Source of the DNA: Eledone cirrhosa | Taxonomy: Eukaryota | Assembly: GCA_964016885.1 (NCBI GenBank) | Contig: OZ024740.1 | Span: forward strand, 214,334,001-214,398,000 | Length of the DNA: 64,000 nt | Direction of reading: 5' to 3' | In this document: in pieces, positions 1-64,000 of the stretch | How the letters are laid out: every line of letters begins with the position of its first letter | Numbering within the stretch: position 1 is the stretch's first letter | Made by a program: the position numbers and the translations under genes | Notes under the pieces: generated by a model | What the model was told of the DNA's origin: nothing | The model's input: only the letters and a program-made list of their open reading frames with translations | Databases searched by the model: none

Positions 1-1870
1 CTTAGAACTCATACGGAGTATCAAATTTCGGAATAGGAGCAATTCCTTCCAGCAAGACCTGAAGAATAGAATTCGTTCTATTAAGGATTCTAATGCCGTG
101 CACGTCCATTCCGACTAAACTGGCAACCTATATCAAGTGGAGCGCAGTACTTACCATCAACTACTACATAATGCAGTAACTAAGGATTACCGTAAAACTA
201 ATCGGTGCGTCATCAATGAAATCAACGATGCTGGGTTTAAAATCACATCTGATCTCAACATCCTGGACCGGACCGAACCTCTGGACCCTATTTCTCCCCA
301 CTTTACCCTGAAGGATCACAAATCCAATTTTCCGAACAACCCCTCTATTCGGCTTATTAACCCTACGAAGTCCGATTTAGGTAGACTTAGTAAAACGATT
401 CTTGATAGAATTATACCTGAAATTAGAAGTTTGGCCCCTCTTGCACTGTGGAACAATTCTTTCGCGGTGATTGATTGGTTCAACGGCATATGTAACAAGG
501 AACATTGCCGTTTTATCCAATTCGACATCAACAATTACTAATCCTCGATCACTTTACCACTTCTCCTTAGAGCTATCAATTTCGCTAAAACACTCACAGT
601 GGTTAAGGATTTCGAAGTTGATGTCATCCTCAATGCCCGTAAGTCGGTGATTAATTTCGACGACTCTATTTGGATTAAAAAATCCAATAGTACCCCATTC
701 GACGTGAGTATGGGCGCCAGCGATTCTGCGGAGGTTACTGATCTTATCGGCCTTTTCCTTCTTTTCTCTATCAAGGACGAATTCCCCAACGCGGGCGGTG
801 GTTTGTACCGTGATGATGGTCTTTTGACCATGAATAAGTGCGGACCTCGTGCTTGCGACAGGGTCAGAAAAGAACTCACAGCCTTCTTTAAAGGCTTCAA
901 CCTCTCTATACAGGTTGAGGCCAATCTCTCGGTCATTAATTACCTCGACGTTACCCTCAATTTATTGAATGGGTTGTATTACCCGTATAGAAAGCCGAAT
1001 GATACGCTTAATTACATAAGTAAGCATTCCAACCATCCTGCCAGCATATCCAAGAACCTGGTAAGAAACGTTTCGTTGAGGCTTTCCCGTCTATCTACTA
1101 ACGAGCATATTTTCAACGACCATTCCATTTATTACAAAGAAGCTCTTGCTCGGAGTGGATTTGTCGATAAGGTAGCATATACAGAGTACGAAAATAGACT
1201 TAGAAGAAATAGATCCCGTCGCATTTGTTGGTATAACCCACCATATAATATGGAGGTGGCCACATCATTAGCTAAGATCTTTCTTTCCCTTATTACGAAG
1301 CATTTTTCCCCTACACATAAATATAGTAAAATTTTTAATAGAAATACTATTAAACTTTCTTACTCTACGACTCCTAACCTTGCACATAACATCACAGCTT
1401 TAAATTTAGCTTACTACCTAGCCGTAGGAACACGTGCTACCCTGTAGTTAGTACTAACTGTAATTGTAGGAATCGGGTTGATTGCCTCCTACCCGGGAAA
1501 TGCCCCTCTAGTAACATTTTCTACAAATGTAAGGTTGAAACACCCACGTCCCGTAGGGCCTACATAGGGTTAACCGCCAATAGATTCAAGCAGCGTCTTA
1601 ACATGCATACCCATTCTTTTTGTTACCCTCTAAGAAGGAATATGACGTCACTTTCAGCTTATATCTGGAGTCTAAAAGACAACCACACCCAATATAAGTT
1701 ACACTGGGAGATCCTAGCTAGGGCTAGATCGTATAACGGAAATAAAAGACCATGGGACCTCTGCGCCGCTGAGGCCCTGGAAATACTCTACGCCACAGAC
1801 CACATCTTAAACAAAAAATCTGAGGCAATTTGCACAAAACTTTCCTGTATTACAGCCCCACGTGATACCC
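1..1870 (+). pseudogene. Decayed Penelope-like retroelement ORF (RT + GIY-YIG), Hydra-clade-like; starts before the window edge
   Basis: ORFs 137-541 (TLKDHK..RLINPTKSDLG, FIQFDI), 599-1447 (MGASDSAEV, LYRDDGL, WYNPPY) and 1603-1965 (WEILARA..DLCAAEALEI) align in order with the intact ORF at 30900. They are broken by stops and frameshifts. A CNC..C linker and YIG lie between the ORFs at about 1456-1570. Confidence 0.9.
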
Positions 1871-2528
1871 TAACGGATAGTACGATCTATACGTGGATAT
1901 TTTACGTCTTGATGTGGTACCTAAGTATATGTCTTGTTTATACCATTACTTATTTGCATAGGTAAGTATATATTACCTGTATGTTTTGTGAAGGTATGTA
2001 TACCTTCTCGTACGTATATTTGATTGTATATGTTATGGCGTATATTTTTATATATTCTGGTACATATGGTTTGGATATGTGTATATGGAAGTTTTGCGTC
2101 TGTGTGAGTATGCAGGTTCGTACGTATGTAGGGTGTGTGTATATGTGTACTTCATGTTTTGGTTGACTTACGTCTCCGAACATTTGTGTATTTACATGTA
2201 GGTATGTGTGTGCGCTTGTTATATACGTATTTATTTATTTATATACGTTTATTTAATTATTTATTTATTTGTATACACGCATACACACACACACATATTT
2301 ATATGTGCGTGGTTTTGTATACCTATGGTAAGTGTTTTCGCGTATGCTTGTGTATGTACGTATTTGTATGCGTGTATGTATTTATTTATTTAATTTCTAT
2401 GTAGGAGAACCCCTAGCGATCCGCTGAACGAGTGTCACTTTTCAGTCCAGCCAGCGACTTGAAAACTCTGGTACAAACACTACACTTGTGACAATTATTG
2501 ACACATAGTGCTGGGCCCATGCATATTA

Positions 2529-2993
2529 ACGTCGGTATACATATATGTATGTACGTGTACATACTTATATTTAAGTAACAGCCGTACTAAGAGTGGGAAA
2601 TAAAATATCGTTTCATTTTTTCCGTTTATCGTTTTCGGTGCACCCGGCCGATTAACCCACTCGATATGCAAATTGGGCTACTCAGCCGTTAATATGCATA
2701 AGGGAAGTATATACGTTCAACAATCTGGCAGGAAGGTATACGTTGCTGACGATAGCTAACAAGCTTGAAACTAGTACAGCGTTCCTTTGTCAGTGTTGAA
2801 CAAACGAGCAACGGTGGTTGCTAGACACTACGGCTTAATACGGGATGTTTGTTTACAAACACACCGAGCATTATAATAAATATTCGGTGAATCCATACGT
2901 GCATATATATATGTGTGCATGTATGTATATATATATATACATACTACTGTACGTCGGTATACATATATGTATGTACGTGTACATACTTATATA
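2529..2993 (+). mobile_element. Non-coding ~422-nt HHR-containing repeat monomer with terminal redundancy (retrozyme-like family A)
   Basis: ACGTCGGTATACATATATGTATGTACGTGTACATACTTATAT occurs at 2529 and again at 2951. The unit holds an octamer (2666), an HHR (2740) and a hairpin CCGAGCATT..AATATTCGG, and ends in (TA)n. Homologous copies lie at 34.9-36.3 kb and 53.4-53.7 kb. Confidence 0.8.
2740..2782 (+). ncRNA. Type I minimal hammerhead ribozyme
   Basis: ACGTTG-CTGACGA-TAGCT AACA AGCT-T-GAAA-CTAG-TA-CAGCGT. Stem I ACGTTG/CAGCGT, stem II AGCT/AGCT, palindromic stem III ACTAGT, GUA cleavage triplet. Confidence 0.85.
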
Positions 2994-3604
2994 TATATAT
3001 AGATATATATATATACATAGATATATATATATATACATATAGATATATATATATACATATAGATATATATATATATACATATAGATATATATATATACAT
3101 ATAGATATATATATATATATACATATAGATATATATATATACATATAGATATATATATATATATACATATATATACATATATATACATAGATATATATAT
3201 ATATATATATACATAAATATATATATACATATATACATAGATATATATATATACATAAATATATATATACATATATACATAGATATACATATATACATAG
3301 ATATATACATATATACATAGATATATATATATACATAGATATATATATATACATATATATATATATACATAGATATATATATACATATATATACATAGAT
3401 ATATATATACATATATATACATAGATATATATATATATATATACATAGATATATATATACATATATATACATAGATATATATATATACATATATATACAT
3501 AGATATATATACATAGATATATATACATAGATATATATATAGATATACATAGATATATATATATATATATACATAGATATATATACATAGATATATATAC
3601 ATAG

Positions 3605-3695
<91 letters not shown>

Positions 3696-3803
3696 CATAT
3701 ATGTATATATATATATATACATACATACATACATACATACATACATACATACATACATACATACATACATACATACATACATACATGTGTGTGTGTGTGT
3801 GTA
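2990..3803. repeat. Compound microsatellite: (TA)n with TACATAGA variants, then (TACA)n and (TG)n
   Basis: Read directly from the sequence. Confidence 0.95.
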
Positions 3804-4274
3804 TGTTAGTGACTGTATGTGTTCCTATTTCAGCTCTTATAATACCAGATCCGATCAGATTCATGAAAAATAGAACAAAAATAAAAATGAATGAAAAAGG
3901 TGAAAGATAAAAAAATAAAATATAAAACATAAAATGACACCAAATAACAATAAAAACAACAACAACAACCCAAAATAATAAGAAAATAAATCCAAAATAA
4001 AAGATAAAAAAAAAAGTAGAGAGACAGAATGATGAAAATGAAATAGAAAGTGTATTTAAACAGAAAAGACAATGAGAAAAACAAAGAAGAAGGAGGAATG
4101 AAAGAGAAGTTTCCATAGGTGTAAAAACGGTGTTGTTTTCAACAAAGATTGCAGGTGAATGTGAATATAGTGTGTGCTATACGCACGTGTACAGTGACGC
4201 GCCTGCGCTGGCCTGCTCACGTACATGTAACGAATGTACAATGGGAAACACACACACACACACGTACACAACCA

Positions 4275-4526
4275 TGTATATATATATATATATATTTATA
4301 TATACATACACTTATATATATATGCATATATACATTTGTTTATTTATGTACATATATGTATATATATATATATATGTATGTTTATATATTTATGTATATA
4401 AATATATGTATATATATATATATATGTATGTTTATATATTTATGTATATAAATATATGTATATATATATGTATATATTTATGTTTATGCATATATATATA
4501 TATATATATACGTATATACATATACT

Positions 4527-4558
<32 letters not shown>

Positions 4559-4578
4559 TATATGTGTGTATATATATA

Positions 4579-4625
<47 letters not shown>

Positions 4626-4853
4626 GTGTGTGTATATATATATATATATATTTATGCATATATATATATATATACACAAATACACGCGTAAACATACGTC
4701 CGCTCCGCTCATATAGACGCAAACACATACAGCTCATACTTCGCCTCCCACATTTATACAATAGCAAACGCTCAGAGCAAGTACTCAGGCACCCATACAC
4801 ATGCAGGTCACTTGTATTCACATATACATACACATATATATATATATATATAT

Positions 4854-4900
<47 letters not shown>

Positions 4901-5103
4901 ATTATATATATATATTATATATATTATATATATTATATATTATATATATATTATATATTATATATATATATTATATATTATATATATATTATTATATATT
5001 TATATATATTATATATATTATATATATATGTTATATATATATATTATATATATTATATATATATATTTATATATATATATATTATATATATATATTATAT
5101 ATA

Positions 5104-5148
<45 letters not shown>

Positions 5149-5217
5149 ATATTATATATATATTATATATATATATATTATATATATATATTATATATAT
5201 ATTATATATATATATAT

Positions 5218-5251
<34 letters not shown>

Positions 5252-5252
5252 A

Positions 5253-5295
<43 letters not shown>

Positions 5296-5313
5296 ATATA
5301 TTATATATATATA

Positions 5314-5358
<45 letters not shown>

Positions 5359-5360
5359 AT

Positions 5361-5417
<57 letters not shown>

Positions 5418-5429
5418 ATTATATATATA

Positions 5430-5472
<43 letters not shown>

Positions 5473-5662
5473 ATATATAATATATATTATATATATATAT
5501 TATATATATATATATATATATTATTATATTATATAGTATATATATATATATATATATATATAATTATATATATATATAATATTATATATATTATATATAT
5601 ATTATATATATATATTATATATATATTATATATATATATATATTATATATATATATATATAT

Positions 5663-5745
<83 letters not shown>

Positions 5746-5825
5746 ATTATATATATATATATATATTATATATAAATTATATATATATATATATACTTAT
5801 ATATATATATATATTATATATATAT

Positions 5826-5858
<33 letters not shown>

Positions 5859-5861
5859 ATA

Positions 5862-5945
<84 letters not shown>

Positions 5946-5977
5946 TAATATTATATATATATTATATATATATATAT

Positions 5978-6061
<84 letters not shown>

Positions 6062-6070
6062 ACATATATA
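4275..6070. repeat. Long (TA)n/(TAT)-interrupted microsatellite with a short unique insert at about 4680-4830
   Basis: Read directly from the sequence. Confidence 0.95.
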
Positions 6071-6272
6071 TCCGTATGTAGTGACGGCTGAGAAACAAGA
6101 GTACTCAATACTGAATTACACTCGACATATTCATTTTATTAAGGGTAAATAGTCTTGTTAGTCTTAATCTTAATCTAAGACTAACAAGACTCACTATGTA
6201 CCCTTAATAAAATGAATATTTTAACTGTACGTCGGTATTGAGTACTCTTTTCTCTCAGCCGTCACTACGTAC

Positions 6273-6276
<4 letters not shown>
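6071..6276. mobile_element. Foldback (inverted) PLE-terminus fragment in (TA)n
   Basis: 6075-6165 is the reverse complement of about 6175-6272. Both arms carry TTGAGTACTC. Confidence 0.65.
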
Positions 6277-6323
<47 letters not shown>

Positions 6324-6447
6324 TACATTTAATTTGTTGGGATACAACAAGCAAATATTTTTATAACTGATATAAAGCACTCAACAAATTATTGGAGTAA
6401 AAATACGATATATTAACAAATGGAAACTATATTTATAAAACCATATT

Positions 6448-6512
6448 TATTTCATTATACATATTTCAAGGACACCAAAGCAAATTATGGAGCGCTTTCA
6501 TCAGATAAAATA
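6448..6512 (-). ncRNA. Type I hammerhead ribozyme (PLE pLTR)
   Basis: Reverse complement reads TATTTTAT-CTGATGA-stem II-GAAA-TATGTA-TA-ATGAAATA. Confidence 0.8.
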
Positions 6513-6588
6513 TCCGGGAGCTTCCAGCCGACATGGTCGCATTCTTTAAGGGTATGTCAATATTTGTTTATAAAACTGATCTATATTA

Positions 6589-6653
6589 TATTTTATCTGA
6601 TGAAAACGCACCATAATTTGCTTTGGTGTCCTTGAAATATGTATAATGAAATA
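6589..6653 (+). ncRNA. Type I hammerhead ribozyme (PLE pLTR)
   Basis: TATTTTAT-CTGATGA-AAACGCACCA..TGGTGTCCTT-GAAA-TATGTA-TA-ATGAAATA, overlapping an AATAAA. Confidence 0.8.
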
Positions 6654-6691
6654 AATATGGTTTTATAAATATAGTTTCCATTTGTTAATAT

Positions 6692-6756
<65 letters not shown>

Positions 6757-6892
6757 CAGAAAAAAAGAGAATCGGTGTTGTGACGAATGGAATTTATTGG
6801 ACATATTACAATCGTTTCTCTGGTGACCAGCTCGAGGCACGATCGATGTGATGATCGAACCTGACTAGGAAAATCTGCCTCGTAGAATCAAT

Positions 6893-6986
6893 ATGTATCT
6901 GAGGACCTTGCGATTATCAGAGTCAGGTTCGATCATCACATCGATCGTGCCTCGAGCTGGTCGCCAGAGAAACGATTGTAATATGT
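6893..6986 (+). ncRNA. Hammerhead ribozyme with an extended (63-nt) stem II domain, inside inverted PLE-end insertion 6755-7112
   Basis: ATGTAT-CTGAGGA-[63 nt; GCGATTA/TGGTCGC helix and CGATC/GATCG hairpin]-GAAA-CGATTG-TA-ATATGT, then AATAAA. Confidence 0.65.
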
Positions 6987-7109
6987 CCAATAAATTCCAA
7001 TCGTCACAACACTGATTCTCTTTTTTTCTGTGATATCATACTCTGCTCTATGAGAGCATCGAGTGCTCGTACGGCCTACCGCATACAGACGACTTAAGCA
7101 TCCAACACC

Positions 7110-7192
<83 letters not shown>

Positions 7193-7223
7193 AAAATGTG
7201 TGTAATCCTTGGTACAGTTAGGT

Positions 7224-7425
7224 ATATTAAGACAGGGGGGAAGAAAAAATGGCTTCACTTGTGCTTTCAACAAATTTATTTTCTTCACAAAATCCCAAAA
7301 GAATTTTTTTCCGGATTAGAAAAAAATTTTTTTTTTCTAATCCGGAAAAAAATTCTTTTGGGATTTTGTGAAGAAAATAAATTTGTTGAAAGCACAAGTG
7401 AAGCCATTTTTTCTTCCCCCCTGTC

Positions 7426-7432
<7 letters not shown>
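7224..7432. repeat. Near-perfect ~205-bp palindrome embedded next to (TA)n
   Basis: TTAAGACAGGGGGGAAG...CCGGATTAGAAAAAAA|TTTTTTTTTCTAATCCGG...CTTCCCCCCTGTCTTAA. Confidence 0.9.
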
Positions 7433-7485
<53 letters not shown>

Positions 7486-7689
7486 TAAATTAGCGAGAAT
7501 CGTATTTCAGCACAGGAATTAACGAAAATCAACATCCGATATGTGTGGCAAGCGCTCGATGATTCATGTGAATCAGAGCTACAACATACGTTAAGGGCCA
7601 AACACACTGAGATGATGGTTAAACATATCATCCGCACAGCCAAAACAAACGACCAAGTAATTCGGGTCAAACAATAAAAATATATGTGT

Positions 7690-7751
<62 letters not shown>

Positions 7752-7811
7752 GTGCCAAAAGCCTGGTTATTGAGTTTACTAAACTGTAAGTTGAAATTAT
7801 TTTATTTGTAA

Positions 7812-8005
7812 AAATGCAGCGCAGGAGACCCAGGAGTAGACCCCAAGTAAGATGGTTGGATAACATCCATGAGATCGGTTGGTCTCACTTGCAGATGCAC
7901 CCGGACCAATTGCTGAAGGTTTCTTCTGAGAGGACTTGCTGGAGGGAGTGTTAGCAGTTTCTAGGACAACAGTGGTCGACTAGCAAACCTATGAAGAAAA
8001 GCATT
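7812..8005 (+). mobile_element. RTE-like LINE 3' fragment
   Basis: Translates as RRRPRSRPQVRWLDNIHEIGWSHLQM..ERTCWR, which resembles the GRPxxRWxD C-terminus of RTE-clade ORFs. Confidence 0.55.
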
Positions 8006-8620
8006 TCCAGCCGTAACCATCCCGTTTATTTATATTTTTGGCTTCATTATCTTGCAAGCATTAATTTTAATTGTTATTAATAACTGCATTGTTTCTTTTC
8101 AGAGACGATGTTGAAAAATATACCTCCTTTGGTCATTCCATGAGAGTATCTTGGTCAGTCTATGAAGGAGTGATGCTAGAGCTGTAAAATCTTGCATTTA
8201 TTAATTTCAACTCTTCTTATTAATAACTGCATCGTTTCGTTCGATGGATTATGTTGAACAATAGACCTCATTTGATCATTTTATAAGAGTATTTTGGTCA
8301 GCCTATGAACTTTTCAGCCTATTAATCTTTTAGCCGACTCTTGTATACTCTTTTCTACAGTAGTGTGTGATTTGAGTGATTTTTGACTGCTACTTCTAGC
8401 TTGAGAGCCTGTCATTGACTAGCGCAGCGTGTTTAAAACGGGGAGGGGGTAATGAAAAGCTAACAATTTGTAAACAACACTCGCCTCTATGGCTTTTATT
8501 AGTTTCTTCTTTTTAGTCAGTGTATGCCTGGAATAAGTCACAAACAAAAGAATAAACATGAACGAAACGGCTTATAATAGATACGTGTGTGTATAGATCT
8601 GAAGAATATATAATAGATAG

Positions 8621-8651
<31 letters not shown>

Positions 8652-8759
8652 CATCACTCACTTTTTCTCCTTTTCCGTCTTACTATACATACACACATAC
8701 ATATATATATGCACACACACACACACACATATACATACGTACACACACACACATATATA

Positions 8760-8862
<103 letters not shown>

Positions 8863-8889
8863 ATATTTGGGGAGGGTCATATTGTTGTA

Positions 8890-9275
8890 ATAATTGTTTC
8901 TACTTTTGGCACAAGGCCAGCAATAACCCAGTGCATTACTGGTACTTTATTTTATCGACCCTGTAAGGATGAAAGGCAAAGTTAACCTCGGCGGGATTTG
9001 AACTCAGAATGGCAAGGGCCGTAACTCTATGCGTCAAAGCATGGCGTCCGACCCTCTACCGATACTGCCAATTGCCAGAAATAATTGTTTCTACTTTTGG
9101 CACAAGGCCAGCAATTATCCCAGTGCATTACTGGTACTTTATTTTATCGAGCCCGTAAGGATGAAAGGCAAAGTTAACCTTGGCGGGATTTGAACACAGT
9201 CCGTAAAGGGCCGTAACTGTGCTGCAAAGCATGGCGTCCGACTCTCTACAGATACTGCCAATCCACCGCCCTTTT
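8890..9275 (-). mobile_element. Two tandem tRNA-derived SINEs (octopus OK/Meta-domain-like)
   Basis: Reverse complement has A-box TTGGCAGTATC..GTAG, B-box GAGTTCAAATCCCG and central GCCTTTCATCCTTACGGG.TCGATAAAATAAAGTACCAG. Same family as 56.7-57.4 kb and 60.3-60.7 kb. Confidence 0.85.
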
Positions 9276-9277
9276 CC

Positions 9278-9680
9278 AGAAATAATAACAGAACACATTC
9301 ACTGTTTGGTTGGTTTTCGCTTCTGTATCTTTTATATCTCCCCAGTTAATTCATTCGATCCTCAATGTTTACCATTCACTGACCAACGGTAAACAATACA
9401 GATATAATATAGATATAAACACATATATATAGTCTAACAAAGTTCTTTCGTTGTACATCTGCAACATCATCAGTGGTACTATTATGTTCCTCCTGTTGTA
9501 TTGTATATCTACGCCATCTTTATTCTATTTATTTATTTATTTATTTTTGTCTTCTTCTCTGCGCATGCGTTTGCGTGTGTTTGGTATGTGTTCGCATTTG
9601 GGTGACTGTGTTTTTGTTATTGTAGTCTATCTTAGTTTACTAGTGTGTGTTTATATGTGTTTGTTGTTATTGTGCTTGTG
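9278..9680 (-). mobile_element. PLE 3'UTR/pLTR fragment (MTLPKY family) with minimal HHR at 9438-9476
   Basis: Homologous to 17700-18170 and 44945-45340. Reverse complement reads CTGATGA-TGTTGCA..TACAAC-GAAA-GAAC-TT. Confidence 0.75.
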
Positions 9681-9688
9681 TATATATA

Positions 9689-9749
<61 letters not shown>

Positions 9750-9753
<4 letters not shown>

Positions 9754-9952
9754 CGTTTCTGAATTTGTTTAGCAAGATTCTTTATCTGAAAATGTGTTGA
9801 AACCGACATTGTTACACTTTGGGAGTGTCATGTTGCCAATAAGAAATACACGCACCAGTTGCTTTCACTTCAATTTATTATAATAAATTGAAGTGAAAGC
9901 AACTGGTGCGTGTGTTTCTTATTGGCAACATGACCCTCCCAAAGTATAACAA

Positions 9953-9955
<3 letters not shown>
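9750..9955. mobile_element. Foldback of MTLPKY-family PLE terminus
   Basis: Inverted ATGACCCTCCCAAAGTATAACAAT arms. The left arm is about 60 nt longer. Confidence 0.75.
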
Positions 9956-9983
<28 letters not shown>

Positions 9984-10007
9984 GTATAACAATATATATA
10001 TATGTAT

Positions 10008-10067
<60 letters not shown>

Positions 10068-10078
10068 ATGTATAACAA

Positions 10079-10109
<31 letters not shown>

Positions 10110-10120
10110 ATGTATAACAA

Positions 10121-10157
<37 letters not shown>

Positions 10158-10168
10158 ATGTATAACAA

Positions 10169-10207
<39 letters not shown>

Positions 10208-10221
10208 GTATATGTTTAACA

Positions 10222-10259
<38 letters not shown>

Positions 10260-10276
10260 GTATATGTATAACAATA

Positions 10277-10335
<59 letters not shown>

Positions 10336-10336
10336 G

Positions 10337-10393
<57 letters not shown>

Positions 10394-10394
10394 G

Positions 10395-10475
<81 letters not shown>

Positions 10476-10476
10476 G

Positions 10477-10548
<72 letters not shown>

Positions 10549-10614
10549 GAGATATATATATATATAGAGATATATATGTATATATATAGATATATATATA
10601 TATATTTATATGTT

Positions 10615-10668
<54 letters not shown>

Positions 10669-10684
10669 CATATATATATATGTT

Positions 10685-10724
<40 letters not shown>

Positions 10725-10737
10725 CATATATATATAT

Positions 10738-10782
<45 letters not shown>

Positions 10783-10814
10783 CATATATATATGTTTATA
10801 TATATATATATATG

Positions 10815-10849
<35 letters not shown>

Positions 10850-10858
10850 TTATATGTT

Positions 10859-10933
<75 letters not shown>

Positions 10934-10942
10934 TTATATGTT

Positions 10943-11002
<60 letters not shown>

Positions 11003-11056
11003 CACATATATATGTATATTTATATGTTTATATGTATATATATGTATTTATATGTT

Positions 11057-11090
<34 letters not shown>
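9951..11090. repeat. (TA)n/(TATG) microsatellite with reiterated GTATAACAAT units
   Basis: Read directly from the sequence. Confidence 0.95.
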
Positions 11091-11091
11091 A

Positions 11092-11320
11092 TAGAGTAAA
11101 TGAGGAAGTTTCGTTTACATGTGAAAAATATTTATTGAGCAACGACCCGTCACGCGCGTTTCGCAGAGGATTGGCTCAATGTCCATAACTCCTATGGGTC
11201 ACCTTGAGCCAATCCTCTGCGAAACGCTCGTAACAGGTCTATACGCAATAAATATGTTTCATATGTAAACGAAATTTTCGGTCTTTTTTATAAAAGTCTT
11301 TCGTCGTACTACTGACACCT
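11092..11320. mobile_element. Foldback PLE-end fragment carrying only the 3' half of an HHR (GAAA-CGCGCG)
   Basis: About 11108-11179 is inverted at about 11204-11277. AATAAA follows the GAAACGCTCGTA. Confidence 0.6.
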
Positions 11321-11514
11321 CTCTCTCTCTCTCGCTCTCTCGCTCTCTCGCTCTCTCGCTCTCTCGCTCTCTCTCTACGATTTTCGATACAGATTTAATT
11401 GGTAACTCACTGATAGAAATTAATTTTACCTTCAATTACCCAAATAAAACATATACTATGCTTATGTATTGAGTTCCCTTTATTATCTTTTATATATGTA
11501 TGTATATATATATA

Positions 11515-12500
11515 TCTTTTACTCTTTTACATGTTCCAGCCATCCGACTGAGGCCATGCTTAGGCACCGCCCTTGTTGCTAAACATTTTAGCTCCAGCCT
11601 GCATTGGTTGGCCATTGTTGCAAGAGGGAGTTCGTTGCTGCTGCCCTTAGGTTTCCCTCATGCCTTGCTGTGGGCTCATCCGAGATCCTGGATTCAAGGT
11701 GTCGAGATGTTTCTCGAAGACATCCACATCCACACCATGCAGATCTCTCAGATCACTCGGCAGCTTGTTGAAGAGTTGAGGGCCCTTGAACCCCAGGCTA
11801 TTGCAATATCTACTCCTAATTCTAGATGTGTAAGACGGGATTTTTTGGCACCACACAGTGACGTCCTGTTCGACGGTTGGTCCAGCTCCCAATGCCAAAG
11901 TTTGGTGCTAGTCCCTCCAGGATTTTCCACATGTAGATCACTGCCTATCTCTCTCGTCTTCGTTCCAAGGAGTAGAGATTCAGTTCTTTTAGCCTCTCCC
12001 AGTAGCTTATCTCCTTCATCGTGGCAACCCTATTGGTCTAGCTTCCCTGGATTGCCTCAAGCTCCGTGGTTAGTTTGACACTATGGGGTGACCATAACTG
12101 GGAACAATAGTTCAGGCGGCTTAAGACAAATGTCCTCCATAGTGTCAACATGGTGTCTCGGTCTCTTGTCCGGAAAGTCCTCAGGATCTAGCCAGCGAGT
12201 CGTCTGCACATTGTCGCCACTCTCATGATGTGTCAGGAAAAAGATGCATCATCGCTCATGTCTATACCCAGGTCTCGTATCGGTTTCGACACGGGGATAT
12301 CGGTCCCTCCTGGTTCTGCGTAACTGTGTTGTACTGTATTTGTGTTTGCAGGTTTGTATTGTAGGGCTTAGAATTTGACAGCATTAAACTGCATGTTGTT
12401 GTCTTCCGTCCAATTGTATATGGCATCCAGATCTTGTTGTAAAAGGGCAGCGTCAGCCGGGTTTTTGATAGCTTGTGCTACTTTAGTGTCATCAGCTTAT
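11515..12500 (-). mobile_element. 5'-truncated, decayed CR1/L2-group LINE
   Basis: Reverse complement of 12360-12500 translates [45 protein letters not shown] 11647-11898 has NSLGFKGPQLFNKLP..FEKHLD, typical of the CR1-group C-terminus. Confidence 0.8.
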
Positions 12501-12626
12501 AATAGAAGTTGAGCCAACTTATGCAGCTTCAATGCAAATGAGATTAATCACCTCATTTACACATACGAGAAAAATATATATTCTCGACTGTTTATATATA
12601 TATGTGTATATATATATGTGTATATA

Positions 12627-12677
<51 letters not shown>

Positions 12678-12707
12678 GTATGTTTGTATATATACATGTG
12701 TATATAT

Positions 12708-12751
<44 letters not shown>

Positions 12752-12888
12752 GTATGTTTGTATATATACATGTGTATGTATATATATGTATGTATATATA
12801 TATATGTAAATATATATATATGTATGTATATATATATGTATGTATATATATAAATATATATATATGTATGTATATATATATATATATG

Positions 12889-12947
<59 letters not shown>

Positions 12948-13049
12948 GTTAGGTGTAGAAATATAGTTAGGTGTGTGTATATGTATGTATATACACTCAC
13001 AGATATACATATGTATGTATGTACATATGTGTGTGTATAGTGAAAATGT

Positions 13050-13845
13050 GTGCGTAAATATATGTATGAGGGCAAGTATATCTGTGTATATGTAACGATA
13101 GACACAGACATGAAATGTCTGTGTCTATCGTTACATATACACAGATATACTTGCCCTCATACATATATTCATTTGTAACCCATTTGCAACGCCGCAGCTC
13201 CATTATTATCATATTTACACATATATTTTTTCCTCTGCTGCTACCCGTCTGTTTCGTTCTTTGTATCTTTACCCTTTCTAGCAGTCTCTCTCTCTCTGTT
13301 AGCCTCTTCTTCACCCTTCACTCACTCATTCTCTGTCACTACCTCTCCTCCTCCTCTTTCTTCCCGTTTGACCTGTCCGTAATTCTTTTCTCGCGCGCTC
13401 TTGGTCAAGCCGGTATGAATTTTTTTCTCTCTCTCTCTCTCTCGTCTGCGACTTCACAGAACTTATGTTTACCGAATTCGCAGACCAGACCCCTTCTTCC
13501 TCCCGTTAGACCTGAGCGAAATTCCTTCCTTGCTCACATTTCAACCAGGTTTGATGGTCTTTATTCTCTCGTTCACGATTTCACCGAATTTATATTCATA
13601 GAAATCTGGGACTTGTCTCTTTCTTCATCACTTTCTGTTGCTTAAACCATTTTGTTTGTTTACCCTAGCGTCCCCTTTATTTACGTGTCCCAACGACTTT
13701 TGTTAGCCGTTGTTCGCACCAACCTGAGGTATATGGTCTTTAAAGCGATGAAATGCCTAGGACGGTTGGAAGACCACTGATGAAGGACAAACTTTTTCAT
13801 ATGTAACCCATTTGCAACGCCGCAGCTCCATTATCATCATATGTG
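13050..13845. mobile_element. Non-autonomous repeat: short palindrome (13055-13168) plus a ~630-bp unit with ~40-bp terminal direct repeats and a truncated HHR core
   Basis: GTAACCCATTTGCAACGCCGCAGCTCCATTAT at about 13175 and 13803. CTGATGAAGGAC at 13778 matches the start of the HHR at 42181-42216. Confidence 0.55.
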
Positions 13846-13878
13846 TATGTATATATATATATGTATGTATATATATAT

Positions 13879-14289
13879 CCGGGAGAGATGACCCCTTAGC
13901 CTTTGTCAAGGCAGAATTCTAGGAGAAGGAAAACTCTGATATAACACCTGCAACCCTGATGGTATCCAATGATGTTGATTGTTCTTCTTTTTGGTAAATA
14001 TCATCTTGGTTAAGAGAGTGGGACTGGCTTTGTGCAGTGCCTTTGCTCACTATAAAAGCTTCACGGCACAGGCATTGCTTTATATCTGGAGATCTCTCTG
14101 CACTTGTCGTTACATGGTACAATGGGCCCAGCATTATGTGACAATAATTGTCACAGGTGTAGTGTTTGTACCCGAGTATTCAAGTTGCTGGCTGGATTAA
14201 AAAGTCACACTCGTTCAGAGCATCGGTAGGGGTTCTCCTACATGGATATAAAATAGTGGCCGTATTCGAAAACGAGTTGGCAGCCACCA
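13879..14289 (+). mobile_element. Dispersed repeat, probably derived from an RTE-like 5'UTR; inverted relative to 16748-17300
   Basis: Closely similar by eye to the reverse complement of 16748-17160, with an identical GGCAGCCACC-(AT)n end. A partial copy lies at 2398-2521. CTAGGAGAAGGAAAACTCTG is recalled as typical of RTE 5' regions. Confidence 0.6.
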
Positions 14290-14399
14290 TATATATATAT
14301 GTATATATCTACACATATATATATATGTATATATATATATGTGTATATATATATGTATATATATACATATATATATGTATATATATGTATGTATATATG

Positions 14400-14688
<289 letters not shown>

Positions 14689-14693
14689 ATATA

Positions 14694-14742
<49 letters not shown>

Positions 14743-15411
14743 GTGTATATATATATGTATATATATATATATATGTGTGTATATATATGTATATATATAT
14801 ATATGTGTGTATATATATGTATATATATATATATGTGTGTATATATATGTATATATATATATATGTGTGTATATATATATATATATGTGTGTATATATAT
14901 ATATATATGTGTGTATATATATGTATATATATATATATATATATATGTGTGTATATATATATATATGTGTGTGTATATATATATGTGTGTATATATATAT
15001 ATGTGTATATATATATGTATATATATATGTGTATATATATATATATATATGTGTATATATATATATATATGTGTATATATATATATATGTGTATATATAT
15101 GTGTATATATATATGTATATATATATATGTGTATATATATATGTATATATATATATATGTGTATATATATATGTGTATATATATATGTATATATATATAT
15201 GTGTATATATATATATGTGTGTGTGTATATATATATGTGTGTCTGTTTATATATGTATATATATATATGTGTATATGTATATGTATATATATGTGTATAT
15301 GTATATGTATATATATGTGTATATGTATATGTATATATATGTGTATATGTATATGTATATATATGTATATGTATATGTATATATATATATATATGTATAT
15401 GTATATATATT

Positions 15412-16515
15412 AATATATGTATAATCAGGAAAGTACCACCCGATAAAGGGGGATCTTGCATATGCAAACTATGCCTGAATGAGACCCTCGAGATACTAAA
15501 AGGTGGAAGCGGCCGGATAAACCTCAGAACCGACTTCTTCGGGACGTGCAGACACCCCAGGGCTGGGACCTTCCTCAAGATATATGGACAGTAGCAACAC
15601 AAGAAGATGTGAACTCCCCTCAAGCTATAGGGACTTCTCCAGAACATGTAGACACCTCTCGGCCAGACCTCCCTCAAGCTATATGGGCAATAACAACACC
15701 CTAGGTTGAGAACTCCCCTCAAACCATAGGGACCAACCCAGGCTGAGCAGACACCATGATAGCCTAGAGATTGATTGTGACACAGCTATTATAATTTGGC
15801 CAACATCTTTATAACACACACGCATTTTAATTGACTTGATTTTTGATTTTTCAATTTTTCAATTTTTCAATTTTAATTTCTCATTATCAATTTGTTATTT
15901 GTTTTCTGTTCTCTTCACTTTATCACCTTATATTTATTTTAAAGTTGAGATTGGTTTTAAAACAAGCACATTTTATTTGATTATCTTATTCTTTTACCAT
16001 CTTGTTCCTCATACCAATCTATCCAACATATTTCTGACCTTGAGATTGGTTATAGCACACACAAAGACTTTATCTTACTTTATTTGAATCTTCATTTTAT
16101 TTTTCACTTCTCAATATTCATTTTCATTACTTTTTCCTTATTTTTTCATTAATTTTTCATTTATTCTTTATTCTTTATTCTCTATTTATTTTCTGTTTTC
16201 TTCATTTTGAATGAGGACTGTTCTAACAACTGTTCTAACAACTGACCAATGAGAGAAAAGGCCCTTTGACACTGAAATTCGTTTGTTTGAATTCATATGA
16301 TTCCAGTTCCTCAGTGAAATAACAACCCAACCAGGAACTGGGCATATCAGAGTATTGACAAAGTTATACACCTCAACAACATATGTACTTGTCTATACCA
16401 CACTAATTCGGACTGCCTGAAGAGGTCACAGCCAAAGATGGCTGTCACCGAAATATATATAGCAGTAATAAACGAAGCTAAATTTTAAACATTTGACTTA
16501 TTTATTTTATTTTAT
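15412..16515 (+). mobile_element. 5'-truncated Hydra-like PLE: EN C-terminus + 3'UTR + HHR
   Basis: [39 protein letters not shown] matches the end of the ORF at 30900. The UTR has a ~101-bp internal duplication at about 15548/15649. Confidence 0.8.
16412..16466 (+). ncRNA. Type I hammerhead ribozyme
   Basis: ACTGC-CTGAAGA-GGT CACAGCCA AAGA TGGCTGTC ACC-GAAA-TATATA-TA-GCAGT, with perfect stem I and AATAAA directly after. Confidence 0.9.
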
Positions 16516-16524
16516 TTTATATAT

Positions 16525-16583
<59 letters not shown>

Positions 16584-16599
16584 CATATATCTGTATATA

Positions 16600-16653
<54 letters not shown>

Positions 16654-16684
16654 TATGTCTGTATATATATATACATATATATGG

Positions 16685-16721
<37 letters not shown>

Positions 16722-16747
16722 TACATATATGTCTGTATATATATATA

Positions 16748-17300
16748 TGGTGGCTGCCAACTCGTTTTCGAGTACGGCCACTACTTTATATCCATGTAGG
16801 AGAACCCCTACTGATGCGCTGAACGAGTGTGACCTTTTAGTCTCAGCCAGCGACTTGAAAACTCTGGTACAAACACTACACTTGTGACAATTATTGACAC
16901 ATAGTGCTGGGCCCATGGTACCATGTGATGACAAGTGCAGAGAGATCTCCAGATATAAAGCAATGCCTGTGCTGTGAAGCTTTTATAGTGAGGAAAGGCA
17001 CTGCACAAAGCCAGTCCCACTCTCTTAACCAAGATGATATTTACCAAAAAGAAGAACAAGTCAACATCATTGGATACCATCAGGGTTGCAGGTGTTATAT
17101 CAGAGTTTTCCTTCTCCTAGAATTCTGCCTTGACAAAGGCTAAGGGGTCATCTCTCCCGGTGATTTTGGATGGCCATTGACTCTTAAGAGCTCCTTTGAC
17201 CTTTGACAGGTTTTGTTTTTAGTCCTGCAGGATGTCCAAAGTCACCCTCCTCACCAAGAAACCTTGGTGGGGTTGCCAGTTTAGTCGCCAACGACCCGTG
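16748..17300 (-). mobile_element. Longer copy of the RTE-5'UTR-like dispersed repeat
   Basis: Reverse complement of 13879-14289 plus about 140 extra bp. Flanked by (TA)n on both sides. Confidence 0.6.
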
Positions 17301-17337
17301 TATGTATATATGTATATATATATATACATATATACAT

Positions 17338-17382
<45 letters not shown>

Positions 17383-18262
17383 AAACTAGAAACGTAGTCT
17401 ATAGCATAAGATGTACAGAGGGTACTTGCAGAAACATGACAACAACATACATAGGTGAGACAGCTCGTAGCATAGGTGAAAGGATAGACCAACACTGGGG
17501 GGAACTAAAAGGACAAAAAATGGGTCAGTACTATACGAACATGCTAGACAACAACATGACGGTAACATAGAAATTAGAATAATATCTAAACATAGAAATG
17601 ACGCAGCAGATAAGCAAATCAGAGAGGCCAGTGAAATAGAAATTAGAAGACCAAAGCTAAACAGAAAGAATGAATGGAATAACAACAACACCCAAACAAA
17701 CAACACTGACCTAAGAGAAGTATAAATAAGTAAATAAAATAAGACAAATAAATACATACACAAGCACAATAACAACAAGCACATAAACACACACTAGCCA
17801 CCCATCACACAGCAAACATAACACTATACACACACGCAAACGCATGCGCAAAGAAGACAAAATAAAATAAACAAACAAGCAAATAAATAAATAAATATAT
17901 AGACAGACTGAATAAAAAAAATGGCGTAGACATACAACACAACAGGAGGAAAATATAACACCACTGACGATGTTGCAGATGTGCAACGAAAGATTTATGA
18001 TAAACTATATATATGTGTTTGTGTCTATATTGTATCTGTATTATTTTTGACCGTCGGTCAGTCAATGGCAACATTGAGGACCGAGTAAGTTAGATTACCG
18101 ATATAAAAGACAGCGAGAAGCGAAAACCAACCAAACAGTGAGTGTGTTCTGTTATTAATTCTGGCAATATTACACAAATATGACCCTCCCTAAGTATAAC
18201 AATATTTGTTTCGACACACGATTTCATATAAAAAACCTGGCAAAACTAATTCGTCGCCGCTA
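17383..18262 (+). mobile_element. 5'-truncated PLE (MTLPKY family): GIY-YIG remnant, 3'UTR, HHR (17961-18000) and ORF-start tail
   Basis: NVVYSIRCTEGTC..YIGETARSIGERIDQH; CTGACGA-TGTTGCA..TGCAAC-GAAA; tail [22 protein letters not shown]. Confidence 0.85.
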
Positions 18263-18312
18263 TGTATATATATGTTTTATATATATATATACATGCATAT
18301 ATATATATATGC

Positions 18313-18368
<56 letters not shown>

Positions 18369-18397
18369 GCATATATATATATATGTATATGTATATA

Positions 18398-18444
<47 letters not shown>

Positions 18445-19053
18445 ATATATACGTATGTATATATATTTATATATAAGTATATATATATATGTATATATAT
18501 ATGTATATGTATATGTATATGTATATATATATATGTATATGTATATATATATGTATATGTATCTATATATTTACATATATATGTATATATATATGTATAT
18601 ATATAGAGATGTTGTATATATATGTATATATATATGTATATATATAGATTTTGTATATACATACATATATATATACATATATATACAAAATCTCTATATA
18701 TATACATATATATATACATATATATATACATATATCTGTAAATATATATATACATATACATATATATATACATATACATATATATATATACATATATAGA
18801 TTTTGTATATATACATATGTATATATGTATATATATATGTATATGTATATATGTATATATATATGTATATATATATATATATGTATATATGTATATATAT
18901 ATGTATATGTATATATGTATATATATATGTATATATATATATATATGTATATATGTATATATATATATATATGTATATATGTATATATATATATATGTAT
19001 ATATATATGTATATATATATGTATATATGTATATATATATATATATATGTATA

Positions 19054-19085
<32 letters not shown>

Positions 19086-19093
19086 GGTATATA

Positions 19094-19138
<45 letters not shown>

Positions 19139-19169
19139 GTATATATATATATATGTATATATATGTATA

Positions 19170-19236
<67 letters not shown>

Positions 19237-19412
19237 ATATATATATACACAATATAAAGAAATACACAGATACATGCGGACTCATACATATACATGAATA
19301 TATCCACATATATCCCTGAATTTGTGGTGCCAACCTCAACCGTTGTTGTTCTATGAATAACTGGGACAAGATAATCCGATTGGATTATACTGATTCAGTA
19401 TCAGAGCTATAT

Positions 19413-19541
19413 AATACATTATAAAGAAAGAAGAAACATTAGATATAATTAATAAGATATACCATACCCAAATTCCCACATTACTCTTGGTAAGGTATAT
19501 CTTATTAATTATATCTAATGTTTCTTCTTTCTTTATAATGT

Positions 19542-19543
<2 letters not shown>
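19413..19543. repeat. ~50-bp inverted repeat with ~30-bp spacer at a (TA)n junction
   Basis: ATACATTATAAAGAAAGAAGAAACATTAGATATAATTAATAAGATATACC and its exact reverse complement. Confidence 0.8.
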
Positions 19544-19609
<66 letters not shown>

Positions 19610-19646
19610 TATGTATATGTATATATATATATAAATATATGTATAT

Positions 19647-19698
<52 letters not shown>

Positions 19699-19821
19699 GT
19701 ATATGTATATATATGTATATATATATATATATGTATATGTATATATATATGTATATATATATGTATATATATATGTATATATATATGTATATATATATAT
19801 GTATATATATATATGTATATA

Positions 19822-19859
<38 letters not shown>

Positions 19860-19860
19860 C

Positions 19861-19893
<33 letters not shown>

Positions 19894-19957
19894 AATATAT
19901 GTATGTATATATATATATGTATATATGTATGTATATATATATATGTATATGTATATG

Positions 19958-19989
<32 letters not shown>

Positions 19990-20103
19990 AATATATATGT
20001 ATATGTATATGTATATATATATATGTATATATATATATAAATATATGTATGTATATATATATGTATATGTATATATATATATATGTATATATATATGTAT
20101 ATA

Positions 20104-20155
<52 letters not shown>

Positions 20156-20650
20156 TATATTTATTTTAAATCATTTAAATGTTACCCTCATAAAATTCAG
20201 AAGTTTAGAAATGATAACACACTTATCGAATTTATATAAATAATATATAAATAACCAGCAAATAATCCTGAAATCTGGAGTCTACACCCTAATATTATAA
20301 ATTAAATATTTTCAAATTTAACCGTTTAACTTTCGAAAAAAAAACAACATATATATATCACCCCCACCCCCACATTTATTTTTGCCTCTTTATAAAGCCT
20401 TTTCCAGTGGCTATCACTGGCTGTTATGATTCATGAGACGTTTTCCTAGATATATCGTAGTATCATACACTTTAAAATTTTTAGAACAGTTACAGTATGC
20501 AACGTTCTATATTACTCATACATTCTCTAATGAATTTATTATGTTTTCGCATTTTCTCATAAATAGGATATAAGTAAAATTTTCTCTCGGGTTAATCACT
20601 ACCTTGATTAAATCTTAACCATTTAACATCTCACGTTATATCATGTATCA

Positions 20651-20711
20651 TTATATTTTGTCTGATGAGGACGTACTGTTGTACCTCTGAAATATGTATA
20701 ATAAAATGTAA
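20651..20711 (+). ncRNA. Type I hammerhead ribozyme in a PLE pLTR remnant (about 20160-20830)
   Basis: TTATATTTTGT-CTGATGA-GGACGTAC TGTT GTACCTCT-GAAA-TATGTA-TA-ATAAAATGTAA. GTTGAGTGCT lies downstream at 20783. Confidence 0.85.
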
Positions 20712-21010
20712 TTGATCAAAAGAATATCTATTTTATTAATACTTATATTTTAATATTAATAACTCTAGAAAATTATTTTGCCGTTGAGTGCTTCCAATCT
20801 ACTGTAAAACCCATTGTTTAACACTTTAATATACATATATATATAAATATATATATATATAAATATATATATATATAAATATATATATAAATATATATAT
20901 ATTATTAGAAATGTAAGCTATCGCCATATTTTGATTAAAGAAATTAAAGAAATTATTTAGCCTGTATATTTATATATATAGTTATATAATAAACAACATA
21001 AGGCAATTAT

Positions 21011-21068
21011 TCCATTTACCAGTGGTTTCTTAAAAGGAAAAGATTTTGCTTTCAATCCTCAGAATGAA
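21011..21068 (-). ncRNA. Type I hammerhead ribozyme downstream of the minus-strand PLE; degenerate duplicate at about 22095-22152
   Basis: Reverse complement reads TTCATT-CTGAGGA-TTGAAAG..CTTTTAA-GAAA-CCACTGG-TA-AATGGA. Confidence 0.8.
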
Positions 21069-21215
21069 AAAAATCCTGGTCTGTTTATTGAATTTGGATT
21101 ATTAAAAACAAAAATGCAATCTATATGAAAGTGAGGCTGGAGAAGGAAGAAGGAAAGGAAAAATAAAATAAAACTAAACATGCAAACACACACACAAAAA
21201 CACAAAAGTATACAT

Positions 21216-21272
<57 letters not shown>

Positions 21273-21897
21273 TATACATATATATATACATATACATATA
21301 CATACACATATATATACACGTACATACACTCATACATACACACACGCACACATATATACACACATATATGTGTATATAAATACACACAAACACATATATA
21401 CATACGCACATAAAGATCAACACATCAATACATACAAATACATATATACAACCACACACACATATATACACACATACATACACATAGAAACATAAATATA
21501 AATACATATACATACACACACATACATACATATATATATATATACACATATACATATATATATATATATATGTGTACAAGCATACACATACATAAACATT
21601 GCCATACACACATACATAAACATACATACATGCACACAATCATACATATATACACACGTACATACATACACATACATGTACAAACACGCACACGTATACA
21701 ATTATACACACACATATGTATATGTAATTATATACACACACATATATATATATATATACATAAATATAAACATACACACACACACACAATTATGTATACA
21801 TACACACATACATATACATACATAGCTATACAATTATACACATACAAATACGTACATATAAACACGCACAACCAAATACAAACACACACACACAAAC

Positions 21898-21973
<76 letters not shown>

Positions 21974-22473
21974 TCATACACATATACATGTGTGTGTGTG
22001 TGTAAAACTCAGTCTTCGATAATTCATATGAACCTTACATATACATATATATAGTAGTAAAGTAATAAAGTAATAAGCAACATAAGGCAATTATTCCATT
22101 CACCAGTGGTTTCTTAAAAGCAACAAATTTTTCCTTCAATCTTCACAATGAAAAAAAATCTGGTCTATCTACATATACATACATATACACACACATATAT
22201 ATATATATACATATATATACACACATATATACATACATATATATATATATATACACACACAAATATACATACACATACACATAGGTATGTGAAGGGCAAG
22301 GCAAAAAGAATATATGGGGTGGGGGCATAGGAAAAGGTGAAATATAAGGGGAGGTAAGGGAGAAAAAATAAATATACAAGAGTACAGAACGTAGATTCAG
22401 CAAAAAAAACCGTAGCAGAAGTAAAGAGCAGAAAAGGAGTTCAAGGCGGTTGATTTATCATAGGAGTGTCAAT

Positions 22474-24562
22474 CTAGTTACAGATCAGATGCGATTTCAG
22501 ATGAGGACAGCATCTGAAGATCTCAGTCTTTGAGTTAAGGCAAGCGGAAGTGGCTCTCAAGTTTAGCAAAATCCTATACTTTTCTGTGGTACACAAAGAA
22601 CAATTCTTTGTGACCCTTTGGTACTCCCTCGAATGGTCTAATATAGACCAATCAATAAAGTACGGGATGTTACTATCCTTGCGTTCCCACACCTTACTTG
22701 CGAGGGCCGTTGATGTTCGTTTATCGGAGTGCTTAAAAGAAGCGACATGTGAGTAAAATCTGGTTTTAAACCTGTCCTGGGTCATACCAACATATCGCTT
22801 ACTCCTGGCTGGCTGGTTGTTGATTACCGGTGTTATCTTAGCCTCATAAACAACAGATTTGGTGTTACATTTACCCTGCAATGGGCATTCATCCGGCTTC
22901 CTGCAACTGCATCCTGGATTTATTCTCGTATGGTTTGAACTGGTGATTTTGTACTTCATACATGGGCAACAAGAGTAGCTGATCTTAACTACGTTCCTAT
23001 TAAATATCTTATAATATCTATGATTAGGAGGAAAATGTTTGTCTAATAGTTCAAGGAATTTCCTTCCTACATTAGTTTTGACAGTTAGAGAGAAGGGGGG
23101 TGTGAACCAAATAATCTTCCTTTTCCTGTTATTGTGGTTAGTTTTAGGGGGGGGGGGGGGAGTAGGTAAATAAGAATTTTTTTCTGTAAAACCGCTGTTC
23201 TTAAGGGCTTTATTATAATAGGGGCGGCTTTATTAAAAATGTCTATAGACGAAGATAAGGTAGAAATCCTACGGCTAATGTTAGGAATAAGATTATTAAA
23301 AACTATAGGGGGATGGCAAGATACCTAAGATTTTCATTAGGTTTATGATAGGGTTTAAAAGAGGCGGTAAGTAGATCAAGATTAATATCAAGAAAGTTAG
23401 CATTAGTAAGGTTCGTATCTATAGTGATTTTAAGGTTAAGGTTAGCAAAAGTATTGATTAAATCTTTACGGAATTTATCAAGGTTATGGCCGTTGGTGGT
23501 ATGAGAAACTGCTAATTCGTCATCACGGTATAAACCGATATTATGGGACGGAAATTTCTCTTTGAGGGTGTGGAGAAGGAATAATCCTACTAAGTCACAC
23601 ACATCCGCACTGTCATATGAACCCATTGCAACATCAAAAGAGTTTTCAGGGTTTGACTTTTTAACCCAAATATTATCATTAGTAAAGAGTAAAGTTTTTC
23701 TAGCATGAAAGATAATGTCTTCTAATTTAGAAATATTAATGAAGGGTCTTGCAAAATCTAAGGCATTAGTTAATAAGGAAACAGTAATAGATGGGTAAAA
23801 ATCGACAATATCAAATTGGGTAAATCTACACTTATTTTTACCTTGTATAATATTGAACCAAGAAATAACAGAGGAAGTATTTAGCCACTGTGATAGGCCA
23901 GTGTTAGTTCTAATTTGGAGAATTATTTTTCTTAAGATTTTCTTACTTGCAAGGCCAACCTCGGATTTAGCCGGTTTAATCAGTCTACAACTAGGTCGAT
24001 TAGTAAAGTCCAATTTATGGTCTTTAAGGGTAATATATTCTTTACGCTTAGCTAGGCATTCAATCCGGTTATCTATTTGTAAAGAACTATCTAGTTCTTT
24101 AGCTTCTTTATTGATAGTATTGTAGGTATTATTATTAGTTAATTGATATTTATTGGTAATACTATTAGTTAAAAGTTGGTTATACAAAGTACTATTAACT
24201 TCAAAGAGATATTTAGTTTTATCAGAAAGAACAAAAGTGTTTGTAGAATTTCTAAAATTAGAAATATCGTTAGATAGTTTAGTTTGAAAGTTATTATTGA
24301 ACTTACGAAATTTGATATCACTAATTAGATTAACAAGGTCTAATTCGAAGTTGGCCATGTCTTTAATTCTAGGTGGATATTTACGGGATTTGATGTCAAA
24401 ACAATCTTTAGTATCAGCACTGAATAGTCCATCGTAAACCATTGCCTTCCATCTCATTCTTTTAACGACTTGTTCGATTTTATCTATGAGGATTTTGGTA
24501 TAAGTTGTGTTGGAAGGAGTGGGTATATTTTTGATTGAATAATCCAATTCATAAAGATCCAT
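22474..24562 (-). pseudogene. Full-length but frameshifted Hydra-like PLE ORF (RT + GIY-YIG)
   Basis: 23303-24562 has YSIKNIPTPS..KRMRWKA, FDIVDFYPSI, MGSYDSADV and LYRDDEL. 22474-22959 has CSCRKPDECPL, VVYEA..YVGMT..FKTRFYSH and CSLCTTEK..CCPH. Frameshifts lie in 22960-23303. Confidence 0.92.
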
Positions 24563-24735
24563 AGTGTATGTTGGTTAAATTCCTGAAAACTGTAGAGTGC
24601 TCAACTAATCGGGCTGGAAAGTGCCAATCGTAAATGTAATATAGAATATGCTTCAATCAATCCCGGTTGGAGCTGTATAAATTTATATATATATATACAT
24701 ATATATATACATATATATGTATATATATATATATT

Positions 24736-24781
<46 letters not shown>

Positions 24782-24792
24782 CATATATATAC

Positions 24793-24910
<118 letters not shown>

Positions 24911-24913
24911 GTA

Positions 24914-24950
<37 letters not shown>

Positions 24951-24952
24951 GT

Positions 24953-24999
<47 letters not shown>

Positions 25000-25000
<1 letters not shown>

Positions 25001-25218
25001 GAAGGCGTGTGGCTGAGTGGTTAGAGAATTGGATTCGCAATCGTAAGGTTGTGAGTTCGATTCCTGGACCAGGCGATGCGTTATGTCCTTAAGCAAGACA
25101 CTTTATTTCACGTTGCTCCTTCTACCTGGAGTTGCGACCGATAGATAGTATTAGCAATTGGAAAGACCAACGGAAACATTGTTCCCTCGGTCCGATTTGA
25201 CGAAAGTCGATCGTTTAA
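25000..25218 (+). mobile_element. tRNA-derived SINE (second family)
   Basis: A-box TGGCTGAGTGG, B-box GAGTTCGATTC, then TGTCCTT.AGCAAGACACTT. Second copy at 42339-42550. Confidence 0.85.
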
Positions 25219-25219
25219 G

Positions 25220-25272
<53 letters not shown>

Positions 25273-25285
25273 TATATATATATAA

Positions 25286-25316
<31 letters not shown>

Positions 25317-25360
25317 CACAATATATTAACAAATGGAAACTATATTTATAAAACCATATT

Positions 25361-25425
25361 TATTTCATTATACATATTTCAAGGACCCCAAAGCAAATTA
25401 TGGTGGGCTTTCATCAGATAAAATA
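25361..25425 (-). ncRNA. Type I hammerhead ribozyme in pLTR fragment 25320-25500
   Basis: Reverse complement reads TATTTTAT-CTGATGA-AAGCCCACCA..TGGGGTCCTT-GAAA-TATGTA-TA-ATGAAATA. Same family as 6589. Confidence 0.8.
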
Positions 25426-25504
25426 TAATATAAATCAGTTTTATAAACAAATATTGACATACCCTTAAAGGATGCAACCATGTCGTTTGGAAGCTCCCGG
25501 ATAG

Positions 25505-26172
25505 TGGGTTACTAATGTAGTATATAGCATAAGATGTACTGAAGGACAATGTAGAGACAAAAATATAGTGTACATAGGTGAGACAGCTCGTAGTGTAGGG
25601 GAACGGATAAATGAACACTGGCGAGACCTTCAAGATAGTAAAGAATCATCTGTACTCTACCAACATGCTAAAATAGAACATAAGGGTAAATTAGAGAACA
25701 TAGAAATAAAAATAGAATCTACACACATAAAAGACGCAATGTTCAGACAAATCACAGAGGCATTAAACACAAAACAATTACAACCAAAATTAAATAGAAA
25801 ACATGAGGGGAACAGCAACATCACAACTTACAATTAAGGACAAAATGAAAACACACACGCACATAGAACAAACCTGTAACATGTAAATAAACAAATAAAT
25901 AAACGAATATAAACACACACAGCATGCGCAGACTGAGCACACAACACACACAGAAACAAGATAGCGTAGGAGAGGCACAAAAACGAAGAAAAGAATCCCC
26001 AGTCACTTAAGAGGTCACAGAATGTGTGACGAAAGAACTTTGACAATATATAAACAACCATCTGGTTGTTGAACCAACCAACCGGAAATTTATAAATTCC
26101 TAAATTTATACATTTATTATAATAAATTGAAGTGAAGTCAACTGGTGCGTGTGTTTCTTATTGGCAACATGA
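25505..26172 (+). mobile_element. 5'-truncated PLE (MTLPKY family): GIY-YIG remnant + 3'UTR with core-mutated HHR (26002-26044)
   Basis: NVVYSIRCTEGQC..YIGETARSVGERINEHW..LYQHAKIEH..RQITEA; ends ATGACCCTCCCAAAGTATAACAAT(AT)n. Confidence 0.85.
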
Positions 26173-26189
26173 CCCTCCCAAAGTATAAC

Positions 26190-26516
<327 letters not shown>

Positions 26517-26674
26517 TATTGTTATACTTTGGGAGGGTCATGTTGCCAATAAGAAACACACGCACCAGTTGCTTTCACTTCAATTTAATTTAATATATAT
26601 TTATAAATTTACAAATTTATAAATTTCTGGTTGGTTGGTTGGTTCCACAACCAGATAGTTGTTTATATATATAT

Positions 26675-26719
26675 AGTCATAGTTCTTTCGTCACACACTC
26701 TGTGACCTCTTCAGTGACT
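26675..26719 (-). ncRNA. Type I minimal hammerhead ribozyme
   Basis: Reverse complement of 26907-26951. Confidence 0.8.
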
Positions 26720-26906
26720 GGGGATTTCTTTCTTCGTTTCTGTGCCTTTCCTTTCTTCTATCCTACGCCATTTTGTTTGTGTGTGGGTTGCGTGCTCAGT
26801 TTGCCCGGATGTGGCGCATGCGCAAACTGAGCACGCAACCCACACACAAACAAAATGGCGTAGGATAGAAGAAAGGAAAGGCACAGAAACGAAGAAAGAA
26901 ATCCCC

Positions 26907-26951
26907 AGTCACTGAAGAGGTCACAGAGTGTGTGACGAAAGAACTATGACT
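26907..26951 (+). ncRNA. Type I minimal hammerhead ribozyme
   Basis: AGTCA-CTGAAGA-G-GTCACA GAGTG TGTGAC-GAAA-GAAC-TA-TGACT. Confidence 0.85.
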
Positions 26952-27166
26952 ATATATATATAAACAACTATCTGGTTGTGGAACCAACCAACCAACCAGA
27001 AATTTATAAATTTGTAAATTTATAAATATATATTAAATTAAATTGAAGTGAAAGCAACTGGTGCGTGTGTTTCTTATTGGCAACATGACCCTCCCAAAGT
27101 ATAACAATATCGGTTTCAACACACGATTTCAGATAAAGAATCTTGCTAAACAAATTCAGAAACGAA

Positions 27167-27197
<31 letters not shown>

Positions 27198-27220
27198 AAT
27201 ATATATATATAAATAAATAT

Positions 27221-27340
27221 ATAAATTGAAACAAAATGAAAACGAAATTTCATTTCTCACTCTTAGTATGGCACTTACTTAAATGTAAGTATGCATGTAT
27301 ACGTACATACATATATGTATACAGACGTACAGTAGCATGC

Positions 27341-27379
<39 letters not shown>

Positions 27380-27630
27380 CATATGCATACAGGTACACAT
27401 ACATACATGCACGTATCAGTTTAGCGGCGCTTATTATAACGTCGCTTTGTTCGTTTGTAAACAAACTGAACACCCTGAATTTATGCCAACAAAAAGGTGA
27501 CGTGGTTGCCTTAACACCGTATGGCATAAATTCAGGCTGTTCAGTTTGTTTACAAACAAACAAAGCGACGTTATAATAAGCGCCGCTAAACTGATACGTG
27601 CATATATGTATGTGTACCTGTATGCATATG

Positions 27631-27662
<32 letters not shown>

Positions 27663-30209
27663 TATGCATGCTACTGTACGTCTGTATACATATATGTATG
27701 TACGTATACATGCATACTTACAATAAATATATATATATATATATACGATATTAAATAAATGGAAACTATATTTATAAAACCATATTTATTTCATTATATA
27801 TATTTCAGGGATATCATATTAACAATATGTTATGCCTTCCTCAGACAAAATACAATATAGACAGTTTTATAGATAAATAGATTTGACATACCGTTCAACA
27901 TCGACTTGTATTTGAGAAAGTTGATTTGGCAGTGAAAAAATTGTAAACAGAAAGAAAGAAAGAGAGAAAGAAGGAAAGAAAGAAAGAAAATGAAGAAAAA
28001 GAAGAAAAAGAAGAAATGCCTGTAACAAAATAGAGAGATGGAAAGATAGATAAAGAGAAGAACTTCATGTAAAGAAACAGAGATATATATATATAGAGAG
28101 AGGAAATAGATAGAGATAGATATATATAGAGAAAAGTAGGTAGTTGGAACGTATCAATGATACATTTATTTATTTATTTATTTATTTAGCTCTAGTATTA
28201 ATGTAAGGGAGATATATGTGGTTAGGGAAGAAACCAGCCGTTATATAGAGAGAAAAATGAAAAGTAACCAGACATAGGCGAGGCATAATTTAAAAACCCT
28301 ATGTTTTAATGTAGAAGTATTAGTACGTATAAAAACCAGGCGCTATAATGTAAATATCAGTATTCCTGAATGAGACACGTATCCATAATGTGTGAAAAGT
28401 AATGATCTTATGTTTAGTTTTAAAAATTCATATGTTTATATGATAACTACAAACATCGATGTGAATTTACGTGATCAATTCCGCAAATCTCTATTTCACA
28501 CGGAGAACATTCTCATTGTGCTATAAAAATTTAAGTATACATATATGTGTATATATATACACATATATATAGAGTCTATATTAATTTTAACAATACTATT
28601 CTTGTCTTTACTCTACATGATTATCTATCAAGCAGAAATAGAGAACAGATTTCAATATATTAATAAAAAAATATCAGAAACAAAAACAAAAACAAAAAAT
28701 AATAATGATAATAATAATAATAAATAATAATAAAATAGAAAACTAAAAAATAAAAAATATTACAAAAAATATTACATATTAAAAATAAAAATATTAGAAA
28801 ATATTACAATAATAAAAATAAACCGCAAAGATCAACCCTTCAAAATTAATTGACAATATATTGCCAAGTTCATTATAAGCACCAGAGTCGAAAACAGATA
28901 AAGCTAAAAATTATTTATCAAATCGCGTCTAGCAAAAATCATTTCAAAAAGTTTAGGATGCCCATTTGGTCTACATGTGTTCTTATATTTAATATAGAAG
29001 TTTATCTAGTGTAACGTTTATTCGAAATATTTGGAGCATCAACTTTTAGGGTAGTTTAATTTTTCATGAAGAATGTTTAAATAAAAATAAAAATAAAAAG
29101 AAGAATAAAAAGAAGAAATCGAAAGATTTATCGGCTAGTTTCCCAAATATACTACATTTTAAATTTAAATTTATATTTAAAAGTTGAGTTTAATCTATGT
29201 TTGCAGCAACTGAATAAATTTGTCCGTAGATTAAGGGAATTTTTAGATTTTAGTATAAAGAATATCTCCTCTGCGCAGAGGTCACATGTCTCAGAGGATG
29301 AATTAAAAGGAATCCCTCTTGAGACTATATTCCAAGCCGTCGAATATCTAACGTTATCTAGCTTAAGTTGCCAGAGTACGCCTGATAGTGCTGTTGAAGA
29401 TTTTTTGCTTGGATCTGTGAAAGAATTCTTGTGGTTATTATAGCGAAGTTTAAATTCCGTCGATGTGGAACCGACGTAGTTAAAAGAATTAGAGTCAGTT
29501 TTAACATTACAATTGTATATTATATTTTTAACTAAGCAGTTGTTATTTAACGGACATTTAGATCTATCTCTACAGTTACATTTGTTAACTTGTATATTAT
29601 TTATGCTATTATCACTAGGTTTTAAGTTCCTATTATTTATTCTATTAATATTTTGTGCTAAATTTTTGGTGGATGAGTAGGTTAATTTTATAGTATGTCT
29701 ATTGAAAATTGAGTGATACCTATGTGTTCTAGGGAAGCGATTATCAAGAGCTTTAAAAAATAGTTTAGCGATGTGGGTTTTAATGTTTAGTGAGAAAGGG
29801 GGGGCAAACCAAATTATGTTCCTAGTTCTATTTCTTTTTTGGCTTTTGGAATTATTGTAATGCTTTCTATTATATTTGTTAAGGTTGTTGCCGTAATTAA
29901 AATAGTTGTTATTTTGTTTAGTTTGTCTATCATTATCTATGTACATAATCTTATCACTATATCCTGCTCTAGCTAACGCTTCATTGTAGTACTGGGCTTT
30001 TTCGTCGAAAATCTTTCTATTAGACGAGATTCTAGAGATACGTTTTTGAACAGAGTTTACTATAGTGTTTTTGACAGATCTGGGGTGGTTAGAGTTAAAG
30101 CTGACATAGTTTAAGTTTTCATTCAACTTGTGAAAAGGATAGTGAAGACATGTGTTGAGATTTAATGTTATATCTAGGAAATTGACTATTCTATGGTTGT
30201 TCTCAATTT
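27221..30209 (-). mobile_element. Inverted 5'-truncated duplicate of the intact PLE 3' half, including ~520 bp of its downstream flank
   Basis: Reverse complement of 32056-35038 with only a few substitutions. ORF 29152-30126 equals the C-terminal part of the 737-aa ORF, with one A/V difference. Confidence 0.95.
27787..27852 (-). ncRNA. Hammerhead ribozyme (inverted pLTR copy)
   Basis: Reverse complement of 34413-34478. Confidence 0.75.
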
Positions 30210-30655
30210 TAAATTATGCCTCGCCTATGTCTGGTTACTTTTCATTTTTCTCTCTATATAACGGCTGGTTTCTTCCCTAACCACATATATCTCCCTTACA
30301 TTAATACTAGAGCTAAATAAATAAATAAATAAATAAATGTATCATTGATACGTTCCAACTACCTACTTTTCTCTATTTATATCTATCTCTATCTATTTCC
30401 TCTCTCTCTCTATATATATATATATCTCTGTTTCTTTACATGAAGTTCTTCTCTTTATCTATCTTTCCATCTCTCTATTTTGTTACAGGCATTTCTTCTT
30501 TCTCTTCTTTTTCTTCATTTTCTTTCTTTCTTTCCTTCTTTCTCTCTTTCTTTCTTTCTGTTTACAATTTTTTCACTGCCAAATCAACTTTCTCAAATAC
30601 AAGTCGATGTTGAACGGTATGTCAAATCTATTTATCTATAAAACTGTCTATATTG

Positions 30656-30721
30656 TATTTTGTCTGAGGAAGGCATAACATATTGTTAATATGATATCCC
30701 TGAAATATATATAATGAAATA
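30656..30721 (+). ncRNA. Hammerhead ribozyme in the 5' pLTR
   Basis: TATTTTGT-CTGAGGA-AGG..CCT-GAAA-TATATA-TA-ATGAAATA. Stem I is 8 bp with two G.U pairs; stem III is palindromic. Confidence 0.75.
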
Positions 30722-30899
30722 AATATGGTTTTATAAATATAGTTTCCATTTATTTAATATCGTAAATATACTCCAAATACTTGTTGAGTGCTTTTATATC
30801 AGTTATAAATATTTACTAGTTGTAACCCAACAATTTAAATATAACTTTCCATGTATCTTGCTCCAATACTGTTGAGCGCTTTATATTATAACTGAAAAA

Positions 30900-33113
30900 A
30901 TGGAATTCTTTAAGATTACTTCCTCTTTAAAAGACATACCTATACCTAGAAACAAAGACTTTATAAAACAATTAATAGATAAATCTGACTCTTTTATAAG
31001 GAGAATCAGGTGGCGAGCATTCCACTTTGATAAATCTAATATAAATGAAAATGTCTCGGACTTAAACAAAGTTTTCAAATCTAAAAGAAATCCACCCCCT
31101 AACAAACTTTTATCTGACTTTGAAAACGATATAATTTCTATCATACAAGGGGTCAAATTCAAGAGAAACTTCAAAGGCCAGGAATATCTGAAAGGCATTA
31201 AGGATAATATTGAGAGCTTAGAGAAAACTGAGAAGATCTTGGTGAAATCTGACAAGACCAACAACCTCTATGGAGTGCAGAAAGACATGTATAATGGCCT
31301 CATACTGAAGGAACTGAGGAAAAAGTACAAGGTAGCAGATAAAGCCGATTTTGAGAAAATGAATGTCGAAGCATCTTGTATAATGCACGAGTTGGAAATT
31401 GAGAAGAGAACACAACCTTTCGTGCCCAGGAAACCGAAGATCAATATGAAAGATCACAAAAGGAATTTTGAAAATGATTTGCCAGTTAGATTGATCGCAC
31501 CATCAAAATCGGACCTGGGCAAATTAAGCAAAAACATTCTTGACAGGGTGATACAGCAAATTAAGAACTTGGATTGTTTACCTAACCTGAGCTTGTGGAA
31601 GGGAACTGGAGAGGTTGTTGAGTGGTTTAAGCAAATTAAATATAACAATAATAATAAGTTTATTCAACTTGATATTGCTAACTATTATTCTTCTATTACC
31701 CCTAATCTACTAAATAAGGCACTAAATTACGCATTCAAACATACAGACCTAACTAGCAATGAAATGCACATTATATTATCGGCTAGGAAAACATTGATAG
31801 AATTTAATGACCAACTATGGACCAGAGCAGATAGAGATAGCAATTTTGACATTACTATGGGATCATCCGACTCAGCTCAGGTAATTGACCTTGTGGGCTT
31901 ATTTTTAATCAATTCGCTACATAGGAAAATATCTGGTACTACCGGAGGTTTATATAGAGATGACATGCTTTTACTTATTGATAATAATAACTCTGAACTA
32001 AATAGAAAAAGAAAACAAATTACACAATTTTTTAATTACTTTAATCTTAAAATAGAAATTGAGAACAACCATAGAATAGTCAATTTCCTAGATATAACAT
32101 TAAATCTCAACACATGTCTTCACTATCCTTTTCACAAGTTGAATGAGAACTTAAACTATGTCAGCTTTAACTCTAACCACCCCAGATCTGTCAAAAACAC
32201 TATAGTAAACTCTGTTCAAAAACGTATCTCTAGAATCTCGTCTAATAGAAAGATTTTCGACGAAAAAGCCCAGTACTACAATGAAGCGTTAGCTAGAGCA
32301 GGATATAGTGATAAGATTATGTACATAGATAATGATAGACAAACTAAACAAAATAACAACTATTTTAATTACGGCAACAACCTTAACAAATATAATAGAA
32401 AGCATTACAATAATTCCAAAAGCCAAAAAAGAAATAGAACTAGGAACATAATTTGGTTTGCCCCCCCTTTCTCACTAAACATTAAAACCCACATCGCTAA
32501 ACTATTTTTTAAAGCTCTTGATAATCGCTTCCCTAGAACACATAGGTATCACTCAATTTTCAATAGACATACTATAAAATTAACCTACTCATCCACCAAA
32601 AATTTAGCACAAAATATTAATAGAATAAATAATAGGAACTTAAAACCTAGTGATAATAGCATAAATAATATACAAGTTAACAAATGTAACTGTAGAGATA
32701 GATCTAAATGTCCGTTAAATAACAACTGCTTAGTTAAAAATATAATATACAATTGTAATGTTAAAACTGACTCTAATTCTTTTAACTACGTTGGTTCCAC
32801 ATCGACGGAATTTAAACTTCGCTATAATAACCACAAGAATTCTTTCACAGATCCAAGCAAAAAATCTTCAACAGTACTATCAGGCGTACTCTGGCAACTT
32901 AAGCTAGATAACGTTAGATATTCGACGGCTTGGAATATAGTCTCAAGAGGGATTCCTTTTAATTCATCCTCTGAGACATGTGACCTCTGCGCAGAGGAGA
33001 TATTCTTTATACTAAAATCTAAAAATTCCCTTAATCTACGGACAAATTTATTCAGTTGCTGCAAACATAGATTAAACTCAACTTTTAAATATAAATTTAA
33101 ATTTAAAATGTAG
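30900..33113 (+). CDS. PLE polyprotein: reverse transcriptase + C-terminal GIY-YIG endonuclease (737 aa, Hydra-clade-like CxCx5C linker)
   Basis: Uninterrupted ORF. RT motifs LDIANYYSSI, MGSSDSAQV, LYRDDML, VNFLDITL. Thumb SNHP..AGY. Linker CNCRDRSKCPL. Endonuclease IIY..YVGST..FKLRYNNH..CDLCAEE..LN. Confidence 0.95.
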   Translation: MEFFKITSSLKDIPIPRNKDFIKQLIDKSDSFIRRIRWRAFHFDKSNINENVSDLNKVFKSKRNPPPNKLLSDFENDIISIIQGVKFKRNFKGQEYLKGIKDNIESLEKTEKILVKSDKTNNLYGVQKDMYNGLILKELRKKYKVADKADFEKMNVEASCIMHELEIEKRTQPFVPRKPKINMKDHKRNFENDLPVRLIAPSKSDLGKLSKNILDRVIQQIKNLDCLPNLSLWKGTGEVVEWFKQIKYNNNNKFIQLDIANYYSSITPNLLNKALNYAFKHTDLTSNEMHIILSARKTLIEFNDQLWTRADRDSNFDITMGSSDSAQVIDLVGLFLINSLHRKISGTTGGLYRDDMLLLIDNNNSELNRKRKQITQFFNYFNLKIEIENNHRIVNFLDITLNLNTCLHYPFHKLNENLNYVSFNSNHPRSVKNTIVNSVQKRISRISSNRKIFDEKAQYYNEALARAGYSDKIMYIDNDRQTKQNNNYFNYGNNLNKYNRKHYNNSKSQKRNRTRNIIWFAPPFSLNIKTHIAKLFFKALDNRFPRTHRYHSIFNRHTIKLTYSSTKNLAQNINRINNRNLKPSDNSINNIQVNKCNCRDRSKCPLNNNCLVKNIIYNCNVKTDSNSFNYVGSTSTEFKLRYNNHKNSFTDPSKKSSTVLSGVLWQLKLDNVRYSTAWNIVSRGIPFNSSSETCDLCAEEIFFILKSKNSLNLRTNLFSCCKHRLNSTFKYKFKFKM

Positions 33114-34412
33114 TATATTTGGGAAACTAGCCGATAAATCTTTCGATTTCTTCTTTTTATTCTTCTTTTTATTTTTATTTTTATTTAAACATTCTTCATG
33201 AAAAATTAAACTACCCTAAAAGTTGATGCTCCAAATATTTCGAATAAACGTTACACTAGATAAACTTCTATATTAAATATAAGAACACATGTAGACCAAA
33301 TGGGCATCCTAAACTTTTTGAAATGATTTTTGCTAGACGCGATTTGATAAATAATTTTTAGCTTTATCTGTTTTCGACTCTGATGCTTATAATGAACTTG
33401 GCAATATATTGTCAATTAATTTTGAAGGGTTGATCTTTGCGGTTTATTTTTATTATTGTAATATTTTCTAATATTTTTATTTTTAATATGTAATATTTTT
33501 TGTAATATTTTTTATTTTTTAGTTTTCTATTTTATTATTATTTATTATTATTATTATCATTATTATTTTTTGTTTTTGTTTTTGTTTCTGATATTTTTTT
33601 ATTAATATATTGAAATCTGTTCTCTATTTCTGCTTGATAGATAATCATGTAGAGTAAAGACAAGAATAGTATTGTTAAAATTAATATAGACTCTATATAT
33701 ATGTGTATATATATACACATATATGTATACTTAAATTTTTATAGCACAATGAGAATGTTCTCCGTGTGAAATAGAGATTTGCGGAATTGATCACGTAAAT
33801 TCACATCGATGTTTGTAGTTATCATATAAACATATGAATTTTTAAAACTAAACATAAGATCATTACTTTTCACACATTATGGATACGTGTCTCATTCAGG
33901 AATACTGATATTTACATTATAGCGCCTGGTTTTTATACGTACTAATACTTCTACATTAAAACATAGGGTTTTTAAATTATGCCTCGCCTATGTCTGGTTA
34001 CTTTTCATTTTTCTCTCTATATAACGGCTGGTTTCTTCCCTAACCACATATATCTCCCTTACATTAATACTAGAGCTAAATAAATAAATAAATAAATAAA
34101 TGTATCATTGATACGTTCCAACTACCTACTTTTCTCTATATATATCTATCTCTATCTATTTCCTCTCTCTATATATATATATATCTGTTTCTTTACATGA
34201 AGTTCTTCTCTTTATCTATCTTTCCATCTCTCTATTTTGTTACAGGCATTTCTTCTTTTTCTTCTTTTTCTTCATTTTCTTTCTTTCTTTCCTTCTTTCT
34301 CTCTTTCTTTCTTTCTGTTTACAATTTTTTCACTGCCAAATCAACTTTCTCAAATACAAGTCGATGTTGAACGGTATGTCAAATCTATTTATCTATAAAA
34401 CTGTCTATATTG

Positions 34413-34478
34413 TATTTTGTCTGAGGAAGGCATAACATATTGTTAATATGATATCCCTGAAATATATATAATGAAATA
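34413..34478 (+). ncRNA. Hammerhead ribozyme in the 3' pLTR
   Basis: Identical to 30656-30721. Confidence 0.75.
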
Positions 34479-34604
34479 AATATGGTTTTATAAATATAGT
34501 TTCCATTTATTTAATATCGTATATATATATATATATATTTATTGTAAGTATGCATATATACGTACATACATATATGTATACAGACGTACAGTAGCATGCA
34601 TATA

Positions 34605-34638
<34 letters not shown>

Positions 34639-35157
34639 CATATGCATACAGGTACACATACATACATGCACGTATCAGTTTAGCGGCGCTTATTATAACG
34701 TCGCTTTGTTTGTTTGTAAACAAACTGAACAGCCTGAATTTATGCCATACGGTGTTAAGGCAACCACGTCACCTTTTTGTTGGCATAAATTCAGGCTGTT
34801 CAGTTTGTTTACAAACGAACAAAGCGACGTTATAATAAGCGCCGCTAAACTGATACGTGCATGTATGTATGTGTACCTGTATGCATATGTATATATATAT
34901 GTATATATATATATATATGCATGCTACTGTACGTCTGTATACATATATGTATGTACGTATACATGCATACTTACATTTAAGTAAGTGCCATACTAAGAGT
35001 GAGAAATGAAATTTCGTTTTCATTTTGTTTCAATTTATCGTTTTCGGTATGCCTGACCGATTTAACTCACTCAATAAGCAAATTAGGCTGCTCAGCCGTT
35101 AATTTTCATAAGGAAAGTATATACTTTCGAACGTTCAACTATCTGGCAGATGGGTAA

Positions 35158-35200
35158 ACGGTGCTGATGATAGCTAACAAGCTCGAAACTAGTACATCGT
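35158..35200 (+). ncRNA. Type I minimal hammerhead ribozyme (family A)
   Basis: ACGGTG-CTGATGA-TAGCT AACA AGCT-C-GAAA-CTAG-TA-CATCGT. Confidence 0.9.
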
Positions 35201-35219
35201 TCCTGTGTCAGTGTTGAAC

Positions 35220-35405
35220 TTAGGTGACTGCAGGCGCCGAAAAAGTCGGCCCTTCTGTTTAATAGCTTGGTTCCGCCATGAAGTATCTCAAGTGTATCAC
35301 TAACACAGAGGTTGCAAATACCAGACCCACCTCTGTCTGAGGAAACCTTTCTAACCACGGACCAGACCAAAGAGAGCGGGGTCTTTTCAAGTTTGAGCTT
35401 CCAGA
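35220..35405 (-). pseudogene. Isolated Hydra-like PLE endonuclease C-terminal fragment
   Basis: Reverse complement translates IWKLKLEKTPLSLVWSVVRKVSSDRGGSGICNLCVSDTLEIL..LLNRRADFFGACSHL. Confidence 0.8.
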
Positions 35406-36076
35406 TTTATTATAATGTTCGGTTTGTTTGTAAACAAACAGCCCGAATTAAGTCGTACAGTGTTCGGCAACCATCGTTGTTCTTTTGTTCAACACTGACA
35501 AAGGAACGATGAAGTTAATAGCTGTCATCAGCACCGTATACCTTCCTGTCAGTCAATTGAACGTTTGAAAGTATATACTTTCCTTATGCATATTAACGGC
35601 TGAGCAGCCTAATTTGCATATCGAGTGACTTAGTCGGCCGGGCGTACCGAAAGCGATAAATGGAAAAATGAAATTTCATTTCTCACTCTTAGTACGGCTG
35701 ATACTTAAATACAAGTATGTATACGTACATACATATATGTATACAGACGTACAGTAGTATGTATATACATACAAACCGAACATTATAATAAATGTTCGGT
35801 AAACCCATACGTACATATATATATATGTGTGCATGTATGTATGTATATACATACTACTGTACGTCTGTATACATATATGTATGTACGTATACATACTTGT
35901 ATTTAAGTATCAGCGGTACTAAGAGTGAGAAATGAAATTTCATTTTTTCCATTTATCGTTTTCGGTACGCCCGGCCGACTAACTCACTCGATATGCAAAT
36001 TAGGCTGCTCAGCCGTTAATATGCATAAGGAAAGCATATACTTTCAAACGTTCAATCATCTGACAGGAAGGTATTC

Positions 36077-36115
36077 GATGCTGACGATAGTTAATAAGCT
36101 TGAAACTAGTTTATC
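36077..36115 (+). ncRNA. Hammerhead ribozyme (family A, weakened stems)
   Basis: GATG-CTGACGA-TAGTT AATA AGCT-T-GAAA-CTAG-TT-TATC. Confidence 0.65.
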
Positions 36116-36324
36116 ATTCCTTTGTCAGTATTGAACAAAAGGGCAACGACGGTTGCCGAACACTGTACGGCTTAATTCGGGCTGTTTGTTTACAAACAAA
36201 CCGAACATTATAATAAATGTTCGGTAAACCCTACGTACATATATATATATATATGTGCATGTATCTATGTATATACATACTACTGTACGTCTGTATATAT
36301 ACATGTATGTACGTATACATACTT

Positions 36325-36373
<49 letters not shown>

Positions 36374-37679
36374 AGTGTAGTTATATTTTGTCACGATCAT
36401 ACCAATAGTAAGTTTCATGTCCATAGTAACAGACATTTTAATAGTCAGATGATCAATGTGAACGTTACACATACTAGTGTGATATGATTTCAACTACCCG
36501 CTGGGCCGCCTTCACGTAGATTATTAGCGGGGTTTGTAATTTTTTACCTCTCTGAGTCTAGGCATGTACGTCAGATTTGGCATTCAATTTTTCTTTTCAA
36601 TTTTGAATATTAGTCAAATTTTGAAAAGTTTAAATAAATTAAGATAAATTTTATGTGTCTGTGTATTTTCACGTTGGTTCACAAAATAGTAAATCCGCTT
36701 AATCTGATAGCCTTGTATTTTTTAAAGATTTACATTATTCATAAAGTTTTTGTGGATATCGAATTTTTTCAATTTCAAAAAAATTGTTTAATAACAGGTG
36801 ACACATTTTCAGGGAAAAACGTGATTGGAATAATGATATTTAAATTTACCCTCCATCATACCAATATCATGTTTTTTCTTGGTTTCACTTTGTGGAGATG
36901 ACATCCATTTATAAATAATTAACTTGGCGTTTTATGTCTGATTACGAAAGCATGTACCTTTATTTCTACACGAACAAGTTACCTTCCCTGTTTTAACTGT
37001 GTTTCTTATAATTTACATAATTAATATAACAGTTATAATTAGTTTGAAATTATTTCTATTAAATAATTGCATGTAACATTGGTTGATTGTGCAATATTTA
37101 TCGATTAGATGTAATTTTATTTTAGCTTCGTTAAATCAACTAGCAGAAACCACCCTTTGGGTGGTTTTCTGCTAGCACGTGTAGTTTGTATATTGATATT
37201 ATACGCAAGTATATATACATGTAGATATGATACATCAAATAAAATCATAATTGACAATATAAACAGAAATTGAACGAAGACTGTGTTACACTGTCTTATG
37301 TAATCAGTAACGTAATCCATGATACATTAAAAAAGACGAAATTATATATAACTGCATTAGGAGAAAATTAGTGACAGAAAATTAGTAAGTTTATTTAAGT
37401 GATCGCCACCGGAAGTGTTGACATCACACACTCTCTCTTTCTATATATATATGGTAGTTGATGTGGTGGTGGTGGCAACGATATACCGGAAGTGCAACTT
37501 TGAAAAGAAGTCAATTCTAAATTATTTAGTTTTACGAAATTATTTTTGTTTACGAAATTTAGTAGACAAATTATGTAATATTCATTCATTATTTATTCAA
37601 AGTACCAGTAATGCACTGGGTAATTGCTGGCCTTGTGCCTAAAGTAGAAACAATTATTTATTCAAAGTAATGAGGCAGT

Positions 37680-37875
37680 GGACTGGTAGTGGTGGTGATG
37701 GTGGTGGTGATGACGGTGATGATGATGATGATGGTGGTGGTGCTGGTGCTGGTGGTGATGATGACAGTGATGATGATAATGATGGTGGTGGTGATGATGA
37801 TGACGGTGATGATGATGATGAGGATAATGGTGGTGGTGGAGGTGGTGGTGGTGCGGTGATGATTATGATGATGTA
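37680..37875. repeat. (GGT/GAT)n trinucleotide repeat
   Basis: Read directly from the sequence. Confidence 0.9.
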
Positions 37876-38169
37876 GAGGAGGAGAACGGCGGGGAGATGG
37901 ATTGAAGAAGAGGGGAGGAGAGACAACTGGTGATATATTGTTTACTCTGTCTTGTCTTTCTGTAATCTCACATTATGTCCTATCAATGGCTGACACATTA
38001 TAAAGTATGAACTGGATCTTAACTAAATATCTGTTTGTTGTTAGTGCGATATTACACTAACGGTATTGAGAAAGAATCCAACGAGAGAACTTGAAATTTA
38101 GAATTCCTTCATCTGTTTTTTTCAGGGTTTAAAAGACAGAAATTCGAGGGAAGTAATAGTTTAATACGT

Positions 38170-38452
38170 AAACGGAGACAACAAAAAACGAAAACGTTAT
38201 AGAAACACAACGGGAGGAAACAGCGATAATCACTGAAGATGTCACAGAAATGTGTGATGAAAGAACTTTGAGAAATTACTTTTATATTTATATTTTTAAC
38301 TGCTGGTCAATCAATGATAAACATTGATTGTCAGCTAAATTATTTATAAAAATATAAAAATATACTGAAGCAAAAAACAAACCAAACAGTGAGTGTGTTT
38401 TACTATTTTTGGCAATATTAGGACATGACCCTCCTCAAATATAACAATATTC
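38170..38452 (+). mobile_element. MTLPKY-family pLTR remnant with HHR at 38230-38271
   Basis: TCA-CTGAAGA-TGTCACA..TGTGAT-GAAA-GAAC-TT-TGA; ends CATGACCCTCCTCAAATATAACAAT. Confidence 0.75.
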
Positions 38453-38983
38453 TAAGCTTATGATGTTTAGGGATGGATGTTATTGCACCATTCCACTCTA
38501 TATTTTACAGACATTGTATATTGATATACATTTTACAAAGAGTGTATATATATAAAATATATATCGACTGAATGGTCATGGCTGGAATGCCTTTATACTG
38601 TTTCTTTATATAGTAGGTTATTGAAAAGCAAGTAAAATTTCGAGAAAAAAATGGAAATGTATCCCCGTTTCAAATGCCATTAATATTTAGTTTACAATAA
38701 TAAATGTAGCATGATTCTCATTAAAAACAAATGGCCATGAACATACTGCTTTATTTCCCAGGCAACGCTGGGTAACCGTGCATATATACACATACATACA
38801 TATATACACATTCGTATATACACACACATACATGAATGAATGTATGTGTGTGTGCATGCGTACCTATATATATATATATATATATATAAACACATATATA
38901 CACATATATATATATATATATGAATGAAAGCTATAGAAAACATTGTAGCAAAAAGCCAACAGTATTCCATAATATATAATATA

Positions 38984-39115
<132 letters not shown>

Positions 39116-39126
39116 TACACACACAA

Positions 39127-39240
<114 letters not shown>

Positions 39241-39703
39241 CATACATATAATATTAATACCCAAGTTATTGATTTATATAAATAAATAAATAAGTATATA
39301 TATATATATATATAGTAATAATAATAAATTTGAAGACTAAAATCCAAAGAGGGCTCGATAAGGATAAATATATATCAAATATATAAGAACCGTAGAGCAA
39401 ATATTTATTAAAATAACAGATTAAAGTTTAAGCAAATAATCGGTGCTTTCACCCTTAACGGGATCTTCTGAAACTAACAAAGTCAATCTGTGAACGCAGA
39501 AGTGAATATTTCAAAAAACGTTGCAACCGAAGGAAGACAGGAAAACGATACTTTGGTTCGTGGAAAAAACGATACTTTGGTTCGTGGGAAAAAACGAATA
39601 TAATACCTCATTATTTGGAGCGGTGAAAAATAATTTCACACAAAGACAAAATCACGTTTATGGTATAAAAGAAGTCGTAGACAAATATATATATACACCA
39701 CCT

Positions 39704-39739
<36 letters not shown>

Positions 39740-40075
39740 CCCTCGAAACGGCTTGAGCTCAGCCGTCGGGGTCCTACTCGTTCCTATTATCCACTCTACT
39801 ACCCTAAGGATTGAGTACTTTGGTGCGTTATGGTCCACCTGGTTCCTTACCACATTTACTTCGTTATATATATATATATATATATATATCCAGGTGGTGT
39901 ATATATATATATATATATTGGAATAACTGCTCTGAAATAGCGATATATATGTGAATATAGACATAGAATATTCGAAAATATTCTGTATGTTTATAATAAA
40001 CATTTTGAAGACCTAATCGCTATAGAATAGAATACGTCACGTATTACAATTAGATTCTCGATAAAAGCAAGGGAA

Positions 40076-40118
40076 GTAATCTACGCGTTTCATTCTTATT
40101 AGAAATCTTCAGGACTAC
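40076..40118 (-). ncRNA. Type I minimal hammerhead ribozyme
   Basis: Reverse complement of 40357-40399. Confidence 0.8.
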
Positions 40119-40356
40119 ATATCCAGTGCTTTTATCGAGAATGACACAGCTAAAGACTTATAGAATACTTAGCTGTGTACAGGATATTTTCGAATATTCT
40201 ATGTCTATATTCACATATATATCGCTATTTCAGAGCAGTTATTCCAATTTCTAATTTCTGCCGGACCGGCAACCGCTCTTTCAAACCAGTTCCTGTACAC
40301 AGCTAAGTATTCTATAAGTCTCTAGCTGTGTCATTCTCGATAAAAGCACTGGATAT

Positions 40357-40399
40357 GTAGTCCTGAAGATTTCTAATAAGAATGAAACGCGTAGATTAC
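40357..40399 (+). ncRNA. Type I minimal hammerhead ribozyme
   Basis: GTAGTC-CTGAAGA-TTTCT AATA AGAAT-GAAA-CGCG-TA-GATTAC, with palindromic stem III ACGCGT. Confidence 0.85.
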
Positions 40400-40545
40400 T
40401 TCCCTTGCTTTTATCGAGAATCTAATTGTAATACGTGACGTATTCTATTCTATAGCGATTAGGTCTTCAAAATGTTTATTATAAACATACAGAATATTTT
40501 CGAATATTCTATGTCTATATTCATATATATATATATATATATAAT

Positions 40546-41370
40546 ATTAGAAAGATCGAGTATCGAAAATTCGGCGCACGAGTTCACGATAAACAAAATT
40601 CGAAATGAGCGGCAGAGGGCTCAATAATTCAGATGAATCAGAGCTATAACTATCGTTAAAATACCGTCACATATAGAACAAGTCTACAATCAACCATACG
40701 ATAAAAAATCGATAATAGAAGATTCGGGACAAACAGATAAAAAATATCAATAAAACAATACATCAATAATTTAAATGAATGTAAAATCATACCCGGACCC
40801 ACTAGAAAGATGTTAAATCTAGCTTCTTGGGTTTCTTTAAATCCTTAGACTGTACTCTATCAGCTTACATATAAATATAAAAGCCTACTAGAGCAAGAGG
40901 AACGGAGTTTACTTTCTCAACGAGCTTTTTTCCTAGCGGATAAGGGGCTAACTACCAGTGAAAAACGCACATGGCATTAGACAAGGGAGATAACCTCTAC
41001 ATCCGCGAAAACTATTCGAGGGAATGTGGAAATACACATATCGAATAAGAGTGCTCAATAGACATGTTAAAATAAAACAAAAGCTATTCATCACTCAATA
41101 GAATCGACAAAAAATGAGCAATAAAATTAACTGGTGGATAGCTATGTCCAGAGCTAAAAATATTAGAAAGATCGAGTATCGAAAAATCGGCGCACGAGTT
41201 CACGATAAACAAAATTCGAAATGAGCGGCAGAGGGCTCAATAATTCAGATGAATCAGAGCTATAACTATCGTTAAAATACCGTCACATATAGAACAAGTC
41301 TACAATCAACCATACGATAAAAAATCGATAATAGAAGATTCGGGACAAACAGATAAAAAATATCAATAAA
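40546..41370 (-). mobile_element. Non-autonomous element with ~205-bp direct repeats (pLTR-like, period ~616), in (TA)n
   Basis: 40546-40753 recurs at 41162-41369 almost identically. Reverse-strand TTGAGCACT lies at 41050. Distant relative at 7488-7690. Confidence 0.7.
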
Positions 41371-41629
41371 TATATATATATATATAACATAATTTAAGTA
41401 GAAGATTTAGTTTGTGGTGGGCATTAGTTTTCTATATGGCTGTTGTTTAATAATTTAGCGTTGTTTGTTGATATATATGGTGTGTCTTGTAGCTTTAATT
41501 CTAATGTTTATTGGTTTATATATTGGGAAAATGATTTAATGGAGGAAATATATTTATATCCAGTGCTCATTTCTTCAGGTGTTATGTATGCTGGGATTTT
41601 GTGTTGTTTTGTTGGATATATCTCACATA

Positions 41630-41707
<78 letters not shown>

Positions 41708-41829
41708 ATATAAACACACACACATAAATATGTGTATATTTATCTCTAAATCGCTATATATATATATATACATATATAACGATATAGAGATAAATATAGA
41801 TATATTTATGTGTGTGTGTTTATATGCAT

Positions 41830-41913
<84 letters not shown>

Positions 41914-42180
41914 GAGCGTTAGTTAGGTTTGAAATTCTTTGAAAATATAGGGAATCCCAAACGCAGAAAATAACTCCAACCACAGTCTATTGCTATAAAT
42001 AATAGCTTAGAAAATCGGGTAAAATACACCCGTAAACGTCGTGTGTGTCACTACGATGGGCCTACGGGTCCATATATATATATATGTATGTATGTAAAAG
42101 GTAAACAGAAATAACAACACAATCGGTACAGTATATGGAAGGTATATATTATGTTAACCCTTGATATAGCAGGAAGAGGG

Positions 42181-42216
42181 TCTTAACTTTTCGGACGCTA
42201 GTCCTTCATCAGAAGA
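42181..42216 (-). ncRNA. Minimal hammerhead ribozyme in pLTR remnant 42098-42290; related remnant at 54620-54730
   Basis: Reverse complement reads TCTT-CTGATGA-A-GGAC TAGC GTCC-GAAA-AG-TT-AAGA, with imperfect stem III. Confidence 0.65.
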
Positions 42217-42338
42217 AAGAATGAGAAATAAAATAGATTAAGGGGACGGGCGGGATGGAATTGGAAAAAATGTCTTTAGATAAAAATAATAGGTCCATAC
42301 ATGTTGACATGTATATATGTATGTACGTATACGTATAT

Positions 42339-42550
42339 GAAGGAGCGTGGCTGAGTGGTTAGAGAATTTGATTCGCAATCGTGAGGTTGTGAGTTCGGTT
42401 CGCGGACCATGAAATGCGTTATGTCCTTGGGCAAGACACTTTATTTTACGTTGATCCGTCTACCTGGCGTAGATAGATAGTATTAACAATTGGAACAACC
42501 GATGGAAACATCGTTTTCTCGGTCCGATTTGACGAAAATTAATCGACTGT
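42339..42550 (+). mobile_element. tRNA-derived SINE (second family)
   Basis: Homologous to 25000-25218, with A and B boxes. Confidence 0.85.
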
Positions 42551-42754
42551 CGATGTATATGTGTGTATATGGATTCGTAATTGCGAGTGGAGTCGCAAAG
42601 GCACCGTAGAGCGACATGGCGTTTCTTGGCTATTTTTTTAGAACTTGGTGTAGCCCATCTCTTCTCCAGGTCTGAACACAGCAGATTTCTTTCAGAGAAG
42701 GATAGAGGTCAAGATAAAAGAAATGAGAAACAGATATAGATGTAAAATAGTTCC

Positions 42755-42900
42755 TAGTATTAGACTGGTTGTTTTTAATAGACCTCGAAAGGATGAAAGG
42801 CAAAGTTGACCTTGCTGGGATTTGAACTCAAAAAGTGCAGGGATCCGTAACGAATACCACAAAGCATTCTCTCCGAAGTTCTAACGACCCTGACTATTCA
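42755..42900 (-). mobile_element. Degenerate OK/Meta-like SINE
   Basis: GGATGAAAGGCAAAGTTGACCT..GGATTTGAACTCA. Confidence 0.7.
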
Positions 42901-43499
42901 TATATATTCGTATGTATCATTTTTCAGTGCAGTACAGAAATGTTTGTGGAATATTTGGTTGCTACTTTTAGCAAATTGGGTGACCACATAGAAGCTTCCC
43001 CCTTTAACCTGGTCGAAGTGAATCATTATTTTATTTACATGACGTATTCAGAGGAGGAACGTTAATGCCTATACTATGTTTCAAGGTCTCCAAAGTAAAG
43101 AGGGATGGACATTTCATTTGAGACCAGGGACCTGCTTGCAACAGAATGTCCTCTTTTAAAGGGACCCAAGGGCCAGCCAGTAATGGGAAACTGGGGGACG
43201 GATTAGGACTTCCATATAAAAACAGGAGTTTGCTCTCTAACAGTTGAGCACAATTATTCGGATCTGGCCACTTCTAATTTGTCTCTACGCATATGATGGT
43301 TTTGGGATTGCTGACCTAGGATGACCCCAGTATTTTCAAGCAAGGTGAGCAAGAAGAGCCTCTTCTCATAATTTAGCATCGATTGTCTATAAGACAACCT
43401 AACGGAGACCAATATCCGAGAAGGAAATTATGTCTATTGTGGTTTTGAATTCTGGAAATTTCCATTAATAATATTATATTTTCAGAAACCGGAGTGGAA

Positions 43500-44078
43500 T
43501 GGTTTTGTTGTAGTTGTCGTTGTTGTTGTCGTTATTGTTGTTGTTGTTATTATTGGTGCTGTTGTCAATGTTGGTGTTGTTATTGTTGTTATTGTCATTG
43601 TTGTTGTTGTTATTGTTGTCGTTGTTGTTGTTATTGTTGGTGTTGTTTTTGTTATTGTTGTTGTTGCTGTCATTGTTGTTAATGTTATTGCAGTTGTCGT
43701 TGTTGTTGTTGTCGTTGTTATTGTTGTTGTTGTTGTGTTCCTGTCTCAGGTCGAACATGTTTACGTTACGTGATTAGTTGGGGAATAAAGACTTACCTCC
43801 CTTTTCTTCTTCAATACATCACCTTCCTTTACCTTCCCCCTCCTCTACATGATGACGATGGTGATGATGATGATGATCATCATCAAGATCGTTATCATCA
43901 TCATCATTATTCTCAAAGTTCTTTTCACCATCACCACTACTACCACCACCATTACGTCATCGTCATTATTTTCGTTATCACCATGTCAACTTTGTCGTCG
44001 TCTTCCTCCTTCTCCTCATCCCTCACCTCCTCTTCACCATCATCATCATCAACATCATCATCATCATCATCATTGACA
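43500..44078. repeat. (GTT)n and (CAT/GAT)n trinucleotide repeats
   Basis: Read directly from the sequence. Confidence 0.9.
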
Positions 44079-44152
44079 TTATGAGTGCTTTGAATTTCAT
44101 TAGCTAATCTTTACTATTTTTCTATCTATCCATCGGCCTTTTTTAGTTCCTC

Positions 44153-44239
<87 letters not shown>

Positions 44240-44241
<2 letters not shown>

Positions 44242-44430
44242 TAAAGGATATTTAATTTGTTGGTAATTCAACAAATATATATATGCAGGTAAAACTTGAA
44301 CTGTTAAGATCTCGTTCCTGGATATGTCAATATTTATAAAATAAACTTTGTATTTTATCTGATGAGTGCGTACCAAAGTTTTGGTACCGTTGAAATATAT
44401 ATATATAATATATTTATATAATATATATGT

Positions 44431-44463
<33 letters not shown>

Positions 44464-44515
44464 ATAGAATAAATATGGTTTTATAAATATAGTTTCCATT
44501 TATTAAAATCATTGA
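44240..44515 (+). mobile_element. pLTR remnant with an HHR (44351-44410) whose stem III has expanded into (TA)n
   Basis: TATTTTAT-CTGATGA-GTGCGTACCAAAGTTTTGGTACCGTT-GAAA-(TA)n, then AATAAATATGGTTTTATAAATATAGTTTCCATTT. Confidence 0.75.
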
Positions 44516-44907
44516 TATATATATATATATATATATAATCATTCTCTTATATATTTTAAAATGCATAAGAACTGTGAAACCGATAAAGGAAACAAATAAA
44601 TATTCTTAAAAAGACTCCAGTTGGGGGAGGGGGGTTCTCGCGTCAGATGCGAGAAGAAGAAAGTGTGTTTTTGTTTCTGACGCAAAGACGATTGTGGTAG
44701 CCTGTTGTTATTTTAGCTCGCCTAATGCGAGAAAGTTCTCCAAGAAAGTTAACCAGGAATCTTTAAAACCTCCCCACTGAAGTTAACAGAGAACTTACTA
44801 GATCTCCAAAATCAAACTGTAAAATTATAATATTATAAAATTAAATTAAATTGTTTAGAACTACAAGTGAAGTCATTCTTTTCCTTTACACTCACATATA
44901 TATATAT

Positions 44908-47192
<2,285 letters not shown>

Positions 47193-47194
47193 AG

Positions 47195-47850
47195 AAAAAC
47201 TTTTCGCTCTACATGGCTGAGTTTTTCGAATGTAATCTGAGTTTTTCGAATATTAATAATAATATTCGATTCGTTTGCAATTATGTAAACAGCCTCTTTT
47301 AAGCCATGTCGGTAGAAGGAGATCCTCCTTCTTGCTCTTGTGTTGGCTTGTAAAGAGAACTGCAGAGACTGCTGTTTCTGGGTGATTACCCTTCTTCAGT
47401 GCAGTTTACTGTTCACCTGCCAACTGTCAGCGCTAGTGAAGATATGTGATATTGTCTAAAATATACAGTGACTGATCGGCTTGATTTGCGTATTAGCAGA
47501 CTGGCTGATCAGTCAGATCTGCATATTAGCAGATCCACTGATCAGCCAGATTTGCATATCAGCAGTTTCATGTATACGAGCGATTAATGGCCGGCTTTGC
47601 GATATCCAAATAACTAACAAAAAGTTATCGCTCTACATGGCTGAATACAATAAATGTAATCTGAGTTTCTTCGAATATTAATAATAATATTCGATTCGTT
47701 TGCAATTATGCAAACAGCCTCTTTTAAGCCATGTCAGTAGAATGAACCCTCATTCTTGCTCTTGTGTTGGCTTAAAAGAGGCTGTTTGCATAATTGCAAA
47801 CGAATCGAATATTATTATTAATATTCGAAAAACTTAGATTACATTTATAT
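47195..47850 (-). mobile_element. Retrozyme-like family B: ~424-nt monomer (1.3 copies) + terminal inversion, degenerate HHR at about 47358-47407
   Basis: TCGCTCTACATGGCTGA occurs at 47204 and 47628. Reverse strand reads AACTGCA-CTGAAGA-A-GGGT AATC ACCC-A-GAAA-CAGCAG-TCTC-TGCAGTT. Three octamer-like repeats lie at 47482-47560. Confidence 0.65.
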
Positions 47851-48235
47851 ATATATATATATATATAAATTAGAATTGGTGCTCTGAAATAGCGATATAT
47901 ATATGAATGTATATATAGTGTATTTTGCAATACACTGTATGACAGAGCTCTGTTTCGTACTGATTGGTACTTATCAAAGCCAAGTACTCCACCTGTTTGC
48001 TGAAAATCATGAATGTTTGATTCTTATAGAATCCTAGTAATAATCAGGAACTGATTATACAGAGCGGTTGCCGGTGCTCTGAAATAGCGATATATATATG
48101 AATCTATATATAGTGTATTTTGAAATATACTGTATGCTTAATTAAAATCATTTCAAAGACCTTAGCTATTGTTTTAGAGTAGTGACAGTCTCACTTACTT
48201 TAAATTTTCAGCAAACAGGGGAGATAAAGCTGACA

Positions 48236-49358
48236 GAGCTATCTGGACGACTGCTTCATCCTCTGGCATGAAAGTATAGAAAGACTGATTGAGTTTAAAA
48301 CCCTTCTAAATGGACTCAACACAAACTTATAATTTACAATGGATTACAGCCATGAACAACTCCCTTTCCTCGACATCCTCATCAAGAAAACAAACAACAA
48401 AATAGAAACAGACATATACTACAAACCCACAGACTCCAAACAATATCTACCATTTACCTCGTGCCACCCTCGCCATACCAAAATGGCAATTCCTTATAAG
48501 CTAGCCAGAAGGATCTGCAAAATAGTTTCAGATAAATACACATGCTACACACGACTAGAAGAATTAAATAACACACTTATCAGCAGAAACTACCCACCAT
48601 CCCTAATCAACAATGGATTCCAACGTGCCCTAAAACTCAACATCCAGGACACCCCAAACTCAGGAATGAACCGCAACAGAAAACTCAATCATACATCTCC
48701 ACACACAACCCCCTCAACATTGAGGCATTCGACACCATCCTCCAGAACATTCCTTTACTAAAAAGAGACCCACGAATGAACAAAATCCTCCAAACACACA
48801 ACATCATAAAGAGCAAAAGACAACTTAAATACATAAAAAAACATCCTTACACAAGCCAAAATCCAACCAACCCTCACAATGGACCCTACAGTAAAAAAAT
48901 GCGGAAGGCCCAACTGTGGTATATGCATAAATCTAATAGAAGGTTCAACATTCCATTTTAAACAAAGACAACATTTCACAGTTAAACACAACTTTACATG
49001 TGCATCTGAAAACCTAATCTATGTTCTGACCTGCTCAGGTTGTCGAGAGCACTACATAAGACAGACAAAATACAGCCTCCGACAACGTATGACCGTCCAT
49101 AGATCACAAATCAAAATACAGGAATACAGAAAGATTGCTTTTAGTGAACATATCGCCAATTGTGCACCTAACCAACATCCAAACTTTAAAATTTCCCCCA
49201 TTTACAAATTCATAGACAACACTTCTTTCATCCATCGTACCAATAAGGAAACGTACTACATTAACAAATTCCAACCTCTACTTAATGGACTAAACTTCGG
49301 ACTAAAGGAACTAACAGGATCGAACAATGAATCAAAACCAAATTCCTATATTCTCTAA
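48236..49358 (+). pseudogene. 5'-truncated, frameshifted Neptune-like PLE ORF (RT thumb + GIY-YIG)
   Basis: YLDDCFILW, LPFLDILI, YYKPTDSKQYLPFTSCHP, KKCGRPNCGIC, TCASENLIYVLTCSGC..YIRQT..LRQRMTVH. Confidence 0.9.
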
Positions 49359-49972
49359 AGAGTTACCTCCCTCACACCCTACCTAATCCTTTTTCGTATA
49401 TAAATGAATTACCCCCTCTCATTTCTCTCTCGCCTACCTGACCACCCTGAATTACTCTCTAAAAAGGGAAATCATATCGGACCCCAGACTACCATTTGCC
49501 TCCATCATGGATCAACTAAGCGCTCTTGCCATAATAACACATTTTGAACTGCTTATCCTCAAGAAATATGCCTGTAAATAATATTATTTTTTCTTTCCCA
49601 TTACCTTATTATGTGCCACATCACCCCCCTTTTTTTCTTTTTTCTTTTCACTTCAAAAACCTTGTTTGTAAATAACATTATTCTTTCTTCCCTATTTCCT
49701 TAACATGTTCAACATCACCAACATTTTACACCAGTACAAATTCCCCCCCTTTGATAATGCATAAAATGCTGAAACCGGTAATAGACAATTATTAAATATA
49801 TAAATAAATAAATAATTGCCATTGTTAATTAATAAATAAATTAACTAATACCTTAACACTTCACACAAAGTAAAATATTTTGTTTTAAACATTTTCTAAC
49901 CCAGAAAAAAGAGAAAGAATAAAAGGAAAAAAAAAATTTTTTTCTTCTTAATAATCATCTTTTTCTCCCTAT

Positions 49973-50047
<75 letters not shown>

Positions 50048-50049
<2 letters not shown>

Positions 50050-50478
50050 CAATGAGTTATTTAATTTGTTGATAATTCAACAACATTTATTTATAACAGA
50101 TTAGAAGCACTCAACAGTGTTATTCTGGGGTATAATATCAATAATATTGATAAATGGAAGCTATCTTTATAAAACCATATTTATTTTATTATATTTATTT
50201 CAAGGGTACCAACATGTTGGTATGCACTCATCAGATAAAATACAAAAATTGGTTTATAGATAGTGACATATTCAGACAAGAACTTAATGTTGTGAAATCT
50301 ATTTGAATAGAGATTTGAAGTTTTGTTCACTATCCAAATAGAACTCACAACATTAAGTTCTTGTCTGAATATGTCACTATCTTTAAACCAATTTTTGTAT
50401 TTTATCTGATGAGGGCGTACCAAAATTTTGGTACCCTTGAAATATATATAATAATAAATATGGTTTTATAAAGATATC
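50048..50478. mobile_element. Foldback of PLE pLTR ends with HHRs at 50182-50242 (-) and 50398-50456 (+)
   Basis: 50163-50295 is the reverse complement of 50345-50475. CTGATGA-GGGCGTACCAAAATTTTGGTACCCTT-GAAA-TATATA-TA. Confidence 0.85.
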
Positions 50479-50850
50479 CTAGTTTATTTTACACCTAATT
50501 CTGTTTAATTGACTGTATATCTAGGCGATTACGCTGTCGAAATATTGGATAAATATTCTGTTGCAGCCGGCGCGAAGGGCTGGTTTCGGTTATTTGTTGG
50601 AGATTTCTTCATAGAAACCTTATTCTTATAGCCTGGTCTATTCGATTTTTATATGGTTAATTATACTAATTGGGAGAGGAAATGGTATATATTTTATCTG
50701 GTGATTCTATAGACATGTTTTATGATATATAGCTCTGATTATTTAATTTATTAACTTTTCATTGAGCCACAAAGTGACCCGTTGCAAAACACGTATATGT
50801 ATATATGAATATATATATATATATGTAAACCTTTATATGTATATATATAT

Positions 50851-51052
<202 letters not shown>

Positions 51053-51742
51053 TTAGAAAGTGAGGTTTTTTTTTACAAAATGAAAAATAACCGAGGTGTC
51101 CTACACGAGTGGAAGTATAAAGAAAAAGGGATGAAATCGAAAATGCAACTGAAGTCTTATTTTTTAAAAAAATATATATATTTATTTGGTTCCTTTACCG
51201 GTTTCGCAGTTCTTCTGCTTTTCAAAAGGTGAGTTGAGATGGAGGGTCTGTGGTTTTTCTCACATCTGGTTGGTCTCTAAATGTTACTTGTTTTATATGG
51301 AAAAACTGGCTCGAAAACCAGGTTTTTCGAGAAGTAATTTGATTGGTTTGTCAATAATTATAATAAATTTCGCGCCAGTTCGCGTTACAATAGTTCTTCA
51401 AATAAGAGAGGGGGGGGGGTTGTCACAGGTTGTTTTTTCATATATGAGTGTTTGAATTTTTTTTTACTTGAAAAAATGAGGCTCACGAAGGCTTTTTTTT
51501 GGTTGGTTATAAATGAAATTTGGCTGTCACGTGAACAAGTTTTCATTACATTTTTGCGCCCTTATTTGGAAAACTATTCTGTAGTCTTTATAGTGAATGT
51601 TATGACAATGGAGAGATAGTGGTCAAGGGAAAAGGGATTGGGAGAAATGTTCTGGTTCAGTGAATATGGCCAGCTGTCAGAGTTCAGGTGTCAGAGTTCA
51701 GATTTTCTATTGAGACTGAAGATATGTGTTTATTTGTGTGCT

Positions 51743-51775
<33 letters not shown>

Positions 51776-52264
51776 ATGTGTGTATTGGAAGATGATTCTA
51801 TTAGTAGAGATGGGGGAGGGAGTTGTGTGTGTGTGTATATGGGTGTTATGTGTGTGTGTGCGAGTATGTTAGATAGAGAGAATATATATTTTTTGTGTGT
51901 GTGTATATATATATGTGTGTAGGAAAGTGGTTCTATTAGTAGAAATGGGGAGGGTGTTGTAGGTGTGGGGTTTTTTATGTGTGTGTATGGGTGTTATGTG
52001 TGTGGGAGTATGGTTAGCATGTTAAGATGAAGAGAATATATATATATATATATATATTGTGTGTGTGTATGTGTGTGTGTAGGAAAATGATTCCTTTAGT
52101 AGGAATATTTTTGAATGAACATATTTTCCTGACTTTTTCGTGTTTGCTGTTGTATTGCCAGTGCAAACGTATGTTTAAGGTTTATTTAGTTCGGGTTTTT
52201 ATTTTCTAAAGTAGGTGTTATGTGTGTGTGTGTATGTCATATTGTGGTGTTGACATAATGTATA

Positions 52265-53410
52265 TTAAACCTTATTTAATGTTGGTCTATATTTTTGAAT
52301 AAACATATTTTCCTTATTTATTCGCATTTGTTCTGTTGTATTGTTAGCGCAAAGGTAAAATGGGAAGACTTGGAATTTGGGTGTCTTATTACTTGCGCAA
52401 ATGTCTAGATGTGCACTTAGTGGTATTTGTCTCGTGGTTGGATCTCGTAATTGTTGGCGATGAACTGTCATTCTGTTTCTGAGTGTGAGTTTAGTTTGTC
52501 CTATATAATCTTCATTGCATCCTTTACATTTAATGGCATAAATTAGATTTTTTGATGAGCAAGTGAAGTGATTTTTTACAGTAAAATTTTGTCCTGATTT
52601 AAATGTATACGTGTTGCCTTCAATGAGGTGAGTGCAGGTTCCACAATTAGAGCGACCACATTTTTTGATACTTGGTTGTGGGTTTGTGGTAGGTAATTTG
52701 GCATTGGTGAGTAATGTTTTCAGTGATTTTGGTTGTCTTTTGCTTTGGATTATTTTGTGTGTTTCAAGGGCTTTTTTCATTCTTGGGTTTTGTTTTAGTA
52801 GTGGGATGTTATTGTGAATAGTGTTGTAAGCTTCCGCATTTCTTGGGTTGTGTGTTGAGATATATGATAGAATATTGGACGTACCTTGAATTTGTTTCTG
52901 TTTCCGTAATTCATCAATGCCTATTGCTTTAGCCCTTTCTATTCCATTATTTATTAGTAATAGTGGGTACTCTCTCTCAAGTAGAATTTCCTTTAATTCT
53001 TGAAGTCTTTTATTTCGCGTTTCATAATTGGAGACAATTGTGCAAATTCTTCTTGCTAGGTTAAAAGGAATGTTCGTCTTCGTGTGCTTTGGATGGTTGG
53101 AGGTGAATAGCAGATATTGTTTGGAATCTGTTGGTTTGTAGTGTATGTCAGTTTCGATATTTGTGTCTTTTTTTGTGATTAAGATGTCCAGAAATGGGAG
53201 TTGATCTTGGCTGTATTCCATTGTGAATTGGATGTGGTTATTGATGCCGTTTATTAAGTTTTTGAAATCCTTCAGTTGGTCGAGTGTGTGGGACCAAAGA
53301 ATGAGGCAATCATCCAAGTAGCGTTTCCAATTCTCTGATAAATATTTGTGGAAGTTCAATCCGTATTTTGATTTGGACTGTTCATATATCTGGACTTCTA
53401 AGTATGCCAT
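52265..53410 (-). CDS. 5'-truncated Neptune-like PLE ORF, uninterrupted 381 aa (RT C-half + GIY-YIG); 3'UTR runs to about 51060 with a degenerate HHR at 51192-51229
   Basis: WKRYLDDCLILW, LPFLDILI, SNHPKH, KKCGRSNCGTC, TCSSKNLIYAIKCKGCNEDYIGQT..LRNRMTVH..H..E..LN. Truncated at (TA)n. Confidence 0.9.
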   Translation of the reverse strand: MAYLEVQIYEQSKSKYGLNFHKYLSENWKRYLDDCLILWSHTLDQLKDFKNLINGINNHIQFTMEYSQDQLPFLDILITKKDTNIETDIHYKPTDSKQYLLFTSNHPKHTKTNIPFNLARRICTIVSNYETRNKRLQELKEILLEREYPLLLINNGIERAKAIGIDELRKQKQIQGTSNILSYISTHNPRNAEAYNTIHNNIPLLKQNPRMKKALETHKIIQSKRQPKSLKTLLTNAKLPTTNPQPSIKKCGRSNCGTCTHLIEGNTYTFKSGQNFTVKNHFTCSSKNLIYAIKCKGCNEDYIGQTKLTLRNRMTVHRQQLRDPTTRQIPLSAHLDICASNKTPKFQVFPFYLCANNTTEQMRINKENMFIQKYRPTLNKV

Positions 53411-53412
53411 GA

Positions 53413-53442
<30 letters not shown>

Positions 53443-53447
<5 letters not shown>

Positions 53448-53727
53448 ATTCACCGAACATTTATTATAATGCTGGGTGTGTTTGTAAACAAACATCCCAT
53501 ATTAAGCCGTAGTGTCCAGCAACCATCGTTGCTCGTTTGTTCAACAAAGGAACGCTGTACTAGTTTCAAACTTATTAGCTATCGTCAGCAACGTATATCT
53601 TCCTGCCAGATTGTTGAACGTATATACTTATCTTATGCATATTAACGGCTGAGTAGCCCAATTTGCATATCGAGTGGGTTAATCGGCCGGGTGCACCCAA
53701 AACGATAAACGGAAAAAATGAAACGAA
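53443..53727 (-). mobile_element. Retrozyme-like family A copy with HHR at 53552-53594
   Basis: Reverse complement reads ACGTTG-CTGACGA-TAGCT AATA AGTT-T-GAAA-CTAG-TA-CAGCGT. Octamer at 53661. Confidence 0.85.
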
Positions 53728-54123
53728 GTAAGTTGCACAGAGAATTAAACGCACACACACATCTACACATACATATACACATACATATACATATGTGCTG
53801 ACTGACAAGTATATGTATGTGAGTGTATGTGAGAGGCAGAGAGAGAGAGATGGGCCGTTATACAGAGACAGATACCATCACAAACGACTCTTCAAACTCT
53901 TCCAGCTTTTATCAATATACTGCTTACAGACCGTACTAACAAAACTAAACACTTCAGAAGCAATGCTATGCGGTATATTGCTATATTTCAGATGACGTCT
54001 TTTGGAGCTGAAAGAGATCATACTGACTATGGTTATTTCACAACATTTTAAATCCGAGGACAATGCAACCACTTAATCAGCAATTTACTCACTCAGCCTA
54101 ATAAGGAAGTTCTATGATTGTTT

Positions 54124-54227
<104 letters not shown>

Positions 54228-54737
54228 ACACACACACACACGCACATTACGGTCTCGCCTCATACTGTAAACCAGACAGCAGATCCAGCACAGTCGTTTT
54301 CTTTTTTATCTGTCTTCTCTTAACTGTTCTCTCGGCTTAAGACGGGTACCTCAGCTAGTATATATATGTATTAGTAAAATAAGAAAAACAGTAGAAAATG
54401 CAAAACATTTATTTACAAAAAAGGAATTTATCGTACCGGTTTCAGCCAAAAGTTGTAGGCTTCTTCATGCTATAGAAGTGTAAAATAAAATTTATAATGG
54501 AGTTAAGGTGTATAATAATAAGAATATGGTATAAAAGAGTATGGTCTACATTCATATAGAAATATAAATGTATTCACAACTTCGTTTATCGTTTTCTCTC
54601 TTTCTCTTCTTGGTGGTTTGAAATAGCGTCCGAAACTTCAAGACCCTCTCTCTTCCTGCTATTTCAAGCGTTAACCTAATAAATTCCTTCCACATACTGT
54701 ACCGATTTGGTTGTTATTTCTCTTTACCTCTTACATA

Positions 54738-54774
<37 letters not shown>

Positions 54775-54964
54775 GTCTGTATGCCTCTTTATCTCTTTCT
54801 CTCTGTCTCCTTCTTTCTCTTCCATTACTTTTTCTACAATGACCAACTCAAGTAAAGTTATCACCGTCTGTATATTTTACCTATTAACACTTTTCAAATT
54901 TCTATTTTTTTTTGTTACATTTATTTCAAATTCATTTATCTGTTATAATTTTTTTCGACTTTAG

Positions 54965-55019
<55 letters not shown>

Positions 55020-55060
55020 TATTATCATCATTATTATCATTATTATTATTATTAATATTA

Positions 55061-56043
55061 TTCCTTGAATCTCAGTCATTGATGTTGGTTAACTGGAAAG
55101 TCCGTTGGATTGAATATCAAGCCACTACCTGCAGCCTCAGATATTCAGGACGTATCGGAGGGTTCTTGCTGTTCCAAGCAAGCATGCCTTTTGAAGCGTT
55201 CCAAAAAGCGTGAAGGGGCCGATTTTCTTTAACCATCCCTGGAAACCTTTGGAGATAGTCCCCAGTGCGCCTATGACAATCGGGATCACTTTGACTTCAT
55301 GGCAGTTCCAAATCCTTTTCACCTCCCACTTTAGGTCCTGGTATCGGTTAATTTTCTCCCTCTCCTTCTCTTGCACTCTCGTGTCGAACGGGCAGGCCAC
55401 ATCCACAATCAGGCACGATCTTTTTTCTTTGTCCACAACCACCAGGTCAGGTCTATTGTGTTCCAGTTTTTTGTCCGTCTGTATCCTAAAATCCCACAGC
55501 ACCTTCACCTGACTGTTCTCCATCACCGCCTCTGGCCTATGCTCATACCATTTCTCAGAATGTGGTAGATTGTTTACTTTGCACAGGTGCCAGTGGATCA
55601 CCCTGCCCATCACATCGTGTCTCCAGCCCTTATAGTGGGTCTGGGCTAGGTGTTTACACTCGGACACAATGTGAGCCACAGTCTCCTCTCTCTCTCCACA
55701 GATCCTGCACAGTGGGCTAGCCTCCTCCTTGTAGATATGGTGCTTCAACCACTTCGTGTTGAGGGCCTGCTCCTGCGCAGCCATTAGCATTCCTTCTGTA
55801 GCCTTTTTGAGGTCTCCTCTTCTCAACCAGTTCCATGTTTGTGGATCTCTAAATTCAGTTTTCTCAAAGAAGGTACTATGAAGGGATTTTCCCTTAAGGC
55901 TGCTCTTCCTCCTTGATGTTATTTCCTCCTTGGATATCCCCTGGCCTACTGTCCCCTCCTTCAGTACAGCTCTGAGCATTGGCTCCTTACTATAGGTCAC
56001 GTATTTGTATAGGTTGTTTTTCTCCATCTGAACACAGTCCTCT
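55061..56043 (-). mobile_element. 5'-truncated R4/Dong-like non-LTR retrotransposon (CCHC zinc knuckle + restriction-like endonuclease)
   Basis: AAQEQAL, CRICGEREETVAHIVSEC, RHD, NRPDLVVVD..IVDVACP..EK..RY, PIVIGALG. Flanked by (TAA)n on both sides. Confidence 0.9.
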
Positions 56044-56071
56044 ATTATTATTATTATTATTATTGTTGTTA

Positions 56072-56165
56072 TTCCTTGAATCTCAGTCATTGATGTTGGT
56101 TAACTGGAAAGTCCGTTGGATTGAATATCAAGCCACTACCTGCAGCCTCAGATATTCAGGACGTA
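56072..56165 (-). mobile_element. Very short 3' end of the same R4/Dong-like element
   Basis: Matches 55061-55154. Flanked by (TAA)n. Confidence 0.9.
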
Positions 56166-56195
56166 TTATTATTATTATTATTATTGTTATTGTTA

Positions 56196-56643
56196 TTCCT
56201 TGAATCTCAGTCATTGATGTTGGTTAACTGGAAAGTCCGTTGGATTGAATATCAAGCCACTACCTGCAGCCTCAGATATTCAGGACGTATCGGAGGGTTC
56301 TTGCCGTTCCAAGCAAGCATGCCTTTTGAAGCGTTCCAAAAAGCGTGAAGGGGCCGATTTTCTTTAACCACCCCTGGAAACCTTTGGAGATAGTCCCCAG
56401 TGCGCCTATGACAATCGGGATCACTTTGACTTCATGGCAGTTCCAAATCCTTTTCACCTCCCACTTTAGGTCCTGGTATCGGTTAATTTTCTCCCTCTCC
56501 TTCTCTTGCACTCTCGTGTCGAACGGGCAGGCCACATCCACAATCAGGCACGATCTTTTTTCTTTGTCCACAACCACCAGGTCAGGTCTATTGTGTTCCA
56601 GTTTTTTGTCCGTCTGTATCCTAAAATCCCACAGCACCTTCAC
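56196..56643 (-). mobile_element. Third 5'-truncated copy of the R4/Dong-like element
   Basis: Nearly identical to 55061-55508. ORF 56272-56643 gives the same RLE peptide. Confidence 0.9.
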
Positions 56644-56676
<33 letters not shown>

Positions 56677-56679
56677 GCG

Positions 56680-57425
56680 TAAGGGTGGTGGATTGGCAGT
56701 ATTGGTAGAGCGTCGGACAAAATCACTTTATGGCATATACTTACGGCCCTTTAACGTTCTGAAGTTCAAATCCCGCCGAGGTTAGCTTTGCCTTTCATCT
56801 TTACGAGGTGGGTAAAATAGAGTACCAGTAACGCACTGGGGTCGATTTAATCGACTTTCTCCTCCCCTTCAAATTGCTACCCTTGTGCCAAATGGGGAAA
56901 TAATTATTATTAAAGGGTAGTGGGTTGGCAGAATCGGTAGAGCGTCGAACACCATACTTTGTGGAATATAGTGACGTCTCTTTACCTTCTGAGTTCAAAT
57001 ACCGCCGAGGTTAACTTTGCCTTTCATCCTTACGGGGTCGATAAAATAAAGTACCAGTAATGCACTGGGATAATTGCTGGCCATGTGCCAAAAGTAGAAA
57101 CAATATTATATTATAATAATCCCTCCGAGGTTAACTTTGCCTTTCATCCTTACGGATTCGATAAAATAAAGTACCAGTAATGCACTGAGGGAGATTTAAT
57201 CGACTTTTCCCTCTCCCCCAAAATTATTGGCCTTCTGTCTAAATGAGAAACCATTATTATATCGGTAGAGGGTCGGACGCCATGTTTTGCAGCACAGAGT
57301 TACGGCCCTTTATGGACTGAGTTCAAATCCCGCTGAGGTTAACTTTCATCCTTACGGGGTCGATAAAATAAAGTACCAGTAATACACTGGAGTAATTGCC
57401 GGCCTTGTGCCAAAAATAGAAACTA
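56680..57425 (+). mobile_element. Four head-to-tail OK/Meta-like SINEs separated by (ATT)n tails
   Basis: A/B boxes and GCCTTTCATCCTTACGGGGTCGATAAAATAAAGTACCAG recur, with starts at about 56680, 56913, 57121 and 57260. Confidence 0.88.
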
Positions 57426-58174
57426 TTATTATTATTATTATTATTATTTCAGCATTGGTTTTGTATCAATACTTTTCTATCCTTGCAATGTCCCAATCAT
57501 ATGACGCCCTTGTGGCAAATAAATGTAATTATTATATTATATTTATTTATTTACTGTTTATTGCGCCTTAACCTTCAAAATAAATAAATAAAATAGATAA
57601 AAGGGAAAAAATAAATTCGGAAAATAACATTAAAAAAATAAAAATATATAATGAAACAGAAAAGAAATACGAAAAGAAAATCTAACTAAAAAAAACCCAA
57701 CAATCATAGAAATAACCAAAAACAAAAAAAAAAGAAAATAGTTCGATTTTTAATGGTGATCACGTGTGAGGATGCTCCTGATGAATAATAAAACAAAAAA
57801 AGAGAAACAAAAAAACAAGCAAACCAAAAACAAAAATGCTGGAAACGAAACGAAACGAAAAAAATATATAAAGTTAAGGGTTGGGAGGTAAATAAATATA
57901 TAAATAAATAAAGTACCTGGCATTGGGACTGGCGTAACAAGAGCCGAAGCGTTGATTATGATAGCTTAGTGAGGCTGTGGAGAATGGTGATAATCATAGG
58001 TCTATAGGGCGACACGTGCAGTATAGGGGTGTCGGGGTGGGGGACAGGGACCGTTTGTTATTTTATTTGATGTTTTTTTTATTTTTTGGTTTTCCAGGCG
58101 AAAACTGATTCCTCGTTGCTCTGTCACTGACACGGAACTGTCTGTCACTCAGGCTGGCTTTCAACACTGGCTCT

Positions 58175-58642
58175 CTACTACACCACCACTACCACCACCA
58201 CCACTGTCACCACTACCGCCACTATCACCAACACCACCACCACCACCATCACCATCACCACCACCACTGTCACCAACAGCACCAGCACCACTACCACCAC
58301 CATCACCATCACCACCACCACTATCACCACCACCACTACCACCACTATCACCAACACCACCACCACCACCACCACCATCACCATCACCACCACCACTATC
58401 ACCACCACCACTGTCACCACTACCACCATTATCACCAACACCACCATCACCATCACCACCACCACTGTCACCAACAGCACCAACACCACTACCACCACCA
58501 CCACCACCACCACCATCACCATCACCACCACCACTATCACCACCACCACCACCACCACCACCACCACCACCACCACCACCACCACCACCACTATCACCAA
58601 CACCACCACCAGCCCCCCCCGCCACTACCAACACCACCACCT

Positions 58643-58697
<55 letters not shown>

Positions 58698-59718
58698 GAC
58701 AACTACTACCACCACTACCTCCGCTACTACTATTACTACTACTACTACCACCAAAACCACCACCACCACCACCACCTCTACTACTACTACTACTACAACC
58801 GCCGATATGGGCAGCCACACACCACCACCACAACAGCACCAGCACCACCAACAACACCACCACCACAACAGCTACTGCTGGCACCCTCACCAGACCATTA
58901 CCACCACCACCACAGATACCGTAGTCGCCCATTACCACTGTCACTATATTACTACTAGATCACTACTTCAACCACACTCACCACCACCACCACAACCACC
59001 ACCACCGCAATCAGCCCCACCACAACCATCACCACCACAAGTACCACAACCTCCACCATCACAACCAACCCCACCACCATCACAACCACCACAACCAGCC
59101 CCACCATCACCACCACGACCATCACAACCACCACAACCACCACCATCACAAACAACCCCACCACCACCACTACAACCACCACAACCAGCCCCACCACAAC
59201 CACCACAACCACGACCATCACAACCAACCCCACCACCACCACTACAACCACCACAATCAGCCCCACCACAACCACACCACCACCACCACCTACAATCACC
59301 ACAAACAGGCCCACCACCACCACCACCACCACCACAACCACCACCACCACAAGTAACACAACCACCACTACCATCACAACCAGCCCCAACAGTACCACCA
59401 CCATCACCACCACCACAACCACAACCACCACCACCACCAGCACTACCGCTACAATCCACAACTCCCACCACTACCACCACCACAACGAACCCCACCTTCA
59501 CCACAACCACCACCACCATCACCATCACCACAACCCTCACCACACCTCAACCCCCACCACAACTAACCCCACCATCACAACCTCCACCATCACCACAACC
59601 AACCCAACCACCACTACCATCACAATTACCACCACTCTATCATTAGCATCGTTAATACCACCAGGACCGTTATAACCATCATTGCCACTACTACCACTAC
59701 TCCACTACTACTACTACA

Positions 59719-59764
<46 letters not shown>

Positions 59765-59903
59765 TCACCGCTACTACAGCCCTCCCACTACTACTACTAC
59801 AATTACTACTACTACTAATATTACTACTACCATTATCACCGCTACTACTGCCCTCCCACTGCTACTACTACTACTACTACTACCACTACTACCACTATCA
59901 CCG

Positions 59904-59963
<60 letters not shown>

Positions 59964-60255
59964 TTATCACCGCTACTACAGCCCTCCCACTATTACTGCT
60001 ACTACTACTTCGAATACTACTAATACTATCACCGCTACTACAGCCCCCCCCCCCCCCCCTCCACTACCACCACTACTACTACCACTATCACCGCTAATAC
60101 AGCAGCCCCTACTACCACCGCTACTACAACCCTCCTAATACCACCACCACTACTACTATAACCATTATTGTCATCACTACTGTCATCATCACTACAACTG
60201 CTACCACCCCACTGTCACTCTCCCCCATGACTATCAACACCATCACCATCACAAT
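58175..60255. repeat. Degenerate (CCA/CTA/TCA)n trinucleotide low-complexity tract
   Basis: Read directly from the sequence. Confidence 0.9.
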
Positions 60256-60257
60256 TA

Positions 60258-60682
60258 TTGGATTGGCAGTATCGTTACATGGTCGGACGCCATGGTTTGC
60301 AGGATGGAGTTACGGCCCTTTACGATCTGAATTAAAATCCCGCCGAGGTTAACTTTGCCTTTCATCCTTACGGGGTGGATAAAATAAGGTACCACTAATG
60401 TACTGGGAAAAATTTGATGGCCTTGTGCCAAATGTAGAAACAATTATTATCAACGCTGGGGGGTGGATTGGCAATAGAATCGGTAGAGTGCCGGGCAGCA
60501 TGTTTTGCGGCATAGAGTTACGGCCCTTTACGTTCTGAGATCAAATCCCGCCAAGGTTAGCTTTATCTTTAATCCATACGGTGGGCGATAAAATAAAGTA
60601 CCAGTAATGCACTGATTTGATTTAATCGACTTTCTCCTCCCACAAAATTGTTGGCCTTGTACCTATAGTAGAAATAATTACT
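60258..60682 (+). mobile_element. Two tandem OK/Meta-like SINEs
   Basis: Same motifs as 56680-57425. Confidence 0.85.
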
Positions 60683-60701
60683 ATCAATACAACTGCCATA
60701 A

Positions 60702-63700
60702 CACTAATACACACACCACATCCACTAATACTAGCACCAATACACAAAAACTACTGCAACCACACCACATCCACTAATACTAGCAGCAATGCACAAAAAC
60801 TACTGCAACCACAGCACATCCACTAATACTAGCACCAATGCACAAAAACTACTGCAACCACACCACATCCACTAATACTAGCACCAATGCACAAAAACTA
60901 CTGCAACCACACCACATCCACTAATACTAGCAGCAATGCACAAAAACTACTGCAACCACAGCACATCCACTAATACTAGCACCAATACACAAAAACTACT
61001 GCAACCACAGCACATCTACTAATACTAGCACCAATGCACAAAAACTACTGCAACCACACCACATCCACTAATACTAGCAGCAATACACAAAAACTACTGC
61101 AACCACACCACATCCACTAATACTAGCACCAATGCACAAAAACTACTGCAACCACACCACATCCACTAATACTAGCAGCAATACACAAAAACTACTGCAA
61201 CCACACCACATCCACTAATACTAGCACCAATACACAAAAACCACTTGCAACGACAGCACATCCACTAATAGTAGCAGCAATACACAAAAACTACTGCAAC
61301 CACACCACATCCAGTAATACTAGCACCAATACACAAAAACTACTGCAAGCACACCACATCCACTAATACTAGCACCAATACACAAAAACTACTGCAAGCA
61401 CACCACATCCACTAATACTAGCACCAATACACAAAAACTACTGCAACCACAGCACATCCACTAATACTAGCACCAATACACAAAAACTACTGCAAGCACA
61501 CCACATCCACTAATACTAGCACCAATACACAAAAACTACTGCAAGCACACCACATCCACTAATACTAGCACCAATACACAAAAACTACTGCAACCACAGC
61601 ACATCCACTAATACTAGCACCAATACACAAAAACTACTGCAAGCACACCACATCCACTAATACTAGCACCAATACACAAAAACTACTGCAAGCACACCAC
61701 ATCCACTAATACTAGCACCAATACACAAAAACTACTGCAACCACAGCACATCCACTAATACTAGCACCAATACACAAAAACTACTGCAACCACAGCACAT
61801 CCACTAATACTAGCACCAATGCACAAAAACTACTGCAACCACACCACATCCACTAATACTAGCACCAATACACAAAAACTACTGCAAGCACACCACATCC
61901 ACTAATACTAGCACCAATGCACAAAAACTACTGCAACCACACCACATCCACTAATACTAGCACCAATACACAAAAACTACTGCAACCACACCACATCCAC
62001 TAATACTAGCACCAATACACAAAAACTACTGCAAGCACACCACATCCACTAATACTAGCACCAATACACAAAAACTACTGCAAGCACACCACATCCACTA
62101 ATACTAGCACCAATACACAAAAACTACTGCAACCACAGCACATCCACTAATACTAGCACCAATACACAAAAACTACTGCAACCACAGCACATCCACTAAT
62201 ACTAGCACCAATGCACAAAAACTACTGCAACCACACCACATCCACTAATACTAGCACCAATACACAAAAACTACTGCAAGCACACCACATCCACTAATAC
62301 TAGCACCAATGCACAAAAACTACTGCAACCACACCACATCCACTAATACTAGCACCAATACACAAAAACTACTGCAACCACACCACATCCACTAATACTA
62401 GCACCAATACACAAAAACTACTGCAAGCACACCACATCCACTAATACTAGCACCAATACACAAAAACTACTGCAAGCACACCACATCCACTAATACTAGC
62501 ACCAATACACAAAAACTACTGCAAGCACACCACATCCACTAATACTAGCACCAATACACAAAAACTACTGCAACCACAGCACATCCACTAATACTAGCAC
62601 CAATACACAAAAACTACTGCAAGCACACCACATCCACTAATACTAGCACCAATACACAAAAACTACTGCAAGCACACCACATCCACTAATACTAGCACCA
62701 ATACACAAAAACTACTGCAACCACAGCACATCCACTAATACTAGCACCAATACACAAAAACTACTGCAAGCACACCACATCCACTAATACTAGCACCAAT
62801 ACACAAAAACTACTGCAAGCACACCACATCCACTAATACTAGCACCAATACACAAAAACTACTGCAACCACAGCACATCCACTAATACTAGCACCAATAC
62901 ACAAAAACTACTGCAACCACAGCACATCCACTAATACTAGCACCAATGCACAAAAACTACTGCAACCACACCACATCCACTAATACTAGCACCAATACAC
63001 AAAAACTACTGCAAGCACACCACATCCACTAATACTAGCACCAATGCACAAAAACTACTGCAACCACACCACATCCACTAATACTAGCACCAATACACAA
63101 AAACTACTGCAACCATACCACATCCACTAATACTAGCACCAATACACAAAAACTACTGCAAGCACACCACATCCACTAATACTAGCACCAATACACAAAA
63201 ACTACTGCAACCACAGCACATCCACTAATACTAGCACCAATACACAAAAACTACTGCAAGCACACCACATCCACTAATACTAGCACCAATACACAAAAAC
63301 TACTGCAAGCACACCACATCCACTAATACTAGCACCAATACACAAAAACTACTGCAACCACAGCACATCCACTAATACTAGCACCAATACACAAAAACTA
63401 CTGCAAGCACACCACATCCACTAATACTAGCACCAATACACAAAAACTACTGCAAGCACACCACATCCACTAATACTAGCACCAATACACAAAAACTACT
63501 GCAACCACAGCACATCCACTAATACTAGCACCAATACACAAAAACTACTGCAACCACAGCACATCCACTAATACTAGCACCAATGCACAAAAACTACTGC
63601 AACCACACCACATCCACTAATACTAGCACCAATACACAAAAACTACTGCAAGCACACCACATCCACTAATACTAGCACCAATGCACAAAAACTACTGCAA

Positions 63701-64000
63701 CCACACCACATCCACTAATACTAGCACCAATACACAAAAACTACTGCAACCATACCACATCCACTAATACTAGCACCAATACACAAAAACTACTGCAAGC
63801 ACACCACATCCACTAATACTAGCACCAATACACAAAAACTACTGCAAGCACACCACATCCACTAATACTAGCACCAATACACAAAAACTACTGCAACCAC
63901 AGCACATCCACTAATACTAGCACCAATACACAAAAACTACTGCAACCACAGCACATCCACTAATACTAGCACCAATGCACAAAAACTACTGCAACCACAC
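60702..64000. repeat. 49-bp tandem satellite/minisatellite (~67 units, runs off the window end)
   Basis: Unit CACTAATACTAGCACCAATACACAAAAACTACTGCAACCACACCACATC; TCCACTAATA occurs at 60721 and 60770. Confidence 0.97.

Follow-up and report, generated by a model that had tools for sequence, protein, structure and literature searches.

How did an inverted arm of a Penelope-like element (PLE) come to contain DNA from beyond the element's own end, and was its template RNA or DNA? How the tandem and inverted structures of PLEs are made is stated to be unresolved in the available text of Craig et al. (2021; PMC8557442) and Frangieh et al. (2024; PMC11167929). We analyzed a 64-kb stretch of DNA from Eledone cirrhosa (contig OZ024740.1; hereafter the window), in which an earlier note, made from the sequence alone, had described a large inverted duplication. 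Self-BLAST bore out both arms and revealed a near-palindrome of ~7.8 kb, with 27221-30209 being the reverse complement of 32056-35038 (E = 0; minus-strand alignment of 2993 columns, 99.27% identity, 8 mismatches and 4 gap openings) and a spacer of 1846 bp (30210-32055) separating the arms. In global alignments, the element part of the arms (2466 bp) showed 5 substitutions (right-arm sites 32147, 32792, 32875, 33383 and 34183), and the flank part (517 bp) showed 3 substitutions (34556, 34665 and 34796) together with all 4 indels, each of which is a microsatellite indel. The few arm differences mentioned in the note were found again: STAL/STVL corresponds to codon 659 of the ORF, where the other two differences are synonymous. 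As the alignment column of codon 659 (A/V) is variable among homologues, it gives no ancestral state. Six of the eight substitutions are transitions (p = 0.02 against 1/3), and private mutations with derived alleles are present on each of the two arms, flank part included, which supports the note's argument against a simple assembly duplicate.

Table 1. Features of the focal locus and its neighborhood (positions in the window).
Feature	Positions	Strand
Family B head-to-head repeat insertion, left neighbor; site-1 end left, ~+57-nt tail right	26520..27166	
Left target end: TAAA-interrupted (TA)n; last 6 nt ATAAAT common to arm	27167..27226	
Inverted copy of right flank 34522-35038: (TA)n, family A palindrome, ~60 nt further family A	27221..27743	-
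Inverted 3' pLTR copy without tail, ending at site 1; hammerhead core motif 27844	27744..28295	-
Inverted 3' UTR and ORF codons ~386-737; open frame 29152-30213 without start codon	28296..30209	-
Inner (head-to-head) junction, TTT microhomology; adjoining ~10-nt imperfect match at ~32042-32052	30207..30209	
Upstream copy, truncated at its 5' end (5' pLTR); hammerhead core motif 30664	30207..30764	+
Tail and 5' UTR	30765..30899	+
Intact 737-aa ORF: PLE reverse transcriptase (YRDD), C-terminal GIY-YIG-type endonuclease, Hydra-clade motifs	30900..33113	+
AT-rich 3' UTR	33114..33969	+
3' pLTR (hammerhead core motif, 34421), reaching the element 3' end at 34519-34521 (site 1)	33970..34521	+
(TA)10 target tract, right side	34520..34545	
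Family A unit A1: head-to-head palindrome 34546-34977, plus arm continuing to 35219; hammerhead-like motif at 35164	34546..35219	

The left arm crosses the boundary between element and target without a break, and the boundary tract is identical between arms. The alignment confirmed that the duplication passes the element 3' end and the (TA)n tract and includes a family A palindrome; the copied flank, put at ~520 bp in the note, measures 517 bp (right) or 523 bp (left) and is repeat DNA, not unique sequence, consisting of the (TA)n tract and a unit (A1) of the independent repeat family A. Family A occurs without the focal element elsewhere in the window (2529-2988, 35405-36322 and 53454-53727), and the 5' pLTR continues into tail and 5' UTR, not into the copied flank. 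Within the window we therefore reject the possibility, raised in the note itself, that the 517 bp belong to the element consensus. No second copy of the focal PLE family was found within the 64 kb.

On the right, family A runs on past 35038, where the duplication ends inside A1, whereas the left arm halts in the (TA)n/TAAA tract, so that the seamless right flank and the abrupt left stop noted earlier both hold. Position 35038 matches none of the five family A ends seen in the window, and the divergence of A1 from other family A copies is about equal on either side of it; the lack of a family A end and of a divergence step at this position indicates that the right side is native. The inner junction also turned out as noted, with TTT common to the arm and the truncated 5' pLTR. 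A longer imperfect match adjoins this TTT with an offset of 6 nt, and a score as good as that of this ~10-nt match is reached at 28 of 3731 element positions, under a scoring chosen post hoc. At the outer junction, the 6-nt ATAAAT (27221-27226) is common to the left arm end and the (TA)n/TAAA tract, and it occurs 5 times within 27158-27226. Any target-site duplication would be hidden within the microsatellite. The family B insertion apparently divided a single TAAA-interrupted (TA)n tract, whose parts now lie at 26371-26519 and 27167-27226, and adjacent units crowd (TA)n tracts in the window at 6071-7490 and 25220-27226.

The element itself is a PLE. Its ORF contains YRDD at aa 352, RWR at aa 37-39 (RW[K/R] in 35/40 aligned homologues), DKT, a modified DKG, at aa 118-120 (again in 35/40), a CxCX5C linker at aa 596-604, CxxC at 694-697 and CxH at 721-723, these last two around the conserved E and N. 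The endonuclease motif IIY...YVG...R...H...E...N is invariant or nearly so in all 40 homologues, among which the GIY-YIG core shows no conserved cysteine pair, that is, CCHH is absent. A GVKF string is found at aa 84; its G is not conserved among homologues, and neither is the N-terminal GxKF/Y. Pfam returned no family for the focal ORF at E<=0.1, and the domain call is based on motifs and homologues. Hammerhead core motifs with stems I and II are found in all three pLTR copies and make up a candidate ribozyme, with a fold z-score of 0.62. In an Rfam scan of 25000-37500, none of the 150 matches listed, out of 152, reached the gathering score, and no hammerhead match to the pLTR copies was among them; those listed were chance matches of miRNA hairpins to palindromes plus one weak Hammerhead_HH9 match in family A (17.6 bits vs. 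52, E = 3.4).

By these motifs the element probably belongs to the Hydra-clade PLEs of Craig et al. (2021; PMC8557442), where Hydra-1_Obim is listed for Octopus bimaculoides. As far as the available text of that paper describes Hydra PLEs, they share with the focal element one ORF encoding RT and, at its C-terminus, a GIY-YIG-type endonuclease, the motifs RW[K/R], DKT, CxCX5C, CxxC and CxH without CCHH, pLTRs bearing a hammerhead core motif, insertion at (TA)n, and a partial tandem plus inverted 5'-truncated copy. Here, (TA)10 follows the element 3' end, and related pLTRs in the window likewise end in (TA)n. Hydra PLEs are given there as 'generally <3 kb', a tendency rather than a rule, whereas the focal unit measures ~3.76 kb from pLTR end to pLTR end (30765-34521); furthermore, unlike Hydra PLEs as described there, its inverted copy includes target flank and neither arm is tailed. 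Membership in the Naiad/Chlamys PLEs was rejected, as the endonuclease is C-terminal, the motif is DKT and not DKA, and hammerhead core motifs are present.

As an internal control we used 17 head-to-head units of the window, 16 besides the focal locus; these units are short, mostly without ORF, and may not model full-length insertions. One arm was longer by 26-87 nt (the PLE 'tail') in 10 of the 16, and none of them (0/16) shared non-simple sequence past the microsatellite. For sequence shared beyond the microsatellite, the focal locus reached a local score of 57 over 60 nt, compared with scores <=10 in 15 of the other units and a score of 30, on simple TA-rich sequence, in the remaining one. 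Only at the focal locus (1/17) do the arms meet the microsatellite at the same point and share sequence past it. Neither focal arm has a tail, which is the strongest clue here and one that the note lacks; both end at site 1 and pass into the shared flank, and neither ends at the equivalent of ~30846, where the longer arm of related families ends. The tail originates from two RT start sites (PMC11167929), so with RNA priming a second arm should terminate at the tail. The common end site and the shared flank thus indicate that one arm was copied from the other together with its flank.

We consider it about an even bet (probability roughly 0.5) that the left arm was made when newly synthesized cDNA folded back and copied its own strand into the target DNA primer during integration. 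The endonuclease would have cut the (TA)n tract lying between family B and family A, and the right-hand 3' end would have primed reverse transcription at site 1, with cDNA synthesis passing through the pLTR and the ORF into the upstream pLTR and stopping at 30207. The 3' end of the cDNA may then have annealed to 32056-32058, 1.85 kb behind it on its own strand, and a DNA-dependent polymerase, either of the host or the element's own RT, would have copied ~2.47 kb of cDNA plus 517 nt of target DNA, the latter reached through the covalent link between cDNA and primer. The new end would have joined the left (TA)n/TAAA tract via the 6-nt microhomology, followed by fill-in, and the arms would have diverged independently since, by ~0.27%. 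DNA-templated foldback during integration was one of the origins offered in the earlier note, and the copied flank and the missing tails support the DNA-templated foldback; its timing is what we infer. The template of the mirrored arm was likely DNA and not element RNA.

Canonical head-to-head PLEs show an inverted 5'-truncated copy adjoining the 5' pLTR, a feature that is present here, but at the focal locus the arms pass the element end into 517 bp of shared flank. Self-priming was proposed as the cause of PLE inverted repeats by Arkhipova et al. (2013; PMC3846280). Canonical Penelope resembles the focal locus in its inverted copy joined to the 5' pLTR and in its AT-rich targets (PMC3846280; PMC11167929); it shows captured DNA between pLTRs, a proposed antisense RNA template and a tail at one end, whereas here the inverted arm repeats DNA outside the element 3' end, which points to a DNA template. 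The closest parallel is found in human L1, where self-annealing by 2-bp microhomology leads to inverted duplications (Mendez-Dorantes et al., bioRxiv 2024.12.14.628481), and foldback inversions and inverted duplications are rare, with 4 cases, 0.3% plus 0.1% (Nam et al., 2023; PMC10191854). In both systems a target-primed 3' end would self-anneal via 2-3 nt of microhomology and prime DNA synthesis, and local DNA is duplicated in inverted orientation, and the features of an L1-type foldback are present here, with 3-nt inner and 6-nt outer microhomologies and copied flank. However, the L1 events are somatic and human, in which 52-220 bp were additionally synthesized at the 5'/reciprocal side and hairpins are small, and L1 primer-side foldbacks are chromosome-scale rearrangements, whereas the focal case concerns a different class of retroelement and a fixed or inherited 3-kb arm with a primer-side loop of 1.85 kb, resolved locally. 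Such a primer-side loop is absent from these L1 papers, which counts against foldback. The foldback step is known for human L1 and, for PLEs, has so far only been hypothesized; in the literature searched, which covers subscription papers and older Drosophila Penelope work poorly, no PLE arm copying its flank was found. Also against foldback, the polymerase had to traverse the A1 palindrome, with 199 predicted pairs and -214 kcal/mol when modeled as ssDNA, and it passed 51 earlier 6-nt matches to the left tract before a stop point that is unexplained. With a single locus, copied DNA that is itself repeat, and existing L1 precedents, we give the case modest weight.

The strongest competitor, though unlikely and not raised in the note, is repair after an ordinary head-to-head insertion, in which a break at or close to the left (TA)n was followed by invasion of the homologous right arm, an overrun of 517 bp and microhomology joining; template switching during replication would lead to the same outcome. 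Such repair is favored by the tendency of long inverted repeats and (TA)n tracts to break and recombine, and the final sequence and junctions would be identical. Against each of the other two pLTR copies, the 5' pLTR shows 2 substitutions and 1 microsatellite indel, compared with 1 difference between those two; this slightly greater distance hints at a younger arm, at a non-significant P = 0.19. On the other hand, repair requires two events and predicts a younger outer part, and private mutations of the flank are found on either arm. Similarity between the arms is no higher in the flank (3/517) than in the element (5/2466), which fits one event, at a Fisher p = 0.15 that does not discriminate between models; with only eight substitutions, inner and outer parts are undatable, and later repair therefore predicts the same sequence as foldback.

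Two further explanations invoke read-through RNA. A 3' transduction from a donor elsewhere, also not raised in the note and regarded by us as improbable, would have brought in the element with its downstream family A cluster, making the flank donor DNA; the true right end would lie farther out, for example at 36322, where family A ends recurrently and (TA)n follows, and the left arm would be a second priming or a foldback halted at 35038. Unprocessed RNA predominates among PLE substrates in vitro, where RNA 3' ends prime weakly (PMC11167929), and host DNA capture by PLEs is known (PMC3846280), but this explanation requires ~6 kb of reverse transcription through several long palindromes and past the element's own start sites, and the left end matches no known start site. 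Less probable still is reinsertion in cis, the other origin offered in the earlier note, in which a resident read-through transcript entered the (TA)n just upstream and a microhomology-mediated central deletion created the junction at 30209. It accounts for local flank via an RNA template, and the (TA)n tracts of the window were hit repeatedly. Nevertheless, we disfavor it: it needs a second insertion, within ~1 kilobase of its source, a non-canonical start at 35038, which matches 0/5 family A ends, and a deletion, and it predicts an age difference between the arms and the pLTR pair that is not detectable.

An artefact of the assembly or library (one chimeric read, or a pair of haplotypes joined in inverted order) is very improbable: a divergence of 0.27% could be allelic, and assemblers are troubled by inverted PLE structures according to the available text of PMC8557442, but the junctions are new adjacencies with overlaps of just 3 and 6 nt, at 35039 the right copy lacks a (TA)n that could cause a misjoin, the spacer is unique sequence, and the transition excess and the derived alleles on either arm speak against it. 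Least probable of all is that the left block, B-(TA)n-A1-(TA)n-element, came first and that the right side was copied from it and fused by homology to a resident family A element, so that its seamlessness would be only apparent; 27221-27715 does look like an entire head-to-head unit flanked by (TA)n on both sides, and a ~60-nt offset resembles the family B tail, but the absence of a family A end (0/5) and of a divergence step at 35038 led us to reject most of this explanation.

An inverted arm confined to the element cannot separate an RNA from a DNA template, whereas an arm reaching local flank can. If such arms recur genome-wide, they would provide a simple count of DNA-templated events and would mean that PLEs can duplicate host DNA beyond their ends. 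It is a tentative and rather doubtful extension that DNA-templated snap-back regularly makes the inverted arms of PLEs, with the focal locus being an overshoot past the primer junction that exposes it. Were it general, an arm plus flank without tail would be a searchable signature distinguishing DNA-templated from RNA-primed arms, and PLEs would be a germline source of multi-kilobase palindromes and inverted host duplications in (TA)n-rich genomes.

Self-BLAST of the window revealed a single long inverted match, in which 27221-30209 pairs with 35038-32056 over 2993 columns with 99.27% identity, 8 mismatches and 4 gap openings, the two arms being separated by a spacer of 1846 bp. Global alignment placed 5 of the substitutions in the element portion (2466 bp); the other 3, together with 4 microsatellite indels, fall in the flank portion (517 bp; 3/517 versus 5/2466, p = 0.15). 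Transitions account for 6 of the 8 substitutions (p = 0.02 versus one third). With each half of the family A palindrome taken as an internal outgroup, the flank substitutions were polarised as derived on the right at 34556 (n = 1) and on the left at 27604 and 27473 (n = 2); one more flank difference is common to both copies and is therefore older than the duplication. At the inner junction TTT is common to both sides, and beside it lies an imperfect match of about 10 nt that, with a scoring chosen post hoc, is equalled at 28 of 3731 element positions. At the outer junction ATAAAT is common to the arm end and to the left tract, which has this hexamer five times. The earlier note had described arms of about 3 kb, differing at a few sites, and both junctions, and was accurate on all of these points.

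The Penelope-like element (PLE) has the usual PLE arrangement of an inverted truncated copy, a truncated 5' terminal repeat (pLTR), an ORF, a 3' pLTR and (TA)n. A Pfam search with the ORF gave no match. A protein search scored 7997 candidates, of which 156 qualified as relatives at E ≤ 1e-20; identity is 38-39% for the best of these, and the highest-ranking one with a name comes from Argonauta hians, which makes an octopod host likely. The protein carries RWR, DKT, CxCX5C, CxxC and CxH, and CCHH is absent on motif inspection; this set, including the CCHH absence, corresponds to the marks of Hydra-clade PLEs in the accessible parts of PMC8557442, whose supplement lists a Hydra family for Octopus bimaculoides. 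The hammerhead motifs predicted in the pLTR copies were unsupported among the matches listed by an Rfam scan, and their folding energy was nothing unusual. The copied flank consists of (TA)10 followed by A1, a head-to-head unit of family A. This repeat of about 450 bp lacks an ORF, has a hammerhead-like motif of its own and resembles a non-autonomous PLE derivative, putatively a 'retrozyme'. The 5' pLTR leads into a tail (the extra stretch on one arm of head-to-head PLE inserts) and the 5' UTR rather than into the copied flank; within the window, the flank is thus not element consensus.

Coordinates of features in the window
Position	Feature	Details
119-1965, 22474-24574	Two further Hydra-like ORFs	Frame-broken; similar RWK/DKT or CxC + CxxC motifs visible
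2529-2988, 35405-36322, 53454-53727	Family A without the focal element	
2529-2988, 34546-36322, 53454-53727	Family A	Forms tandems; two recurrent 3' ends ~90 nt apart
6071-7490	Four different head-to-head units end to end	Only (TA)n tracts between; tail on one arm in 3/4
8889-9262	192-bp tandem, two copies	Presumably a common octopus SINE-like repeat
25220-25316, 26371-26519, 27158-27226	(TA)n tracts	Plus-strand TAAA interruptions in common (3, 6, 5 copies)
30207-30209	Inner-junction TTT	
30664, 34421, 27844	Hammerhead core motifs, stems I and II	Predicted
30900-33113	Focal ORF	Intact, 737 aa
35220-35405	C-terminal endonuclease fragment of another Hydra-like element	Minus strand; a family A unit on either side, A1 being joined tail to tail; orientation unusual
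39686-39918	Lone family D unit	Flanked by inverted 10-bp island (39696, 39890); in (TA)n both sides
39919-40535, 44906-47074	Smaller canonical layouts	Inverted repeat, direct repeat with tail, interior, repeat; serve as controls
48333-49358, 52265-53413	Other PLE types, fragments	52268-53413 matches Pfam GIY-YIG (E = 3e-7)
55137-56099, 56272-56643	Non-LTR retrotransposon ORF, C-terminal part	zf-RVT E = 6e-4; region also has partial second copy and 124-bp tandem repeat
60712-64000	49-bp satellite	At least 67 copies, 96% identity, strong C/A skew, extends past window end; preceded by ~2 kb of (CAC)n/(ACT)n

As an in-window control, 28 inverted pairs were found and 16 were kept as separate head-to-head units in addition to the focal locus; the 12 excluded pairs were 4 parts of the focal locus, 4 redundant or cross family A pairs, 2 nested partial repeats, 1 inward-facing pair and 1 pair of different-age copies. 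One arm is 26-87 nt longer before the microsatellite in 10 of the 16 units, whereas the difference is ≤8 nt in 2 and >150 nt in 4. The long arm of two related pLTR families ends at the equivalent of ~30846, in agreement with the accessible text of PMC11167929, where in vitro work traces the PLE tail to two RT start sites. Past the microsatellite, 15/16 units share nothing (score ≤10) and one scores 30, in simple TA-rich DNA. Zero arm offset together with a shared flank (57 of 60) occurs only at the focal locus among the 17 units, so that its left arm is not the usual second RNA-primed product. The left arm repeats the integrated right end, and the structure is atypical relative to its neighbours.

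The array of four units demonstrates serial targeting of (TA)n, and the three TAAA-interrupted tracts suggest one tract divided by successive insertions. The lone family D unit might represent such a flank foldback on a small scale, but the case is ambiguous, with 8/10 island bases also inside family D.

A cDNA made by target-primed reverse transcription forms one continuous strand with the target DNA that served as its primer. A cDNA 3' end at 30207 would anneal to its own strand at 32056-32058 and be extended; because of this continuity, the polymerase would copy the element and then the flank with no further switch, and the 6-nt joint at 27221 would be the only additional joint required. 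Such a single foldback event would account for both junctions, for the absent tail and for an arm that has diverged evenly over its length, and we assign formation of the left arm by foldback at integration a probability of about 0.5. The sequence itself shows the anatomy, the junctions and the contrast with the control units; the order of events, their timing at integration and the polymerase responsible are inferred. Counted against foldback are a palindrome of 199 predicted pairs that copying had to traverse, 51 sites with a 6-nt match to the left tract that it passed before stopping, and the 5' pLTR, which stands slightly apart from the other two copies (2 substitutions, 1 indel; P = 0.19). 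Inter-arm recombination could also have inverted the spacer, so that the full ORF need not have belonged to the right arm from the start.

Later strand-invasion repair after integration predicts an identical final sequence; we consider it unlikely, and that one or the other of these two local DNA-templated models holds is probable. Transduction of the flank from a donor elsewhere is quite doubtful. The earlier note had offered reinsertion in cis or DNA-templated foldback; of these, cis reinsertion is improbable. An artefact is very improbable, the palindrome being in all likelihood real sequence. The reverse polarity, with the left block original and the right side copied, is hardly credible. 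Family A ends were seen five times, either at one of two recurrent sites or at a truncation, and never at the position of 35038. The divergence of A1 from other family A copies is also similar on both sides of this position: against three copies it amounts to 7-11 mismatches per ~100 nt before it, and against four copies to 9-16 per ~90 nt after it. From sequence comparison, the native side is thus most likely the right one, of which the left arm is a copy.

Foldback at the focal locus would have its counterpart in L1 events where a 3' end anneals to itself and then primes synthesis of an inverted duplication, as far as the accessible parts of these sources go (bioRxiv 2024.12.14.628481; PMC10191854; bioRxiv 2022.05.18.492429); L1 local duplications described there are short or small-looped and on the reciprocal end, unlike the focal arm. 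For PLE inverted repeats, the available text of PMC3846280 had proposed self-priming with antisense RNA as template. A PLE arm copying its own flank was not reported in the accessible portions of the literature searched, mostly without subscription papers. With one locus, the L1 precedents and an inferred timing, the weight of the finding is modest, and the locus is best read as a PLE insert with a DNA-templated foldback arm.

Follow-up and report, generated by a model that had tools for sequence, protein, structure and literature searches.

The window, a stretch of 64,000 nucleotides of Eledone cirrhosa contig OZ024740.1, hosts an endonuclease-bearing (EN+) Penelope-like element (PLE), with a single ORF for a telomerase-related reverse transcriptase (RT) and a GIY-YIG endonuclease (Table 1). 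The ORF lies within a partial tandem that forms pseudo-LTRs (pLTRs) and is accompanied by an inverted 5'-truncated copy and a tail, an arrangement that is a feature of EN+ PLEs. The original prediction had delimited the element as 30207..34521, which is too narrow, since the inverted arm was missed and the structure begins at 27221.

Table 1. Features of the element, its surroundings and its short relatives in the window.
Feature	Position	Strand	Remarks
Imperfect (TA)n array, left remainder of likely target	27167..27223	.	Follows tailed 3' end of repeat family Z
Inverted copy of 34522-35038 ((TA)9 and left part of repeat Y)	27221..27743	-	Ends in TTTAT microhomology with TA array
Inverted pLTR with hammerhead, core at 27844	27744..28295	-	Three diagnostic differences shared with 3' pLTR vs 5' pLTR
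Inverted 3' UTR and 5'-truncated ORF, copy of 32056-33969	28296..30209	-	Arm alignment
5' pLTR (3' end of truncated upstream copy)	30207..30764	+	Minimal type I hammerhead, core at 30664
5' UTR; first ~85-90 nt are the tail of short units' inverted arms	30765..30899	+	Comparison with short units
737-aa ORF (RT and GIY-YIG)	30900..33113	+	Translation, alignment, structure model
Long AT-rich 3' UTR	33114..33969	+	Composition
3' pLTR	33970..34521	+	Hammerhead core at 34421; palindromic stem III AUAUAUAU; predicted cut after 34470
(TA)9 and left part of hammerhead-bearing repeat Y; stretch duplicated in arm	34522..35038	+	Arm alignment
Non-autonomous unit, two hammerheads: inverted arm with ~85-nt tail, direct arm	6319..6696	.	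(TA)n both sides
Non-autonomous unit	25318..25503	-	95% identical to 6.5-6.75-kb unit; ends at (TA)n
Non-autonomous unit: short inverted tail, direct arm	44240..44517	.	Stem III expanded into TA run; (TA)n both sides
Non-autonomous head-to-head unit with tail	50048..50490	.	(TA)n at left; right end not

The frame is open over 745 codons from stop to stop (30876-33113) and runs unbroken from the ATG at 30900, from which the 737 residues are counted, to a TAG at 33111-33113, in agreement with the uninterrupted RT-GIY-YIG ORF described originally. RT landmarks are DKT (118-120, invariant among aligned homologues), D258 and YRDD (352-355), and a CxCx5C linker occupies residues 596-604, with C596, C598 and C604 invariant in the alignment. 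The nuclease residues Y617, Y630-G632, R641, H645, E700 and N712 are kept across 27 aligned proteins, and CxxC (C694/C697) and CxH (C721/H723) motifs are found on either side of E700 and N712, the full set of catalytic and zinc-ligand residues being retained. CCHH is absent, with one unconserved Cys between Y617 and Y630; RWR replaces RWK at 37-39, likewise in P0001 and P0003, and GVKF stands at 84-87, where F is the only widely shared residue of the alignment column. The modeled RT fold (pLDDT 86.7) is telomerase-like, the five best Foldseek matches being telomerase RTs. A Pfam search of the ORF matched no domain family, a PDB sequence search with it gave one weak match only, to a retron RT, and the protein collection contained no exact match to the focal protein; among its atlas neighbours, HTH_animal and GIY-YIG are carried by a minority of members.

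The near identity of the two pLTRs (30207-30764 vs 33970-34521) is confirmed at 98.2% over 564 aligned nt, as is the presence in each of a minimal type I hammerhead with a CTGAGGA...GAAA core. Core, stems and covariation characterize it as a putative ribozyme: the minimum-energy fold yields stems I and II, and among eight copies from the window, pairing holds in 93% of cells and 9 of the 19 pairs are changed on both sides, a level reached by none of 500 shuffles and inflated by the kinship of the copies, from which the structure was also drawn. By folding energy the hammerhead does no better than shuffles (z +0.47), Rfam yields no match in 30560-30900 and is swamped over the whole window by microsatellite matches to miRNA models, and the hammerhead-end pattern has no match in viral contigs. 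The predicted cut lies 51 nt before the element end, and was rejected as the priming end, insertions ending either 51 nt past the cut site or at the tail. A cut at stem III would leave a (UA)4 3' end able to pair with the target. The AATAAA reported for each pLTR is indeed present, six times in each, but is weak evidence, because a (TAAA)n run accounts for five of the six and the sequence is 72-73% AT; as microsatellite-derived, it was set aside as a poly(A) signal.

Judging from its sequence motifs, the element almost certainly belongs to the Hydra clade, where it constitutes a new family, about 40% identical by eye to Hydra-1_Obim. The hallmarks of this clade are DKT, CxCx5C, lack of CCHH, CxxC, CxH and RWK, with GxKF/Y not conserved (Craig et al. 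2021, PMC8557442), and the CxCx5C linker, already taken as a Hydra trait in the original prediction, is in line with this definition. It occurs in 23 of 23 full-length homologues vs none of 120 comparison PLEs, whereas the Cx2-5CxxC linker shows the opposite pattern (0 of 23 vs 119 of 120) and DKG is found in 1 of 23 vs 119 of 120. Nematis and Neptune are ruled out, as Cx2-5CxxC, CCHH and DKG are not present, and so are Naiad and Chlamys, which have an N-terminal endonuclease and no canonical hammerhead, whereas here the endonuclease is C-terminal and a hammerhead is present. The tentative Hydra call is supported both by these motifs and by the top homologue, P0002, which resembles Hydra-1_Ajap (~100 of 126 residues match, by-eye count). 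The RT phylogeny proposed as a check took the form of a quick tree, which groups the focal protein with the Hydra-like set at SH-aLRT 100 and separates it from 20 comparison proteins, but contained no named clade references, the Hydra anchor being the by-eye match of P0002. Two further Hydra-like families occur in the window, 37% and 41% identical to the focal protein. The broken family at 22474-24574 is nearer than the focal element to Hydra-1_Obim (~58 of 116 residues; stem III ACC-ACU-GGU at 21062).

Concerning the insertion site, the 3' end joins (TA)9 at 34521, as had been noted. Shorter relatives of the pLTR were all said to lie next to (TA)n, which stands for seven of eight outer ends, focal 3' end included, and fails for the right end of the 50.4-kb unit; the chance of such adjacency is ~0.7% per oriented position, given 93 arrays in the window. 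Insertion is very probably directed to (TA)n. Among metagenome relatives with a hammerhead, only 12 of 53 have (TA)5 within 300 nt. The relatives at 6.3-6.7, 25.3, 44.2-44.5 and 50.0-50.5 kb have the hammerhead and the last ~60 nt in common (77-83%), that at 44.4 kb reaching 94% over the last 53 nt, while the one at 20.66 kb shares the hammerhead only (70% over 69 nt), its 3' end being unrelated. The tail is present on the inverted arm of the short units and absent from their direct arm; one read contig shows an (AT)n loose end behind 30856. In reads, hammerhead-end depth over the ORF median amounts to 58 (X1), ~15-16 (X4), 67 (X5) and 52 (X15), summed depths that are not copy numbers and whose excess fits an abundant non-autonomous partner family. 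The suggestion that the element is a helper for these units is plausible but loose, with only the terminal ~120-200 nt shared at ~80%.

The head-to-head inverted arm spans 3 kb (27221-30209), is 99.2% identical to 32056-35038 over 2993 columns and also duplicates 517 bp of neighbouring downstream DNA, namely (TA)9 and the left part of repeat Y. Its junction with the element (30207-30209) shows a 3-nt microhomology. On the right-hand source Y homology runs seamlessly across 35038, which is therefore a boundary on the left arm only, and the left end of Y faces (TA)n as other Y ends do, a placement that would fit a resident neighbour. The arms differ by 8 substitutions in 2983 bp (0.27%) and 2 microsatellite indels, without significant excess in the flank part (3 in 517 vs 5 in 2466 elsewhere, p 0.15). 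Long near-perfect inverted repeats are a known assembly hazard and no read record spans the whole stretch, yet an assembly or chimeric-read artefact is hardly credible: a fold-back read would produce identical arms, and related reads agree with the left arm at two sites (32792 and 32875) and with the right arm at one (33383, two X1 contig ends). Since the reads thus split the private changes between the arms, the duplication appears real and aged; a join of two haplotypes stays among the candidates. Inverted 5'-truncated arms are known for PLEs (e.g. Penelope-13_HM), and our literature search found no report of one that copies its local 3' flank. Three other opposite-strand joints between ORF and 3' end, seen in other read runs, carry little weight (likeness 88, with a single contig or start behind each) and none equals the focal junction, and 4 of 78 metagenome loci, on short contigs, have an internal inverted repeat of at least 60 nt, none readable as flank-bearing.

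Overall, we consider it probable that target-primed reverse transcription placed an open-frame, endonuclease-bearing PLE, likely a member of the Hydra clade, in a (TA)n array, and that the 3-kb arm with 517 bp of flank was copied from the same locus. Taken by itself, copying of the arm from this locus has slightly better than an even chance; DNA fold-back is a conceivable route for it, with distinctly less than an even chance, and local re-insertion of read-through RNA an improbable one. In the likely insertion route, the GIY-YIG domain would nick the (TA)n array and reverse transcription would begin at the end of the pLTR. In other copies it would begin ~85-90 nt beyond that point, which would account for the tail. 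A jump of the RT to a second copy would give the 5' pLTR. At 30207 the nascent strand may then fold its free 3' end back onto the 3-nt microhomology at 32056; extension from there would copy the element, the TA junction and 517 bp of flank that was already attached, before the strand joined the left TA array via the TTTAT microhomology. The same protein, or a relative, may move the much more abundant short hammerhead units in trans. The arm is likely a trace of how such elements finish inserting. We hold it as a tentative idea, rather unlikely at present, that it is a frozen integration intermediate, i.e. that the PLE finishes by folding the new DNA strand back and copying through the junction into the flank; if so, PLE head-to-head repeats would originate in cis at the DNA level, every event adding an inverted duplicate of host flank and so building palindromes in microsatellite arrays.

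Self-priming has been proposed for PLE head-to-head repeats (PMC3846280). Against fold-back, the perfect microhomology at 30207 is 3 nt only, and the inverted-arm tail of the short units cannot arise by fold-back on the direct arm. A tail on the inverted and not on the direct arm is indicative of two starts on an RNA template, a behaviour that a Poseidon element shows in vitro, where its protein cuts both strands and extends them (PMC11167929). The end of the duplicated flank lies 58 nt beyond the 3' end of Y itself, the same length as the tail of family Z, and may therefore mark an RNA start site. These features favour the main rival to local copying, 3' transduction, in which a donor copy elsewhere would have read through into its Y neighbour and both arms would have been reverse-transcribed from such RNA, with both strands primed or through a self-primed antisense RNA. 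Under this rival, the inverted-arm tails of short units and family Z would show the two RNA start sites, the true right boundary would lie beyond 35038, perhaps at the (TA)n at 36330, and there is precedent in the read-through and host DNA capture proposed for rotifer PLEs. It appears unlikely, however, as the transduced DNA would be up to 1.8 kb long, rich in palindromes and equipped with two hammerheads in sense orientation (35164, 36081), the right arm has no boundary at the adjacent Y sites 34980 and 35038, and none of the four other Y tandem junctions in the window, including that of the source at 34985, ends at the site where the duplicated flank stops. A fold-back during host DNA repair or replication, later than the insertion and unconnected with it, would also produce a 3-kb inverted duplication in a region rich in palindromes and microsatellites, with short microhomology at both junctions. 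We judge it very unlikely, because the inversion junction is the element 5' end, where PLEs typically have inverted truncated copies, and the divergence between the arms is comparable in order of magnitude to that between 5' and 3' pLTR (within 558 nt, 2 substitutions and 1 indel that both 3' copies have in common).

The potential activity originally proposed was not borne out: the arms have drifted, the full-length copy carries at least one private amino-acid change, V659, and the open frame is little evidence of activity because it is expected after so few changes. That the family still moves today seems doubtful, and that this is a young but dead copy, the short units being moved by another Hydra family, is a serious contender without reaching an even chance. 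The latter is favoured by the arm divergence, which, for an assumed rate of 1-4e-9 per site per year, corresponds to an age of some 0.3-1.3 million years, by short units only ~80% alike and by the two other Hydra-like families in the window; against it, no catalytic or zinc-ligand residue is missing, the read differences listed include a single ORF indel (one X5 contig), and 1661 of 5954 X1 records are at least 99% alike. Among 40 of 460 read differences, 16 near-fixed ORF sites were translated, 8 of which change the amino acid, one of them I329 of the focal protein, where reads give Thr.

What is new here is a family within a known clade and one mechanistic clue, the flank-bearing arm, which offers a clean genomic discriminator between DNA fold-back and RNA transduction and without which this new family would be unremarkable in a clade that has been reported from octopus before. 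The formation of PLE tandem and inverted structures and the choice of microsatellites are a named open task in the literature, where our search found no characterised Hydra-clade protein. An in vitro test could draw on this locus for its full-length ORF, the two 3' start sites, a (TA)n target that occurs naturally and the partner family.

Compared with the Hydra clade as described (PMC8557442), the element has the same single ORF, DKT, CxCx5C linker, lack of CCHH, CxxC and CxH around E and N, hammerhead near the 3' end, (TA)n insertion and occasional inverted 5'-truncated copy (Penelope-13_HM). It differs in its RWR instead of RWK, its stem III (AUAUAUAU), the non-element flank included in its inverted arm, and its length, 3.76 kb with a 1.4-kb 3' region vs 2.1-2.7 kb for complete entries; at 3757 bp the unit is longer than all Hydra entries tabulated by Craig, of which the longest complete one has 2729 bp, so that "compact", as it was first called, is wrong for the clade, in which "generally under 3 kb" is a tendency and not a definition (PMC8557442). 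The tail, ~85-90 nt in this family, is 30-40 bp in PLEs as described. Hydra-1_Obim of Octopus bimaculoides, listed as "no pLTR" (Craig 2021 supplement), shares the clade motifs and (TA)n preference, with ~46 identities over 116 residues of the DKT-RT2 stretch, counted by eye, but has a different hammerhead stem III, ACCA/UGGU.

Outside the clade, the Poseidon element PAc of Anolis (Frangieh et al. 2024, PMC11167929) likewise combines RT and GIY-YIG, AT-rich targets, two 3' ends, with and without tail, and a hammerhead cut site that is not at the insertion end, whereas its start sites lie inside the ORF start and the focal tail in the 5' UTR. Finally, non-LTR retrozymes and minimal dimeric hammerheads (PMC4209133; bioRxiv 10.64898/2026.07.22.740005), resemble the short units in their type I hammerhead with short palindromic helix III, in far outnumbering the coding element and in their relation to a pLTR, but form head-to-tail tandem arrays, whereas the short units described here are head-to-head pairs in (TA)n.

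The one point of specialist interest at this locus is an inverted arm that carries flanking DNA, overlooked in the original prediction. At 99.2% identity to its direct counterpart, it takes in the downstream half of the ORF with the 3' UTR, a pseudo-LTR (pLTR), the (TA)9 and the initial stretch of Y, the neighbour repeat right of the Penelope-like element (PLE), reaching 517 bp past the element end. The arms differ by 8 substitutions and 2 microsatellite indels. In the four read runs with related sequences, the left-arm base at 32875 is found in all four, in nearly all reads, and that at 32792 is the majority in three, while the right-arm base at 33383 is carried by two contig ends of run X1. 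With the reads siding now with one arm and now with the other, both must have mutated after the event, which speaks against a read artefact; that the arm is artefactual is very improbable. Assuming 1-4e-9 substitutions per site per year, the event would be about 0.3-1.3 million years old. A literature search by title and start of abstract, with subscription papers outside its coverage, found no PLE arm duplicating local flank.

Concerning its origin, copying from the locus itself is the simplest account of an arm holding the locus's own right flank. Tentatively, DNA fold-back of the new strand may have made it: the strand, already attached to the flank, would fold back at 32056 and then be extended 517 bp beyond the element-flank junction. 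PMC8557442 describes tails and 5'-truncated inverted copies as usual for PLEs, PMC3846280 proposes self-priming on an antisense template for them, and in PMC11167929 a Poseidon protein is able to cut both strands and extend them, starting at two internal RNA sites. In three diagnostic differences between the pLTRs, the inverted arm sides with the 3' copy and not the 5' one. Y homology runs on across 35038 on the right side, and the Y left end faces (TA)n, as other Y ends do. Transduction, in which the arm came with its Y flank from a donor copy, is rather unlikely. Two end types are seen in the short units, non-autonomous hammerhead-bearing relatives of the focal pLTR end: one stops where the pLTR does, the other extends about 85-90 nt further as a tail. 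Where just one arm has the tail, an RNA template is required, and therefore fold-back is not the sole route in this family. The arm ends 58 nt beyond Y's own 3' end, the tail length of repeat family Z on the left, which hints at an RNA start, and this end site is used by none of the four other Y junctions in the window. Re-insertion of the resident copy's read-through RNA at its own 5' side is judged unlikely. The inner junction shows 3-nt microhomology, and at its outer end the arm abuts an imperfect TA array via TTTAT. That later host repair produced the arm is decidedly unlikely. In other runs, three more joints between opposite strands, each resting on one contig or one read start (likeness 88), suggest that inversions recur. 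Opposite-strand copy pairs also occur in two of the 78 metagenome loci (L024 and L077).

The anatomy of the element was correctly predicted. The 737-aa frame is open, its N-terminus lines up with the starts of full-length homologues in the alignment, and all catalytic residues are present. The pLTRs are direct repeats of 98.2% identity, each with a hammerhead core; in the predicted fold, stems I and II are closed and the palindromic stem III, AUAUAUAU, stays open, a shape described in PMC4209133 as the dimer-type motif of metazoan PLEs. Folding energy showed no improvement over shuffles. Among the eight window copies, which are related and from which the structure was itself derived, stems I and II show paired changes at 9 of 19 pairs, a level reached by none of 500 shuffles, and 93% pairing vs 32-61% in slid controls. 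About three ORF substitutions are expected since insertion, hence the open frame is evidence that the copy is young, not that it works. Of 460 read differences, 40 are listed; 8 of the 16 near-fixed ORF sites translated alter residues, and two of these eight are common to both arms, therefore older than the duplication. V659 occurs in the full copy alone, I329 lies within RT motif B at a residue for which the reads have T, and among the differences listed at least one is an ORF indel (one X5 contig).

The predicted association with (TA)n stands: the 3' end joins (TA)9, and (TA)n adjoins 7 of the 8 outer ends of homologous units in the window (chance about 0.7%). Either target choice or UA-rich RNA ends could account for this adjacency. 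The whole 64-kb window (GC 32%, zero N) is microsatellite-dense, 93 (TA)n arrays spanning 9.0 kb. A downstream hammerhead was found at 53 of 75 scored metagenome loci, only 12 of the 53 having (TA)5 within 300 nt, with many contigs ending soon after.

Read depth in four runs, which is not copy number, is 16-67x the ORF median at the hammerhead end and 3-37x in the tail region, consistent with a large non-autonomous family; a comparable abundance argument is made for retrozymes in bioRxiv 10.64898/2026.07.22.740005. The short units in the window are about 80% alike, therefore the helper may be a relative of the focal element. Repeat Y is likely another non-autonomous PLE derivative. The ends of Z, four of seven directly at (TA)n and three after an identical ~58-nt tail, form a clear two-start-site signature.

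Features of the locus and its surroundings (window positions)
Position	Strand	Feature	Remarks
119-1965	+	Broken Hydra-like family	41% identical to focal protein
2529-3077; 34530-36366; 53422-53727		Repeat Y	Non-coding; tandem and head-to-head; ends at (TA)n
2746; 35164; 36081; 53588		Hammerhead-like motif of Y	ACUAGU stem III
9694-9945; 14414-14590; 26401-27227		Repeat Z	Head-to-head pair at 26.4-27.2 kb
13879-17160		Inverted pair	568 nt, 92%; around hammerhead at 16417, stem III likewise AUAUAUAU
21062	-	Hammerhead of the 22474-24574 family	Stem III like that of Hydra-1_Obim
22474-24574	-	Broken Hydra-like family	37% identical to focal protein
27221-30209	-	Inverted arm	Reverse complement of 32056-35038
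30207-30764	+	5' pLTR	
30460-30490; 34220-34250		Long pyrimidine tract in pLTR	Ends TTACAG|G, resembling a splice acceptor; a 5' UTR intron is frequent in PLEs
30900-33113	+	ORF	ATG to TAG
33970-34521	+	3' pLTR	
39943-40532		Inverted pair	242 nt, 99%; hammerhead-like motifs at 40112 and 40363
44359-44470		(TA)n run	Hammerhead's TA-rich stem III, expanded into or hit as the run
45725-46153	-	Other-clade PLE fragment	Presumably Nematis-like or Neptune-like
48333-49358	+	Other-clade PLE fragment	Presumably Nematis-like or Neptune-like
52265-53413	-	Other-clade PLE fragment	Presumably Nematis-like; GIY-YIG match (Pfam)
55137-56643	-	C-terminal non-LTR retrotransposon fragment	End duplicated; zf-RVT match weak
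60712-64000		49-bp tandem satellite	At least 67 copies, 96% matches

As regards clade identity, a Pfam search of the focal ORF matched no family, and a homologue search yielded 42 proteins, 29-39% identical, one bearing just the name 'hypothetical protein'. In the structure model (pLDDT 86.7), the five best structural matches are telomerase RTs. DKT, YRDD, CxCx5C, the GIY-YIG residues, CxxC and CxH are invariant or nearly so in an alignment of 27 proteins; DKT, CxCx5C, CxxC and CxH belong to the Hydra-defining features of Craig et al. (PMC8557442). The CxCx3-7C linker occurs in 23 of 23 full-length homologues and Cx2-5CxxC in none of them. Among 120 comparison proteins, relatives of the 52.3-kb ORF that we take to be Nematis-like partly from motifs, the counts are 0 and 119. 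DKG is found in 1 of the 23 vs 119 of the 120; the DKT search pattern is unspecific, matching somewhere in 63 of the 120. A quick tree of 45 rows (the 23 of 42 homologues of at least 650 aa, every sixth comparison protein and two window ORFs; no row is a named clade reference) set the homologues apart from the comparison proteins with full support, grouping the focal protein with two homologues, P0001 and P0003. Counted by eye, about 100 of 126 residues agree between a third homologue, P0002, and Hydra-1_Ajap. The DKT, CxCx5C, CxxC and CxH motifs and this match uphold the predicted Hydra assignment, and the element is very likely a new Hydra family. Hydra-like proteins are encoded by 469 metagenome-contig stretches, far above the 27 families tabulated in 2021. 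With Hydra-1_Obim the focal protein shares about 46 of 116 residues by eye, and the element is longer than the Hydra families tabulated in PMC8557442.

Follow-up and report, generated by a model that had tools for sequence, protein, structure and literature searches.

A probable non-LTR hammerhead retrozyme family with a U6/MRP-like promoter module and preferred 3' ends at (TA)n in Eledone cirrhosa

Repeat copies at the locus

The window, a 64,000-nucleotide stretch of the Eledone cirrhosa genome (assembly GCA_964016885.1, contig OZ024740.1, positions 214,334,001 to 214,398,000 of the forward strand), contains copies of a non-coding repeat of about 425 nt that carries a hammerhead ribozyme (HHR) motif. 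The three places given for the repeat in a preliminary description are refined here to 2529-2995 (+, period 422), the composite 34543-36326 and 53446-53727 (-), and the period of 425 reported for the copy at 35771-36326 (+) is borne out. Bounded by (TA)n, the composite is made up of two subfamily B pieces, one inverted and one forward, then a 186-bp endonuclease fragment, then two subfamily A pieces, again one inverted and one forward. The individual features are listed below.

2529..2995, +: young copy of subfamily C, 1.1 monomers, period 422 (proximal element 2665-2676, TATA 2708, HHR 2740-2782)
27221..27738, -: inverted duplicate of the subfamily B pieces at 34528-35038, lying where the inverted arm of a Penelope-like element (PLE) ends; it stops exactly at priming site 2, next to (TA)n
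30207..34527, +: Hydra-clade PLE with frame 30876-33113 and pLTRs 30207-30770 and 33970-34527 that have their own HHR; candidate mobiliser, separate from the unit
34543..34780, -: inverted subfamily B arm, its end at priming site 1 adjoining (TA)n
34770..35219, +: piece of subfamily B; its HHR looks intact (35158-35200, GUA after 35194), and its proximal element, at 35075, is a variant
35220..35405, -: C-terminal endonuclease fragment, 186 bp, of another PLE family, between two retrozyme pieces
35405..35776, -: inverted 5' arm of the subfamily A copy; HHR core partly deleted, GAAACTAGT lost
35771..36326, +: copy of subfamily A with 1.3 monomers and a period of 425, whose 3' end meets (TA)n at priming site 1
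35776..35799, +: CCGAACATT hairpin, again at 36201-36224; in subfamilies A and C only
35890..35905, +: priming site 1, formed by ACATACTT and an AU-rich hairpin loop; holds 28 of 81 3' ends, at +207..+221 relative to the cleavage site
35943..35956, +: priming site 2, a T-run and then CCATTTAT; +272..+278 from the cleavage site, 32 of 81 3' ends
35992..36003, +: proximal element TATGCAAATTAG, identical to the element of U6 gene L206
36035..36040, +: TATA-like box, CATATA here and TATATA in most copies, 42 nt downstream of the proximal-element ATG
36075..36117, +: type I hammerhead in degenerate form, with four pairs in stem I and a GUU site after 36111
53446..53727, -: truncated copy that contains HHR 53552-53594 and is joined via (TA)15 to a 5'-truncated PLE RT-EN frame

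The copies had been described as free of open reading frames, which holds for the units, in whose natural dimers the longest ATG ORF spans 50-68 aa, but not for the composite, where 35220-35405 is a PLE endonuclease piece. Copies of 1.1-1.3 monomers likewise exist as described, but arrays of up to 71 units occur too. An Rfam scan of the window gave no hammerhead family among the 150 of 347 matches listed, all of which lie below the gathering score and nearly all of which are microRNA models placed on TA repeats.

Other repeats are found nearby. A second young hammerhead repeat of about 250 nt (39943-40532, and L257:2034-3096 elsewhere in the genome) has 99% identical copies, inverted arms and TA ends; the base of its helix II is U.U, and it has an ACGCGU palindrome, followed by a match to the host snRNA distal motif. 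At 40543-41370, 212-bp direct repeats (99.5%) surround about 400 bp with no ORF of 90 aa and end at (TA)n, possibly as a non-autonomous PLE. The C-terminal part of a non-LTR retrotransposon frame (55030-56643), with a zinc knuckle and, by eye, a restriction-like endonuclease motif, lies in (ATT)n with a partial tandem copy. Long CAC/ACT repeats (58027-60150) precede a 49-bp tandem array (60712-64000; 67 copies, 96%), which could be a repetitive coding exon or a satellite.

Size and lineages of the family

Genome-wide searching, which the preliminary description had called for, reveals a large family of about 25,000 copies in the 3.0-Gb assembly: the exact HHR pattern of subfamilies A-C is matched 24,619 times, against 0 for the reversed control. 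Among 60 ten-kb stretches taken at round coordinates on contigs C1-C8, seven hold repeat loci, which scales to about 35,000 loci (95% Poisson interval 14,000-72,000). With the A copy as genome query, the best 40 of 3009 first-look candidates were scored, and the top full-length ones are 93-96% identical to it; the C copy at 2529 has relatives of 98-100% identity as well as head-to-tail arrays. Dispersed copies, often of 1-1.5 units, are found over all large contigs, the young ones being 98-100% identical, and they are accompanied by head-to-tail arrays, the longest of which comprises 71 units over about 35 kb in contig C12. A layout of LTR, internal region and LTR was not seen, and two sequencing runs of unspecified kind held family variants only.

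The monomer measures 422-471 nt at a GC content of 36-39%, slightly above the 150-400 nt given in the available text of PMC7229834 and inside the 51-972 bp given in that of preprint 10.64898/2026.07.22.740005. A more distant lineage, D, has a 466-nt unit that is collinear with the others. Seen at L070:7255-7985 and at L237-L266 (array C1:5738350-5751969), it forms long arrays, carries the promoter-like module of the other lineages, has priming sites homologous to theirs, and shows the canonical G-C pair at the helix II base. Family E, of about 327 nt, carries a different HHR, and its best alignment to B-D reaches only E = 0.054. Copies of E (L142:7560-8320; L240:1360-1740) contain the same proximal element and TATA box, 43 nt apart and about 100 nt before the core.

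Relation to Penelope-like elements

The PLE ORFs lie in the same window as the units and are unattached to them. In the genome at large, a PLE ORF joined to the unit at a shared junction was found in 0 of 92 unit-bearing stretches, mostly top-scoring matches with about 1.5 kb of flank, queried with the PLEs of this window only. No match to the 13 PLE frames of the window occurs in 72 of these stretches; in the others, a same-strand PLE piece lies downstream of the unit in 13 loci, upstream in six (two loci belong to both groups) and in neither position in three, and the six upstream matches are all different, 375-1310 bp away and without a shared junction. The preliminary description had named the alternative that the unit is only the pLTR of a coding PLE and always attached to an RT ORF; as no PLE ORF runs into the unit in any of the 92 loci, the unit is better understood as a non-LTR retrozyme than as a pLTR. 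The non-LTR retrozyme reading of that description is thus supported, as is its proposal of mobilisation by PLEs, for which the fixed 3' ends at (TA)n, the inverted 5' arms and a Hydra-clade arm ending at a priming site all speak. The endonuclease fragment at 35220-35405 was considered as a mark of a parent PLE and rejected, as all 29 of its other copies continue into their own 3' UTR.

The neighbouring PLE has an open frame of 745 aa (30876-33113) that shows the motifs of the Hydra clade: a C-terminal endonuclease, DKT, a CxCX5C linker, CxxC, CxH, no CCHH, an HHR in the pLTR and a (TA)n target, the assignment being made from motifs in the translation against the available text of PMC8557442 and not from a tree. 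Pfam recognises GIY-YIG only in the frame 52265-53413 and nothing in the Hydra-type frames, of which two others lie at 119-1965 and 22474-24574. As a whole, 27221-34527 appears to be a young and intact Hydra-clade PLE, with two hammerhead-bearing pLTRs and a 3-kb inverted arm. The arm lies upstream (27221-30209, 99.2% identical), continues for 511 bp beyond its own pLTR into the subfamily B pieces, and switches to (TA)n exactly at priming site 2. This one locus is most simply read as priming of a read-through PLE transcript at the retrozyme site; a fold-back at the DNA level is possible, though it does not predict that the arm should end at site 2. A source locus that combines the pLTR and subfamily B at high identity was not present among the best 40 of 1910 candidates. 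Pieces of other PLE clades also adjoin the units through common TA targets, and because several neighbouring clades share this target, it does not pin down the partner.

Hammerhead ribozyme and RNA fold

The full HHR core, consisting of a 6-bp helix I, CUGAYGA, a 4-bp helix II with tetraloop, GAA, the palindromic ACUAGU and a GUA or GUU site, is present in 46 of 59 HHR-region matches, and sampled copies of subfamily A mostly have the GUU site. Helix III is formed by 2 bp with a palindromic loop. The available text of PMC4209133 describes such a layout as the canonical metazoan type I, which cleaves as a dimer, with a highly conserved G10.1-C11.1 pair. These positions read U.U, U.C or C.A in A-C, which thereby lack a canonical feature of the type, and G-C in D; U.U at 10.1-11.1 also occurs in two other HHR families of the genome. 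A further hammerhead family (L162, L178, L090) has an AGUACU palindrome, a U.U base of helix II and a GAAA loop, with no PLE ORF match nearby.

Several details of the preliminary description can be judged against these data. The GUA cleavage sites after 2776 and 35194 are correctly placed (HHRs 2740-2782 and 35158-35200), and the palindromic stem III recurs as ACUAGU in the full-core HHRs. The ribozyme is of type I, as stated, but not of the minimal PLE type, since helices of 6, 4 and 2 bp are canonical for metazoans by the available text of PMC4209133. Stem I was said to vary yet pair in every monomer; helix I does covary, but the copy at 35771-36326 is degenerate, with four pairs. The conserved hairpin is found in A and C as CCGAACATT, but B and D have other sequence there.

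When nine natural A-D monomers are compared, both sides are changed in 21 of 107 predicted pairs, whereas shuffled controls average 10.8 (0 of 500 reach 21) and slid controls give 2-5; these counts lean high because the structure was derived from the same alignment and the rows form only four lineages. Pairs changed on both sides make up three of six in helix I, three of four in helix II and three of eight in a long-range helix, and every cell is paired. Circular folds of three natural monomers are 67-68% paired, with z = -5.2, -9.3 and -7.0 (25 shuffles each), values that are due in part to TA-rich palindromes. Energetic support for a dimeric form was sought and not obtained: the monomeric HHR folds no better than shuffles (z from -1.2 to +0.7), and in a two-strand cofold the pairing runs via stem II and not the helix III palindrome. 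According to the available text of preprint 10.64898/2026.07.22.740005, eight of nine Xenopus retrozyme dimers did not cleave in vitro.

Ends of the copies and candidate priming sites

The 3' ends of the A and C runs, taken in the sense of the HHR, are concentrated at two internal AU-rich sites, mostly against (TA)n: 28 of 81 lie at +207..+221 and 32 of 81 at +272..+278 from the cleavage site (60 of 81 together), and 0 of 81 fall within 10 nt of the cleavage site itself. Most ends had been said to abut (TA)n, which is true of the 3' ends (66 of 81) but not of the 5' ends, which are scattered and adjoin TA in 13 of 83 cases, in a set of matches picked for covering the query, whose lengths and 5' ends are biased accordingly. 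The homologous priming sites are used in B and D, many B runs having ambiguous ends that break inside a long internal TA tract. Priming site 2 sits between two T4-T6 runs, and priming site 1 has no adjacent T-run. An inverted 5' arm with its own 3' end facing outward is present at many loci; PLEs with inverted 5'-truncated arms, and a Hydra clade that targets (TA)n, are described in the available text of PMC8557442. The motif TTTCCATTTAT, common to site 2 of subfamily A and the ends of Hydra-type pLTRs, was set aside as a weak lead that is not kept in B, C or D.

A U6/MRP-like promoter module

The longest invariant block across lineages A-D is TATGCAAATT, which is accompanied by a TATA-like box and forms an invariant run of 10 nt, compared with 9 nt for GAAACTAGT. 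The proximal element also shows no covariation across A-D and is thus kept as sequence. The same pair of element and TATA box precedes the host U6, U6atac and RNase MRP genes, and the octamer that the preliminary description had named in its title and left unexplained matches the host U6/MRP proximal element. All five distinct host Pol III type-3 promoters (three U6, MRP and the top U6atac match) have TATG(C/G)(A/T)AAT(T/G)AG at -76..-78 and TATA at -30, a set that leaves out one U6 copy with a second promoter-like stretch upstream (L211) and five lower U6atac matches taken for pseudogenes. The octamer occurs in none of the host U1/U2 promoters examined, and the element of the unit is identical to that of one U6 gene (L206) at 12 of 12 positions.

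Scored with a matrix of free spacing, the modules of A-E reach 20.3-25.5 bits (element alone 15-18, TATA 5-9), compared with 20.0-25.4 bits for the real genes under leave-one-out, and 0 of 200 nulls reach each score. The distance between element and TATA is 41-43 nt in A-E, as opposed to 46-48 nt in the host genes, and so departs from type-3 spacing. A shift of a few nucleotides in this spacing can change the choice of polymerase. At the native 46-48 nt the TATA term is negative, and 3-58 of 200 nulls reach the score. The spacing is tightly conserved in insects according to the available text of PMC1761439. A pattern of element, TATA and HHR core gives 25,696 genome matches, one of its bases excluding subfamily C, and 0 in the control. 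In 600 kb plus the window, the element lies upstream in 6 of 37 HHR matches, all belonging to A-E; in one further B copy it is mutated, and it lies upstream of 0 of 30 HHRs from other families. The module is thus common to A-D and to the unalignable hammerhead family E.

A position 30 nt past the TATA box would fall 2-10 nt before helix I in A-C. Runs of T4-T6 occur on the sense strand of every unit; they would stop Pol III within the unit and argue against Pol III making whole units. A Pol II geometry of the U1/U2 type (TCA(G/A)T at -57, TATA-like 26-28 nt later), seen by eye, was rejected, as 72-200 of 200 nulls reach the score at the expected site. A distal (T/G)ACYTCCCTT motif about 250-290 nt upstream occurs in U1, U2 and U6 and not in MRP or U6atac, and the unit has a reverse look-alike by eye only, unscored. 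A literature search found no paper on retrozyme promoters or mollusc U6 elements.

Some further observations concern these motifs. Among the host genes (L181-L218, L230, L231), those of type 3 share the octamer-like element at -77 and U1/U2 share TCA(G/A)T at -57, and a distal (T/G)ACYTCCCTT-like motif is common to U1, U2 and U6; this set of motifs would be useful for a U6 promoter tool. Three random stretches (L065, L070, L173) contain a repeat in which TATA follows a U6-like element after only about 23 nt and which lacks a nearby hammerhead, and a 33-bp tandem repeat at 47471-47565 of the window holds the reverse octamer.

Circle or multimer as template

Runs longer than one unit cross the cleavage site in the majority of cases (32 of 48 in A, 26 of 33 in C), suggesting that the template was a circle or an uncleaved multimer and not a cleaved linear monomer. 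Private variants are shared by all or nearly all same-arm units in 6 of 11 short young arrays; when partial pieces are included, the variant is in every piece at L124 (five pieces, the inverted arm among them), L128 and L224, and not in every piece at L127, L132 and L223, which local duplication accounts for. The mean distance within arrays, 5.9, is not below the 4.3 between loci, in a comparison where one group held an older unrelated copy and loci were picked for closeness to the query. Given these distances and the complete sharing of variants in three of six arrays, the evidence for rolling-circle copying is mixed. Higher-order repeats in the C12 array, together with internally shared variants, represent local DNA amplification.

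Proposed mechanism and alternative explanations

Non-LTR retrozyme identity is supported by the sequence features described above, and we consider it probable that the roughly 25,000 copies form a retrozyme family whose own U6-like promoter likely drives its transcription, whose ribozyme likely cuts the transcript into RNA of unit length that is probably circular, and whose RNA is likely copied into (TA)n by a PLE reverse transcriptase, most likely one of the Hydra clade. The start of transcription would lie some 30 nt downstream of the TATA box and 0-25 nt ahead of stem I, with read-through into the next unit. Two ribozymes would pair via the palindromic helix III and then cleave, and a PLE endonuclease would nick (TA)n, so that the 3'-OH could anneal to a UAU site inside the RNA and the reverse transcriptase could copy more than one unit. 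Long arrays would then grow further by local duplication. A more far-reaching reading, advanced tentatively and in our view somewhat doubtful, is that this class of retrozyme took over the upstream promoter of host U6/MRP genes as a cassette, in at least two hammerhead lineages that do not align with each other, and that the cassette survives copying only via a multimeric or circular template, with the spacing cut by about half a helical turn for read-through and with UAU sites conserved for priming of a Hydra-clade Penelope RT at (TA)n nicks.

Part of the evidence could also be accommodated by a SINE-like linear route, in which a linear multimer that is never or rarely cleaved serves as template, for instance a transcript that reads through and terminates at the T-runs next to site 2; on this view the ribozyme of A-C is weak, and circles, if formed at all, are a by-product. 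The loss of G10.1-C11.1 in A-C, the position of site 2 between two T4-T6 runs, the array variants that are not uniformly common to all pieces, and the PLE arm 27221-30209, primed at site 2 on a chimeric template that, if RNA, was necessarily linear, all fit such a route. It sits less well with site 1, which is not beside a T-run, with HHR stems that covary around a core kept in 24,619 copies, with helices 1-3, which pair both ends of the cleaved unit as in a circle, and with the private variant of L124 in all five pieces, inverted arm included; moreover, circles have been shown for mussel, coral and axolotl retrozymes, as the available text of PMC7229834 reports. On balance, the linear route seems unlikely.

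Two explanations dispense with a retrozyme altogether. The PLE-like insertion anatomy would be expected if the unit were the pLTR or 3' end of an unsampled coding PLE and the dispersed copies its 5'-truncated insertions, and preprint 10.64898/2026.07.22.740005 relates Xenopus retrozymes to pLTRs in its available text; the 92-locus test, moreover, used top-scoring matches and the 13 PLE frames of the window only. Nevertheless, in arrays of up to 71 units each unit has the previous unit upstream of it, no ORF-unit junction occurs in the 92 loci, and the pLTRs seen carry different HHRs and no promoter element, making this origin very improbable. Spread as an ordinary satellite at the DNA level, by unequal crossing-over or DNA circles, with the ribozyme and promoter-like motifs as inert relics, would explain the local DNA amplification visible in the higher-order repeats and internally shared variants of C12. 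It is, however, strongly disfavoured by the strand polarity of the ends, fixed at 3' and scattered at 5', and it conflicts with the TA targeting, the 5' inversions, the dispersal over all large contigs, the 98-100% identity of young dispersed copies and the covarying RNA helices; we regard it as very improbable.

Comparison with known systems

The family resembles the metazoan non-LTR retrozymes of coral, mussel and axolotl (PMC7229834) and of Xenopus (10.64898/2026.07.22.740005), as far as the available texts of these sources describe them, in its type I HHR and its short, low-GC, non-coding tandem repeats, which range from monomers to large multimers, are highly self-paired and co-occur with PLEs. 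Its monomer of 422-471 nt is larger than that of mussel retrozymes (350-390 nt in the available text), and it differs from the metazoan retrozymes in its conserved promoter-like module and priming sites and in the U.U, U.C or C.A base of helix II in A-C. A report of a cephalopod retrozyme was not found in the literature searched, which had most subscription journals and the repeat databases outside its reach.

Hammerhead repeats with internal promoters have precedents in newt satellite 2, with an snRNA-type Pol II promoter, and in a schistosome hammerhead satellite with a Pol III promoter, both cited in the available text of PMC2220036. Compared with these, as far as that text describes them, the module in E. 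cirrhosa matches the host type-3 (U6/U6atac/MRP) element plus TATA and not the U1/U2 element, its spacing is shorter than that of the host genes, and it is common to two unalignable HHR families. The hammerhead-bearing pLTRs of Hydra-clade PLEs (PMC4209133, PMC8557442, available texts) share the palindromic helix III suited to dimeric cleavage, the (TA)n targeting, the inverted 5'-truncated arms and the tandem copies. The unit, in contrast, has no ORF, is circularly permuted, carries a different HHR sequence and has a promoter-like module that is absent in the pLTRs seen, and the distance from the HHR to its 3' ends is about 210-275 nt, compared with about 50-140 nt in the pLTRs. SINEs and TRIMp3 elements (PMC10886601, available text) are likewise non-autonomous and use promoter motifs of small-RNA genes, but theirs are the gene-internal promoters of tRNA, 5S or 7SL. 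A type-3 promoter, located ahead of the start site, would be retained in the copy only with a multimeric or circular template, as proposed here.

The mode of transcription of animal retrozymes and the enzyme that mobilises them are open questions (PMC7761336; 10.64898/2026.07.22.740005): the available text of PMC7761336, a 2020 review, states that retrozymes seem to have neither promoters nor a motif pointing to the mobiliser, and that of the 2026 preprint leaves the mechanism open. With a promoter candidate, two priming sites, young near-identical copies and a neighbouring Hydra-clade PLE with an open frame, both questions become directly testable in E. cirrhosa. The family is also an additional repeat class, with tens of thousands of copies, and what is new in it beyond known retrozymes is the U6/MRP-like module common to unalignable families, the conserved priming sites and a PLE arm that ends at one of them.
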